Assembly: GCA_036172245.1 (NCBI GenBank) | Contig: JAYWIR010000054.1 | Location: 62,001-126,000 of the forward strand | Length of the DNA stretch: 64,000 nt | Origin: Raillietiella orientalis | Lineage: Eukaryota | Direction: 5' to 3' | Part shown: positions 1 to 64,000 of the stretch, piece after piece | Position numbering within the stretch: position 1 is the stretch's first letter | Layout: every line of letters starts with the position of its first letter | Notes under the pieces: generated by a model | Told to the model about the DNA's origin: nothing | Database searches by the model: none | Seen by the model: the letters and a program-made list of their open reading frames with translations, nothing else | Made by a program: the position numbers and the translations under genes

Positions 1-40
1 GTGTTTGCGGTGTTTTTTGAGCGGTTGTTCCTGGGCAGAA

Positions 41-483
41 ATGCCCGAGGACGCCGCCAAGACGGCGGAGGGGGGCGAGCGAGCCTCGTCCCCCCAACCC
101 ATGGATGTGGGGGCCATCTCCCCCACAGATTCGTCCCCCGCCCCGGCGAGGGCTTGGAGCGCGGTGGTGGCGGCGCCTGCGCCGCCCCCCGCAGAGGAAC
201 AGCGGGCGTACATGGCCGACGGGTACAACCCGGCCCTGCTCTACAAGGTAGGTGGCCTCTACTCCCCCGCGGTCTTGTGGTCTTTCGCCGCAGAATTTAA
301 GAAGTTAAAAGTCCCGGAGGACGAAGTCCTCGGGCTTTTGGTGCGAAGTGGCGGGCAGCTGGTTGAGCTGAATTGCAAGTCTGCAGGGATGGCTCAACAG
401 CTGCTGCGCCTGCCGGTGAGCGTGAACGGGAGAAGAATCTTCCCGTTCACGGCGGACAATTCGATCGTTGTCCACCTCTCCGG
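41..483 (+). pseudogene. LINE ORF1, N-terminal part
   Basis: MPEDAAK...PMDVG...AWSAVVA...IVVHLSG resembles the N-terminus of the LINE ORF1 at 46500 (PMDVG...SYGAVA...AVYLSGI). It rejoins 1497 in frame as VHLSG|LWPEIAD. Confidence 0.75.
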
Positions 484-618
484 AATAACAATGGCAAAGA
501 ACGCTGTCCGAGAAAGTTGGGAGGTGAATTGGGAGGTGCACTGCAAGGATACAGGCCTAGTCCAGAACCTGCTCCGAACACCCCTGAAAATCAGGGTAAG
601 GAGTTCGTACCCTCGGCC

Positions 619-640
619 CTGGACCATGGTCTTACTCCAG
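619..640 (+). promoter_or_regulatory. Putative degenerate rolling-circle origin stem-loop
   Basis: CTGGA-cca-TGGTCTTAC-TCCAG: a 5-bp stem with a nonamer (627-635) matching TAGTATTAC at 7/9 positions, ~25 nt upstream of the Rep start. Direct repeat TTGGGAGGTG at 517-526 and 529-538 is iteron-like. Confidence 0.4.
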
Positions 641-662
641 TGAATTACCAAAAGCAAACAAG

Positions 663-1496
663 ATGCCATATGCACTTTTCTTTGCCTCACTCTGCAATTA
701 CAGCTAAGAATTCAAAGCTATCAAACAATGGTGTCGCTGTAACTGCTTCTTTGCCTGCATTGGCAAAGAATCAGCTGAAACAGGAACACCTCACCTTGAA
801 GGACATCTTCAACTAAAAGAACCTCGCACACTACCAGGACTACATAGAAAACCTTTTCACAAATGTCAACTGGAAAAAGCCAAACGTTCCGCACAGAACA
901 TACGGAACCGCAACAAGCAGGACCAAGATGCCTGGGTATACGGAGCCCTCCGAGAAAGCAGAAGCCAAAAGTTACAAAGAACAAGTAAGTTTGCTAGGCA
1001 ATTCCAATAACCTCAAGATGACCACCTTTCAGATACTTATCGAAAACCGGGCAGATGAACTATATATTCTCAAAAACCATACCCTTTTTACGCCAAAACC
1101 ATCAACTTCATCAAAGAATGCTTCCGCATCTCCCGAGCAAGAACCCATCCCAACCCTTTGGGCAACCTACAACCACGCGGATGGCAACTTCGCATTATGC
1201 ACCTCATCCGCCACCAACCAAATCAGCGAAAAATACATTGGTTCTACGACACCGTTGCCAACACCGGAAAAACAACCATGGCAAAATTCCTATTCCGCAA
1301 AAAATCAGCCATTTACATGCACAGCTCCAAAAAAGCCGACGCAGCCCACATATACAACGGAAAGAATCATCGTTCTAGACTTCAACAAAGACAACCAAGA
1401 ACACGTCCAATACGGCTTTACGGAAAGCTTGAAAAACGGAGTTATCTTCGACAATAAATATCATGGGAGCATTAAATACTTCGGTCCAACTTTCAG
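663..1496 (+). pseudogene. rep: CRESS Rep (HUH endonuclease + SF3 helicase), frameshifted and 3'-truncated
   Basis: Degenerate motif I (CLTL/NY, ~683-701). Motif II IGKESAETGTPHLEGHLQL (~760-815). Motif III region LEKAKRSAQN. Walker A RKIHWFYDTVANTGKTT (~1225-1277). Walker B ERIIVLDF. B' region YGFTESLKNGVIFDNKY. Motif C is missing. Several stops and frameshifts. Confidence 0.9.
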
Positions 1497-2976
1497 CCTT
1501 TGGCCGGAAATAGCCGACCCCGACTAAATTGTTGCATTGGAGGCGTTCGCCATCATGCACGCATTGTGGAGGCGCGTGAACCCCTTAAGAAGGTTCCGCG
1601 CCTCTTGCGGACTCGCCACCGCGCGCGTCACCATGGACAACAGGAGTCTGCTGCCTTCGCAGATCCTCCTTGGTGACGACGTCGTGTTTCTCCGGTTTGC
1701 CCGACAAACCCCGGTTTGCGCCAACTGCGTCAAGGAGGGCCACCGTCCGCGGAAGTGCCCCACACGCAGTTGCCGATACTGCAAACTGCTCCGCCACTCG
1801 ATCAACGAGTGCGTCGAGCTGAAGCGTAAAAGGCGGGCGAGAAACCTCCAGGCAACATCGCCGTCCGCGCCGACTCCATCCGCCCCATCCTCGGGCAAGA
1901 AATCCGGCGCGAACGGGGATCTGCAGCGCAGACGCAAAAAGTCCGATTGCACGAGCGTATCTGGGAGCAATGCTCCACAAAAGCCGGCGCAAAAGCACAA
2001 AAAGCTTCACCAAGCTGCTCCAAGCAAGCCCAGAGGGACCCAGCCCGCTGAGAACATCGGGCAGACTGCAAAACCGCCGCTCCCGTCCGCTCTCGCTCCG
2101 GAGAGAAATAGCGGTGGCACGCCCGGGAAGTCCACCGGAGCAACGAAAAAGGGGTTGCGCGCCCCTTTGCCCGCGAAAGGCAAGCCGGCCACGGCAAACG
2201 CATCCGCGGAAAAGGCTGCAAAGCCTCGCGAGACCTCGAAGAATCCTGCCACTCTGCCCGCACCTTCCGGTAAGGAGCTGCAAAAGGCAGCAGTGACGAC
2301 GGACACACTGGCCGCCATCGCCGCATCGGAGGCCTTGGAAAGGATGCGGAGGACCCTGGAAGCCCTCGCGCCGAACCGAGGCAAACCCGAGGGAGACGAG
2401 GTTGGCTGGACCTTCGTTGGGGGAAAGAAGAAAGCGCAAACCGCGCGATCCTTCGCACTTCCCCATCATAGAGGTAGGCGGGGTTAAGAGGCAGCCCCGC
2501 GCGCCGAGGAAGGCGCAAGAAAAAGCCTCCGCTGCCGCCGCGCGCGCCGTCGCTGTTACCCGCGGCGAGAGGGTAGCTGCCGACGCTGCGACTCCGAAAG
2601 GGAGAGCGGAGCCAAAAGCACCCTCAAAGAATGCTGACCAGCTCCCAGCCGCCAGCCAAAGAGACAGCAGGCAAAATGCCTGCTGCACACGCAAAATTCG
2701 GACTCCGACATGGAATCCGAAGGCAGCGCGAAGGCTCGCCAAGCCCCGGCTAAGCCCAGGAATGCGCGCAAGCCCAAACTTTCCAGGCAAAAGCCTGATA
2801 CCGGGAACGATTCCCGATGTTCCTCGGAGACCGAGGCAATGGTCGTCGACTCCACCGTGCCAGCCGCGTGCGGCGCAGCGGAGACAGGTTGCGCTTCCGC
2901 TCCTCAATCCGCCGTGTTCCGGGCTAACGCATCGCTGGACGGGGCGAGGAACGCACCTCTATGTCCGCAGCCGTGA
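1497..2976 (+). pseudogene. LINE ORF1, C-terminal part with zinc knuckles and low-complexity tail
   Basis: LWPEIADPD*IVALEAF...CANCVKEGHRPRKCPTRSCRYCKLLRHSINEC followed by an Ala/Lys/Pro-rich tail with frameshifts. Confidence 0.75.
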
Positions 2977-3660
2977 TGCGCGGGCTCGCTTCTCGTCGCG
3001 TCCGAGTATCCTGTTGGAACGTCAATGGGCTGCAGGACAACGAGAATAGGCGATTGGTAGCTAACTTCTTGAGCGACTTCGATCTGGCCCTGCTGCGGGA
3101 GATTCACGCTCTCTCCGAACAGGAAGCAGCCGATCTGGCAGTTCGCGCAGGCGGGAAGCTCCATTGGAGGTCAGGCTCCCAGAATACTTGCGGAGTCGCA
3201 TTCCTTGTCCGGGGCAGGGTGGCGGTGGCGGTGCGAAGCGTTTGTTTCGACGAGGAAGGTCGTGAGCCAACTTGTTCTCAAGTGGTCCGAATCGATCGAC
3301 CTTGTCGTCACGAACGTGTACGCGGCGTGCGGCTCCACGCGTCACACCGAGAAACTCGAGTTTTTCGAGAGACTGCGCGACCGCTGGCTTACAACTCCGG
3401 CCCCGACGTGGCTCACATCGTAGCCGGGGACTTAAACGTCCACACACTATCGGAGGAGACACACCGTCGCCGGGAGAAGCGGCTCGTGAACGAGGTGCGA
3501 GCATCAATGCACGCTTCGAATTTGCTGGCCGACGAACCTGGGATGCGTGCCTTGCCGGACCATGTGTTCTTCGACGATCACCTCTATTGTCGGGTGGGTC
3601 GAAGAATCTGATGCCGCCCGAGCTCTCCGACCACCAGAGGCTGGAGTTGATGTGGTCATT
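2961..3660 (+). pseudogene. LINE ORF2 apurinic-like endonuclease domain
   Basis: SCWNVNGL, LREIH, GVAFLV, NVYA (shifted frame), GDLNV, DHVF, SDHQRL. Confidence 0.85.
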
Positions 3661-5401
3661 ACTGTTGGTGCGGTGTGGGAGGGGCATTCCGACTGGATCC
3701 GCCTGGGGATCTCAACGGGTAGGTACTTCAGGTACTTTGGCATTCCATGGGTCGACTTCGTCTCTGCCGGAGGTTTTTCGTATTGCCTTCAAAAGGCAGA
3801 GTTGACCTTAAGTCCGTTCCTTCGTGATAAGTATTACTTCGCGGAACGGGCTGTCATTTGGAACACTTTTGTGGCCCCCTTTCTCCCCCTCGTTTTTTGT
3901 TCTATCCCTCCATACGACGCGAAGAGAGCTCGAGCCATGCTAAGAAACGCTCCTTGGGGAGCGGCGAGATCCAAGATTCTCAAGTATTTGATGGCTTCGC
4001 GATGGGATGTCGACTTGGGCAACCTGACGCCGGAGCGTATGGAGTTGCAACTGCAGTTGCGAATGCTGACACTGCCCAGCTATGGACTACCTCGTTGTGT
4101 GTGCCTGCACGCATTCTGCTGCGAAGATGCGCCAGCAGCGAAGGACTGCTCTTGGTGCTGCCAGGCAACATTATAGAAAGCGAGGATTCGGCTTCCCCTT
4201 AAGGCAACTCGCCTCTTTTGATGAAGCGCAACCATATATCTCGTGCCGCCCAAGGAACTGCAACGCATGGTGACCGTAGTCCGTTAAATCCTGGACCGCA
4301 TTTCATGAAATGAGTTCAGAATTTCTACTCCTTTCGGCACCTGCTGTCAGGACCTATGAAAGTGGTAATGCAGGACGTCGCAAAGTGGTCCACAATAGCC
4401 GCTCCCCACTTAGTGCAGCGCTGTCTGCTCTCAGGGCAAGTGAGGTTGTTTACCGGCGAAACGGGAGATTTCCTGCTCAACAGCAGGAACTTCATAACTC
4501 GTGGGTGGTTGGAATACGCATCAGTCAGCAGATGTTGCTACACCACACACAACTGCTGCAAGGCTTCTTCGGTGATGCGCACTTTTAAATGTTTCCAAAG
4601 TATTCATGGTTCTGTCGATCCGTGAAAATACATCAGTATTTCCACTTGGTTGGAAACAGGACGTGCTGCTTCACGTGCACTGAGGATTCCAGTGCAATGA
4701 GCGACAGCATCGTGTTTCCGGTATGGTCGGTTCTCCGTAATGTGGTGGGTGCGGAACGACGGAGTCGTTCTCGCATTTGCTTTTAGACTCCGGTGCCCTT
4801 CAGAAATTATGGCGAAGGCTGGCAGCAGCACTCCTGCACCAGGACACCGCTCTAGATGTGTTGCGGAGGCTCTTCGCACCCGGTGGGCTCACGGCCGGCG
4901 CGGTGATCGCAACCATAGGTTGCATACGTGCCATTGTCGCAGCACGAAATGTGCTGGAGACCAAGAAACAGCGGAGGGATCTCACTGCGAAGGGAGTCAC
5001 CTAAATCGGCACGTCTGCGAGTTGGCATCACCTCGACGATGAGACGAAGATCGCCGGCATAGAGCACCCGTTCACGGATGCTGAGAAACTGTCCATCCTG
5101 GTGACCAAGTTTCTTCCGCCATCGCAAGGTACAAAATACGGAAAACCAGGCGAGGACGAGCTACCTGAGTTCTTCAGTGTTTCGCGGCGGAGCTCGGTTT
5201 CCTGGTGTTGAGCCTCTCGTCGCTGATGCGAGACACGAAACACTCGCCGCTGATTTCACCCCCTCGTTTCGATCAGTTGAGGTCATCTTTTGCCGAAAGG
5301 CGGACACTTGCAAACAACTCGAAGACTCACTTCCAATCACGTTGGTTAATTCCAACGTCAAATTGTTCCTTCAAGAAACAATTTGACGTCAGGTGCGCGA
5401 C

Positions 5402-5426
5402 TTACAGTTTGGAGTCCAAACTGTAA
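5402..5426. repeat. Perfect 12-bp inverted repeat with 1-nt spacer
   Basis: TTACAGTTTGGA-G-TCCAAACTGTAA read directly from the sequence. Confidence 0.9.
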
Positions 5427-8400
5427 CACGGGCGTCTTGGGATGATCGCGGAGTTTTTTGTAAGCCTGCAGCAGACTTACGTAATTCCCAGACTGATTCG
5501 TGCTGCTGTTTCTCTAATAAGACCTGCAATTAGCTGTCGCACCCACGGTTTCGCAGAGGTTACATCTCCAAACTATGCCATATGTTAGTCGTCGGAGTCC
5601 TAGACTGTGTTGCAGATGTAGCGAGTGAACTCTTCTTAGAGGAGCCCTTGAGGAAGGATGCTAGCGAAGTTGTTAGGATGGATGGAGGTTTACGTGGTAC
5701 AACAGCACTGAAGGATTAAATGCTTATGTGGGAACATCCGACAGTGTATACATGGATAACATGGCTCGCTTGGATAGATCGCAGTCTACGTTTCTGGGGC
5801 TTGACCAAAGAGTTCGTGACAATTTGGCGCAGGAATGCCAAATGAAATCAAACATCTACGCGCCTGTGCATCATTTTTGCCAAACCTGAACATGATACCA
5901 CAACTGTCAGAAAACACGCCAGCAGACTGCAGAATATACGCACCATTCTCGGTGCGAAGAGACTGCTTTCCGTCACTTTTGGGTTGGGAACAACTTAAGG
6001 TCGTTTGCGATATGGTACCGTTTAGCCATGCGTTGTTTCGTATTGTAAACCGTTATCAACAATTTCTACTTCAAAGTGGATGAACCGTCGTTTATTGTCT
6101 GACGCAACAACGTTCCTTATGTCGTGTGGACACTGACGCCTGGTTTATCATTGGCCTCAGAACTCCAAGTTGAAACACAAGATCGACAACTTCGAGAGGT
6201 GGCTGCCTAAAGTTAGCGCGGTTCTCCAAAGCCTAGTGGCTCCTTAGCTATTTACTCGTATCTTATGATGTAACGCCTCCTTTCTCGACATGCACACTAC
6301 ACCAACCCCTACGCTTGCGCTGGCACTGTGCTCAGCCTGTGCCTCCTGCATGTTACTTTTTGGCGACTACAGCTTCCGACTGTTCCATGTCTCTATGATC
6401 CCAACCTGCATCTGCTTTTTCATAGAGCTCAATGCAAGCGAGAGACACATCCGAAACCCAGGTCAAACGATAAACGTCTACCTGGCGATCAACTTCATTC
6501 TTACATCCTGATCCAAAATCCTCTAGAATTTAACCAACCGACACGAATCACACGTTTCACACAATTCAGCAGCTGACCCCAGGAAGCAATTTTACTTTGA
6601 AGTCTGCAAAATTAGTTGATGACCCATTAGATATTGGAAACGTCCAAGAAAAAATTACTGTGGAATAACATTAAGTCTTTACTCAAGTGGACATTATCTT
6701 TCCATATTGCACGGAGTTTGCCTAGTATAAACGAGGCAATGTGTATTAAAATTTGTCATAACTTTTTTACGTGTGAAGTTAAGGAGTTCATTCAAAGTAT
6801 TTTGGTATCTGACAAACAAAACTCCACTTCCGACAGATTTTAGGATAGAACTTATATATGTCCCATTAATGACTGATGTGGATCGCGAAAATCGTTGTGG
6901 AGTTTCAGATGGAATGCCAAGCATGCCAAGAGTAAGAATGAACCTTTCCATGCTTCACAGGCAAGCAGAGACAATCCTCACTAAACTTGGAAGAAAACTG
7001 TACATCACAGAATAAGTAACCAATGTACCATCAGATAAACACATCACGTCACTTCTCATAGATACATGTGCTGTAATCCAACCTACCATGTGAACATCAA
7101 TCTAGGAGAGCACATATCACACATCAAATACTTTGCACATGTGCTAATTTTTTAGTTTTGCTGATGTCTCTGACAACTTTTATATCATGAGACCTAAAGA
7201 TGAGACCAAACGTTCTCTGCAATCAAACTCCTTGGAAAGTTCGAAAGACAATAAGTACTGACCTTACTATCTCTCGCAAACTACTTCAGAAACATCTTCA
7301 CTAACATAAAAAGCAAATTCAATCCCAACTACAAGCATATGCAATAGCATCCAGCTTCCCAATAAATCAACACAACACTACTTCAGATTTCAAACACATA
7401 ACAAAATGCACTGCACAATTCTTTTTTCTAACTGCAAACAGCATCAACAAACAGGTTCTGCATATCCAATCCTCCAACCACGTAGGAAGCGTGGCATACA
7501 CTCCACTTATGATTACAAGAGACATGAAAAGAAACCAAGCAGCCCTGTGATATATTATCCAAATTACATTACCACCCTCATGAGCAATGATTTCTTTAAG
7601 TACTCTGGAATTATTGAACTTCTCACTGAAACAGAATACATCACTCCACCAACACATTTCTGGGAAATACAATTTGCCACTCCAGACATGATTTGAAATA
7701 CAAATGCCCAATAGGAGTAGTCAGTAGTGGAGAGCCACTACCATGCAATCAGTGGCAAAACAGATTCCAACCTGGCACATATGCAAAGTACAAGATGGGA
7801 ACATCACCTGGAGCAACTCAACTTTACAGATGACCTCCAGCAACATGATTCAGTTGCATCGCAAATGACCGCAAGAGTGGAAATTTCACTGTATATCATC
7901 CATTTGTACAGTGATAAAGGAGTATCAACACTTTGGAGTTATCACTTCAATATCAACACTGACTTGATGGCCATGTGTCAAGGAATACCTTTACATCACC
8001 TCTCTTACACATAGGCACAAAATCAGTTCACCAATCTGCAGCAGTACCAATGCTCAACAAGTTACACCTGCCAATCCAACCACCTTGTAGCAGTCATTTT
8101 TGACAGGCATTCAATTCATACCATCTCCCAGGATGCTGCTTTGCCAAACTTTGAAACTCACGCCCTAGCCATTGCTTCGCTCAAACCTGCCACATTCCAC
8201 TATATCTCTGCATAAGAAACCGTCAACATGCCAGCAATCTGACTCACAATCATTTAAATCAATCATCAGGAAATCATACAAATCCACCATCACATACACA
8301 TGAAAACCAAACGCACCTTGTCAGCAAACAACGAGAAATTTTCTTAAATCACATCATTCCCCTCCGAATACTACGCTCTACTGTAAGGAGCTCAGTCGAA

Positions 8401-9989
8401 ACGGGGTCAGAAGAAACTCTGCATTAGGGAAGCAACACCTCAGCAGGAAACCAATTGAACATGGCTGAAAACCCCACTCTAGATGATCGCCTACCTTAGC
8501 AAACCAAAATGAGCACCTAGCAGATACAATGCAATAAGAGCTTGCTTACCGCTAGTGCAAGCAAATGCTTCCCAATAACGATGTTACACCGAACTATAGA
8601 CATACGAACAAGAGTGCAATGACCATGGAACAACTTCCCATGATAGCACTACACAAAGATATGGTTGCCTAATTCGACTCACCTCTTCATATTCAGCACT
8701 CCAAGCGTTCCCAAGCTTCGCCGATTGCCGGCATTCGCGCCTGACGAGCCACTTCCCAAAGCCATGCCTCCACACCACAACCACCACCTACCACAAGAAA
8801 CCACCGCGCTGCCACTTTATTAGCGGTGCAGACGCGGACCAGCACCGGAAATGCACCCAATGGCTGATGCGCATCCTGTCACACCTACCAACGCTTTATT
8901 CCATTCTGTACCAACCGTCCGAAAAGTTCGTACATACTTTCTCAAAAAACAGATGTTTTATGAAAAAATACGGCATTTATTGATCGCAAGCAATCGTCGG
9001 AATAATTTGGACCTGTTTACATAATCTACACAACTGCATTCTGAGGAGTAAATTTTGAATTTCGACTACCCATATCGATACAATCAGCAGCATTCTATGA
9101 AGGCAGCATTTTTTGAATTTCGATTTCAGCAAGGGTGACCATATCGAATGCCCACTGTATTGGATTTCTAGCTTTTTGAGGAGAATGCACTCTCAAAACT
9201 TCACGGGTTCATCCTAATTTAGGGAAACTGAAGGAATAAGAAAGGGGAAAGTTTCCGTTTTATTCCGATTCTTTGTGGACCCTCTGTTTCGAGATGTGAC
9301 GCCTTCCCATGAGGAACCGATTGAAAACTTGTAGAATTCTTGTGATGAAGCAGCATTTTAGTGAAGAGACTTCCAGCAGCGGAGTGGTTCACTTTAGTGC
9401 AGGAACAAAACAAACGATCAGGGTTCTGTCACTAACCCCTTAATTATGCTTCCAAGCAGATAGGCGAGCCTTTCAAAATGGCTCAAATGGTGTTTCAAAT
9501 GCCTCTTGATTGCCCAACGCCATCTACAAACACCGAAAATGATCCAGAACAGGATGCAATGGGTTCGATGGAATTACAAGTTTATCTCTTCAGAGTGAAC
9601 CGCAAATTAGATGTCACGTGCTGTTTGACTTCGAATGTCTCCTATACGAAGCTCCATCCACACACAGATTCGCATTGCTTGTAGGGGCATCTGAGCTTCT
9701 CGTTTCTAGGTCATGAAATTCATCTTCGTGGGATTTGATAATGTCGCCATGAAAATGCCTGAGCTCTGCCCTCTTCGTCTACGGTGTCAGCATCTGACCG
9801 GCGGGTCCGGTGCCGTACAAAATCATTTCACTCTGGGGCGCTTTGGAGACCACTTGCAGACTTCTCTGCAGACAAACTTTCTTCCTTCTTTCGAAGTTTG
9901 CTTTCTTTATTTCAACAGGTGGCTTGGGCGGCATCACAAAATGCGCCAATCTTGTTTACCCTCTTGACAGCCAACAGGCGATGTGGCGA

Positions 9990-11080
9990 TTAGCAGCAGC
10001 GAGAGTGGGCGTCGTACGGTCTGCGTTTCCTCACTCCCCTCATTACGTGGCTGCTGCAAGAGCATGAGTGGTTGTCATCTCCTCCTCGGAGCAGGAATGC
10101 TTGGCTGCAGAGGTCACCAGAAATGTGGAAGCACTTGGAAAGTGCCAGCTGTGCCAACAGCAGTGCTATCAGCCCCTTGGAAAAGCTCTCCCCATAAAGC
10201 AAACTTGAAGATCCCAGCTTCCTTGCAAGGTTTCATCGGCAAACGATTTGAACCGTCATGCAATGAATTCCGAATTCAGGAAACGAAGCACATTTAAGTG
10301 TCTTCAAAGTAATTCAAAGTGAATTTAGCCCGCGTTACTCTAGATGATTGGCTGCGTGTTCGATGGCTTGTGCCCCCACTCCAGTAAACATAGTACTGCT
10401 ACCCATGCCCGGAAGAAACGGTTCAAGTTTCAAAGAAGACATTTTCCTGTCCATAGATGCACCAAACTTTGGTGATCTTCGAGAGCTTTGTTGTAGTGCA
10501 TTCAAAGTGTCAATTCACGAAAGACTGAATAAAAGGTCGTGTAAGTTGATGAAAACCTGGAAAATCCCATAATTGCAGGAATTTATTGAAGAGTAAGACT
10601 ATGAGGGCTGTCTATTCTCTTTCTAGGAAGTCCACTTCAACAGAAGGATCGGTTCTTTCGACAGTTAAACCCCACTGTCTTCCGCACATTGAATGCATAT
10701 GTAGCGTCCATATTGAATTTGCGACATGGAAATGGAGGACAGCTTTCGTATAGGCACGTTGTTTGTGTCATGAAATTATGCATGTTGCTGAATCCAAGCA
10801 TGGATGTTGAGACCAAATGATTAAACCTGCTATGCAAACGGACGTCAAGTGCAAAATAAAAAAAGACGAAATGGGAATGTAAACTCGTGGCTTGCTTGTA
10901 GCGACGAAGAAATCTGGAATGTGTCTCGTCAAAGCTCGAGGCATCATTTCATTTGCTAGACTGGGTATGATCCTCTCAGCACAGAAATGTAGCATAACAC
11001 CAGAGAGGTCTGCTGGCGTACTAAAACGCGGATCGGCTTCATAAGACACTCGCAGCTTCCGTTCACAGGACCGATCATGC
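9990..11080 (-). mobile_element. Possible decayed Mutator-like (MULE) transposase
   Basis: Fragments RFNHLVSTSML...FNMDATYAFN...GLTVERTD resemble the MULE DATY..N...TD block. A degenerate SWIM-like SCSCSSHVMRGVRK lies downstream. Heavily frameshifted. Confidence 0.35.
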
Positions 11081-11349
11081 AAATGACTTGCATATTCGAC
11101 GTCCTACATTGGCGATTATGCAATGCTCAAGGCAGGATAGCGCTGACCAACGTGTGAACTCACTTGCCACTTGATAGCTGACGAAGTAAGGGATCTATTT
11201 ATTTGCGCCACCTTTTGCATGCCCAAATGGATGTCATTTTTTGTAGCTTCGTTGCTTCCAAGACCGCTGTCCACAGGACATTTCATTCAAGTGATCCCTC
11301 GCCGTGAGATGTAGCTTAGAAATCCGATCGAAAATGCAGCGCCATCTCA

Positions 11350-12600
11350 TCCGTGTACTCCAAACAGATTTCACATCCTGCACTTCGAATTAGCGTAGTC
11401 AGTTTTGCACAGCAGCTGAAATTTCGCACCAGCGACAAGCCCACCGTTCGAGAGTGGGATGGTCTGCTGCACCACACAGCGGCGGCCCCGGCGGTGGGTG
11501 CAGGAAGTGCGGGAAGGTGGGCCACGCAGCAGCCAAACGGGTGCTTCCGAACCACAGCTATTTCTGCAAGGCGGTTCGACCCGAGCGCAAAGACTGAGCC
11601 TAGTTTGCAGAATGCACGGCGTTTCAGAAACGCCACCGCAACGGGGCCGATAAGGAGGAAACCTGGAAGGAGGCCCCTATTGCCCTTACCGCCACACTCA
11701 ATCCATCCCCGATTTACTGGAGGTAAACCTACAGCTCGAAGGATAACCCATGATTGCGCGGAAGAACATTCCTAACCACGCGCCCCGGATGCCTCCGCGA
11801 CAAGTGTCATCCCGGCCGCGTAGGTGCTGCTGGAAACTGCCCACGCAGGGGAACCCATCCCCACTGTATCCGAGTCAACGGACGAAGAGACCATTCCTGC
11901 CAAAGTGCTCACTAGATAAAGCTCCTGCGTGTGAAGAAGAAAAAACAGATGACCCGGAAGAGTAAGAAAAGCTGGTCCTGACCACCAGCTACGTGCTTGC
12001 GGAGCGGGAAGAGCAGTCCATCCCTTCGCCTACACGCATCCAGCTGGAAACGGAGGTCCACGTAGCGGTCCACCCGGTTCTGCTTCCGGCGGTGCGAAAG
12101 TTCAGTTACATGCGAGCATCCTTGGCTCAGCACGAGTCCTCCACCTCCATGGATACACCCGTCATATCGGTGGTGGAACAGCAGCACCGCGATGGACTGC
12201 TGCTCCTCCTCCGATGACAACAGTTCCAGAGCGGAGATATCGGTGGGACGGCCCCATGGCAAAAAGTGACACTGACCCACCCTGGAGGGGTTCTAAAAGT
12301 AAAGGAAGGTGGCGACAGCCGCAGCCTTTTACGCTCGCCACCAGATGGTGACGCACTTTTCGCCGTCCGTGGGGGAAATCAGCCTTTCCATCCTGGAACC
12401 TGATGATGCGGCCAGCCGAGAAAGAGGAGGCAGCAGACTTCTGGCTTCTTCGCCAGAAGAGCATATACTGCCTCCAGAAAACCCGCTGGATGGCTCCGGA
12501 AATGGAGGGGAAACTCAGTCTGTAGCCTCCTGCACAGCTATCCGTCATCCAGGGAATCCTATCGGCAAGTGGTCGACATCCTGTTTAAAACCGACCTATC
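11350..12600 (+). mobile_element. Decayed LINE ORF1-like fragment
   Basis: Zinc-knuckle-like CRKCGKVGHAAAK at ~11500 followed by low-complexity coding-like sequence. Confidence 0.35.
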
Positions 12601-12639
12601 ACCGGCCACCGTGAAAGTATTTGGCGAAATGGCCCGCGT

Positions 12640-13430
12640 CGGAGGCTACGTGACTGCTGAGGTCTCCGCGCGTGGCACCACCAAGCTTGGTGGTTTTGAA
12701 TACTTCTAAATGAATCGACTCAGTGCGTCGCAGAATCGAGTTCCTCCCGCAAGACGACGTTGGCTGTTCCGCATTCATTCGGGTGCGGCACGGATAGCGG
12801 TTGAAACCAGATGTCCCCGATAAGTGGCCGGAGCAATCGGTGTCGATTTCCGGGTTCGTCCTGGGATCAAGGATTGGGAAGTTCCCCCTCAGATTGTGCT
12901 AAGGAGTGCGGATCCTCCATTTCGGGGATATCCTCCGCGTCGTGCTGATGAAGATGTGTCGCCATGTCTCCAGAGAGTGCAAAGAAGTGTGCCGCTCCCT
13001 TCGGGGATGCCCTTCTGAGAAATATGGGAAGCGTTCCTTCGGGCTTCTCTTCAGAGGAGTAAACAGAAGGAGCACCCATGCAGGGGTTCCTTCCGGAGAA
13101 TGAAAATGGGGCGGATCCTCCGTGGCTCCTCCGGAAAGAATAAAAAAGGAGATTACTCCGCGGACTCCTTCGGAGACAACCATAGTGCAGGTGATCTTCA
13201 TTCCGGGCATACCTCCTCAGGCTTAAGAGGAACGGACTCCGAGCCCTTCCTGGATTCATAAAGCGGTCCCCTCCCGGGCACTCTCTATCTTGAAGAATCA
13301 ACACACTCTCGGGTGGCGTAGAACAGTGTTAAAGAGCTACGTAAGTTGTGTCGCCAGGAGTGTGATGATTCTTGAGGTCCTCAGCAAACCAAAAAAAAGT
13401 TGAAAGGAAAACAGCAAAGACAAAGAAACG
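12640..13430 (-). repeat. Interspersed repeat family copy A (probable retroelement 5' region)
   Basis: Homologous to 18380-19070 and 59990-60480 (shared SSEE(K/N)PEGTLP-like frame; GCTCTTTAA..ACGCCACCCGAG motif shared with the copy at 60330-60365). Confidence 0.65.
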
Positions 13431-13449
13431 AAGGATTGACATCATCCTG

Positions 13450-15680
13450 CGTTCATCAACCACTGCGCTTCCTGGATCTCGGGACGGCGGATCCCTCTCC
13501 CAGGGAAGGATGCGGCGGTTTCTCAGGATTCGCGGGTACCTTCGCACTGTCAAGGTTCATCCTGAACTCAGATGTGAAGTCGATGCCGAATGTCTGGGAC
13601 AACAGAATTGAGAACAAACCGTAAGCCCACGGATCGCTCCCACACTAGCGTTCGCCGTGTCTGGAGGACGCACGTTGGGTCACATCAAGTGTGTCCAGGC
13701 CTTCCTAGGATAGCGCAACGTCTCAGAAAGCAACCTAGTGCTGGAACTCACCGAAGCAAAGACCTCCGACTCGGTGGACCACGGCATGCTAGTGAAAATC
13801 CTTTGCAAGGTGGGCTTTCAAGAAAACGTACCTGCAGCACGCAGGACACGCCCTCGAAGAAGCAAATTTTCGACTCAACATCAACGATCAAAGCTCCGAA
13901 AGCATCAAGAGTTCGACAGGGGGACTACCATGCTCTTCTCCATCTACACTAAAGGAGCATTAAGCCCTCGCTGCCAACGAGGAACACCTCAAGGGTATAA
14001 CCTTGGAAGAGATCGTCACGCATATGGACGACGCCAACGATCTGCTGTTCGTAACGTTCTGCGGTCAGGGTCAACAGGCGCATCCTCGACATCGTCAAGC
14101 GTTGACTCGAACTAAAGCAAATCCGAGCAATCCTTGTCGGCCTGCTGGCAGCAAAAATGCCGGAGATAACCGCCCTCCACCGTTACGTCGGATTCCACGT
14201 CGTAGACAGGGCAAGGTACTTGGGAGCAGCCGTCGGCGGCGAAGACGCGACAGTCGAAATGCAGTGCCAGAAACCATCCTCGCCAAAATGAGGAAGGAGA
14301 TCCACCTGAACGAAATAGTGAACCTCTTCTTCGAAGACGGAAGCGGTTGGAACGGAGTGGTTGCACCGAAGTTTGTCGCTCCGATTCATCTTTCGTAAAA
14401 GTGCCAAAAGTGGCGACCTGAGGACTAGCCCAACGGAACTTGGTCTGGAGGGGAATAAGACCAAAGGTGAAAATCGTACCTATGCCTCCCGAGCTACAAA
14501 GGAGGGCATTAGGTATGCGAGAAAGCTCCCGTGCCGTGAAACTCAAGGACCTGGAGCAGCTGGCCTGATACGTCAGCAAGCAGGACGAATGTAAGCGCGT
14601 GTTGTTCTCAAATTGGTCCATGGAGCCGGCGGCCTGATGTCCGTCATGTCGTTCCAATCCGAAAAATGGAAAGTCGTCAATCCCTCCCGCCCAAGGATGC
14701 AAATCCTCGAGGAGACTTTGAAATTGAAGACCATCTCGACAAATCGACCCGAAAAGCACGAGATTGAGATGAGGAATGAGACAAGAATATCTGGTATAAG
14801 GTGCTCACCAAGGGGAATCCGTTGTTAGCAACTTCCGATGCGAAACGCACCGGGGAAATCACTCACTTGGTACGAGTCCTCGCATACAAAGGATACATGG
14901 AATGGTGGGTAACCCGCAAGTTTCATGTATTCCGCAAGCCTGAGGTAAGCAGTGGTCCAGAGTGAACAATTGAAGACACCAGACGGTGTGACTTCAGTGG
15001 AAGCGACAAGCAAGATACGTGGTGGAACAGCAGTCAACCCGCAGACCATCGGGAGAGTCTGCTAAAGATCCTTGTTACCACTTGACGTACAGGATTGCCT
15101 CCTGATGTTTTATCATGGAGGCATTCCATGCGGTGGTGGTACGGAAATCCCGACGACAGCCAGTGCCCAGCGTGTGGCCCAACCGAGGACGAACCACGTA
15201 TCCGCACCTGCCGCAACCTTGTTCAAGACTGGAAAGTGGCACGGTAAGCCATCGGAAACCAAAATAACAGATCCTGAGAAGGCAGTTTGGGGTGAAGGCG
15301 GTGCGCGCCCAGCTGCGACCCCGCTGTGAAGGCGTTCGTCGCGTATCTTCTGGAGAGCAGCATCGTCAGGAGGACGGAGTTGAAGAAGAGGACATCTGCA
15401 AAGAAAAAGCAACCATCCGTGAGCGCGAAAGAGTGTCCTCCTGCGCTCTTCTGCACCGCTCGACGATTGTGGCATACAAGGCCAGAGTGGCAAAAAGACT
15501 TATCCGCGCGCTTCGTGGAAAAATGGCAAGCGACCCACCGGTCGCCGATGCGAGAAAGTTTACTTGCTCGATTTCGTTGGTTGATACTGTACAACTTATT
15601 CACCCCACCGCAAACCGGACTGGGAAAACAGGAGTGTCCCAAAAGCACCTGCGGCGGCTCCCTCCCCCCTCCTTCCCGTG
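13450..15680 (+). mobile_element. Decayed LINE ORF2 fragment (RT and C-terminal region)
   Basis: AKTSDSVDHGMLVKILCKVGF matches EKVFDSVDHGMLLKILRKMGY at 49535. MLFSIY, THMDDANDLLF (decayed YADD) and RYLG follow in order. Confidence 0.75.
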
Positions 15681-15879
15681 ATCGTTGTCGGCATTACTGA
15701 GTGCATGCCGCCACGGAACGAGTCCCCTGTCGCAGCAGGCGAATCCAAGAGGAAAAGGCAGAAAGATGAAGATGCAAACGTCCTCCTCTCCTCCCGAATG
15801 CGAAGGCATGGCTGTGGGTTTGAACTGGACACAAAATGCTGTGGCTGGTACCCGTTGCGCCACTCCGCAGTCGCGGCGC

Positions 15880-16658
15880 GGTGGGGAGCGCAATGCCTCC
15901 AAGAAGCCGAGTGGGTGCGCAAATTTTGCATTCGCTCCCGTGACGGACCGATCGTGCGAGCGGCGGAGTGGTCCGATGCAGCCACCACGGCGGCCCCACC
16001 ACCACCTGGCGTCACCGCCAGCATTCCCACGAATATGTCGCGAGCCACCGAACGAGCCGTCTGACATAACGCACCTTCAGTGCTCCGCACAGTTTCCGCG
16101 GGCAACGTGCGATATCCCCACCGGGCATCGCCTCGCATTCGCTCTTTTGCCTTATAAGGACGGCCGCGTGGAGCTGACGGCGGTAAAACGTTGCTGTGCG
16201 GTGAAGCCTCTGGAGGTTGACCAACTTGCTTTCTGCAGACAGTTCGAAAAAAAGATGTTCGCACAAGAAATCAAGGAAACCTCGGGAACCGCAGGTTCGA
16301 ATCAGCTGAGTCCGCGGCAGAACCTCCATCCGTCACCACGTGATGTTCCAGAAAAAGATCAACGAGAAGCGGTCCAGGTTACCCATGCAGGAAGGACTTG
16401 GAATGATGGCATTTGTGCGACACCTGCAGTGCAACTTCAATTGGCTATCATCAGAGGGGATCTGGAGGCTGTAAAGGTGCTTCTGAAGAAAGGGACCGAC
16501 ACTTCGGCTCGGAATGAGCATGGGAGCACTGCGCTGCACCTCGCTGTTATGTACACGAAGAACTGGATCATAAAAATGCTTCTAAACCGCGACGCAGACG
16601 TGAATGCGACGGATGCGAATGGCATGGCACCCCTGCATATTGCTGCTCACAAAGGATC
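15880..16658 (+). repeat. Near-identical direct duplication of 62038-62816
   Basis: Constant offset of 46158. About 5 mismatches seen by eye in 779 bp. Confidence 0.95.
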
Positions 16659-17979
16659 GCTCCCTATCGTCTTCGAACTCCTAAATCGTCGCGCAGACGT
16701 GAACTGTGGAATACTCAAAAGGGCTTGCAAACTAAGAAGCTGGGTGCCTCCGAATGGGAGGCGCTCACCTTTTTTGGAGCATTGTAAACCCTACTGTTCT
16801 GGCCAGGAAACCCACGCGACAGATTTTCCTCATCCTGTTACTCGGAGAAAAGCACCTTATTTTCCTTACTCAAACGGAACAACTGCACTCCACATCGTTT
16901 CCCATAGAAAACTTCACGCATTGGCAAAGCTCCTGTTGAGCTACGGGGCGGACGTGAACGCGAAGGACGAAGAAAAACATACTCCTCTCTTGCTGGCAGT
17001 CCGCTTTCGAGACAGCATATTGGTGGGAATGTTCTTGAATCAGAAGGCCGACGTAAACGTTCTGACCGATTCCAGCGAAACGGCTCTTCACCTCGCTTGC
17101 GCGCAATTAAATGACGAAGTGAGAGCTGTTGTTCGCAACCCCTCTTACGAACCCGAGCTTTTTAGCGTGTACCCTTCGGATGCTGTAGTTGAGGAGCTTC
17201 TTTCGGATCCCAGGATCGATGTCGACATCAGGGATCCTTTCGGCAGAACAGCACTACATCGTGCTTGCGAGCAGCTAAGAGACCAGTCGGTCATCGATTT
17301 CCTCCGTAACAAGAAGGGCATTACACCACAGGCCAAGAAGAAAGCTATGTCTATCATATTCGAATCCGGGAGTGGGAATCTTGCAACTGTGAAGCTCCTC
17401 TTGAAACACAAGGCTGATGTGAATGCTGAGGACCTTCGTGGAAACACGCCGCTTCACAGGGCTTGCCTATTTGCCAACAAGGCAGTCGTTCTCACTCTTC
17501 TCCAACGTGGAGCAGATATGAACGCGGTGAACGACAAAGGCGAAACACCAGTGGACGTGGCTATCATAGCCCTCGGAAACCATGGTTTCATGAAGTCCCC
17601 TTCGTTTAACAATCCTATAAGGTGTGAATTCCCCATAGTGGCAGCCATGGTTGTCCTGGAGCACATGATGGAGTTTACGCATTTTCATCAGTATATGATC
17701 CGAGATAAGAACAGCTTCTCCTCTCGGAGCTGGGGTGTCAGAAAGCGTTCGGAGCAGTTTTTGGATGAATGCAAGAAGGAAATTGAGCAAATGAAGGATA
17801 AAAAGATCCCCGGGCTCGTTTGGCTCTACCACGCTTGCTACAAAAGGCATCAAAAGCTGGCTACGTACACGACAAACTCTGAGCTGCTCCAACTCATCCA
17901 ATCGAAAGAGTTCGAAAATCAGTTTCCACTATACGCCTTTATGCTCAGAAATCAATTCGATTGCGCGGAGGAGGTGTGA
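16255..17979 (+). CDS. Ankyrin-repeat protein with C-terminal PRANC-like domain (intronless CDS; F-box tail out of frame)
   Basis: About 8 ankyrin repeats (GSTALHLA, GMAPLHIA, GTTALH, HTPLLLA, GRTALHRA, GNTPLHRA). C-terminal FLDECKKEIEQMKDKKI...LATY...EFENQFPLYAFMLRNQF. The ORF is open from 15685; ATG 16255 is chosen as the probable start, just after a TTCTGCAG acceptor-like site. Confidence 0.85.
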   Translation: MFAQEIKETSGTAGSNQLSPRQNLHPSPRDVPEKDQREAVQVTHAGRTWNDGICATPAVQLQLAIIRGDLEAVKVLLKKGTDTSARNEHGSTALHLAVMYTKNWIIKMLLNRDADVNATDANGMAPLHIAAHKGSLPIVFELLNRRADVNCGILKRACKLRSWVPPNGRRSPFLEHCKPYCSGQETHATDFPHPVTRRKAPYFPYSNGTTALHIVSHRKLHALAKLLLSYGADVNAKDEEKHTPLLLAVRFRDSILVGMFLNQKADVNVLTDSSETALHLACAQLNDEVRAVVRNPSYEPELFSVYPSDAVVEELLSDPRIDVDIRDPFGRTALHRACEQLRDQSVIDFLRNKKGITPQAKKKAMSIIFESGSGNLATVKLLLKHKADVNAEDLRGNTPLHRACLFANKAVVLTLLQRGADMNAVNDKGETPVDVAIIALGNHGFMKSPSFNNPIRCEFPIVAAMVVLEHMMEFTHFHQYMIRDKNSFSSRSWGVRKRSEQFLDECKKEIEQMKDKKIPGLVWLYHACYKRHQKLATYTTNSELLQLIQSKEFENQFPLYAFMLRNQFDCAEEV

Positions 17980-18127
17980 AAATCTCTGCATGGTTCCTTT
18001 TCCAATTCCACCATCTGCTCGATCTTACGAACAGATGTTGATGAAACCTCCAGGGATGACGAGAACTTGCTAAACTTTGAAGAATCTCTCACAGATCGAT
18101 CAGATCTGGGATGAACTGGAGGGAAAC

Positions 18128-18169
18128 GTCCCGTGAGGACTGTCCCGTGAGGACTGTCCCTTGAGAACT
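18128..18169 (+). repeat. 14-bp tandem repeat, 3 copies
   Basis: GTCCCGTGAGGACT x2 plus GTCCCTTGAGAACT. Confidence 0.85.
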
Positions 18170-18379
18170 GCTGCTTTGTTTGAAAAGCGAACATGGCAAA
18201 ACGAGAAGCCATGTTGCACTTCACGGAAGGATGTTGTCTTCTTGATTTCGAATCAAGCAGATTTTCTTGTTTGCGCTTGAGAGGACCATCACCATCAGAG
18301 CAGGAGAGCAGAAGATCGTCACCGATCCAGGAGAGTTTTCTCGGAATAGGACACTGACCGGTGCACACGCAGCCCGCTT

Positions 18380-19070
18380 AGGAGGCCATGTGGTTACGGT
18401 GGTCTCCGCTCTTGGCGCCTTGCGTCGCGGGTTCGAATACTTCGGCAGAAACTCTGACGCCACTGCGTCGTTGGGTTCCCGAGTTTCTCCTGCAATGGCG
18501 CTGGTTGTCCTAATCATTCGGGCGTGGCACCGGTGATCGTTTAATCCGGGAGGCCCATAATGAGAGCCGGAACAATGGGACTTGACCTTCTGGTCCTCCC
18601 AGGAATAAAGGAGTGGGGAGTTCCCCCTCCGGTCGTGCAACGGAGAGCGGACCCCCCCACCGCGGACCCCTCCGGTTTCAAGATGGAGCAGGAACCCTCA
18701 CGGGAACCTCTCCAGTTGTTCAAAGGAGCGGACCCCCCCTGTTGCGAGGGTCCCTCCGAGTCGTCGCCTCTTCACGGAGTGCACAAGGAAACAAGCGAGA
18801 GCGATTCCCTGCGGGAAGCTGCAGCGCCCCTTCTGAGTTTCGGAAGCGTTCCTTCGGGGTTCTCTTCAGAGGAGTGAACAGGAGCGGTTCCCTTGCGGGT
18901 TCCCTCCGGAGAAGAAATTCCTACTAGCGGATCCTTTCCGGATTCCCTTTGGAGAAGTTGAAATGGCGTGGACCATCCCCCTTCCGGGGTGATCCCTCTG
19001 GAGGGGATGAGGAAGGAGATTCCCTTCGGAGACAACCAGTTGAGTTCAGGGAATGACCTGCAGACGTCAT
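18380..19070 (-). repeat. Interspersed repeat family copy B
   Basis: Colinear similarity with 12650-13200. Confidence 0.65.
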
Positions 19071-19079
19071 CCCAGGAAA

Positions 19080-19950
19080 CCATCACTTTTTTGTCAGCAT
19101 TGGACACGCTTTCACAGCTCCATGCCTTCTGCTACGAGAAACCAAGGGTATTCATCAAAAAGGCTTCAACGCTGATCTTCGTGCCCTTTGAGGAAATAAA
19201 GTTCGCTAAACCTCTTGCTTTCTCATCCCTTCTGACTGTGATGAATGCTCCGTCGCCGTTTCCGAATGGGCAGGCAATGGGCAAAACATCCTATCCTTCT
19301 TTTGCAGCACCAATACGACCGCAACTGGAATCCACTTCCGGTACATGTTGATTCGCGGAGACTGTCCTCGATCCAGCAGGCGAGGTGACACCTGTTTCAA
19401 TCTCTCAACGATTGCTCGATGTCTAACATAGAATAAGAATTAGTACCTCATGCAATGATTGAATACACGTTTCCTCCCAAGTACCACACCTTCGACACAT
19501 CCTGTCGGCTTCTGATCTTCGTTTAACACCTCGTGTTGGCAGAACGTTGATGAAGTCTTGCAGCATTGATGGAGCAATAGTCGACAAATCTCATGTAGTC
19601 CTCCTGATGTTAAGAAGTCGCTGCAGGCTTGGTGGAGTCCCACTCAGCTCCTGGCTTTCCTTTGATTTTCTGTAAGGGAAAACCGGGCAGATTCGTGCTG
19701 AGCAGCTCGCAATTTTGAGGCACTCACTTACCTCACTAACGGTTCCAGAACACTCGGTCCTCCACCACCGTCACCTTTGGCGAGTCATCAACTCCCGCGT
19801 CGCTGACAAAACGTTTCGAAGCTTGTCTTACCACTGTCCACATACTTTGCTAATCTCCACTCACTCGAGCCATGTCTCCCGTTGAAAATCTTCCGTTGAC
19901 CTCATGAGTTGGTGGTTCAACTCTCTCCTGATGCACCACCCGCTGGAAGA
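19080..19950 (-). mobile_element. Utopia/NeSL-like RLE-type non-LTR retrotransposon, 3' remnant
   Basis: Across frameshifts: NQRKA...SDFLTSG/DYMRFVDYCSINAARL/NVLPTRG...CRRCGTWEET...YVRHRAIVERL...ACPFGNGDGAF...VEAFLMNTLG, i.e. the zinc knuckle plus restriction-like endonuclease. Confidence 0.7.
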
Positions 19951-20599
19951 GAATCTTTGACCAGATGGTTCGCGATGACGTCTGGCGACGTCATGAGCTT
20001 GGAGCAGCTGCCCAAGGTGAAGGTGTCTGCTTCTTCAAAGAGCTGCGTCGTTCCCATTTGAAGATCACCATGATCTTAGCCACAAGGCTAACTGATCAAA
20101 GCGCATACAGAAGACGTGAACTCTCTCAGAACCAAACAGCCCCAGTGCGAAGGTGATGCTGCCATCACGCGGCGAGAGGAGAAGCCCTCGGAAACTGTTG
20201 GGATTCGTCCATCGGAAGAGTCCGTCCCGCCTGGTTCCACTCAGACTCCGATCGTGGTCAATTCTCTACGCATGGCGGTTGAAGTTCCTGCCAAAGTTGT
20301 GTGCAATTGATTCTAGTGCGATGGATCCTCCATCTGCTCCCTAGTGCCCACGTCCTTTTGCTGACCATTCCAGCCCTTTCGGCAATGCGCCAAACAAGAG
20401 GCGACGTCTCTCTTGCGCCAGGTTTTTACTCAAAGACGCCGGGACTTTCATTTAGAAAAACAAACTACAAGTTAGACGGGAAAAGACCCCTTGAAAGCCG
20501 AAAAATGCCAAAAAAGAAAAAGTTCATCCAGGGTTTCTATCGGCACAAGGTCGCTTCCTAAGATTAGGGAACAGAATGAAGGGGCAATAACCCAATGAA

Positions 20600-23020
20600 A
20601 TTAAAAAAGAAGGGAGGGATCGGGACCAAGAGTTTTTGGTTGAAAAGCTTCCATTCTTTCTCGAAGAGTCTCTGTTCAGCGGTGATCTCCCTGGCTACTC
20701 GTGGCAGACGAGGTAACCTTGCTGCTGTCCTCAAGAGGGCTGCTCCTATGCTGATGACCTCCCTTCAACGCGAACCAGACTCCAGCACGTGGCAGACTAT
20801 CATGGCGCGAATGCAGCATTCGTCGCAAAATCACAGCGCTCTTCTTCAGCCCGCCTCCGCTAAAGAAGCGTCGCAGGCAGTCCGAGGCGGCGTCTTGTGC
20901 TTGTCGGAGCGGCTGAGCGAGTCTCCGCCGCAAGTCCTCCAGGGCACCGCAGTCCAGCAGAAGGCGCGGGAGCGATTCCATCTTCCCCCTTCTGGAACAC
21001 TTCCGGGAGGCAACTGCCCCGAAATCCGGGTGTCTGCACCGGAATTTTCAATGCAGAAACAGCAGAACATTCTCTTCCCACCGTAGCGGTGACACGGAGC
21101 TGCACAAACACAGGGGAGGGACCACGAGTTCTTCGACGGTGGCACACCGAGGAGAACCAGCAGTGGAACTCCCATCTCATCGGTTGGTCGCTGTCATCAT
21201 TTGCCCTGATGGCACACAGAGCTGCAGCAAGGGGTGGGACGGCTAACCCGGACGACTGCGTTTAATCCTGCTGAAGATCTTCTAGCGGTTTGCGTAGGGG
21301 ATACACAGTTCCTCCATGCGCACTTCCAAAGAGGTGACCGAGGACTGCAGCGTCTCCTGCCACCAGGCGCCAGGTGTGTCGAGAAGGCAGGAGGACTGGA
21401 CTGCACTTTTCCGTCAGTCTTCTCAGCATTCACGTGCTACTGTTCACCTGCTGCCTTTCTTCTTGCGCCTCTTCTGCTTCACCAAGCTGAGCATCGCAAC
21501 ACCTTCTCTGGTGAATCTTGTGAGCAAACCACTTGACGAACTCCGGAAAGGGTTTACATGGGTGTTGGTTTTTTTTTGTTTTTCCTCTCGGAATGAAAAC
21601 TTTCTGCGTCATCGGCTGGAGAGCTCTGGCTGCTCGCGTCGCGCAACGGACTGCATCGGTGCATTCGCTCGTTTGGTCCATCGGAGCAGGTTCTATCTAG
21701 CTCTCGCGCACGCGTTATCAAGAGAGCCTCTCACCCTTCATAAGAGCGCACCATCGTGTCCGATCTCTTCCAAAGAAACTTGCCAAAGGTCAAGTACAGT
21801 GGCACCTTGGTACTCGACAGCTTTGGAACTCATCGAGTTCCAAAGCTGTACTCGTCGCGTTTTGTCGAGAAAGAAATGTTTCGACACTTTGCGCATGTTC
21901 GGAACTCGACACCTCGTTCTCATCATGGAGCAAGTGAACGCTTTCGTCCCATGGTAGCTCGCGAACAGAGCCGAATACTTCCACAGAGTGCCTCCTCAAT
22001 CCGTTTCCTTCTTTCTGAGCTTTCTGTGCATTTCGAGCGTTAATCATGGATCCGCAAATGGTTGAGAAATGATGCCACGAAGCCTGGAAAACAACTCGTT
22101 CGGTACTCCTCGGTTTCGGCAATCGTCACGAGTTCCGGAACAAATTACCGACGAGTAAGGAGGTGCGGCTGCACCTTTTTACAGACATTGGAAAACCTAA
22201 TTCTCGATTCTGGAAAAGCAGCTCGTTTTATTTTGTGACGCGGAAGTCAGCTGTGGCACGGAAACTACGGACCGGAAAACCTGCGGAAGTCAGCTGGAAG
22301 GGGGTACGCCTCAGGAATTCCTCCTCGTGATTATAACCACTCCTTCCCGCGGAAGAGGAAACGGTTCCATTTTCACAACCACGAAGGGCTCCCTGATTCC
22401 TGTTAAGTACTCTGGAGGGAAGACGGTTTCCACACGTGCCGTACCCGAAGCCCACCGGCCAACCAGAGTCATCTTGCGGGGAAACCCCCAGTGGGCGGAA
22501 GAGAAGAGTCGCGTAACTCACGACGCACCCCCTTTTCTCGGCGTCGATCCTCCACGCCGGCATGTGGAAGCCACAGCGCTCAGTGCCACTCGCATACACA
22601 ATAGCCACACGACCGCCAACGCGGGCATTCGGGCGTGGCACAAGCTGCTTGAGATTTCCGTCGCTAGTCCGGAGCACCCGAAATTATCCGAATCTTGAGC
22701 GATCGATCAGTGCACCCATGATGGTTTCTCATCCTCTTTCGTCTTCATCTTTTACACATTTCTTCACCTCGCCGGACACTCCGCTGTCCACGTCCAACTG
22801 CATCGACATTCGCGCTCGGGGAACGAGAAGACGGAAACGACTTCGGATGCTTGACGAACTTCGCGTCACTTTGCCTGTGGTCGAATGTTCGAGGCGAAGT
22901 CCGGGCGTGGTCCTTCGACTTTGTTGGTGGTTCGAAAGGCGCTTCTGTAGCGTCCGAGTTTCGGCAGACGCCCACAACTTCTTCCAACCATTTTCCATTT
23001 GTTTGTTTGTCTTTTTTTCT
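20600..23020 (-). mobile_element. Decayed L1/Tx1-like ORF2
   Basis: IDAEK..V and TGIRE (RT relics), RVQLWNSM (post-RT), and C-terminal LLLDCGALEDLRRRLA...CLRRFF homologous to 4780-5000. Confidence 0.6.
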
Positions 23021-23899
23021 CTGTAAGCATGTGGCAAATAGAACCAGAGCATGCGCAAGCTGAGGAGTTTCGAATTCTTTGCACCTTTCCTCCGTTCCAT
23101 CAGCAAAGAAAGAATCAGAATGCAACCAACCATAACAAGACCACGACGTCAGCAGACGCCATCTTTGTTTCCAGAGGTTTCGCCGAAGCTGCGCGCACGC
23201 ACGATGACCTCATCACGCGCCAGAGGCACGAGCCGCTCGGAATGGGCGACCCTGCACGTTGCCGAACGTGCGACATGTTGTTCCCATTGTTTCCTTAAAA
23301 AGAGGAGCTCCCTGGATTTCACCAGCAAAGATGCGGCATCTTAATCAGACGAACAGCGAAATTGGAGAAGACGATGCTTCCTAGCAACCGGAAAGATGCG
23401 GAATGACTACTCTGCTCTCTGCTCACGGGAGAGTCAACCCATTTGCGCCCCTACTAATGCTTTTATTACTTTCCTGTGGTGTCCGGTGTTATGATGCTTT
23501 CCACGAACACCGTCGCGCCATGTACGTTGAATTACCGTCAAGTGACACGCAGGTGCATGCTGGCGCTTTCCCATTGCCAGTAAGCGGAAGGAGCCTCTCC
23601 CATCTGCGACTTCCGGTATATCCACAAGGTTACGACTTATCTAACCCTACATCAGAGCGGCGGGTGATTTGTACTCAGTGATTGCTACATTGACTCTGCT
23701 CATCTCAAACAAATTTACAATTAAATCGAAGGCGAAGGAAGCTACCGCGAGAAGCCGATGTGATGAGAGGTCCTAAGAGTAGGTGTTCCGGAAACTCCAC
23801 GGGATATTCTACTGCAGTCCGAGTCGGCACCTCGTTCCTAGGAGAGCTACGTCCCCAAACTTGTTTGAGGTGATCTTTAGGATCTGAGGCGAAGGCTGC

Positions 23900-25170
23900 C
23901 TCCGGTGCCATTGCATCCCGATGACACCGCCATGGACTTGCTGAGGCCATTCTTCGAGCATCAGTGCCATCAGGTGATCTCAAGGCTATGCAGCATCCCT
24001 TACATCGACACATCCCTCCATTGGCTAGAGTCTCGGACGCGGCGAAGGAAGGCCGCCCGCGTGAGGACAGCTGCGAGGTGGACTCGCCTGGAAGAGGAAT
24101 TCGAGTCGGAGATCTCCGGCGTTCCGCGCCGGTACTGAGTGAAAAGGAGCGCATACTACCAAAGTCCCCTGTCCTCATCCTCCCTTCCTTTATTTAGTTA
24201 CTGTTCCCTCCCGTTTCGGACTGATCCAGCGCCAACTTGCGTGTCGGTGAACCTTTCTCTTGGAATTTGTTCTCTTGTTTTCGTTTGGGGAACCCGGTTC
24301 CCCACATGTTCCTTTCTTCATGGCAAATAAACCCATTCGGCGTGACCTAGTGGAAAACTGCTGCTTTCGAGTAAGAATGAAGAGCCGCACTTCTGGGTAT
24401 CAAAGCACGGTTGCACTTGGCACTCCTGAGCATCGTTGCATGAGTAGGAAAAGGGGTGGTACGAGCGACCCCTGTATAGCAGTGTGAAGAGTCCATGCAT
24501 TTCCCCTGTAGGCCAGGAAAGCGGATGTTGCTTGAGACCGTGGTCTCTCCACCTCTGTTCTTATGACTGCGGGGCTCCATACCGCGTGGGTCGCAGTGTG
24601 GCCACCGGACTTTGTTCATCATTGCGACGTGAGGAGTTGGGCGTTTCATGGCCGGCACCAGAAGATGCAAAGGGCCCCTCGGAACTGTCCCGGGTTCATG
24701 TTCTCAGAGGATGGGTCGGTTTCTATTTAAGGGTAGCTGCGTCGATTGCCCTCACGTTCTCTCTCCGGTCTTCGCGAGATGTTGAAACGTGCGCGGTCGT
24801 AATATTTGGGGATTCGACGGCCCTCTTTTTTTTCTTGTAAGGGGTAGGGATCCTTGGAAGAGCATGAGCTACCCTCGCAAACGCTTCTAACACACATCAT
24901 TCTTCGCGCTCAGAGGACTCTCGTCAGGCGCCCTCAACCAGATGTCGCATCCACTCCGTCGTCACAGCCCGCCATCTGCTAGTCTCGGGCGCGGCCTAGG
25001 AAGGCCAATCGCGTGGCAGTCGGTCTCCACGTGGATGGCTGCGAGGTGGTCTCACCCGGAAAAGGAAGTCAAGTCGGAGGTCGCCCTCGTTCTGAGCCGG
25101 TACTGAGCAAAAAGGAGCGGATACTACCGATGACCTGGAGAACCTCACCTTTCCTTGCTTTATTTTATGA
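23900..25170 (+). mobile_element. Two 5'-truncated LINE 3'-end fragments (~23900-24220 and ~24860-25170)
   Basis: Mutually similar (GCTGCGAGGTGG...GCCGGTACTGAG.AAAAGGAGCG.ATACTACC). DTAMDLLRPFF resembles DTALDVLRRLF. Confidence 0.6.
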
Positions 25171-27206
25171 ACGATGCCTCGGGGAGGGAAAAATCTTAAG
25201 CCCATTGAAGTTTATAGGGGAATGTATGAATTGGTGGACCAGGGCCACATTTTTTCAGTTCGGCTCGAACTCTCCCCTTTCCCCTCATCCTCTGACCTCA
25301 CGTTTAGCCGTTTGGGTTCTTTAACGAATCCCATGTATCGCAAGTCAGTGGCATTTTTTACCTTACATTGCAACGTAGAATTGTAACCATCGGTCGCGTA
25401 GAGTTGCGTTTCGCTGCCCATTGGCGATCCATTCTGCTAAAAGTCCTACTAGCTACCGTTGCAGCCAGGAGGTTGCCGGAGGTCTCTCTTTTGCAAGCAG
25501 CAGCATCGATAAAACCATTGCTGTTGGAGGAGACCTCCTTCATGGTAGCACATCTAGGGACATCCATGATCCACTCAATTCTCCACCAGTAAGACCTCTC
25601 ACTCTCCTCACTCTAGCTCCTGTTGACCCACAACATGATTTCAGGTCAAGACCCGAGTCTGCTAAATGAAGCATGAAGGTTTACCTTTGCGACAGCGAAA
25701 ATTCGTCCTCGCACTCCACAGTAACCGGCTGGTATTCTCATTGCTTGTATACACCTCCACCTTCTTGAAATTCTATTTTAGAAAATGTTAACTGAGAACT
25801 TAAAAATGTTAACTAACCTGATCATTGCACAGGAGTACAGACAGTACTTATATTAGTATATGTACAGCTGTAGCGTGTGCCTCAAAACACATTGTACTTT
25901 GGGGCAATGGTCGTATTTTTTTTGTAGCGTTGCTTTGAATGTTTCATGCCTTACTGAATGCTTTCTATTTAAGTCTGACAATTTATCTGACACGTATGAG
26001 CATCTTTTTTGCGTTTTTGAACCAAGACTTTAAAATTATGACTTCATATCTGAAATTCAATCATATTTTCATTTGGAAAGCAAACATGTAATGCACTGTC
26101 TTCTTTTGCATTTGGGCAACCCAACTTTGAGCTGTGATGGGATATTTGTGTCGTAAAAAAGGGTATTTTTTTAAGAATAAACTTGTGCCTGTAACCAGTT
26201 AGTTGGTTTGCACATTAGATTGTGAAACACTGTTCGCCTCAGAATGAGCTATGAAACTGAGTGCATTTGAGTTGCATGAATTGAGCAGCTACGTAAAAAA
26301 CTACATAATACTCTAGCGAAACCTTGAGAGGCAATTTGGAATTTGGCTGTGGGACGCTTAGCTGGCAGCATAAGAACAACTAACGGTAGAGGTATAATTC
26401 AAAGTAACGGAATAATTGTGCTTCAAAAGTTGGTTTTGTGTTACGCTGGAAAGTCAGTGAAATGCAGTCAGTCAGCAAGGAGTCATTGTGAACTTCATAA
26501 TCAAAATGCAAAGACCGAAATCCAAAGGCACTGGTCATATATGGAACTTTGGAAAGGTTGCGATATTTGGTATAGAAACTCAAGAATAGTAGCATTCAGA
26601 AAAGTAACGATCTTTGTTGATTCCGTTTTAGAATTAAGAGTCGGCGTTCGAAAGCTTTTAGAAAGATTTGATTTGGATTCTTGTCATTTGCCATACCATG
26701 GTTTTTGTTTTCATGCATTTTCTCTTCGGAAAAGTCTCAGTGCTGAACATGGCAGTTTCAGAGATGCAGGTTTCATTTATCAATCAGAGATTGCATTCAA
26801 GTATGAATTCTAAGATGCAGAATGCAAGTTGCTACATTCCCACGTTTCCAATTTTGGGCATTACCTAGAATAAAGTTTGAGAAATCGCTGAAGATATTAT
26901 GCTGTACTTTTCAATTAGGAAAAAAAGGTGCTCTCCTCCCCGACGAATAAGTAGAATAACAGGGGATGGCATAAGGAATCACATTTTCTTCTTCTTTTTT
27001 TTAGAATCGTGGGGCAGTTTGATTGTTTGGCAAAATGTAGCATTCTGTAGTCCACAAATCAATTTAATTTTGCACCACATGTGAAATCTTAATGTTGGCA
27101 CCTCTTAATGTTTTCGTGATATCGGAATGGTGATCTTATCAAGTATTGGGTAATGAATGTTAATCGACGTGTGGTTTAAGTGGAAACATGCTTTTATGCA
27201 TGTAAG

Positions 27207-29348
27207 ATGTCGGAATATTGGTTGATCTCTGCTCCTGGTGAAGAAACCTGTCAGCAAACTTGGGATGATTTAAACAGAGTCACTTCAAAAGGCGGTAGTG
27301 ATTTATGCACCAATTACAAGTTTCATGTGCCGGATTTGAAGGTACGGTTAGCCGTTCAGCATTTTATTCTATAACCTTTGCAGCATACTTAGATGCAGTG
27401 AGATCGATAAGAGCTCACTAAGAATTTTGAGCTTGGAGTTGATTCGAGTTCTGTGTGAATTCGTATGGAAATGTGATAACCGAAAATGAATGTTTCCTCC
27501 GATTTTAGGTTGGAACACTCGATCAGCTAGTTGGTTTGTCCGATGATTTGGGGAAACTCGATAACTATGTCGAAGGAGTTACAAGAAAGATCGCCCAATA
27601 TTTAGGAGAAGTACTTGACGATCAGAGTTATAAGCTTGCAGAAAATTTGTTGGCGAATGGAGGTAATGCAAATTTTAACGAATGTTTGCAGCCAAACCAC
27701 CATGAATTCAGTTCAATTGCCCCAATACATCACCCGATTTCAATGGGACATGGCCAAATATCCAGTGAAGCAGTCCTTGCGAACCTTGTATGAAATCGTT
27801 AACAAACAGATTACCCAGATCGAAGGTGATCTGAAAACCAAATCGCAAGCATATAATGATTTGAAAAATAACCTACAATCAGTTGAAAGGAAGCAGACGT
27901 GAGCACCTTTTTTTAATCTCATGCATTGTGATTCTTGAAGCAGTTTTGTTTGTATTTGAGAAAATACGTTGTAGCATAATAGTGATGTTAATTTGAACTT
28001 TGTTCTGAAAGCAAAATGTTTTTGACTCTCCAAGAGTTTTGCTATTTGCAGAAAAATCGTCATTTGAATTGTTGGGATGCAAAACTAATTCCTGTAACTT
28101 GAGTGTCCAGGTTGATAAGAACCTGAAGTTTTCATCTGATTGCATTTGTTAATGTTGATGTTGTAATTCATGTTTCTGAGATAACCAGGAAGCGTATTTA
28201 CATGAAGCTATCCAAAGCTGGGCATCGAGTTTTCATGACCATGTTAATGTTCATGTAAATGTTTCAAAGTCTATGTTGCAGAGAGTAGTTTCTGCATGTG
28301 AAATGATAAAACATTTTATTCCTGGGTCTCCACATTTCCTTGCTATGAACATATAAGATGACCCCTTACCAACTGGTGACTCTATGCAAACTATGCAAAC
28401 CTCAAAAACATATATTTCAGTGGCAGTTTGACTTCCCGTACACTGTATGACATTGTCAAAAAGGAAGACTTTGTGTTAGATTCTGAATATTTGATAACTC
28501 TTCTAGTTGTTGTACCCAAGTAAGTATTTGCATCGTAAAATCTCTCTAAATATACTGTAGAGCCAACTATCATGACTGGTATGCCAACTATGAAAAGTTA
28601 TCTAGTAAAGTGGTACCTCGTTCAACAAAGCTTGTTTTTGAGGATCAGGAGAATGGCTTGTTTACAGTCACCTTGTTCCAACTTGTTCAGGAGGAATTCA
28701 TTAACAAAGCTCGCGAGCATAAGTAGGTTTGGCTGGCTAGTGCAAAACTGAAATGTGCTGCCAGATTCTTAGTTCGTAAAGACTTTACCTACAATGAAGC
28801 TGAGTTGGCAGCAGGGAAAAATAAAGTGCTGGAACTGGTCATGAACAAAAAAAAGCAATTTGTGAGCTCAATGATTTTTTAAAGATTCAAAACTTGAGCT
28901 GTTTTTAGGGTCCCCTGGTGAGATGGCTCAAAGTGAATTTCAGTGAGTGTTTTACTGCTTGGATCCATGTGAAGGCATTGCGTGTGTTTGTGGAATCTGT
29001 GCTTCGGTAAGCCATTCTTGAAGGGAAACATGATACAGAAGACAAACCAAGCATAGCTATGGACTACCTGTCAATTTTCAAGCCATGCTGCTTCATCCAC
29101 ATAAGAAGAGTCAGAGACGGCTGAAGGAAATACTTTACCAGCACTATGCCCACTTGGACAACAGTGCCATGCATGCACAAACTTCTGATTCTCAGGTCAG
29201 CTGTATTCAGGAAATGAATGAATGCATGATGGGTTGGTTACAGATGGTCGACATTCCTGGTCTGAGCATGGGTCAAATGGAGTATCACCCATATGTGTGC
29301 TACAAGATCAATATTGATATGCTGGAACAGCCTTCAAGCAGATTGTAG
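27207..29348 (+). CDS. ATP6V1C1: V-type proton ATPase subunit C (9 coding exons)
   Basis: Exons 27207-27341, 27509-27662, 27712-27898, 28421-28519, 28561-28722, 28765-28861, 28909-29006, 29057-29195, 29244-29348, all GT-AG. Splices to [11 protein letters not shown]...[18 protein letters not shown]...FQWDMAKYP...[23 protein letters not shown]. Confidence 0.97.
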
Positions 29349-30008
29349 TCTAGATATTTATCATGTGTAGTCATATAGTCAAAGCATGTCCCAAGTTGGG
29401 ATTTTGCTGCCATGTAAGCATAATTTCCAAGTATGTGATACTACTTGCAACTGCCTTTGCAGCAAGAATTCCAATAAGTCTTTTTTTTTTTTTCCCCCCC
29501 CCTTTTAAATGCAAATTCAAGAAATAGACGTTTTGGATCATTGTAGAATATAGTCTTTTGTGAATGCTGGAAATTCGGATTATTAACCCTGGTAATGAGC
29601 AGTGCTCTTGCATCAAAGTAGAATTCCATGGAAATTCTACTTTGCGTATGCATCATTTTGAAAAAAGAATTTATTGGCAATAACTGCTATGATTTCCACA
29701 TGCTTATTGCAACCTTGCTCTTTTTCTTATCAACAACTGACAGCTCTTACGATAAAAACTATAAATTGTGTAGCTGGAGTTTGATTGTTTCTGCATGGGA
29801 TTTTGGTAGCCTTTTGTATAAAACACTTATCCCATTTTGGGGTGAGATTGTTGTGCACAACGGAGGTAGGTTGTATGGAGTGCTTTTTGAGCCATAGCAT
29901 GCACAATTTGGTAATAGAATGCATAAGGTCTATATTGTTCTATAAGAATTTGTAACAAGATACAATCAGATATGTTTTGGTTTATTGGCCACATAGAAGG
30001 ATGGATGC

Positions 30009-31385
30009 TCACGGAGGAAGCATGGTGCTTATCTCCACCACGTTCTGGAGTAAACTTTTATTGTGAACGAAAACAGCAAAACGAAAAATGTCACCTTGTT
30101 AGCATCCAGCACACTTTTCCAGTCCTGCTGAGAAATCTTGGCAGCAGCTAAGGCAATCAGGTCCAAGGCCTTCTCACTAGATTCCTGAAGAGTTTTCATT
30201 ACTTTCTCCACACAAACATGATCATCTGCTTTCCAACAATCATAATCAGTCACTATTGCCACATTAGCATAACTGAGACCTGCTTCTTTAGCTAACACAA
30301 CCTAGAGCAAATGAAATGTGTCTGCTGTTCTGTTTGCTCATATGCACCTCAGGCACTGTTGTCATGTTTACCACATCGGCACCCCACTGCTGGAACAAGC
30401 GACTTTCTGCTGTCGTAGAAAATCTTGGCCCTTCAATGGTAACAGTAGTACCAGTAGGATGATGACGCAGGTTTAGTTCTTTAGCACATTCCAAAAGAAC
30501 TTCACAGGTGGATGAACAGAACGGTTTTTGCATAGGAATGTGGCATACACCTTTAGGAGAGTGTTCTTCACCATCATAGAAAGTGTTCTGCCTTTTATTT
30601 GTTCTGTAAATGTAATCAGGCAGTCTCAAAAAAAAATTGTACAGTCTGTGGTTACCTATCAATAAATTGGTCAAGGATCACAAGGTCACCCGGATAGATG
30701 TTTTCTTGTAGAGAACCACAGGCAGTTGTTGCCAAAATGTGTGTACATCCAGCTTCTCTCAGTGCCCAAATATTGGCACGATAATTGACTTTAGAAGGCA
30801 TGATGGTATGGTATCGGCCATGCCTAAGAAGCCATAACTAGAATATGTCTTTAAATTTTGGCGAAAATATACGAGAACTATCGAGCAAGTACATGCGAGG
30901 TACAAGGAGCACTATACCTGCCCAGTATGACACAGTCAACACCTTTTAATTTTCCTTGTATGAGGGCATCCGATGGTTTTCCAAATGGGGTTTCCACATA
31001 CCATTCCTGCCTTCCCGTTATAAAATCGCTATTATGATAGCCCGTACCACATATAACGGCCACCTGAGTAAGAAAAAAAAAAAAAGGAAGTAAACTGGCA
31101 CTTTTCAGTGAGGATTCTATTTTTTTTTTTTTTTTTTTGGAAACATCACTAAATCGTTTATGAACAGAGCGATTCTCGGCATTTCCGATTACATACACGA
31201 CAAAAGGCAACCACCGGAAAAACACGGGTCGACAAATCTACAGTGTGTTTCCACTCCCACCCCCTGCATGGGGATGTGTTAACGAACAGCACACGGGCGT
31301 TCCACGGAAGGGAACAAACAAAGGCAAAGCTCGGTATCTCCTCTGCGTGTATTGAATTTGCACAACTAACCTTCGCGGACACCAT
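30009..31385 (-). CDS. MTAP: S-methyl-5'-thioadenosine phosphorylase (6 coding exons)
   Basis: Exons 31385-31371, 31063-30918, 30823-30656, 30603-30348, 30301-30095, 30044-30009. Motifs [51 protein letters not shown]. Confidence 0.96.
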
Positions 31386-31590
31386 GGTGAGCCCAGCCAC
31401 TTGCTCCCGTACAAAAAACCACTCTGGTGCACTCTGCACTTCAGCAGCCAGGAAACGGCACCGTACACTCGCTCATGCGGAACACTCACGAGGGCTGCCG
31501 CTCCCCCGCACTCGCCGGACAGCCTCCCGGTCCAGGAATCCGAGGTTTCCGCCGCCCGGGGACAGCGGCAGGAGGGCGGAGGCCGGAATT

Positions 31591-31611
31591 ACTACCACCA
31601 CCACCACTACT

Positions 31612-31644
<33 letters not shown>

Positions 31645-31650
31645 ATTGTT
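31591..31650. repeat. Compound trinucleotide microsatellite (ACY)n-(GTT)n
   Basis: Read directly; lies in the GC-rich region upstream of MTAP. Confidence 0.9.
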
Positions 31651-31850
31651 TTCGGGAGGGAAGGGGGGGGGGAAAGAAAGGGTTTTTTTTTTCCGCCCGG
31701 GAACGAACTGGGTGGACGAGCCTTCGTCAGGTCGGTGGTACGAACACTCCTCGGAAGAAGACCGAGTGCGATTGGTTTCCATGGAGTCCCTTTTCGGTTG
31801 GGCCGAGGGCAGTCATCTCTTTCAAAACGCGTTCCGCCCGGTGCGAGGCT

Positions 31851-31890
31851 CATCGTCATCATCATCATCGTCGTCGTCGTCGTCGTCGTC
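31851..31890. repeat. Compound microsatellite (CAT)n-(CGT)n
   Basis: Read directly. Confidence 0.9.
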
Positions 31891-34800
31891 AGTACCTTTG
31901 GGCGGACGGAAGCTTTGCAGCCCACAGTGCAGTCGTACGCACACATTTCCAATTCGGTCGTAGAGCTTCGTGGAGTTTAACGAGACCGAAAGTAGAAGAG
32001 GGACTTCGAGCTGCACCTTCCTCGAACAGAATCGAGAGGGTTGGGCCAAAGACGAGCAGCATGAGTTTCCTTATTTATTATACAACTGGCAACTTGACGA
32101 TGCGTTCCGCTGCCGTTCCCAATTTAATTTAACTGCGTGTTGTTTAAGAGGGACATGCTGAAATGGGCTCATACAAAGCCCTATGGAATACTAGTTAGCT
32201 CTTTTCGAGGACTAGATAGGTGATCGTGGTTCCTAGATTGTTAATACTATTTTCCAATAGTCTCGGGCACCGATTTTGTTTTGTTCTTTTTTCTTTTTTT
32301 TTTTTTTCAAATTATTACATCGGAGAAGGAAATCCGAGTCATCAACTCTGAGCTATCAGCTCAGCGATGGTCCATTGCTATGTTGAGGCAGAAACGACGG
32401 TTTGGATTCCTCAATGATCGATATTGTTAGACGATAAGAACAGAAATTTCGCACGAGATATTGATAGAAGATGTAAATGAGATTCATTTACAGGGATCAG
32501 CATTCGAACCAAGTGCGAAGGCATTAAGGGACAGACTATGTAATAATAATAATAATAAAAAAAAAAAAAACTGCGATTGGTACTTTGCAGCTTTGTGTTC
32601 CAGAACCTTTGTGCAGCCGGAAACTTGCGCTCGAAAGTCTCCGATGACGTCATTCGGTACAACATTGGCATTTTTTTTTTTTTTGCGTTTTGAAAGTGCG
32701 TTGTACGTACGTAATGCTCTTTCACCTTACGTACATGTAACGTAGAAGGCAATTCGAAATCCTGGACCTTCGAGAAAAAACCGAAGATAACTGCCAGGTT
32801 AAAATCGAAATCCAAAAGTGTGAGCCAAGTGCTCATCCATAGCCGGCCGAGGAAACATCCGGGAATCGGAAACTGTACGAAAAGAAAAAAAAAAAGGAAA
32901 ACCTATAGAGAGACGGAGGGAGGGAGGAAAAGATGGCGCGCGCAAGTGTGCAATGATGACACAGGCTCGTTTGAGAACCAAAACGCAAACTCATTCGGCA
33001 GGGAAATTGATTCGATGATCTGTCCCTGTTCGCAAGGGAGGAAAAATTCAGGGATACGCGGAACGGAGGAGCACGGGAGAACCATTTTGAAACGGGAAAG
33101 AGATCCGTTCCTGGAATGACCGCTTGGGTCGACAGAACAGCAAGATGGTAGCTGAACACCGTCTCCCGGACGTGCACCGCCATCATAAAAGGAACCTTGG
33201 CAAAAAAAAAAAAAAAAAACAAGAAGCACTACGGAAATCCCAGGAATCGTGGTGTGCGCTGGTGAATGCACAGTTTCGAAGGGGAAAGGAAAGTCGATTT
33301 ATTGGTTGGTCTCTTTGGCACGAAACATTCTTCAACTTTCTTTTTTTTTTTTGGGGGGGGGGGGGGGATGACGGTACTTCATTGCTCGTTTCCCTTGCAA
33401 GTGTTCAAAAGGCGTTGGTCCCTCGCGGAAGGTTCTGAGCATTTAACTTATCCAAAAGAATACCTGGAATCTACGGGGGGCACTGGTTTGGTTCCACGTC
33501 GATTCTTTGCTACGTAGACCGTTTGCCAGCTGCGACCCATATACGGAAACCGATTCGTCCTTCTTTGTCTTCAGGTGCGACTTTCCGAAAAGAAGTACGA
33601 CGAATGCACGAGTGCAGAGACCCCATCCAGCAACCCAGAACAACCCATCCGGAACTAAGAAACATTTTTTTTTTTTTTTTGTCTAAGAACGAACGCCAGT
33701 CGGGTTGGCGTGCAACGTCTCCTGCAGCACACTTGCCGGAAACCATTTGCGCTCAACACTTTGCGCACAGCCCGAGTGGACCACAACCCATCCAGGAAGA
33801 TCAATGGCTGCTGCATTGCTGTTGCGCTTCTCGCTCATCTCAGAGGCTGAGAAAATGGCCGAAACGATGGAAGAGAGTCAGTTCGGCTTCCTCCACCGTC
33901 TTGGAAATGAAGGGATCGTGCAAAAAGTCCACTATGAATTTTTATTTTTCGAGATATATCTTCCTCAGCGATTCAACTGCAACACGCATTTCGACTTTGG
34001 AGGGATTTTTTTTTTTTTTTTTTTTTCCATCTCGATTCGCTTTATTTTCTTCCAAAGTCTCGAAAGCCTGAAATTTCGTGGTATGATTCGTGGTGGTGGC
34101 TGGCGCTTATTCACGGTTGGCGATAAGGTCCGGGACCTTCGCAACGGTGGCCCCCGTGCTGCAAAAAGAGAAAAAGGTTCGGATGGGATCGTTTCATCTG
34201 GAGGAATCGTGGGCCGCCACATATGCGAGTGCAGTCTCGAAACCTGGATAGGGCGAGCGTTCGAGCCTGCAAGTCGCCAAGCTGCTGCTGGACTCAAACT
34301 TGGTCGGCCCCATGGAACACAGGCACCCATGACTGATCCACTCCAAGCTGCTGCAACACGTGAACCGTCGCAATCTCGGTGTAAGGAATGTTTTCTTCGT
34401 GTGACTTTTTTGCGGGCTGCAGAAATTTTCGCCAACGACGTTTCACCGCGGTTGCAAAGCATTCCACCCAAACTGCCATCCTTGTTTCATTCCGTCAGCT
34501 CTTCCTACGATTTCAATCGGAAAGTCGAAATGCTTTTTTTTTTTTTTTTTTTCTTCCCTCCCCCCCCCTTCTTGGTGTCTGTTTGTTCTTATTAGGCTTT
34601 CCGGGAAGTTTTCAGAATCCCGAGCTCAGGATGGATCGAGCATTACTAGGACTTCGGCGAGGATAGATCGAGTGCACGCACTTTGAGAGAGCAGCAGTTG
34701 TAAGCTTGTCCACGTTCGGTGCAAATTTCATGAGGAACAGAAAGTTGTGTGTGACCACGGTTGCGCCTTGGTGCCATGTAAATCGAAAGAAAAGTGTGTT

Positions 34801-35699
34801 GGGGGGTACGCCTGAAAGGCAGCAAAAAATGGATAAGTACGGTGTAGTACAAGAAGCCTTGACATGTGCATAGGCCGAAGTAACATGGAAAAACACCTTT
34901 TCGAAAGGAAACGTCGAAAGCTAACAAAAACGGAAGTCGTCCTCACCTTCTCGTGAATGGTTCGACCTTTGAGGCCGACCCGACAGAAATCGGCGCCACT
35001 CACCGCGAGGTGCGCGCTGGGTGTGAAGACGACGCCATTTATGATTAAGAAAAAAAAAAAAAAAACATCCCCGGAATGTATTCACCACTGGAAATTCTTT
35101 TCAGCAATCTCTTTTGACGAATTCCTGGCTGCCCATTGTGCATAACACGATCGCCGTGAGCTCGAGGTGTTCGGTCCGAGTTCTGGCAGCAGACGAAGCA
35201 GCAGCCCGCGCTGCATGCGATCCCCAAATGACCAGCTGCGACCTGCGAAAGGACCTCTCGCTGAGAGGGTCCTATCTGAGATGATGATTGAGGCGCATCT
35301 GCGAAGCGTCTCGAATCCGGGCGAATGAGGAAAGGAAACGGATGGAGAATGTCGCGATTGAGGAACGTCTGCATCCCATGAATCGCGAGGATCTGCGTTC
35401 CCCCACGTTGCTGCAGCGAACGGCACACGTCCCACCATTCCAGGAATCTTTGCGCTTCCCAAAGGGGTGATGCAAACGGTTGGTTCTTCAAGAGATGCTT
35501 GCCGACGTGCTCTGTTTTCCACTGGGACTCTGGTGAGCTCGCGCAGTCGTGAACACAGAAAAGGACGAAAGGGCAAGAACTGCGGACCTGCCCGTTTCCA
35601 ACGAAGGAGATGACTACCTTACGAGCGCCCCAGGCGGCGATAGGCAGTGGAAATGCACAATGACAGGGAGGAAGAGTAGGAGCAGAGCTCGCGCAAGAG

Positions 35700-35826
35700 A
35701 AAGGTTCCGAGCGCCCGGGGTTTGCAGGTGGTCCGGCGGCCCACCCAGGCACGAACCGGGCCCGGCGCTGCTTAACTTCGCCCGACCGAACGACAGGGGC
35801 GGAGTCGGGATCGCATGCCTGCCATC
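35700..35826 (-). rRNA. Diverged 5S rRNA-like sequence (variant gene, pseudogene or SINE3-type head)
   Basis: Minus strand reads ...CGCCCCTGTCGTTCGGTCGGGCGAAGTTAAGCAGCGCCGGGCCCGGTTCGTGCCTGGGTGGG(CCGCCG)GACCACCTGCAAACCCCGGGCGCTCGGAACCTTT, colinear with metazoan 5S including the A-box GAAGTTAAGC. Confidence 0.7.
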
Positions 35827-36079
35827 CGCCACACGATTTTTCCGGCACCGTGTGTTCGCGAAACGCACTTTCCGCCGTGCAGCATGATGCTCGTTTCGGT
35901 GAATGCTGTGAAACACGAATTCTCCATCCGCCTGGTGAGCTCAAACGCAATATTCAATTTGCATTGCAGTGGATTTCTTCGCTATGTTTGGGAATTGACC
36001 GTGCGGACAAATTTCGGTCGGGTAACACCGGGATGAGGCTACACAGCTCGCCAAGCTCCTCAGTGATGGGTCTCCTTGT

Positions 36080-39000
36080 TCATGTCGTCGGGAGCTGATG
36101 TGCGTGGAACACATTTTGGCCACCAAACACAGTAAAACTTTGCACTGATGAGCAGAGCGGAGTATCGGTACAAATACATACCACGAACACCGCTGAAGAG
36201 ATTCCCAGAATGCTCCCAGCCAGCACATCTGTCGGGTGGTGGTGGTTGTCCGAAATACGAGAAACGGATATGAAGACTGCGGTTGCTAAGCATAGGAACT
36301 GCAGAAAGGGTCTCAGTAATTCGCTCTTCACGGTGGACAAACGATGCTGAAGGTACATCTGGATGTGATGTGTGGGTGTGCACGTAGAAAGGCAGGCTGA
36401 TTTCTACTCACCACCAAATAGGCCATTGAGTAAAAGGAAAAGGACGCATTGCCGGAAGGAAAAGATAGCCTTGGGGGTAGAGTCAATTAGTCGTCGGCGT
36501 CGAAGAGTTAGGTTGTGCCTTACATCAACGCTTTCAACTCCGAGTGTGATCTGAGGACGTTGGTGCACTCGTAGTCGGTGATGTACTGCAGAGGATGGCA
36601 TGCCCCGCCATTCCAAACTGGGATGCATATTTCCACAAAATGAGGACGCAAGCGACCGAAGGTGTACTTGACAACGTCACCCAGCAATTTGCAGCACACT
36701 GAACCAAACAAAAAGCATCCGATTGCTTTATAGATGGTGACTGCCCTCGTAACCAATGTTGAAGCCAGTGCTGAGTTGAAAGAAGAGGGCATCCGACCTA
36801 TCGACCTTTTGTCGGTCCATTCGAGTACTATCATCTGAAATTTACAGTAGCACCGGGTGAGCGAAGAGGCCATGAAACGATCGAAAACTCGAGCACTCCA
36901 GAGATTCTCGAAGATCAAAAAGAAGCAGGTTCTTAATTTGAATCGGGATCTTTCGGCTGAATCAGAAGATCATGGTTCGAAAGTTACAAGCGCTTTACTT
37001 TTCTTTTCTTTACTGTATACACGTACAGTTTCTACTCGACAGCAACGATGCTTTCAAATTTTTGCCCGTTGCATCAAACACCGCACTTCCACCACCACCC
37101 TTCAAACAGAGCACTCATCGAAAACACCGGTTAACAAAGGAAGAAAGAAATTTATTTACAATTAATGATGGCACGAGGAATCCAGTTCCATAAAGTACTG
37201 CCGGAGTGACCGTGGAGGGCTTGTAGGGCAGGCGCAATGTCTGATCGTCACAAAAAAAACCCCGCTTATTAGGCCTCACCCAGTGGTGAAACACGAAAAC
37301 CGATGTGCAGACTAAACAATCAGAAGGAAACACATGTAGATACACAATTTCATCTGGGAGCGGCGGCCAAATGTCAGATACGTTTTGTTTGCAAAAACGA
37401 ATTGGAGGCCGCAAGGAATGTTAGGAGGAAGGAAGCAAACTTTTTGACATGTCGGGGCCGCGCAGCGCCCGCGTGGTTTGGTCCACGCTCGAGCAGCAGC
37501 ACTGCGCTCGCCGCGCCGCGCGTCCGACCGGACACGAATGGTGTTTCGGAGGGACAGCTCTGTTGTCCAGCAAAGCTCTTCGGTTCCGGATTCGTAACCC
37601 GGGTATGCATGATGGAATTTCAATTTTGAAAAAAAAAAAAAAAAGAAAAAAAAAAATGCCTTCTGGAGATCGCTCTCCCAATCACTTGAGAGTTCGTCTC
37701 GGTCCCCTCGCCCGACGCTGGCTGTGGGATGCGAAAGAAGTGGACACTGAGGGGGATGATATCAGAAGAAACATCACACGCGTTCAGGGAGACGATGAAA
37801 CATCGATCTCGACGCTTTGTGAAGACGAATCTCGAGATTCTGGCGCCGGTTCTTGAGCGTCAACAGGCTGCAGCGAAGGTCACCGAAAGTCGGGCTTTGA
37901 AGCACAACTCGTGACCGCGCAGGAAGCGCGCGCTTTGCGAACGAGTCGACGACGAGTCCGCAGGAAGTCCGAAGAAAAATTCACTAAAAAACTGGTGGTT
38001 GCGTCCGCCAACTTGCCATCACGAAATCACCAGCAACCTAAACGCAGCCTCGTTTCATCAACCCATGCATAGATCTCAACAAGGTCGCGATCATTGGGCA
38101 AGAAGTACGGCGCCAGCACGTTCTGGAAAGTCGCATCGGCATCCGACAGGCTCCTCCGATCAGATCAGCTCATTTCCTTGATTCGAGTTTGGCTGCACTG
38201 ACACCCAGCATCCGGGATGAAAAAAGGCCCGGCTTTGGCTGGTGCGTAGCCGGATTTCTTGAGCACAGGGAACGCCACTTCGAAGAGATGATGACACTCC
38301 GCAGCGTAGAGCTGGAGGGTGAACTTTCAACACAGATCTCTTAAGAGTCGAGTCGATTTTGTACACGCGATTAAAAGCAGTACGTCACAAGTGCAAACAG
38401 TCTGGCGGGAGGGAAACTGCGTCACAAACCCCGGCTCATCGAGCTACGAACCGACAGACTACGTCGGCGTCGCCTAGCAAAAGAATGCCACTTTCCATCC
38501 GATGGTCCATGCTGGCAGTGCATGTGAGCAGCCGAAGCAAACGAATTTTCAAGGGGAAAACATGTGATGAAGTTGTTTGAAAACGAAAGCAATCAGCCAT
38601 AGGGGATGTTAAGAGTGAGTTGCTTCAGAAACACATCGCACACGGGAAAAAAGAAAAAAGAAACTTTGGAAGCTGCCTGAATTCAGATCGCCAAAAGAAT
38701 CAGCGAGAGCGGAGAATCTTCCGAGGTTCGGTTTTCCCACGCACGCAGAAATCACGCGGCTCCACGGAAGCTTTTCGTGCGTCCTCATCGCCTCGTCCCA
38801 GGGACGCAGCACTTCCCGGAAGGAACCGACTTTACAGCGCGTTTGCGCCCGCATCTTCCTTGCAGCAACTTTTGAAAAATCCGCACCACGGGGAATCCCG
38901 GATGAGAGATCCACTCCTGAAAACCGAATCTGCGCATCTCGAAACTGTTACTAAACGGAAAACTTTTCAGCGGCATGCACAGAGCGCTCCGACGCGACTT

Positions 39001-42000
39001 ATCGACTTTGAGCTGAGCTGATGAGCTCTCGCAAAGAACACGCGAAGCATCGCGAGTGGGATCTTTCTGAAGCTCATAAATTTCTTCCCGGCGAGGGAAT
39101 CACGAGCACAAGTTTCCAAGGCAATCAGCCCAAGATGATAGCGCTGATGAAACTGATTCAGCAGTCTCGAGTTCCTGCCAGATTCCTTCCTATCTGCTGT
39201 CCTGGTATCCCGGGAAACCATTCTTCCCGAAACTCGCATTCCGGAAAAAACTTCCAGTTGGCAAGGCGGCGGAGCTCTCGCGTCTTGCTCTCCCGTCCCC
39301 GAAGCGAGTCTCAGGGAAAACGAGCGACCAGTCACCTCCTGATCTGTTCCGGGAGGATCATGGAAATTCTGGGTGTGATAGCCGCTCCCGTTCGTGTTAC
39401 TCTCCTTCTTCCTTTCTGGCGCACATCCCGTTCTGTAAAGCACACTTTTTGCCAGTCGCTGGTGGGGCCAACCCATGACTGTTACTTCTCGGTGCCTGTC
39501 AGAACCTCGAAAGTTATGCTTTAGCTGTTCCTGGTTAGCGTCACCACCGTTCTCGTAAATACACGGAAATTTCTTGTGTGTGTGAGGAAGATGAAAAGAT
39601 CTGGCGCAATTCATGACATAGCTGAGGGCGTGCAAATCTCAAGGATGACCTGCAGGTGTGTCATGAAGTGTAATGAAGTTTCCTTTCACAAAAATAACGT
39701 GGCGAAGAAGAAGTGACGTTTCTTTTCATTTGGGCTTCACATTTTTCGGGGTTCTGATTTGACGTGGGGATTCCAGTATAGGGAACACATCGTCCGTTGT
39801 TCGGTAAGCCGAAAGATAAGCTCACTGAAGCTCCGGAAGGGAGCGAAGACGGGCACAGAAGCGCAAAGAACCTTCGGGAAAACAAAGGTTACAACAAAAA
39901 AGCTCGATCGTTGAACGGTGCCAGGAAATGGAAAGTCTGCAACAAGTAGGTTCCGACTACCTCAAACTGAAGAGTCTCGTGAAGCATTTGTGGAGGAACT
40001 GAAGATTATTCGAAAGCAGTATGGTGGTGAAAATCCTTGGCTTCATTGCACGTGATGCGAGCAAAAGATCTGCAGATCGAGCCCTTGATTCCCCCAAGTC
40101 CACTCAGGGAAATGGAGGGAGCAGCAGCACCAGAGCCTGCCAGCCAGGATTTTTCAAAGCTACCAATTTTTTGTTTCTCCGGGCATGCGTTCGAATTCGA
40201 GAGATGAGCTCAAGTTTGCATGGGTAAACGTTCCAGCATGCCGCAGGCGGTTGTGCATCAGAGGAAACTCGCTTTCCTTTGAAATGGCAAGAAACCAACC
40301 CGAGTGAAGTTCCCGAATAGGAACCTACTGGAAGCTGCAATTATCCTTTGAAGAAGCAAATGTGGACAATTCTGTCGCACTTCACGATCGACGGAGATGG
40401 AAATCCAAAGACCTGAACGCGGAGTGGTCACTTCTGCGGCGGAAGCACACCGGACCGACCGTGAACGGAAACACATTCGTAAATTGACGCCGTGACATCG
40501 TCTATTCGTTAATAGGTGATGTCACGGCGTCCATTTCTAAAGTGATTTCCATTCGAGCGAGTTCCGGCATCGAGTGTCGAATATTTGCTCTTTTTGTTTG
40601 CTTGCGTTTCGCTGGAAGTCAGAGCTGATAGTTTCCTTCTGGTGATCCCACACACGCAAAATCAACTTAGAAGAAGAGCGTGGGGTTGATGGGCTGGAAC
40701 GAAACTCCCCAAGGTGAGGGCTATTCGGTGCACGCAGCTCTCGGTTCCCGATTGCTTGAAGTATTTCCGTTTCCAAAAGAGCCTCTGAAGGGCTTTTTCC
40801 TCCGGAGTCACGTGCTGATGCCCTGAGAATGCGAGATGAACCGAAAGCCTCCGAGAAACCGCCCGACTTCACTTTGCAGCTTTCCACCCTCAGATGACGG
40901 GAGAGTCTTCCACGGCGGAGATGAATTTCTGTGCCGAAGGAGTTCGAAGATGAGGAAACTTCCCGAAATTCTTCTTCCGCGGTGCTCCGCGCTTTGCGCC
41001 AGGATTCAAGGGTCAGGGAATGACCCATAAAATTTCATTCGGGGATCACAAAACCGATCAATCGGATAGGGGTCGAACACAAACTCCTAGGAACAGAGCA
41101 CTCGAAAGGAATATCACACACAAGTGGTTCATCCCATCGGAGTAATCAACTGAAGTGCGGTACTGCAAAAAAGGTGGTGAATGGCACGGATCCCATGCAG
41201 GCATTTCTTTGAAGGAAAAATTGAAATTAACATTTGAATTTCTAAAATTTTGCATGCGGAATCTCGATTAAAAGTAGGCGAAGGACTGGGAATATCCTTG
41301 GCGCTGGACCTCATTTTCTCCGATTCCAGAATTCTTCAATCCGGGGTGAAAGTTTCTCCACCAGGAACGCTGGTGGGCGTGAAAGGATCTGATGTGTGAC
41401 AGATCTGATGAATTGCTGCTGCTGCCGTTTCTGTTGAACTTCATGTGCATCTGCACGCCAAAGGGTTCTCCAGCTCGAAGGATTTCAAAAGGCGAGGTGA
41501 TGTAAGGAAAAATGAAGAGCCGTGCTCGACGGACACACCTCCAAGTTCATGCGAAAAGCATGTCCCTTTGGAATCCGTACACCACGAAGGTGCTCGTACA
41601 CAACAAAACACACGAATCGGTCATGCAGGCTAAGAGTTCCCAAGTGAGCATTTTGCTTAGAAAATCGACCATAAATCATTCACTTCCAGTGACTGCTTCC
41701 GAGTTTTTTCTTCATGAGATGGAGATCATTCCTTCTCCCCCTTTCTTTTCCTTGTTATCTTTATCGAAGAAATCCTTTTTTTAAGGTACATCGCTTTCCT
41801 CTGGGTTGTAGAGGTTGAGTAGAATTTTCGTTTTCAAAATAAATGCTCTAATTATGAATATGGGGTCTAGGAGGATAGGAGAATTTGGGTTGATAGTCAC
41901 GAGGAGTTGTTAATGATGGGCAGCAGTCAAGAATGAAATGGTGGTATGCCTGGCTTTGTGAGTATGATTACTGAGTCCCCTAAACATTGAAACACCGACA

Positions 42001-43578
42001 TGAAACAGTCGGAACACTTCGTCGTGGAATCTTTTCGGAAATACGAGTTCCAAAGCGAACATGGAAGCGTCTTTCCTCCCGGAGAGCAAACCTGACTTGG
42101 AAAAAAATATATATATATGTTCAAAAAACTCATCTTGAAAATGTAATACGCTGAAAAGTGACTGCTGATAGCTCACAGATTTTCGGTCTGGTGGCCATCC
42201 ACGAAAAGTAATGTGACAACACAAACAAAAAAAGGCCACATGCAGAAATTAGTCGGTTCTCGAGGGCTGAACTTGGTGTGGTTTTGTTGATACCGGTAAT
42301 TTGACCCAAACGAAGATATCAGCAGTTATTTTTCAGCATATCATATTCTCAAAATTAGTTCAGATAACCAATGTCAACAAAACCATACAAAGTTTAGCCT
42401 TCGAGAACCGACTATTTTTTGAATGTAGTTTTTTTTTTTTTTTTATGCTGTGACATTACTATTTCCAGGTGGCCACCAGACCAAGTCTGTGAGCCAACTA
42501 TTGTGAGATGGGCAAGAGTGGTGAGTCAACTGAAGGCAATGCTCCAGCAGCATGCGTTAGAGAAGTGCAATTCTTCTATTTAGGTATAAGAACAAATGAA
42601 GGAACTCTATCAGTTATGCTACATAGACATAAGGCAAAAAATAGGAAAGTGAACAAGAGAATAAGTGCACTGCCAGTTATTCTACATAGATGTCAGGAGA
42701 AATGGGAAAGCAAAGAGAATAAATGAACTATCAACAGATTACTTGGAAAACGAATGCATTTATCGGTCTGGAGGAAGAACTATTCATCCTGAATTCACAA
42801 AAATGTATCAAAAACATTGAAACTTGGCATCACATTTGAAAATAGGATTCATCAGTATGGATACAGATGAATGTCTTCAACAGCATTGAATTCTATTTAT
42901 GCAACTGAACACAAGGTATTACATAAACATGGATGTATCATAAACAGTAAATAGAAATGACACATTGCCTCATTAGTTTCAAACACGAATGGCACAAAGT
43001 GAGTTGGAAAGCAAAAAAAAAAAAAAAACTGTAAAATCGGCATTCGATGCGGGTCAAAAATGTATAAAAAATCAACGGAGACAACACACTCAGATCATGA
43101 AGTGTTTCAGACTTGGGCATTTTTAGATATTACTCCATGGATCCAAAGAAAACGATCCACTTTCTGGAGAATACTGAAGGACATTGGTCATCCCTATGCC
43201 TTCCAACGCCTTTGCAATGATTCGAGGGGGAATGTTCAATTTTTATCCTACTTAGAAATGGCAAATGGCGACGACTGAAGGATGTATGCATGTGTGTGTG
43301 TATGCGTTTGTTTGTTCCTTCCTACAGGAAACACAAGTTCAGTTTAATCAAAAGGACTTTTTCAATACAATAAAATTCTCCTAGGGAGACATTTTTTTTT
43401 TCCTTACAGGTGTGGCCAATGGAGGATTTCGTGCGCCAAGCGTCGAACCACGTGATCCGAGGGTCATGTGCACAGAAGTGATACACCTCCTCCGAACATT
43501 CTGAATAATGTACTTACCAGCGAGGAAGATAGCTACATCTAATGCGACTTTTAAAATGCTTCTGTACATAGGCTTCAT
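36080..43578 (-). CDS. PAP2-family lipid phosphate phosphatase (wunen/PLPP-like)
   Basis: Exons 43578-43518, 37311-37160, 36834-36524, 36469-36412, 36358-36080 (an alternative 37-nt intron would extend it to 35941). Motifs RGFFCDD..LRLPY, C1 KYTFGRLRP, C2 SFPSGN, C3 SRISDNHHHPTD. Confidence 0.88.
42171..42494. mobile_element. Fold-back / MITE-like long imperfect inverted repeat in PAP2 intron 1
   Basis: Left arm GCTCACAGA..GGTCTGGTGGCCA...TAGTCGGTTCTCGAGGGCT...GTTGA pairs with right arm TCAAC...AGCCTTCGAGAACCGACTA...TGGCCACCAGACC..TCTGTGAGC. Confidence 0.8.
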
Positions 43579-45253
43579 GACTATTGCATGCAGTGATCCA
43601 GGTGCAAATAATTTGGAGGAGGCTCATGCACTCACTCTAGTCCTGAAATACAGAAATTCATTCGTGAACATTCGCATAATTAATTAAGTTTCAGTTCAGA
43701 TTCTCAGTTCTTTAAATTGATTTCGAGTCGTTTCATTCGTGGATGTTCGTGCATCCAAGGTGAGGGTTCAGTTTCGAATGCAAGCGCCTTGTAAACCAGC
43801 TTTTTTTTTTTTTTTTAAAAAAAAAAAAAGAATCAACTTGGCAACGATTCTTACAGGGAAAAAAAAAGGAGGAAAGGAAAACACCCGCGGAAATTCGTTT
43901 TCTCCTTACTTTAAATCCATCACTCTTACGCTACTTGTTTTCGGTGGACCCAACCACGATCAAGCAATCATTCATCATTCGCTCAATGACAGATGGAAAA
44001 AAAAAAAAAAGCATCAGCCCAGCAGCAGCCACTTGGGGTAGGAAGCAACAAAAAGAAAAAGGAAAAGGGAAGAAAAAATGCGCCATGATCGGACCCGCTG
44101 GACCGCTACTGTCGCACCACAAGACACCGCGAACACTCACTGGGGAGACGCGCACCTTTCGCTAAACACCAACTTCACCGCGCCATCAAAATGGGAGCTG
44201 CCCAGCGCGCTCGAACGCAACAATGCCCCACACGTCACCAATTGTTTTCGCTGACGTCGCGCCGCAGCTCGGCGGAGAACGCAGAGCGACATTATTACGC
44301 GTCCCTTTGCGCGGGGTGCACGGCGGCCTGCTGCGTCGACAGCAGCTGTTTGCTGCCCCCGCAGGATGACATCCGTCTTGGAGCGCCGCCGAAAGAGGCG
44401 AGCCAGAGCCATCCACTCCTTCGCGACTCGCTCCACGAGCATCCCCACGGATGGCCCAGCGGCGGTCTTCGTAGGATGCGCCCGGACCGTGTTGACTTAT
44501 CGGCCCCCGCTTCCTTTCGCAGATAAATAGTAGCTCTTTATGTATTTATCTTTCTTTCTTTCTTCCCTTTTTTTTTTTTTTCCGGGAGCGGGTTCCGCTT
44601 CCCGGTGTTCCTGAGGTAGACCTCGCAGCTTACAAATCGGCATGCCTCCGTTTTCTCCTGGATGCTCCCACGTGGTCTCCTGGGTCTAGAGTCCTAACAC
44701 GCTGGTATTTTCCTTATCAATAAACGCTCTGGCGTTACTCTGAAGTTACTGTTTCCTGTGGTGTCCCGTTCGACTGCTTCGACGGAGGTTATCGCGCGAT
44801 GTTCAGCTGGATGCCTGTCAAGTGGCACATTTTAGCATGATGGCGTTCTCTCTCTCTCTCGGTGAGCTGGCATTCCTGATCCTATGTCCGCGTATTCGAA
44901 GTTCTACGACCACTTTCGCTCCAGCACCATGAAGCAGTGCTGCTGCAGTCAAAACTGGCCAACCAACCGTCCAATTCTTCGAGGGTCCAGGGGCTGTCCA
45001 TAGGAATTTGCCCGGGCCGTGGAAAAACGGTCCCGCAAATAACAGCTGTAGGAAGGACACCGCTTCCCACTTCAGGAGTCTCCGCCAAACCTCGTGCCAT
45101 GGGAACGTGGACCGACAAACTGTGAAGTCTGCGGAAAGATGGAAACCCCCAGGACACAAGCGCGGAACACCCCACGCTCGGGCGAACAACATCCAACCCC
45201 ATTTCGGTGCTTTTTTCCTCTCCCCGCAGCATCCGTTTCGACCATTGTAAAGT

Positions 45254-46215
45254 ACCACTGCTGCAACCTCGACACGCAGAGACTCCACGTTCCACAACCC
45301 GAAGTTAGCCGTCTGGTCAGTCGATCGGACTTCCTCGGTGTGCAGGCGTTCAATCTTCTATTTCCAAGAAAACTCTTTTGGACTGGTGACGATTTTCAGG
45401 ATCATCTTCTGCGCCCTTGCTCTCATGGTGATGGTCGTCTTAAGCGACGCAAGAGAAGCACTCGTTGAATCTCTTGCGTCGTTTGGAAGTCGGCAGGAAA
45501 TGAAGGTGATGTTGTTGTACCCTCGTCATGAGCTCTGACAGCAACGAAAAGTTCCAACCATCGGTTGCTCACCGAGAAGACGTAGTTTGGTGTAACGAGA
45601 CGCCCGCTGTCCGATCCAGGCGACGTGGTCCGAGCGAGAAGGTCTTCTTGGCTTGAAATCAAGAAGATATCAGAGGAACATCCTACGCGAAGTGCCCCAG
45701 GGCTTCCTGTTTGCCATTTTCACTCTTGAAACGAAGCAGAAGGTCCTAAGGGAAGGTTCTTTCCAAAGTTTTCCCTCCGGATCATCTCCGACCAGATCAG
45801 CTGCAGCTTCGAGATTCTACGGAGTTCTGTAATTCCTTCTCGCCCAGACAACTGGGGATTCCGTCAGCTCAAGTGTATGGCAAAATCGAGCATCTGTTGG
45901 AGGGGAGGGGGGATGAAGAACATGCTGGAACTTTTCTAGGAGCTTCCTTTTCCATTTCCAGCGAACTGCTGCCTCATTATGGAGGCGTCTGTCTCAACTT
46001 CGAACCCTCATCAGTGGATGGCTCTGCCGTGCGTGCAGCAAGTCCCCGACGGTCTCTTAGGAAACCGTGGCAGAGAAAAATGAAGCGTGCTCTCTAATCT
46101 TTTTGTCTTTCATCCTTTTGAATTGCGTAATCACTTCGACCACGAGCCGCGTCGAACGTTCGTCCTCACAGCCGCCAAGCGATCGTAAATTCCCTCGTCT
46201 CACATACAGAACAGG
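45254..46215 (-). pseudogene. PRANC domain and 3' flank of a third ankyrin-PRANC paralogue
   Basis: YVRRGNL...FKRMKDKKI, LCHGFLRDRRGLAART, DASIMRQQF, RKLLEK align with the 17690-17979 translation. The DNA at 45340-45900 aligns with 18010-18368, with an extra block of ~170 bp. 45254-45353 is 98/100 identical (inverted) to 63180-63279. Confidence 0.7.
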
Positions 46216-46499
46216 ACAGCTTGTGCTTTGGGAGCGTACTGTACAATAAGCTTGGCTGTACAATAAGCTGGATTTAAGCGGGAGGGAGAGACACTTGCAC
46301 TGATACTTACCTGACTTCGAGGTTTGGTTTAAGGCCACGAACCGGGAAAGTATTCTGAGAAGCAGCACGTGTAGTGCTTTGCTAGCAACGGTCACCACTT
46401 AAATAGTTCGTCGTCACCATCAACCGTCCAGTTTTTTCTTTTTGGGGCTCATCGAAGGCATCGACGCTGTGAGTGGACAACCCATCCACGTCCAGGCCC

Positions 46500-47903
46500 A
46501 TGGATGTGGGCAAACCAGGCCCCTCTAAGGAGGGACCCTTGGTGGGACCAAGAGAGGGCCAGGCGCAACCGCTGTCCTATGGGGCGGTGGCAACAGCAAC
46601 CCCGGCTGCGGAAAAACATATTATAAGGCTGGCAATGTTTAAAGTCGAGAGACAAGACGAGTCAGTCTAAAAGGTCGACCACGATGTAAAACAGGTCACC
46701 TTCAAAACAGGAATGCTGCGTCTCGGAAATATCCGAGACGTGCACGTAGCTTTCCACAAGCTTAACGTAAATTTCAGCAAGATAAAGACAATCATCACCT
46801 CGGCAACGGGGTTCACGGTGTACACCCCTGACGAAGATTTAAGAGAATTCCTGATCGAACAAGGAATGACATTAAATGGCAGATCGTTGCGAGGCCTCGG
46901 AGAGCTGATCAATGCGGCGGTCTATCTCTCTGGGATACATTACAACACAACAAGGAAGACAATATGGGAGTTCTTTTCTCAATATGGGGAAGTTCAGCAG
47001 GTTGCGTTCCGTAACCATATGAAAGAAATCTTCGGAGGAGTAGTAAGAGTAAATGTAAAGCTGTTTGCTGACGCCAAAATTCCGGGCATCATAGCAATTG
47101 ACCAGGACTCGCAGGATGTCACAACACGGTATACGCTACAAGCAACTTTCTGTGCAGGATGCAAGGAGTTTGGACGCCGAGTGGGTGCCGCTCCAAGGTG
47201 AAATGTTTCAAATGCGGACAGATGGCCATTTTATAGAAGAACCAATCGACCACCGCACTGCTACCATTGCAAGATGGAAACTCACCTCAAAAAGCAATGC
47301 GAAAAATACTCGGACTGGTCGGTGGCCAGAGGACTACCACCTTCACCGGAGGTAGAAGAAAGGAAAAGGTAGGAAGCAGAACAGCAAGAGAAGGTTCCAG
47401 TCAGCGTAGGAGCAGATGAAGAACAGAAGAACAAACAGAAACAACAGAAGAAGAAAACTCCACAAAGGAGGAAGCAGCAAGTAATGGTAGGGGAAGAATA
47501 AGAAAGCCATGCTACCGAAACTGAAAAGCAGAAAGCCGGAGGGCATTTGCAAGAAGTGGCAATGCTCACGAAAAAGATTAGTCCTAGCAATACGGAGGTG
47601 GAACGTGAAAAATATGCACTTTGCCTGGCCGAGCTGCAAGACGAGATCGAAAAAACGCTAGTAGAGGCAAAACTAAGGTACGTAATGGAGAACAAACTAG
47701 GCGAAGCAGAACTGAAAATTTGCGAACAAGGAACAAGGCCAGCAAGAAAAATGACAAGAGCGGCATATCATCTTCAGGAAAAGGAAAGCACGGAAATTAG
47801 CGAATCAGAAAGTGAAGGAGGGGAAAGACTACCATCCGAAGACTATCATTCTATTCGGGGAGCTGACTATTTTCAGCTCCCCGAAGCAAAAAAAGAAGAA
47901 TAG
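46500..47903 (+). pseudogene. LINE ORF1 (gag-like)
   Basis: VYLSGI...FFSQYGEV...CAGCKEFG, KCFKCGQ, HCYHCKMETHLKKQC; stops and frameshifts. Confidence 0.8.
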
Positions 47904-47912
47904 AAAAGCAAC

Positions 47913-50900
47913 ATGAAAAACCCAATGGTCCCTTTCCTGCCGTCTGCTAGGACCCTGAAGATTGCCTCCTGGAACATCAACGGCATGATGAACCAAGACA
48001 AGAGGAGGGGGATCACGCGCACCATCGAGCGTGACGACATTGTGTGCCTCCAGGAAACCCATGAGGCGAGACAGGACATCTGCCTCGAACTAGAACGACG
48101 CCTGGACGCCAAGATGTTCTTAAGCCCGGGAGAAAGCATGACGAAGGGCGTGGCGATCCTCGTGAAGAACGACATCGCGCACAGCATCCTGGAGTCCTTC
48201 TGCCCGTGGCCCGGCCGCATCGTCGGTGTTCGGGTGCCTTGGTTCGGAAACGTGCACCTGATCCTGGTAAACATGTACGCACCGCACCGATTGACACATA
48301 GATGCGCGGAAGTCGTGAGAGACTTGCTCCGCACTAAAGCCGCTCCTAAAGACATTGACGTCGTCATGGGTGACCTCAACATGCAGAAATACGAAAACCA
48401 ACCGTTCGATTCACGAGGAGGACGGTCGTACCAGATGCTATCTGAAGAGTTTGGTCTGCAATGGCTAACCGCTGGACACAAGCCGATCGATCACACCCTG
48501 TACAGCGAAGACGTAGGGAACCGCATCCAGAGGTTCCGGGATACGCAAACTCTACTCTCGGATCATCCTCTGGTGCAGTTCACCTTGAAGACGGAAAACC
48601 TTCGTCACAAGAAAGGCTTCAGGGCTGCGCTCCTCTGCATGCCCGAACATTTCCCGATCACCAGCAGCTGATCGAGTCGAGTCAGCGGCATCCACAGAGT
48701 CGATGACTGGAATTGGTTGGAACACACGATTCACCTGCTTGCGAACCTGCAGTACGGCAGGAAGAGTTGGAGGCAGGAAGTGTACCGGGAGTTGAATATC
48801 CAAGATCGTTCCCTTTCGCGGTATTGGGAACAGTACGAACGACGGTACATATTTCAATCGGTGATAGGGAAAGTTGGCGTGCAGGAAAAGAAAAATCTGG
48901 CTACAGATATATTCTGCATCCAGCACGAAAATCGAATGTGCCATGAGCCAGAAGAAATCCTGGAGGCATTCCACCAACATTACGCCTCCCACTTCCGACG
49001 ACGAGAACACCTATCGAGTGGCAAGCAGGAGATGTTTCTGCGCTGTCTGCAGAAACGACTCTCATCGCAGCAACAAGATCGCATGAAAAAGGAAATCTCC
49101 CCAGAAGAAGTCAAGAGAGCGTTTCTAGGATTGTGCACGTATGTGGCGGCGGGCCCCGACAGCGTGCCCATCTCGCACTACCGGAGGTAGCTGCACGCCT
49201 ACCTGCGCCTGTTCCACGAGCTCACGCTCTGCATCGAAGAAGAGGGGAAGCTCCCGGATTCGTTTCACGAAAGCAGGATGCGACTGCTGCCAAAGGGAGG
49301 CGATCTTTCGCGGATCTCCCAATGGCGGCCCATCTCCATCCTGAACACCGACGCCAAGTGGTTGGCCAAGATCTGGGCCAATCGCTTGGGCTTGACGATA
49401 CAGTCGACTGTCTCTCCATCTCAGACGTGCGCGGTGGCCGGCCGACGCATGTCCAACAACGTGAAGTGTGCCCAGGTCACCATCGGTTATAAGTCGCTAC
49501 GTCAGCGACAACCTGGTGTTGGGTTTCGCATATGGAGAAGGTCTTCGACAGTGTAGACCATGGCATGCTGCTGAAGATCCTGCGGAAAATGGGCTATTCA
49601 GGACACTTTAGCGACTACATTGAAATGACATTGAGAAAACAAGAATGCAAGATCACCATCAATGGACGTAACACGGACGGTATCCCCAAGGAAAGGGGAA
49701 TCCGACAAGGAGACGCCCTGAGTCCGATGCTGTTCGTCTTGTACATGCAGGCGGTGTCGTCATTGACTGATCGAAGGAGCATCCTGAAAGGTCTGATCAT
49801 GGGCAATGACAGGCTCACGCACCTGGCGTATGCGGACGATCTGCTTTTCTTCTTGAAGGATGAGAAGGATCAGCATGCGTTCCTCGGTGTAGTGGAAAGT
49901 ATGGAGAAGGCGCTGGACCTAAAAATCAACGCCCGCAAATCACACCTCCTGCCCATCGGGATCCTGGACCTCTCCGCCTTAACATAGAAAGGTTTCCGCG
50001 TGGTAGACGACGTGGAATACCTGGGAATCCACATCGGGGACGCGTCCTCGCAACAGTTCCAGTGGAAGGAAGGTTTAGCAAAAGTCCGAGAAGAAGGGAC
50101 AAAGTACGTCCGAGTCGACTTCAGCATGGAGCAGAAGGTAAACTTGTGGAATGGCATGCTCCTTCCCAAGGTGCTCTTCGGGGCGACCTTCTGCCGAATT
50201 GACCAGAAGACGGAGTAGGAAGTGGAGAAGTTGCAGAGGAAGATCATCTGGAAAGAATGCAAGCAGTGCGTTAGTCTCAATTCACTGTGCCGACCGCGAA
50301 AACAAGGTGGGACCGAGATGAAGTTGCCACCCAGGCCGTCGATTACCTGGACGCGCGACAACTCTTGGTTCTCACAGCAGATAAGTGGCCTTATGCAGCC
50401 CACAGGGAATACTCGAGGCTGGTCAACAGCTCGATTGGTCTGATGTTGGCGCTCATAGGCAAACACGGAGATTGGGGTACCATCGACCCCACATGGAAAC
50501 GCACGCAGGCACTGATGGCCAAACGCCGTTTTAAAATTGTGCCGTGGAGCAAACAGTTGCGAAGGAAAGAATTGGCCATAGTCATCTCCTACTTTGTACC
50601 TGTACCAAGGGACACCCGGAGGTGGATGTTCCAGAAACCAACTATGACCATCTGAGAATGTGAGCAGTTTGCAACCAGTGGCAACGTTCACAAGATAAGA
50701 CTGTTCCAACCATGATTGGAAGAGTTACCAGTAAGATGCGCGAACTTTGAAAATACCAGGCATCCAACGCTTGGGTCCTGGTCACCAAGGCCAACATCCG
50801 CGACGTCATGGAACAAAAGGATCAGGAGAGAGACGTCCTAGCCATGGCTGCCAATCGCTACGGGACACGGATTGTGAACCTGGAGGCGATTGGAACTGCA

Positions 50901-51330
50901 GTCTTCCCGCCAGACACTCAGGATAATCTTCTCCTGTTTTACCTTGGAGCCATTCTGAGTGGAGACAGGATAACGCAGTGGACGGGAAACATTCAAGATG
51001 AGCTCTGCAAGGCGCGTGGGAGCAAGGAAACTCAGCTCCACGTCCTCACCTTCGTCAGAACTGGAGCATACTGAAGGCGGTGATTGGCCTGCAGAGAACC
51101 GCAAGATTAGACATCCCAGCGGGAATGTTCGACAGGAACGTTAATGTCCCGCGATACAATCCCATGGTACGGTGCACCATTACGAGTGTCGGGATAAGAA
51201 GGACAGGAATGGAAATTAGGAATACAGGAAACATGGTCCCCGCCATGAACATCCTACAAGGTCGCATCAAGAGAGAAATCGGGATTAGGAATTGCGGTAA
51301 GAAACCCGCATGGACTTACCGCTACATCTT
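47913..51330 (+). pseudogene. LINE ORF2 (APE endonuclease + reverse transcriptase)
   Basis: SWNING, CLQETH, GVAILV, NMYAP, GDLN, SDH; AGPD; WRPISILNTDAK, KVFDSVDH, GIRQGDALSPMLF, LAYADD, EYLGI; several stops and frameshifts. Confidence 0.93.
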
Positions 51331-51589
51331 GCAAAAGATCGCGGAAGTGGCGAGTGCAGTCGCCTTCCATCCCACTGTGACCAGTCACATCGCAGTCTCC
51401 AAATCTCAGCAGCCGCATCCATGGGTGTCACACCGTCGTTGCCCGGTACGTGCACATCGTGTTCACGTAGCAGAGGCGTAGCAACAACCGCTGCACTCGC
51501 CAGTCCAGGAACAGCATCAAACGCTGTTTCTCTTTACTGGTTTCTAGCTCCGACTCCGGCGCGGCGATCCAGGTGCTGTTGCATTCGTC

Positions 51590-52450
51590 TTTGATGTATG
51601 GTAGCCGTTTGTTTTACTCTTTTTGCCTGCATTCAATTCGCCACCATGGTGCAAAATGAAGCGTGACCACGTCATCGTCGGATGAAGCAAAGCGAAGCTC
51701 AGGTTTTCCCATGCTTGTCGCTGCAATGAGCGTCGACGTTGAGATTCAGGAGAAGCCACTGCAGAGTTCTCGTAAACCGAGTACCTAAATCCACCGATGC
51801 CCTTGCTCTCTCTTCCGTCTTTGCATTCACTCCAGCGCTGTAATCCTGGATAAGCTCTAGCATGTGGACATTCGATTTGGGAAGAGCAAAGTGGGGAGGA
51901 TCTAAACTCGTTAGTTTGGCACTGACATCAGAGGGAGCGCGTATAAGAAGTTTCATGCTGCAGGTCATCACCCGAAAATCGGTAAGACATGGACGTGCAC
52001 GTCGTTGCACCCTCGTCTCAACTCATCAATTCTGTCATTTAAAATGAACCAAGAATTTCATCATTTGTTTTCGTGAATGCGAGATGCAATGAGGTTCTTT
52101 CGTACTTTACTTCATTCAGCATTTGCTTCGGCATTGTAATGGAAAAAATGAGTATCATTATTGCTGGGTATTGGAGTTTTAAACTTCAACATCCAGCAAG
52201 AAGGCGTACCGTACAATAAGCTACAATGAAGAAGATGCTACAATAAACGTAGCGTGCAATAAATGATCTCCTTGAAGAGCTCGTTGCCACCTGCCCTTTG
52301 CGTTTACACGGGAAATGCAATTCTGCGTGACTTAACCATTGGGTCTTCCTCGTGAAACATCGACTACAGCTGTTCCCTCCATCTCCTCCACCTTTTCATC
52401 AGCGCTGTGGAGAGGGTTTCTCAATGGCAGAGCCCTCTTGTGAGGTAATG
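51590..52450 (-). pseudogene. Ankyrin-repeat part of the third ankyrin-PRANC paralogue
   Basis: MKLLIRAPSDVSAK..DPPHFA...MLELIQDYSAGVNAKT...LLLNLNVDAHCSDKHGKT and ILHHGGELNA are degenerate ankyrin repeats, on the same strand as and upstream of the PRANC relic. Confidence 0.6.
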
Positions 52451-53399
52451 ACTGAAGAGGGTTTGTTCCGAAGAAGTGAGCTACGAAGACGTAGGTCAAC
52501 GCGCGTGAGGGCCACCGGTCACCGCGGGCACGCAGGAAGTCCCAGTGGCGACACCCGCCTAGCGCGCAGAGGACAACTTACCTTCGACGCGTGATTCAGA
52601 TTCGACTCCTGCACAGAGTACGCAGCCACACGGCCTGAAACGAGGGCTGTCGGGCATGCAGGGAACGCGCTCCCTCCCGTCACAGGAAGGCCATGAGTTT
52701 GGCTTACCCGTTCCGAATTCCATGCTCTGTGCGTGACGCCAGGTGAAACGCGAGCCTTTTCCCTCCCCACTGCCGACGCGGGAAGCCACCACACCGCCGC
52801 GAGTGCATCCGCTCGTCAGAAAAAAAAGATTGCTTCGACCTCAAGGACCGGCTGCACAAAAGCCCAGGATGGCGCAGCCGATTTCCCTTCTTCTCTGGAA
52901 GGAACGAACAAGCCTCGTGACCTCGTCTCTCAACGTATTGACACAAGCGCGTAGGTACCTGCGTGTTCCATGAGCTTGTGTGGCACCCACTCGTATGGAT
53001 TGGCTCTCGGCAGGACCCGGAACACCTCTCGTTCGTAATGCACTCTAAGAGAGCAAGCACTCGAAGATGGGGAGAACGTGACCAGCCTCTGCTCACTTTA
53101 GGAGGCCCATCGAGCCCACCTCGGAAAGGTGGAACTGCCTGCGTCTCGGCATGTATGCCCTGTGCTCGCTGCGGAAGATCATAGAGAGTCCCAACATGAG
53201 CACTTTAGTAGAGCTCATCCCTATTGCCGCAGAGCTCCCCCCACCCCTAAGAAGGGCGAAAAGTAGCAGAAATACCAGCTAGCGAAAGGGAAGGCTCCTG
53301 TGAGATTGCTGGCAGGAATAAGAAAATGAGCGGGCGGACCATGGGGCAGCTGACCGACGCTGCGACCCCGAGTGCTCATCCAGGTGGACTTGCATGCTG

Positions 53400-56300
53400 G
53401 GGCGACCTACTCGGTTTTCCTTGCGAAGACCTGGAATAGATCCCGGAGTTTCTTGAAGAGCAGCGCCTCACACCTGGAGCGTTAGATGTCGGCACTTCTG
53501 TTGCCGCACTGGCCGGGGTCCTCCCTGCAACTCTGGGGTCGAGACCTGCTGAAGACTGCCCTCTAAATCTTCTCGAGGGTGCCGGCATCTTCTTCGGTTT
53601 TTTTCAGTTGAGGATCTCGCTGCCCAACGCAATGTAGGGCGAAGTGAATGGCATTCCTGGCGCAGCCTGACGTCGCTCCAGGCGGCCGCAATCCCGTGTA
53701 GACAGCAAAGCGCTACTTGAGGTGCAGCCGGAGGCAATGCTTCGCGCACGAAGAGGGGTCTGAGTGCGTCCCCGGCGTCGTCAAATGGGCGTGAGGAGAG
53801 TCGTCGCTGCAAAGCGTCCCTACAGCAGCCGCAAGGCAACACGACCACGGGCAGGCGAGGGGAGGGATTCGCGTTCTACGCACCTGCTGCAGTCTGGATC
53901 CATCCCCGTTCTCCCTGAAAAGGAAATAAGTGGTTGCACCATGGAGAAGTTGACCAACGCAGCGACCCGAATATCCTTCCACGTGGACACTTTCACACTG
54001 GGGCGAGCTGCTCGGTTTTCCTTGCGAAGACCTGCAGTGGATCCCGGACTTTCCTCAACAGCAGCGCTTTCCCTCTGAAGTCGCATGAGTAAGCACTCCT
54101 GCTGCCGCATCGGGGTCTTCCCTGCGGCTCCTGTCGGCATCACTGGACGCTGGGAAGCACGAGTCCGGGCTTCTGCCTCAGTCGGTCCGGACTGGTGGTG
54201 TTCTGGAGGACACGTTGCGGGGACCAGCACCATCCTTCGGGCGGCGCTCCGCCGATCGAAGGACTCTGCTGCGGACTTGCTGCGGCTCTTCTTCACTCCA
54301 GGCGGGCTGAAGACGGGCGCTGCATCCGCGCCATAGTGACAGTCCTTGATGTGTGCTGGAGTCACGTTCGCAGCGAAGGGAAGTTACCACATGGCAGCCG
54401 CCTTCATGAGGCCGGCTGCAAGGTGCCCTCACCTGCTAAGAGAGGTCATCAGTGAGATCGCCTCCATACGCAGCCTCTTCTAGGAAGGAAGGAACGAATG
54501 AATCCAATGACCCCTGTCCCTTCAGCCCCCGTCTCCTTTTTGTATTTATTTATTTGTTGTCCCCTCCTTCCGTTCCCTACTTTTTGGAAGCCACCCCGCG
54601 TGCCAGTGCTCACCCCTAATGAACGTTATTTCCTTCTTTCCCTGGCATCTGTTGTATTGAGAGGACAGCGTCCCCCTCTGCCTTGTCATTCATTTTTTTA
54701 AACAAACGTCCCGTCGTCACCGGATGAAAAGCTCAGGTGCGGGGAACGGGAATGTCTCCCGCACCTGCTTGTGGACAGTGTCGCTTCGCGGCTCCTGTGG
54801 GAACGTTTTGGGACGGCGCTGCGGACCCGGTTGGCAACCGCAGGAGCGTTCTACGACCCCTCTTCGTGAATTCTTCCATAGATCAGTACGAAGCAACTGC
54901 CCTCTCCATCCGAGGCCTTCCTCAGATGATTGCGAAGCGTCGGAAATTCCAACAGATTTTCTTCATCTGAGGTCTTCCTCCATGCTGTCCTCGCAGGAAT
55001 TGTCCCTGCGAAAGAGGTCTTCCACCATGTGCATGCGCATCTTTGACGTTCATCATTTTCTTGAGGGATGCTCCACCGCTAGTAGCGTCGGCAGCTCTTT
55101 TCTGCATCCACAGTATTGTGGCCTCCTGGAGAGACGCTGGAGAAGGATAGTCCGAGAAGGAAGCCATCGTCTACGTGCTCCGCTTTCTGAGGATGGCAGC
55201 AAGATGACCTCATCTGGGCGCTATCTAGACATACCTAGGATCCAGCATCCTGGAAAGGACGCAGAGGACGCCCTCCAGCGGGCAGTGATCTCTTCCGGCC
55301 CTCCAGTATTTTTTTGAGGAGGGGTTTCTTGGTTTAACCCCTCCCCTCGAATGCCGAGGTGCGTGGACCGGCCAAGTGCACTCCTTCGCTGCCGAGGCGG
55401 ACCTCTCCGGTCCACGCACCAGCAGCCGGGCAGGTCCATGCACAAAATTAACGTGGTAGGACCACGCTTCCTGCCACAATTTTGGGGTTTAACTGAATTT
55501 TAAGAAACGTTCCGGTGTGAAAATAGAATAGACGGCACGCCATGAGCTCTGGCAGTTAACGAGCGCATTCGGGTGAAAAGCTACAGGGATCATAATCTTT
55601 TAGAGTGACCCATCTGACAACAGACGAACGCTGAAGTTTTCCGTCCGGTCACTCCAGGGCGTTTATTTAATAAAAAGGAAACCGAATGGGAACATGCTGG
55701 CTCCTGACCGAAGACAGAAGTTCAGGGAACGGTTCCACCGACATACAGCTCGGGATATTTGACAGTCCGAAACGGGGCGGAGGGGAAGGTGTCAAGAAAA
55801 AACTAAGGAAATGTGGGAAGAATGGGGCTGGGTCTTTGTTTTCGCTCCGTAGTCACCAGGAGAAATATAGAGAAAACCGAGAAAGGGAAGCGCCGGTCCA
55901 TAGCGAAAGGGAACGGGCAGTACCGGAAACAGAGTGAATAAAGGGAGGCTGGGGTCAAGGGTCACGGTATCGGTAGTTTCTCCACTTTCAGAACCGGCGC
56001 TGGGTGTCTATCTCCTTCACCTTTTGCAGGTGAGGCCACCTTGTGACCGTCCTTACGCAGGCGGCGCTGCCATCCCGTTGACTCCCCTCTGCTGCTTCCT
56101 CTCCTCCGGCACGTGGAGGCGCGGTGGCGCAGGATGGCGCGGATGGCGCGGATGCAACATGCTGCCGCGATCACTATGCCCGTCGAAAGTTCGTCGTGCA
56201 TGAAGAACCGCCGCAGCAGTTCGCTGGCGGTGTCCTCTTCCGCCACGGTTCCTGGAGTGCGCCTCAGTCCAAGAGCAGGTGAGCTGTAATGGACTCCTCC

Positions 56301-59300
56301 GACCCGCATCTGACACGGTCAGGAAGTGCAACTCCTGAGGACACGAGGGTGCTGCCGTTCATTGGACCGGAAGCCCCAGTCGAGGAAGAGCAGCACGGCC
56401 TGTTCCCAGGAGGGAAGGAACTCAGGTCGTTCATTTTCATATTTATTCATTTTGCTTTCCTTTTTATTCTCCTCCCTTTCCTCCGTTGCCAAGGCAGCCC
56501 TCGACGGTCTGAGCACCGGCATCCCGGAGGCTTTCCCTGCGAGAGTCCCGCTACTACCTTTCGTTGGCTCGTTCTCTGAACTCCAGCAGACGAGCTTGGG
56601 CGCAACCGGGTCACGCTGCCACCCAGGAGCTGTCCCAGGGATGGGGAGGACCCATCCTTCTCACACCGGCGGGAACCAGCGTCCGCATCAGCAGCAGCAT
56701 TGGCTCCCAGCGGAAGCCATGCCGCGGTGTGGCGCTCGGAAACCTCCATTCTGCAGCCAAACCGTCCCGCTCCCGCTAGGAGCGCTGGTGTCCGTTCCGT
56801 CCCTCTCGCGCACTATGCCCGAGAAACACGCAGACCCATCTAGCGGGAATGCCGCGCTGCAACTTGGAGGCGTTTCCCAGTAGGCCGCACGCGGAGCAGT
56901 GCCCAGGGACTCAATGCAGCCACGCCTCTCGGGAGCTGCTGCCGGTAGCAGCGATTTCCCTTCCCGCATCGCCTCTGGCGACTGTGGATCAGTTCGTTCT
57001 CGCGACCGCCCTTCCGTTCCCGGGGCGCGGATGTGACGCCGTGCCGCGACCGTGGCCTCGAGGAGCCTCTTCGGTTTTTGGTCAGCTGGCCCCACTTACG
57101 CTTGCATTGGGCAGGCAAGGGCCGACCGCCGACGGACAGACCGGGGTTGCCTCTTCCGAGGTCGCGACGGCCCACTCAAGGCGTGGCGCTCTGGAGACGA
57201 CCGTAACCTCGTTCCTTGGAATCTCCAGCGACGAGGACACCGCCGGAGGCAGTCCGCCCTCGGACTCTCGCGTCCCCATCTTCTGGGCCGAGGACGACGG
57301 CCCCCAGTAGCCGGTTCCAGCAGCAGGTCGGTGCCCACAGCAGCGACACTCCCGGCCCGTGGCGTGAGGTCACTCCAGCTGCCTGTGCAACGGCGTCGAA
57401 AGGAAGACCCGACGTTCCTGCAACGCGGGGGGAGGGAGGGGGAGGCAGCTGAGCCCACTCGCACTAGCGAAGGGGTGGTGGTGGTAAGTGCGCGTCCAGT
57501 TCGATCTGCAGCGGCCCCCAGGAGCAGACAATGCTGCTGAGTCCACCCTTCGCGCAGATGCCGGAGGCCGAGCTACGCTCTGAAGGAGGTCCGGACGCCT
57601 ACGCGCTGCTCTGTGTCCCCCACCGAATGCTCACGAGGCCGCCGACGCGCCATGGCGCCGCTGCTGCAAGTCACGCGTTACTGTTTATTTACTTTGCACC
57701 CCGGCCAACATCTCTGCTGGTCGTTTGCGTCATGACGCCTGCCGATCGCTGATAAAAACAAAGAAAAATACGGGTTCCCGGTACCCAAAAAAAAAATGCA
57801 AAAAAACACAAAAAAGGAGGAGGAGGTGGCTCCGCTGAACCTCCTTGGAACCACTCAGTGCAGCTGCCACTCTCGGTGTCCTTACAGGCGAGAACTGGCT
57901 AAGGAAAGGAATCCCGTCATCTGCGACACTTTCACGACAACTTCCGAAGCTTTCCGATTGCTCAATCCAGAATCTAGAGGGTACTGCTTTGACCCCCTGG
58001 AGACACATATCATTTCAACCTTTTCGTGCCTTCCTTCTGACCTGTATTTTGGATGCGCCTCGCGATTTTCGTGCTCTTGCGTCACAAGAATTTTTCGGCC
58101 GGCAGAGCGCGCGTGCGCGCGCTTGAGAGGCGGAAGACATTTTGAAAAAAGACCTTATCGCTCAAGAGCGGAAGAGTTCGAAAGGCGTATTTTTGGGTAA
58201 ACCTCTTGGCCTGCTTCACAGGTGACCATGTTAGCACCTGCTATGTTTGGACAGCCCGCATAAAACTCCGGAAACGGAGCATCCTTGGATTCCGTAAATG
58301 GGAAGCTCGAGACTGACGTGACGAATTCTTACCGAAAGTACTCAACGTAATCCCTAAAACGAGTTGACTTTAAGGGGCTGCTGAAGGGGCAGAGACCTGG
58401 TGGAATCGCCAATCTGGCAGTTTCGAGCATCGACAAAAACAACGGGCAAAGCTCGCACGAAATGGTTGTCGATAAGGTGAAAGAAAAGAATATCGGAAAC
58501 TACTCGATGGCGCAGGATTGGGTGCTGACCATTTGACAACCGAGTGCTCGCGTCCGCTGAAGACACATCCGCCATGACGGTAAGCTGGGCCAGCCGTCGA
58601 TTCTCATCCTGGACGTGAGAGAGGCCGGCATGCGTGACGCTCTCGCCGGGAGACCTTGGCAACACTCGCCTGCAAGAAGTGCACCGTCACGTTGCCGGCG
58701 TGGCGGCCAACCCGTTGGAATTGAGGAACGTGCGCACTCATCCGACAGGCTCTCCTGACAGTGCCTCTCCCCAGTCGCGCCCGAAGAGAGGCTGCGTAGG
58801 CCCGCCGGGAAACCGCCGTACCGAAGACGAGCGCGGGGAGCAGGGAACGAACGGAGGATGGAAGGAATCGAACACGCGCAGCTCCCGTCTTCGGGGATTG
58901 GCGGAGTCCCCCGCCTGGAAAGGCTTCAGTAGCCAGTGGTGCACTTGGTTTAACACCCGTGTGCGCCGGGGCGTTTGTTTTAAAAACAAACAAACATGTG
59001 TAGGGCCATCGGCCCTACAACGTCCGAAGGAGTTGGGAACCTGCCGAGTGACCGGCAGGTAGGCCCGTGAGGTTAGCCTCGGCAGCAAAGGGAGGGGGGG
59101 GAGGTAAACAAAAATAAAAATAATGCAAAAAATTAGGAGGGTTAGGGAAGGAATCAATGGGAGCCGGAGGGCATCCTCTGCATCCTTTCCAGGATGCCGG
59201 CAAGCCCCGTGAGAGTATGCCCCAAGTGGCGCTACCTTGCTGATGTCCGCAGGAAGCACAGGGTGAAGCAGATGGCGTCCCCATCACGCCGTCCTCCTTT

Positions 59301-59650
59301 CGCGTAGCTCCAGGCTGCCACGATCCCGCGTAGGCAGCAGCAAAGAGCTGCTGGGGATGCGGCAGGCAAAAGGACGCTGCTCACGAAGAGGTGTCCCTGG
59401 GATTGTCCATCAGTGCACCAAGGGCCGTTGAGTAACGCAACCACAGGGGCCGGAGGGCAACACAGCCTACAAGCAGGTGCGGGAGCTGGGACTCCCGTTT
59501 CCTGCAGCTGCAGCAGCTGCAGTCCACAGCTCCCCGGGTCCAGTGAGACCGGCGGGCGTTGAACCGGAGGTCCCAGTGCAACAGCAGAAGTGCCGATTTC
59601 TCCCACTTCAGGGGGAGGAGACCCGGTTGTTCTTCAGTGCTAGGAGCCAC
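53400..59650. mobile_element. Cluster of short decayed LINE fragments (mostly 3' ends) in both orientations
   Basis: The ORF2 C-terminal motif (LRR.F...C(I/L)(R/H)(A/G)I) recurs at ~53650(-), 54200(+), 56100(-), 59300(-). GCATCCTGGAAAGGA.GCAGAGGA.GCCCTCC is shared by ~55245(+) and ~59165(-). Confidence 0.65.
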
Positions 59651-59989
59651 TCGAGGTCTTCCTGTGGGATTCCCAGCAGCTCATCCCACCGTAATAGTCC
59701 TTTCGGTGGGGCACTTGAAGTCGCAAAGTCCGTGAACTGGCCCGCGGTGCAAACACCTAGCTCCTTCGATGTGCTAGTATTGGACTTGGTGGATTCCCAC
59801 AGCGGCAGTGTGGCTGCGGAATCCGCGCGCGGCACCAGGCGATGTGCCTTCGAATCCCGATCTGGAGTATCGACGCCGAGAGATGGGCTCCGCGTACCCC
59901 CTGCAGGATGACGCTGGCTTCGGGTGTAGCCCTGGTGGAAGCTGCGGATGCCCCCGTTGACTGGCCGGGATTTGAAGTTGACCTACGGG

Positions 59990-60480
59990 ATCATTCCAGG
60001 AAGCCCTTCCGGTGAAACTGTGAAAAATGGCAACCATCGCATACCATAGGCCTGGTGATAGTCCCCCGGGGACTGCCTCACTAAACTGCTGGAATCGCGC
60101 TACTCCCTTCAAGGAGCGCCCTTCAGAGAAACTTCGAAGCGTCCCTTCAAGGTTCTCTCCAGAGAGGGAAACGGGGAGCGTTTCCCTTGCGGATTTTCTT
60201 CGGCGAAGAAATAATGGAGTGACCACCTCCGGAGGGTCCCTCCGGAGAGAATGAGGAAGAGGTGGTTCCCTTCGGAGTTTCCTGGATCCAAAGCGTGTGG
60301 TTCCCCTATAACTTGAAGAGTGACACGCACCCTCGGGTGGCGTGGGCAGCACTTAAAGAGCTTCATGAGCCGCCCCGGAGGAGGCGGACGGTTCTTCACC
60401 ACTCGGCGAACCAAAATAAAAAATAGAAAACCCGAAAAGAGAAGAAGCAGCAAGGAAGCAGCGAAAACGGGAGGATCCCA
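59990..60480 (-). repeat. Interspersed repeat family copy C
   Basis: Similar to 12990-13430 and 18820-19050. Confidence 0.6.
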
Positions 60481-62412
60481 AAGCACCCTCCTCCAGCATC
60501 CTGTTCCTCAGCTGGGCGTGGCTCTCGAACGACAAAGCTGTAGCGTTGCATCAAAGGTTTGCCGCGACGTCTTCCGGCTAGTGATGTTTTCCTTTGTGCA
60601 CAGAGCGGATGGCAGCCATATCTTGCGTGTACGACGCTGGGGATTCTGTATCACGCTTCGAAGGTAAGTTAATGTCTGCGCGCTCGGCAGGGGTCATCAC
60701 TGAGACTTCCTGTGAGTCCGCAGTGTCCGGTGGCCTTCACGTGCGTCTTTGTAGATCGGTTCCCCGGTACCACGAGGGGAGGTGCTGCGTACTCTGCTAG
60801 AGAGATAGCTGGTTTTCTACTCGACGCGAACGTGCTGCATCCGTAGCTGGAATTCCAAGATGGGGTGACGCGCCGGCACTGCCGAGGTGGTTCGCGCACC
60901 GGCCGAGGTGGTTCGTACCTCCTTCGTCTTCTTTGGACACCCTTTGGTCCTTCTGTGAAACTTCTGTTGTTGTCTGAAGGGTGAGGCGAGTTGTGCTGCT
61001 TCATGGGCCCGAAATGTGGCACTGGGAAAGCCGGGAAGAAGGCAGGTGAGGCGCAGAGAAACCTCTCGAGCCGAGACAAGTAGAGGAGACGGAAGAGGGT
61101 AGGAGAGTTGCGGAATCTGCATCTGTAAGGTTTAGAAGCGAGTGCATCCGGATGCAGGCATCTTCAAGCAAGGCCATGTCGATGCTGAGCATCTCCATGG
61201 ATGGCATTTTCGAGCTCGTCGTCGCAGCAAAAGAGTCCCGCCTGCTCCCACTGCAACAAGCACCCGACCATCACCAGCGGTGGGCATGTCGGCGCCCTGA
61301 GCGCTGGCTGTCTCGGAAGGCACAGAGGGAAGTGGCCGAGTACCCTAGCTCGAAGTGCATTCCTTCGGCCCGCGCCATGCGGCTGGCAGATGGCCTCAGG
61401 GGGCGCCCCTGACAAAGCGATTGCACCACTCAAGCTCGCTGATCTTCACGGAAGGAACGGCTCGGACCTTCAGCTGGACTCACTGGATTCTTGCAAACGC
61501 GCAGTCGATCTGAGAGCCGGCCGACAAGTGGGTGCTGCTGCAGCGCGTGGTAGTCGACGGGTGTCATTCAAGGTAAAGGGACGGAAAGATGAAGAGATTC
61601 GGATGCAAGCATCCTCGTCTTTTCCGGAATATGGGAGGGCGTGGCTGTGGGTTTGACCTGTACACAAAATTCTGTGGTCGCTGTTCACCGCTGGGCAAGG
61701 TGTGCCTTGTAGAGGTGGTTCGCGGGCCCGTCGTGCCACTCCACAGCGGCGGTGTGCTCTCGGCGCGTCCGCAGAGCGTGCCCCGCAGAGATTCCTTTAA
61801 TCTTGCGCGTCTCGCTCACGGTCCGCCAGCCGCTATCTGCACGGTTGCCTGACTTCCCTTCCAATCTCTTCGCTCTCATGAATCCGTCGCACGACCGGCA
61901 CTTGCGCGACGTTGCGCACGACAAACGACGGAGTGTCCCGTGAATCGGCCAAGTGCGGATCCGCGCACGCACTGTGGCAGAGTCCAACCCTTCCTTCGGC
62001 TGCGGAAGCCTTGCCAAAGTGGCGAAGCAGGGGACGGGGTGGGGAGCGCAATGCCTCCAAGAAGCCGAGTGGGTGAGCAAATTTTGCATTCGCTCCCGTG
62101 ACGGACCGATCGTGCGAGCGGCGGAGTGGTCCGATGCAGCCACCACGGCGGCCCCACCACCACCCGGCGTCACCGCCAGCATTCCCACGAATATGTCGCG
62201 AGCCACCGAACGAGCCGTCTGACATAACGCACCTTCAGTGCTCCGCACAGTTTCCGCGGGCAACGTGCGATATCCCCACCGGGCATCGCCTCGCATTCGC
62301 TCTTTTGCCTTATAAGGACGGCCGCGTGGAGCAGACGGCGGTAAAACGTTGCTGTGCAGTGAAGCCTCTGGAGGTTGACCAACTTGCTTTCTGCAGACAG
62401 TTCGAAAAAAAG

Positions 62413-63183
62413 ATGTTCGCACAAGAAATCAAGGAAACCTTGGGAACCGCAGGTTCGAATCAGCTGAGTCCGCGGCAGAACCTCCATCCGTCACCACGTG
62501 ATGTTCCAGAAAAAGATCAACGAGAAGCGGTCCAGGTTACCCATGCAGGAAGGACTTGGAATGATGGCATTTGTGCGACACCTGCAGTGCAACTTCAATT
62601 GGCTATCATCAGAGGGGATCTGGAGGCTGTAAAGGTGCTTCTGAAGAAAGGGACCGACACTTCGGCTCGGAATGAGCATGGGAGCACTGCGCTGCACCTC
62701 GCTGTTATGTACACGAAGAACTGGATCATAAAAATGCTTCTAAACCGCGACGCAGACGTGAATGCGACGGATGCGAATGGCATGGCACCCCTGCATATTG
62801 CTGCTCACAAAGGATCCTTCCCTGTCGTCTTGGAACTCCTAAATCATGGAGCAGACGTGAACTGTGCAGTGCGCGTGGAGGATGACGCCAGTTCGCAGGG
62901 TTCCCTACTCCAGAAGAGGAACAAGGGAATTCCCGGGTCCGCTCCACCTTCCGATGACGGAGCGCCTGACGGGTGCGAAGGGAGAGCTCCTTCGAAGTAC
63001 GTGAATGGAACAACTCCCCTTCACGTCGCCTCCTACAAAGGGCGCTGCAAAGTGGCGAAGTTCCTGCTGGAACACGGAGCCAACCCCAACGCGAGGGACG
63101 AGAATGGGATGACCCCTCTACTGGTAGCCATTAGACGGGAAAATATCGGAGTGGTGAGTCTCCTCCTGCATCACAAAGCTTGA
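62413..63183 (+). pseudogene. Truncated ankyrin-repeat paralogue (no PRANC)
   Basis: Near-identical to the 16255 gene up to 62816, then divergent ankyrin repeats (NGTTPLHVA, ENGMTPLLVA). It stops mid-repeat at LLHHKA*, where it joins family 3'-flank sequence. Confidence 0.75.
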
Positions 63184-64000
63184 ACGCCTGCACACCGAGG
63201 AAGTCCGATCGACTGACCAGACGGCTACCTTCGGGTTGTGGAACGTGGAGTCTCTGCGTGTCGATGTTGCAGCAGTGGTGCTTCTGCGAGGAGAGAAAAA
63301 GGGCAAAGAAGAGACTAGAAAGTATGCCAGTTCGATGGAGGAGATGACCGTGCCTGAGGAGATTCGAGGAGCTGCCATGCCAGAAAGCATTGCACAGCAA
63401 AGGGTTTGATGTACCCTATTCCCGTAGTTCTCGCATTCCGACACTCTATGTGAAGGATTATTTTAAATGACATTACCAGGGGTAAATAAATGGTTTTTGA
63501 AATAAGCATCTCTCACATCACAAATTGTTTTTTTTTCCACATTTCTTGTTATCAAACACTGCACCAAAGTGATGGGTACTCGCAAAACTGAGATCCCCCA
63601 AGAACTTGCCTGAATCCCAAGTCTTTTTGGATTATTTGAGTTCTCCTTTTCACTGAATTTCTTGAGTCGAGTGCCTTGATGCTCCTTGAAGCAAAGATGG
63701 GCGAGTGATTGAACCCTGAGGAAATTATTTCTCTTTCAAATCAACCCTTGCCCGAAGGGTACGAGGTTCTCGAAATCACTTCAGAACCTGCTACGACTTG
63801 ATCAAAGCAAATCCAAGAAAACGAAAGTGGAACAGCGGCGTCCTTCGACACAGAAGACGGATCCCTTGGCAAAGGGACCCACAGCGTTGCAGCGAGCATG
63901 CTGGCAGTCCAATGAAAGAAGCGCACCTTACCCTAAGTGAAAACAGCAGTGAGATCTTCGCTCCTTCCGAGATCTACTGAAACCCATAATGGACCCAATG

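Follow-up and report, generated by a model that had tools for sequence, protein, structure and literature searches.

The window, the whole 64-kb stretch of DNA analysed here, opens inside a LINE (LINE-A) whose 5′ end runs off the window, and the first open reading frame of this element is divided by a decayed Rep gene (Table 1). The interrupting sequence is an endogenous copy of a CRESS-DNA-virus Rep, comprising an HUH endonuclease and an SF3 helicase. The original prediction had placed it within a LINE ORF1, and this position is borne out: the Rep lies in sense orientation between two ORF1 parts, and the apurinic/apyrimidinic-type (APE) endonuclease domain that opens ORF2 downstream matches Pfam Exo_endo_phos (2.9e-10, profile positions 3-204 of 225).

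Judged by its predicted domains, the host element is a GC-rich APE-type LINE with an ORF1 of the RRM-like plus CCHC kind. The N-terminal part of ORF1 (41..483) has GC 0.58-0.73, GC3 0.73-0.86 and a CpG o/e of about 0.9, and the C-terminal part contains one internal stop (TAA at 1525) ahead of the end stop at 2485. No direct Pfam match was obtained for LINE-A ORF1; its CCHC knuckles weakly match retroviral nucleocapsids in the PDB (E 0.009), and its C-terminal part is homologous (score 44, reached in 0 of 2000 shuffles) to the RRM and CCHC portion of the ORF1 of LINE-B, a separate element at 46.7-47.2 kb whose ORF1 matches Pfam RRM_1. Searching the C-terminal part against the window returned only itself, and a word-index protein search with its residues 1-125 gave 58 candidates, none significant. 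The endonuclease also matches the LINE-1 endonuclease in the PDB (8e-04), with its SDH motif in another frame. Pfam detected no RVT domain in 3266-5042, no contiguous reverse transcriptase follows the endonuclease, and the nearest RT-like fragment lies at 13759-14016. Because a contiguous reverse transcriptase and a 3′ end are absent, this copy of LINE-A must have undergone later rearrangement. There is no uninterrupted copy of LINE-A within the window, which also carries a 765-aa ankyrin ORF. In the Protein Atlas the clusters nearest to this ORF are rotifer ankyrin/ART ones, at 0.94 but sharing only ~120 of 256 features, which makes them a weak lead to the host; the APE domain gave no informative taxa there.

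Table 1. Features of the Rep-bearing LINE-A copy, in window coordinates
Feature	Position	Strand	Frame and basis
LINE-A ORF1, N-terminal part	41..483	+	Frame 2; ATG at 41, ends ...SIVVHLSG; contiguity with 1498-3611, paralogy
ORF1-type module	484..643	+	Frame 2 goes on for 52 codons to TGA 641-643; blastp, tblastn and Smith-Waterman paralogy
Rep pseudogene, frame 3 part	645..1361	+	Pfam Viral_Rep, PDB 7kii, profile matches, tblastn starts 612-663
Degenerate motif I, FASLCNYS	681-704	+	Frame 3
Motif II, TGTPHLEG	780-803	+	Frame 3
Motif III region without Tyr	894-923	+	Frame 3
Walker A, ANTGKTT	1257-1277	+	Frame 3, after a linker
Rep pseudogene, frame 1 part	1360..1494	+	Profile 238-283/360, E 3.1e-12
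Walker B, IIVLDF	1366-1383	+	Frame 1
Motif C with KNG..KY signature, YGFTESLKNGVIFDNKY	1411-1461	+	Frame 1
3′ junction zone	1485..1527	+	Rep frame 1 passes directly into LINE ORF1 frame 1; TAA at 1525
LINE-A ORF1, C-terminal part	1498..2487	+	Frame 1; rest of RRM-like domain, CCHC knuckles, basic low-complexity tail
CCHC knuckles of LINE-A ORF1 (two)	1717-1758, 1771-1812	+	
LINE-A ORF2 start, APE endonuclease domain	2961..3650	+	Frame change near its end

Identity, decay and relatives of the Rep

Several lines of evidence identify the Rep. Three pieces of the window, ~645/663-1007, 1083-1361 and 1360-1494, are collinear in their matches to full-length CRESS-DNA-virus Reps. Pfam Viral_Rep (PF02407) is matched by 708-1010 at 1.3e-05 and 25.8 bits, against a curated cut-off of 26 and with a fragment as the query. 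A phmmer search of the same region against 1.84 billion representatives returned 45 proteins at E<=0.001, the best of which is a spurious repetitive protein and the other examined ones Rep-like. The endonuclease piece matches PDB chain 7kii ('ATP-dependent helicase Rep') at E 2.1e-05, and chain 6h8o ('Replication-associated protein') at E 0.8 only. A profile of 360 positions built from 120 relatives was then searched against the 2299 ORFs of the window; three matched, all within 708-1524, and the next best had E 3.2. The three matches place 708-1007 on profile positions 31-128 (E 1.2e-13), 1059-1454 on 145-243 (E 4.8e-22) and 1348-1485 on 238-283 at the E value given in Table 1. Relative P0014 (386 aa) aligns with the pieces collinearly and abutting at residues 15-110, 181-239 and 238-282, so that the two helicase pieces (P0002 and P0003) adjoin on it, and the same collinearity recurs on other top-ranked relatives among the best 40 of 163. 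The Rep identification made in the original prediction is upheld by these matches, and the tblastn/HMM check it proposed came out in part: the endonuclease is recovered by Viral_Rep, whereas the two helicase pieces searched alone found no Pfam family and no PDB Rep. When the broken endonuclease piece was used in a word-index protein search, none of the 39 candidates was significant. Neither tblastn nor the 120-relative profile found other Rep or capsid remnants in the 64-kb window, and no second Rep-bearing copy was found there.

The predicted motifs, TGTPHLEG, Walker A, Walker B and that of the motif C region, are all present on the + strand and in the order described, the three helicase motifs lying 3′ of the endonuclease. 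Motif II is of the HUH type and aligns to GTPHLQG of the relatives. The helicase signature singled out earlier, Y..LE..KNG.I...KY, is indeed common to the closest relatives of the window Rep, and KNGVIFDNKY forms part of its motif C region. The remaining endonuclease motifs are eroded. FASLCNYS corresponds to the relatives' CFTLNNYS only in gapped tblastn alignments that cross a stop, and the ORF at 600-704 taken alone gave no match to the 120-relative profile. Where the relatives have N..YC.K in motif III (Y-C-x-K), the window has NIRNRNK (R-N-R-N-K), and the aligned Tyr is absent, as would be consistent with a pseudogene. In-frame stops occur in frame 3 at 705, 1008 and 1056, a single frameshift near 1360 moves the Rep from frame 3 to frame 1, and the C-terminal end is absent, the match ending at position 283 of 360 after KYFGPTF with the last ~77 profile positions gone. 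Because of the stops and frameshift, the loss of the catalytic Tyr and the missing C-terminus, the Rep is by every sign in its sequence a dead copy that does nothing now. A Ciliate/Hexamita code (TAA/TAG=Q) was considered as the cause of the stops and rejected: the two ankyrin ORFs of the window are without TAA or TAG and would not be lengthened by it.

The best-scoring named relatives of the window Rep are three (Kopavirus, Manawavirus and Otevirus), all of Anicreviridae in the order Mulpavirales, which also holds Nanoviridae. None of the searches returned a named nanovirus or alphasatellite sequence. In a FastTree phylogeny of 89 rows, the window Rep falls together with these three genera on a 62-row side (SH-like 100), but in a basal polytomy outside the 54-row group that unites them (SH-like 87), on a long branch of 1.57. 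Its identity to Anicreviridae Reps is at most 32% over 215 columns. The lineage thus placed appears to be related to Mulpavirales/Anicreviridae and to branch basally. The earlier description as nanovirus/alphasatellite-like stands only at about the level of the order: the named relatives are Anicreviridae, and the copy branches basally. Nanoviridae and alphasatellite Reps carry a helicase signature of the Y..LE..KNG.I...KY type, and the nearest named relatives of the window Rep belong to their order. Anicreviridae Reps resemble the window Rep in how their domains are ordered, in a motif II of the HLQG type and in the helicase signature Y..[IL]E.[IL]K[ND]G..FS.KY. They differ in that the viruses have a small circular genome with a capsid gene and a NAGTATTAC stem-loop origin, the latter present in 74 of 80 related viral contigs, whereas the window holds a Rep fragment only; neither an origin adjoining the Rep nor a capsid gene was found.

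The ORF1-type segment and the limits of the viral piece

The original prediction treated 484-1496 as one viral block inserted cleanly into ORF1, and here it does not hold. Rep homology sets in only at about 612-663, where the tblastn alignments start; from 648 on, 'PKANKMPYALFFASLCNY' pairs with the N-terminal '..PKR...WCFTLNNY' of several relatives, and 484-643 gave no match to the 120-relative Rep profile. Frame 2 is open without a stop from 2 through 640. Within the segment, 533-613 is a diverged paralogue of LINE ORF1 365-445: blastp gives 3e-07 with 11 of 27 residues identical (41%), tblastn over the whole window gives 3.6e-05, and the Smith-Waterman score of 66 was reached by 0 of 5000 shuffles, the shuffle maximum being 45. 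The segment 484-640 is ORF1-like in nature. Two further leads were dropped. An apparent repeat of 484-504 at 644-662 ('G-I-T..K' twice) is not significant, its score being reached in 722 of 2000 shuffles, and the one locus (L001) that a metagenome scan with ORF1 2-643 gave proved to be a spurious 22-residue match on the non-coding strand of a bacterial contig. An AlphaFold2 model of 224-640 made without an alignment was uninformative (mean pLDDT 39.8).

Because 484-643 continues the LINE ORF1, the viral part begins near 641-663 unless the insert is compound. The segment would accordingly either belong to LINE-A itself, as a second RRM-like module, or stem from another LINE and have arrived with the Rep; of the two, a native module at 484-640 seems most likely. 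Its composition is intermediate (GC 0.53, GC3 0.64, CpG o/e 0.45). Against a native origin, the CpG o/e falls to this value starting near 484-500, in keeping with a junction at 483/484 (5 CpG in 484-640 where about 11 are expected; the flanking LINE has a CpG o/e of about 0.9-1.3); an RRM would usually be longer than this module; and in the ORF1 of the distantly related LINE-B a single RRM occupies the interval from the equivalent of the 'V.LSG' strand to the knuckle.

The alternative is a compound insert bounded exactly by 483/484 and 1496/1497, in which a ~160-nt ORF1 fragment of another, diverged LINE would be followed by the Rep; we regard this as possible but less likely. Such an insert could have arisen through three template switches, or have been copied from another LINE that already bore the Rep. 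The frame arithmetic that was predicted for the excision of 484-1496 is correct, joining frame 2 to frame 1 at CTC TCC GG|C CTT TGG, and the resulting VVHLSG|LWPEI is in frame. The join would give a plausible RRM beta1-alpha1, with a spacing to 'G.....V' of 36 residues as compared with 34 in LINE-B. GC drops together with CpG o/e from about 484-500 onward, and 484-640 is only as similar to its LINE-A counterpart as a different family would be (the 41% identity above). However, a compound insert needs a chance in-frame fusion and an additional recombination step, and it must account for 53 stop-free codons after the junction beside a Rep with three stops. No second LINE family of this kind occurs in the window, where tblastn with 485-640 finds itself and 365-445 only. 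LINE-B also fits the native continuation equally well, as its ORF1 scores 49 against both that and the 483/1497 join and so offers no choice between them.

The 3′ boundary is fuzzy. The tblastn alignment ends beyond 1400 cluster at 1482 (39), 1488 (14), 1506 (9) and 1524 (3), and in the junction zone some relatives align 'PTFSLWPEIADPD' with 'P.VIVFAN..PD'. GC climbs from 0.40 to 0.57-0.62 across 1485..1527. The breakpoints of the viral piece would lie roughly at 641/663 and 1494/1524.

Origin of the insertion and its precedents

With the identity and decay of the Rep and the order and orientation of the parts established, the account that we prefer, and to which we give about an even chance, is that a dead Rep of ~0.85 kb (641/663-1494/1524), related to Mulpavirales/Anicreviridae, lies in sense orientation inside LINE-A ORF1, and that the ORF1-type segment 484-640 is likely native to the element. 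The viral piece would begin only a few codons from the Rep N-terminus and end ~77 profile positions before its C-terminus. A fragment of viral DNA or of a Rep mRNA would have been incorporated into a copy of the LINE. Two routes can be proposed. In the first, the LINE reverse transcriptase would have made two template switches, from LINE RNA to Rep mRNA and then back to LINE RNA, with run-off at the 5′ end of the Rep mRNA between the two. In the second, viral DNA would have been end-joined where a LINE copy in the genome was broken. A more far-reaching version is that the LINE reverse transcriptase took up the Rep as viral mRNA through template switches, in an infected germline or a unicellular host, and that the chimera went on to found a LINE subfamily that spread the viral gene, and perhaps the extra ORF1 module, to many loci. 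This seems rather unlikely. If true, it would mean that cressdnavirus transcripts are LINE substrates, and the basal Mulpavirales-like Rep lineage would gain both a host and a copy-number clock.

Other explanations fare worse. It is very unlikely that the locus is an assembly chimera in which the assembler fused LINE sequence to a Rep fragment of viral or episomal origin, since the Rep is heavily decayed by stops, frameshift and truncation, unlike that of a replicating virus, the two flanks follow one another within a single ORF1, and the reading frame of the Rep passes into that of the LINE at the 3′ side. Slightly less credible still is a clean, purely viral insertion of 484-1496, with 484-662 as viral upstream sequence. 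Nothing favors it except that the join is arithmetically in frame and that GC and CpG o/e fall near 484-500, and it is already contradicted by the ORF1 similarity of 533-613; moreover 484-643 lies in the open frame of the LINE itself and lacks a Rep profile match, and 560-670 contains no origin-type nonanucleotide or stem-loop. Least probable of all is a domesticated ORF1-Rep fusion, that is, a LINE lineage using a captured HUH/SF3 domain of which the window copy is a decayed member: the Rep does begin near its own N-terminus directly behind the ORF1 module, and its final portion shares the frame of downstream ORF1, but three stops, a frameshift, the lost catalytic Tyr and helicase C-terminus, and a break in frame at the 5′ side, from frame 2 to frame 3, all speak against function.

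Viral fossils of the Rep type are already known, including ones embedded in LINEs, for which carnivores supply a published precedent. Dennis et al. 2019 (PMC6372831) describe circovirus Rep fossils that lie within LINE-1 and have been amplified in carnivores (CVe-Carnivora-4), and propose that the fossil was copied together with the LINE-1 element. Like the window locus, CVe-Carnivora-4 is a CRESS-virus Rep fossil physically joined to a LINE. As far as that account goes, it differs in combining a Circovirus Rep with mammalian L1 at 10-20 copies, whereas the window has a Mulpavirales-related Rep with a nano-type helicase, a different LINE with an RRM/CCHC ORF1, and the Rep inside ORF1 itself. 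Liu et al. 2011 (PMC3198968) report endogenous Rep-like sequences that circular ssDNA viruses have left in the genomes of eukaryotes, which resemble the window copy in being degenerate, with stops and frameshifts; the relevant passages of that paper place Rep within elements resembling DNA transposons (Tuber), and its text nowhere refers to retrotransposons, whereas the window Rep lies in a LINE. For the template-switching route, Gogvadze et al. 2007 (PMC2104539) describe chimeric retrogenes generated by template switching of the LINE reverse transcriptase, with double switches documented. Those chimeras, like the window locus, fuse LINE sequence directly to copies of other transcripts. In the cases that paper sets out, the foreign RNA stands 5′ of a LINE 3′ part, whereas in the window LINE sequence flanks the foreign piece on both sides, and the foreign RNA would be viral.

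One decayed copy provides a further example of such fossils and no new principle. Rep fossils supply a host and a minimum age for uncultured CRESS-DNA-virus lineages, and the window Rep appears to represent a deep branch without a name, close to Anicreviridae and Nanoviridae, with hosts that are mostly unknown, for which the locus can serve as a host record. Its placement within a LINE ORF1 also offers a way to test the capture of ssDNA-virus transcripts by LINE reverse transcriptases.

A Rep fossil and its relatives

The ORF1 of a LINE here holds a real but dead Rep fossil, whose lineage is Mulpavirales-like and basal; judged by motifs and homology, the insert in this GC-rich APE-type host element (LINE-A) contains a genuine Rep. 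All of the motifs named in the original prediction lie on the + strand (see table), and its Rep assignment is borne out by the profile searches. The endonuclease piece, ORF 708-1010, matches Pfam Viral_Rep at 1.3e-05 (25.8 bits, slightly below the curated 26) and the solved Rep endonuclease domain 7kii in the PDB at 2.1e-05. With phmmer against 1.84 billion representatives it finds 45 proteins at E<=0.001, and those inspected are Rep-like, mostly of 190-460 aa. The top-ranked protein, repetitive and 874 aa long, was rejected as spurious. The two helicase pieces (the Walker A part and the Walker B/motif C part) have no match of their own in Pfam or PDB; both match the helicase halves of P0014, P0016, P0024, P0030 and P0046, a subset of the phmmer proteins. 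The three pieces are collinear and abutting in full-length relatives, falling at 15-110, 181-239 and 238-282 of P0014, an intact relative of 386 residues. A Rep profile was built from 120 relatives of 250-480 aa among the listed matches of a word-index search with P0014, and was run on the window's full set of stop-to-stop ORFs (15 aa or longer, 2299 in number); three match and no others, the next ORF having an E of 3.2.

The Rep copy is a pseudogene. Its frame 3 part, ~645/663 to 1361, is interrupted by stop codons at 705, 1008 and 1056; after a single frame change near 1360 the copy continues in frame 1 to ~1485-1524. The motif III tyrosine of relatives (N..YC.K) is aligned with NIRNRNK in the window. 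Because the match ends at profile position 283 of 360, the strand following KY....P and the C-terminal part are absent; no further Rep or capsid remnants occur elsewhere within the 64-kb window.

Coordinates of Rep, LINE and other features in the window
Feature	Position	Strand	Remarks
TGTPHLEG	780-803	+	frame 3
ANTGKTT	1257-1277	+	frame 3
IIVLDF	1366-1383	+	frame 1
YGFTESLKNGVIFDNKY	1411-1461	+	frame 1
Rep profile match	ORF 708-1007		1.2e-13; profile positions 31-128
Rep profile match	ORF 1059-1454		4.8e-22; profile positions 145-243
Rep profile match	ORF 817-1524		3.1e-12; profile positions 238-283 of 360
Two CCHC knuckles	1717-1758, 1771-1812	+	within frame 1 ORF1 part, with basic tail
APE-type endonuclease, LINE-A	~2961-3650	+	Pfam 2.9e-10; PDB LINE-1 endonuclease 8e-04
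Ankyrin-repeat ORF, intron-free, 765 aa	15682-17979	+	Pfam Ank_2 1.6e-50
PNP_UDP_1 phosphorylase-superfamily fragment	30291-30677	-	4.4e-15
LINE-B	46671-51000	+	other family, more complete than LINE-A; several frame breaks
LINE-B APE domain	47904-48671	+
LINE-B RT	49493-49987	+
Ankyrin-repeat ORF, intron-free, 368 aa	62077-63183	+	Pfam Ank_2 1.9e-32

With P0014 as query, the word-index search yielded 2038 proteins at E<=1e-05, the best 120 of which come mostly from contigs of ~2-2.5 kb; for six of these 120 an organism or virus is named. Those listed include the Anicreviridae members Cyanoramphus nest associated circular X DNA virus, Dragonfly larvae associated circular virus-10 and Otevirus, along with Pacific flying fox faeces associated circular DNA virus-3 and Delphin virus 1. 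Anicreviridae belong to the order Mulpavirales, as do Nanoviridae, Metaxyviridae and Amesuviridae. A FastTree phylogeny of 89 rows combined the window Rep (each break written as X), 57 of the 120 listed P0014 relatives and 31 phmmer proteins of at least 250 aa, leaving out P0004, shorter phmmer matches and the remaining listed relatives. The window Rep falls on a 62-row side (SH-like 100) with all Reps having nano-type helicases, opposite 27 with circovirus-type helicases. Its position there is basal and not further resolved, outside a 54-row group (SH-like 87) that contains the three named Anicreviridae genera, on a long branch (1.57) and with a top identity of 32% over 215 columns. The nanovirus/alphasatellite-like label of the original prediction is reasonable at the level of the order, and tentative at the level of the family. 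Among the matches listed, P0069, P0081, P0096, P0104, P0109, P0127 and P0136 are on contigs 48-794 kb long, one of them named Mytilus edulis, and the same broad Rep group is therefore endogenous in other eukaryote assemblies too.

The host element and the limits of the insert

In LINE-A, frame 2 is open from 2 to 640 (ATG at 41, TGA at 641), and ORF1 resumes in frame 1 from 1498 with LWPEIADPD, a TAA at 1525 and an open stretch to 2485. The sequence from 1498 onward is ORF1, since 1498-1760 significantly resembles the RRM+CCHC region of LINE-B, the second LINE in the window (score 44, 0/2000 shuffles). LINE-B ORF1 itself has a Pfam RRM_1 match and a knuckle-like CxxC, and its APE domain shares 26% identity with the LINE-A one. 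The SDH motif ending the LINE-A endonuclease sits in a different frame, and no contiguous reverse transcriptase was found downstream of it; with ORF1 parts and an APE endonuclease, the host is therefore a LINE whose 3′ part is lost here. An RT-like fragment at 13759-14016 (+), 10 kb beyond LINE-A and with 30% identity to the RT of LINE-B (tblastn 2e-05), could be that displaced 3′ part or an unrelated LINE remnant.

A clean insertion at 484-1496 had been proposed, and deleting it does restore a continuous frame between both ORF1 parts. The stretch 484-643, however, is not Rep: neither the Rep profile nor tblastn finds a Rep match there, and paralogy to ORF1 is found instead. ORF1 365-445 has a diverged paralogue in the residues encoded by 533-613 (blastp 3e-07, 11/27 identical; tblastn on the whole window 3.6e-05), with a Smith-Waterman score of 66 that none of 5000 shuffles equals (mean 21.7, maximum 45). 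Part of the supposed insert is, on this similarity, LINE-type sequence. Rep alignments start at 612-663, and the N-termini of several relatives align from PK at 648.

We regard it as an evenly balanced proposition that LINE-A natively has a second RRM-like module, 484-640, and that the viral insert spans ~641-1497. This reading is the more parsimonious, for the open frame crosses 483/484, the ORF1 frame staying stop-free for 52 codons up to the TGA at 641, and the Rep piece would begin at its own N-terminus. Somewhat doubtful, by comparison, is a break of LINE-A at 483/484 by a compound insert, a piece of another LINE's ORF1 joined to Rep, for which speak the neat join VVHLSG|LWPEI, the single RRM of LINE-B and a fall in CpG o/e to 0.45 from ~484-500; CpG is undepleted in LINE-A, and GC across 484-1496 (0.40-0.50) is below both flanks (0.56-0.73). 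The LINE-B alignment score is 49 under either model. The 3′ breakpoint lies somewhere within 1485-1527, alignment ends clustering at 1482, 1488, 1506 and 1524; PTFSLWPEIADPD is alignable with P.VIVFAN..PD of some relatives, and the downstream ORF1 frame is also the last Rep frame.

Possible routes to the chimera

Any mechanism has to explain the sense orientation of Rep, a 5′ end at or a few codons from the Rep start, a tail-less 3′ end that falls within the coding region, and flanks of LINE sequence at either side. The chimera may have formed by a double template switch of LINE reverse transcriptase or by end-joining of viral DNA, which fit equally well. In the former, the enzyme would leave LINE RNA for a site within a Rep mRNA, run off where that mRNA ends 5′ and then resume on LINE RNA; in the latter, a viral DNA fragment would be joined into a genomic LINE copy. 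Double template switches are documented for LINEs (PMC2104539), and PMC6372831 and Liu et al. 2011 (PMC3198968) describe, respectively, Rep fossils embedded in and amplified with LINE-1 in carnivores and widespread Rep fossils in eukaryotes. Rep fossils in LINEs are thus already known, and this locus adds one more case.

Origin-type stem-loops and other features

At 3814-3849 (+), 2.3 kb 3′ of Rep and just beyond the LINE-A endonuclease, a 22-nt loop containing AAGTATTAC, a nonanucleotide of the CRESS origin type, sits between the arms of a perfect 7-bp inverted repeat (CCGTTCC/GGAACGG). This stem-loop is probably due to chance. A loose origin pattern is expected ~3 times per window, no Rep or Cap remnants lie nearby (Rep profile, window ORFs), and the repeat is unlike those of related viral contigs, 74 of 80 of which have a 10-12-nt loop with the motif abutting the stem. 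Across these 74 loci the nonanucleotides are TAGTATTAC (42), CAGTATTAC (26), AAGTATTAC (4) and others (2). With the 80 contigs oriented to place Rep on the + strand, a NAGTATTAC stem-loop is on the strand opposite Rep in 12 of the 15 loci listed.

The window is eukaryotic DNA, a GC mosaic of 0.37-0.62. Both ankyrin-repeat ORFs have TGA at each side and neither TAA nor TAG inside; the similarity of the 765-aa one to rotifer ankyrin proteins is a weak lead as to the host. The PNP_UDP_1 fragment adjoins an AT-rich block that covers 26-30 kb (GC 0.37-0.38).

What the first reader, a model, noticed from the sequence alone, without database searches (positions are those of the whole stretch)
16255..18100. 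Intronless ankyrin-PRANC gene of Wolbachia/poxvirus type in an animal genome
Seen: ankyrin repeats followed by FLDECKKEIEQMKDKKI...LY...KLATY..N...EFENQFPLYAFML, with no introns in 1.7 kb although neighbouring genes are intron-dense. Known: ANK-PRANC (F-box-like) proteins occur in poxviruses and Rickettsiales (Wolbachia, Orientia) and were laterally acquired by Nasonia wasps. Inference: a horizontally acquired effector family now resident in this host.
Basis: partly seen in the sequence, partly recalled or inferred. Interest (0 to 1): 0.8.

Follow-up and report, generated by a model that had tools for sequence, protein, structure and literature searches.

The report
Ankyrin gene with half a PRANC tail
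A single-exon ankyrin-repeat gene in an arthropod-like genome ends in the front half of the tail known from Wolbachia-phage and poxvirus ankyrin proteins. It lacks the F-box-like piece that links those proteins to the ubiquitin machinery, so it is one more example of a known class of lineage-restricted ankyrin genes.

Summary
An open frame at 16255-17979 (+) encodes 574 residues with at least 8 ankyrin repeats and the quoted C-terminus, beside an intron-split V-ATPase C gene.

- Pfam PRANC does not match. A profile built from 48 relatives, without the window, hits the C-terminus at E=4.6e-24. 20 of the 49 remote relatives carry Pfam PRANC.
- The only phage-record matches are three Wolbachia phage WO ankyrin-PRANC genes.
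- The match covers only the front part of the module. The F-box-like end (LPxxCxxxIxxYLxxxDL) is absent, and I found it in no frame of the window.
- A WO protein cut at the same point also fails Pfam PRANC, so the Pfam miss follows from truncation.

There is no close donor: best identity is 28-37%, the trees are unresolved, and the composition is host-like. Horizontal origin therefore stays plausible but unshown here.

The gene belongs to a small local family. A second copy, 46 kb away, shares an 832-nt tract at 98.4% identity and is cut by a repeat. A third possible remnant is degenerate.

Verdict: a new member of a known kind (CLANK-like ankyrin/PRANC genes), probably unable to recruit Skp1. 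Interest is modest.

The parts
15877..16708 (+). Tract shared with copy 2 (62035-62866). It covers 378 nt upstream of the ATG plus codons 1-151 and is probably a gene-conversion tract.
   Evidence: 98.4% identity over 832 nt with 13 differences, 7 of them in codons 135-146. No DNA similarity was detected beyond 16708.
16255..17979 (+). Coding frame of the ankyrin / half-PRANC gene, 574 aa including stop, in one exon as read.
   Evidence: P(no stop) is about 2e-11. The codon-position GC pattern begins at 16255.
16423..16710 (+). Ankyrin repeats 1-3 (residues about 57-152).
   Evidence: The best Pfam Ank_2 stretch, residues 224-313 of the 737-aa frame, equals residues 61-150 here. Repeat limits were set by eye.
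16711..16869 (+). Non-repeat loop of about 53 residues between repeats 3 and 4. Copy 2 has a loop of similar length but different sequence.
   Evidence: Translations. It is gapped in the alignment to the WO protein.
16870..17589 (+). Ankyrin repeats 4 to about 9 plus a capping half-repeat. Repeat 6 carries an insertion.
   Evidence: Pfam Ank, Ank_4 and Ank_5 stretches. The fold of residues 350-574 shows helix pairs with pLDDT around 90. Limits were set by eye.
17590..17745 (+). Helical linker between the repeats and the PRANC-like module. It aligns with the same region of the WO protein.
   Evidence: The fold has pLDDT 49-65 here.
17746..17970 (+). Front part of the PRANC-type module: C..E...MK..KI, then N, then FP.Y....QF. 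It stops before the F-box-like motif.
   Evidence: Homologue profile E=4.6e-24 over positions 7-88 of 140. Nearly invariant C, E, N and Y are kept. The fold has pLDDT 82-93.
17971..17979 (+). End of the frame: GAG|GTG TGA. The stop doubles as a possible splice donor (GAG|GTGTGA).
   Evidence: Sequence. No downstream exon with the tail was found.
18098..18368 (+). 3' flank shared, at 72-79% identity, with 45798-45338 (-). It was probably part of the ancestral duplicated unit.
62413..63183 (+). Copy 2: the first 256 codons of a paralogue, about 5 ankyrin repeats, ending where a repeat begins.
   Evidence: ORF and Pfam Ank hits. tblastn gives 65% identity over residues 1-265. 63176-63283 matches 45357-45250 (-) at 96%.
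45338..46160 (-). Possible third, degenerate remnant: the gene's 3' end plus flank.
   Evidence: Colinear weak matches run from 17791-18368 to 46113-45338. The peptide RSTRLVVEVITQFKRMKDKKI aligns to RSEQFLDECKKEIEQMKDKKI at E 0.31. The profile hit on 46060-46398 (-) has E 0.26. Each match is weak on its own.
12632..13105 (+). Dispersed repeat. Other copies lie at 18372-18917 (67-82% identity) and 60115-60277, flanking the ankyrin copies.

Best explanation
This is a nuclear, single-exon, lineage-restricted ankyrin-repeat gene of the ankyrin-PRANC class, the class that includes Wolbachia phage WO genes, poxvirus ANK/F-box genes and the wasp 'CLANK' genes.

Shown here: it sits in an arthropod-like animal genome. 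It encodes about 9 ankyrin repeats, a helical linker and the front part of the PRANC-type helical module. It ends just before the F-box-like helices.

Inferred: in poxvirus proteins the F-box-like end is the piece that binds Skp1. This protein therefore most likely cannot dock to an SCF ubiquitin ligase. It would act, if at all, as a plain ankyrin binding or scaffold protein, or as a competitor for the targets of full-length relatives.

It belongs to a small local family that evolves by duplication, gene conversion and decay. One copy is intact, one is cut by a repeat, and one possible copy is a degenerate remnant. The colinear 3' flank of that remnant suggests the truncation predates the duplication; this too is inferred.

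The family's ultimate origin by transfer between Rickettsiales or their phage and arthropods is plausible from the literature. The data obtained here neither show it nor give its direction.
For: Gene and repeats:
- Open frame and ankyrin repeats.

Homology of the C-terminal module:
- phmmer with the last 137 aa against 1.84 billion representatives gave 49 hits at E<=1e-3, the best 1.9e-9. 20 of the 49 carry Pfam PRANC.
- A profile of 48 homologues, without the window, hits the ORF at E=4.6e-24, 82 bits, profile positions 7-88.
- Specificity of that profile: only 11 of 120 generic ankyrin proteins hit, all at E<=1e-30, and 6 of those 11 were in the training set. The other 109 gave nothing at E<=10. 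The real tail scores 87.3 bits against a maximum of 9.7 in 1000 shuffles.
- tblastn against 50,697 phage records found 3 hits, all Wolbachia phage WO, at E=1e-5 and 34.8% identity.
- The alignment to WO gwv_1092 is colinear over 536 aa and ends at WO residue 868 of 946. Its Pfam PRANC lies at 842-916.

Missing tail:
- 51 of 55 homologues continue for 42 or more residues after the window's stop. They carry LPxxCxxxIxxYLxxxDL there.
- A tail profile finds nothing in any frame of the window.
- Reading through the stop with X does not extend the match past position 93 of 140.
- Control: the WO protein cut at the same point gives no Pfam PRANC hit. Its removed tail gives F-box 0.0021 and PRANC 0.0096.

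Fold:
- The last 88 aa fold into six helices with pLDDT 83.7.
- The weak top BFVD matches are mostly poxvirus ankyrin/PRANC proteins. PDB, which is rich in ankyrin chains, returns none.

Host context:
- V-ATPase C exons have best hits in insects at 65-71% identity.
- LINE endonuclease and RT fragments are present.
- ORF GC is 0.50 against flanks of 0.52-0.53.

Family dynamics. The diverged 61 codons of copies 1 and 2 give dN 0.48 and dS about 1.4.

Skp1 binding through the F-box end: passages read in PMC4353913.
Against: - No expression or splicing data could be had. The stop overlaps a plausible donor (GAG|GTGTGA), so a further exon cannot be excluded.
- Pfam PRANC does not match.
- Two of the three local copies are broken, so this copy may also be decaying.
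- dS is near saturation and rests on 61 codons.
- The review read says cowpox CP77 still binds Skp1 with an F-box reduced to its first helix. Loss of binding is therefore inferred only from the absence of the whole motif.
- The BFVD matches are all above E=0.5.
- The host is not identified. No whole genome is held, so the family's size in the host is unknown.
Confidence: 0.6

Rival explanations
1. A decaying relic. The gene lost its F-box-like end through a 3' truncation and is now a non-functional or young pseudogene whose frame happens still to be open.
For: The tail is absent in every frame. Copy 2 is cut by a repeat at 63176, and the possible third copy is degenerate. No RNA-holding run was listed, which is no evidence either way. 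No close orthologue appears in any protein search.
Against: 574 codons without a stop have P about 2e-11 at local composition. The ankyrin repeats still score E about 1e-50. The conserved C, E, N and Y of the module are kept. Codon-position GC is coding-like. dN/dS is about 0.34 on the diverged part against copy 2. If the remnant at 45338-46160 is real, the truncation is older than the duplication, yet the frame has stayed open.
Confidence: 0.25
2. The gene has a second exon. The frame is spliced at GAG|GTGTGA (17973|17974) to a downstream exon that supplies the F-box-like end, which would make it a complete ankyrin-PRANC protein.
For: A donor-like sequence overlaps the stop. The neighbouring gene has short introns. 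One remote relative, P0164, also ends at this position. That could reflect an exon boundary in a gene model.
Against: The tail profile finds no candidate on the + strand anywhere in the 46 kb downstream. The best + strand pieces score E 4.6 to 9.3 over a few positions only. In the tree P0164 groups with full-length proteins, so its end is independent of the window's or an artefact.
Confidence: 0.08
3. An ordinary, vertically inherited animal ankyrin gene, for example of the ankyrin-SOCS-box or ANKRD type, whose C-terminus only resembles PRANC by chance.
For: The ankyrin part finds thousands of generic ankyrin proteins, such as ANKRD52 and PP6 regulatory subunits, at E down to 1e-78.
Against: Those hits cover only the repeats, 61-71% of the query. 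The hits that reach 88-96% coverage are the ones with the PRANC-type module. No SOCS box or other C-terminal family is listed at E<=10. The module profile is specific. No orthologue above 32% identity exists in 5.8 billion clusters.
Confidence: 0.04
4. Bacterial or phage DNA, as contamination or a recent Wolbachia insertion, mis-assembled into a host contig.
For: The nearest named relatives are Wolbachia phage WO genes. Records labelled as an insect can hold near-identical WO genes, as P0003 and P0007 do.
Against: Identity to WO is only 25-35%. ORF GC is 0.50 and matches the flanks. The FYMINK/GARP amino-acid ratio is 0.99, against 1.19-2.5 for the eight bacterial rows. The flanks hold host repeats and a paralogue 46 kb away. 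No bacterial gene was seen among the 150 frames scanned.
Confidence: 0.02

Closest known systems
Wolbachia phage WO ankyrin-PRANC protein gwv_1092 (KX522565, WOVitA1) and near-identical genes in Wolbachia-like genomes (L006, L011)
   Same: Same order of parts: ankyrin repeats, helical linker, then the C..E...MK..KI / N / FP.Y module. The alignment is colinear over 536 aa. These are the only phage-record hits.
   Different: Identity is only 25% overall and about 35% in the module. The WO protein has 946 aa and more repeats. It continues for 78 residues that carry the F-box-like motif and the Pfam PRANC signal. Its composition is AT-rich.
Chalcid wasp CLANKs and other insect ankyrin genes with PRANC-like C-termini (Pers & Lynch 2018, PMC6161386; passages read)
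   Same: Lineage-restricted nuclear ankyrin genes in multiple copies. Their C-termini are only cryptically PRANC-like and often not called by Pfam, and some lack the C-terminal region altogether. Named insect members, from Lasius platythorax and Microplitis demolitor, hit the same profile at E<=1e-30.
   Different: The host here is not one of the listed insects, and its V-ATPase C is only 65-71% identical to any insect's. This gene is read as a single exon, whereas the paper reports introns in almost all CLANKs. No expression or developmental role is known here.
Poxvirus ANK/F-box (PRANC, PF09372) host-range proteins (review PMC4353913; passages read)
   Same: Ankyrin repeats followed by a helical C-terminal module. 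The weak top structural matches of the 88-aa tail in BFVD are mostly poxvirus ankyrin/PRANC proteins.
   Different: There is no Pfam match. The truncated F-box that binds Skp1 in the viral proteins is absent here. All structural matches are at E>=0.5.
Animal ankyrin-SOCS-box (ASB) proteins
   Same: Ankyrin repeats plus a short C-terminal adaptor module for a cullin-RING ligase, which is the same logic as ANK/F-box.
   Different: No SOCS-box match appears among the families listed at E<=10. The C-terminal module belongs to the PRANC-type family instead.

Membership tests
PRANC domain proteins (Pfam PF09372) | Match to the Pfam PRANC model at or above its gathering score (25.8 bits) | tested here: not met
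   No hit on the whole protein at E<=1 or on the last 137 aa at E<=10. In the control, a true WO PRANC protein cut at the same position also gives no hit.
PRANC domain proteins (Pfam PF09372) | C-terminal F-box-like motif (LPxE/CxxxIxxYLxxxDL), the Skp1-binding part | tested here: not met
   The protein ends at profile position about 88-93 of 140. 51 of 55 homologues continue for 42 or more residues. No tail was found in any frame or on read-through.
PRANC domain proteins (Pfam PF09372) | Sequence homology of the region after the ankyrin repeats to that of PRANC-bearing proteins | tested here: met
   Homologue profile E=4.6e-24. 20 of 49 relatives carry PF09372. WO phage hits at E=1e-5. Specificity and shuffle controls.
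PRANC domain proteins (Pfam PF09372) | N-terminal ankyrin repeats | tested here: met
   Ank_2 E=2.9e-50, with 8 Ank stretches.
ANK/F-box SCF substrate adaptors (functional class) | Binds Skp1 / SCF1 | not testable with these tools
   No host Skp1 sequence was in hand and no complex job was run. Loss of binding is inferred from the missing motif, based on the review passages.
Laterally acquired insect ankyrin genes (CLANK-like) | Lineage-restricted nuclear ankyrin genes, in several copies, with a PRANC-like C-terminus | tested here: met
   No relative above 32% (whole protein) or 37% (module) identity. A paralogue and a possible remnant lie in the window. The context is nuclear.
Laterally acquired insect ankyrin genes (CLANK-like) | Phylogenetic nesting with Wolbachia/phage sequences that shows transfer | tested here: inconclusive
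   Trees on 83 columns put the window on a long branch (0.86-1.14) with no starred clade. Bacterial rows fall in three places. The careful search did not finish.
Ankyrin-SOCS-box (ASB) proteins | C-terminal SOCS box | tested here: not met
   No such family is listed for the whole protein or the C-terminus.

The most novel reading that the evidence does not exclude
The F-box-less 'half PRANC' is not decay. On this reading it is a working architecture: a folded six-helix cap on an ankyrin array, kept under selection in a lineage outside the insects known to carry such genes. It would act independently of SCF ligases, for example by holding or masking the targets of full-length ankyrin-PRANC effectors from Wolbachia-like symbionts or viruses. 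That would make it a host-encoded decoy derived from the invader's own gene family. Short ORFs with only the front half also occur in two Wolbachia-like genomes (L010, L014). The half module may therefore be a recurrent form.
Probability: 0.12. Interest if true: 0.6.

Novelty: new member of a known kind. Interest (0 to 1): 0.33.

Why it matters
Ankyrin-PRANC genes are a textbook case of gene traffic between intracellular bacteria, their phages, poxviruses and arthropod hosts. This window adds a host, apparently outside the insects listed in the paper read (PMC6161386), in which the family is nuclear, compositionally assimilated and evolving by duplication, gene conversion and decay.

It also gives a clear example where the ubiquitin-ligase docking end has been lost while the rest of the frame stays intact. 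That is useful for asking what the front half of PRANC does by itself.

It carries a practical warning as well. Pfam PRANC misses such truncated members, because its signal sits largely in the F-box-like end.

None of this would surprise a specialist.

Tried and rejected
Searches and look-ups that gave nothing:
- Whole-genome search: no genome is held for this window. I could not census the family in the host.
- Sequencing runs: none was listed for 13000-21000, and no RNA holder was listed.
- Word-indexed search with residues 470-574: 4 candidates, none at E<=0.01.
- The listing of cluster members for organism names of the remote relatives: the database was switched off.
- ESM Atlas on the C-terminus: the top clusters were unrelated-looking (rotifer hypotheticals, a Campylobacterota glycosyltransferase) with 153 or fewer shared features. 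I treated this as no lead. The Atlas gave no usable hit on a V-ATPase C exon.
- Earlier findings of this scan: nothing on this genome or this sequence. The word search returned giant-virus and phage tail motifs that do not bear on this gene.

I replaced it with 150 stop-free pieces chosen by length and composition. Exons in shorter or Arg/Pro/Ser/Gly/Ala/Cys-rich pieces were not scanned.
- The search for related loci with alignment A2 in genome contigs and viral contigs: no stretch was conserved enough. Poxvirus or other viral loci were therefore never fetched, and no poxvirus sequence is in the trees.

Analyses that were inconclusive or negative:
- Foldseek of the 88-aa tail against PDB found nothing at E<=3.
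- A profile search of solved structures found only designed ankyrin proteins, through the ankyrin columns of A2, and nothing on the module.
- The careful IQ-TREE search did not finish in 300 s. The quick tree was used instead.
- An in-frame intron in the loop 16711-16869: the one GT...AG pair with a pyrimidine tract (16706-16779, 74 nt) would shift the frame onto a stop. Rejected by eye.
- The upstream ATG at 15766 as the start: rejected on flat codon-position GC.
Full report
**What is there.** On the + strand a frame runs from ATG 16255 to the TGA at 17977-17979 and encodes 574 aa. From stop to stop it is open over 15682-17979.
- The stretch before 16255 has flat GC at the three codon positions (0.62/0.56/0.63). 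From 16255 on, the pattern is coding-like (0.57/0.39/0.54).
- At local composition, 574 codons without a stop have P about 2e-11.
- Pfam finds ankyrin families at E down to 2.9e-50, with 8 Ank stretches. By eye there are about 9 repeats plus a capping half-repeat.
- The repeats are interrupted by a loop of about 53 residues after repeat 3 and by an insertion in repeat 6.

**Context.** The window is eukaryotic and most likely arthropod.
- V-ATPase C (PF03223) is split into at least four pieces at 27180-29345 (+) with short introns.
- One of its exons is 65-71% identical to V-ATPase C of many insect orders, and no hit is closer. The host is therefore probably an arthropod that is not annotated in the protein collection. 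I did not identify it.
- PNP_UDP_1 (30291-30677, -) and PAP2 (36083-36403, -) exons are present. So are LINE endonuclease and RT fragments at 47904-49984 and 2928-3608.
- The ankyrin ORF has GC 0.50, like its flanks at 0.52-0.53, and CpG observed/expected of 0.94. The V-ATPase C region has GC about 0.38 and CpG o/e of 0.49.
- One search scanned 150 stop-free pieces chosen by length and composition, not every frame.

**Is the C-terminus PRANC?** Pfam PF09372 gives no hit, either on the whole protein at E<=1 or on the last 137 aa at E<=10.
- phmmer with the last 137 aa against 1.84 billion representatives gave 49 hits at E<=1e-3. The best was 1.9e-9, with 22-37% identity and none at E<=1e-10.
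- 20 of those 49 carry Pfam PRANC and 39 carry ankyrin repeats.
- A profile built from 48 homologues, without the window, hits the ORF at E=4.6e-24 (82 bits).
- That profile is specific. Of 120 generic ankyrin proteins it hits 11, all at E<=1e-30. Six of the 11 were in its training set. The other five include proteins named from Lasius platythorax and Microplitis demolitor. The remaining 109 give nothing at E<=10.
- The real tail scores 87.3 bits against a maximum of 9.7 in 1000 shuffles.
- tblastn of the tail against 50,697 phage records returns three records only, all Wolbachia phage WO, at E=1e-5 and 34.8% identity. One is annotated 'ankyrin repeat with PRANC domain protein'.
- The whole protein aligns colinearly with that WO protein (gwv_1092, 946 aa) over 536 residues at 25% identity.

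**What is missing.**
- The alignment to the WO protein ends at its residue 868, while its Pfam PRANC spans 842-916.
- In the homologue profile the window covers positions 7-88 of 140.
- 51 of 55 homologues continue for 42 or more residues beyond the window's stop. That stretch holds the conserved LPxxCxxxIxxYLxxxDL, the F-box-like motif.
- A profile of that tail finds nothing in any of the six frames of the 64 kb. Its only hit at E<0.5 is the FP.Y part of the ORF itself.
- Reading through the stop with X does not extend the match past position 93.
- Control: the WO C-terminus cut at the equivalent point (residues 760-868) gives no PRANC hit at E<=10. The removed tail (869-946) gives F-box 0.0021, F-box-like 0.0051 and PRANC 0.0096. 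The uncut C-terminus gives PRANC 3.6e-8.
- The Pfam miss is therefore explained by truncation, and the missing piece is exactly the F-box-like one.

**Fold.**
- Residues 350-574, folded with a 25-row alignment, give mean pLDDT 78. The module reaches 82-93 and the linker 49-65.
- The last 88 aa alone give pLDDT 83.7 and six helices.
- Foldseek against BFVD finds no match at E<=1e-3. The weak top list (E 0.5-5) is dominated by poxvirus ankyrin, PRANC and CP77 proteins.
- The same model against PDB returns 18 unrelated weak rows and no ankyrin chain. The viral matches are therefore unlikely to come from ankyrin helices.
- This is suggestive only. No solved structure matches the module by sequence.

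**Origin.**
- In a sample of 301 genomes of the order that holds G001, 4 have a match to the module profile at E<=1e-3. All four are about 1.2-1.3 Mb.
- I built trees on the 83 shared columns, with 59 and then 62 rows, using the quick method. The careful search did not finish.
- The first tree left out P0124, P0133, P0137, P0143 and P0148, whose matches were weak or multi-domain. The second also left out L008 and L014, which were long branches.
- The trees are largely unresolved. The window sits on a long branch (1.14, then 0.86) inside no starred clade. In the first tree it has SH-aLRT 81 with four unnamed proteins. Bacterial rows fall in three places.
- Two proteins labelled Eurosta solidaginis are nearly identical to the WO genes in this module (branch lengths 0.011-0.023). 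They are probably Wolbachia-derived.
- The window's FYMINK/GARP amino-acid ratio is 0.99, against 1.19-2.5 for the bacterial rows.
- A recent transfer is thus excluded. An old transfer, in either direction, is compatible with the data but not shown.
- Passages of PMC6161386 describe the same situation in chalcid wasps, Pseudomyrmex, Bemisia, Ceratina and Microplitis. They include members without a recognisable PRANC or without any C-terminal region.

**Local family.**
- 15877-16708 matches 62035-62866 at 98.4% over 832 nt, with 13 differences, 7 of them in codons 135-146.
- The tract starts 378 nt upstream of the ATG and stops abruptly. Beyond it the two copies share no detectable DNA similarity and are 46% identical over 61 alignable codons, with dN 0.48 and dS about 1.4, near saturation.
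- I read this as old paralogues with a recent gene-conversion tract over the promoter and 5' coding part.
- Copy 2's frame ends at 63183, where a repeat begins: 63176-63283 matches 45357-45250 (-) at 96%.
- Copy 1's 3' flank (18098-18368) matches 45798-45338 (-) at 72-79%. Weak colinear matches extend into the coding end: 17791-17807 matches 46113-46097, and a peptide match has E 0.31.
- This suggests a third, degenerate, inverted remnant. The spacing between the KDKKI motif and the flank is similar in both (291 against 298 nt). If that holds, the truncation predates this duplication. The point is weak.
- No other ankyrin similarity exists in the window.

**How it most likely works.**
- Shown: an intact frame, good ankyrin repeats, a confidently folded front half of the module, and no F-box-like end.
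- From the review passages: poxvirus ANK/F-box proteins bind Skp1 through the truncated F-box at the extreme C-terminus and use the repeats for substrates.
- Inferred: this protein cannot recruit SCF. If functional, it is a stand-alone ankyrin binder.
- Rivals: a decaying relic (0.25), an unseen second exon spliced at GAG|GTGTGA (0.08), an ordinary animal ankyrin gene (0.04), and contamination (0.02).

**Verdict.** This is a new member of a known kind, and interest is modest.

Noticed in passing
window 26000-30000: The V-ATPase C region is AT-rich (GC about 0.37-0.38) and CpG-depleted (o/e 0.49), while the window as a whole and the ankyrin ORF are not (0.93, 0.94). This is the pattern expected if housekeeping gene bodies are methylated in the germ line and the ankyrin gene is not.
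   Followed up: partly
window 708-1007 (+): A 100-aa open piece gives a marginal match to Pfam Viral_Rep (PF02407, circovirus-type Rep) at E=1.3e-5 and 25.8 bits, against a cut-off of 26. It lies next to LINE-like ORFs. The neighbouring frames gave no further Rep signal. It could be a fragment of an endogenous viral element or a chance match.
   Followed up: partly
window 46671-49984 (+) and 2928-3608 (+): LINE-like retroelement fragments. One has an ORF with an RRM-like match (46671-47198), an AP-type endonuclease (47904-48668) and an RT split over frames (49191-49984). A second endonuclease fragment lies at 2928-3608, downstream of an ORF (1528-2484) that had no Pfam hit.
   Followed up: no
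P0003, P0007 versus L001, L006, L011: Two 944-aa proteins recorded as 'ankyrin-3-like [Eurosta solidaginis]' on a 309-Mb contig are almost identical in the C-terminal module to Wolbachia phage WO gwv_1092 (tree branches 0.011-0.023). This looks like a Wolbachia insertion or contamination in that assembly.
   Followed up: partly
L010 (G002:C13) and L014 (G255:C1): Two Wolbachia-like genomes hold short ORFs (197 and 246 aa) that match only the front part of the module profile (positions 8-94 and 15-86). Front-half-only forms therefore also occur in bacteria, as fragments or as real genes.
   Followed up: no
window 12632-13105, 18372-18917, 60115-60277: A dispersed repeat of about 500 nt (67-82% identity) lies about 3.2 kb upstream and about 0.4 kb downstream of copy 1, and about 2.2 kb upstream of copy 2. 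It may mark the ancestral duplication unit.
   Followed up: partly
window 31470-31980: Long trinucleotide-type runs read as poly-Thr/poly-Val (or poly-Leu, poly-Ser, poly-Cys, poly-His in other frames) on both strands.
   Followed up: no
P0164: This 396-aa remote relative ends within 8 residues of the window's stop-equivalent and has a similarly GC-type amino-acid make-up (FYMINK/GARP 1.03). In the tree it groups with full-length proteins P0138 and P0154 (SH-aLRT 94).
   Followed up: partly
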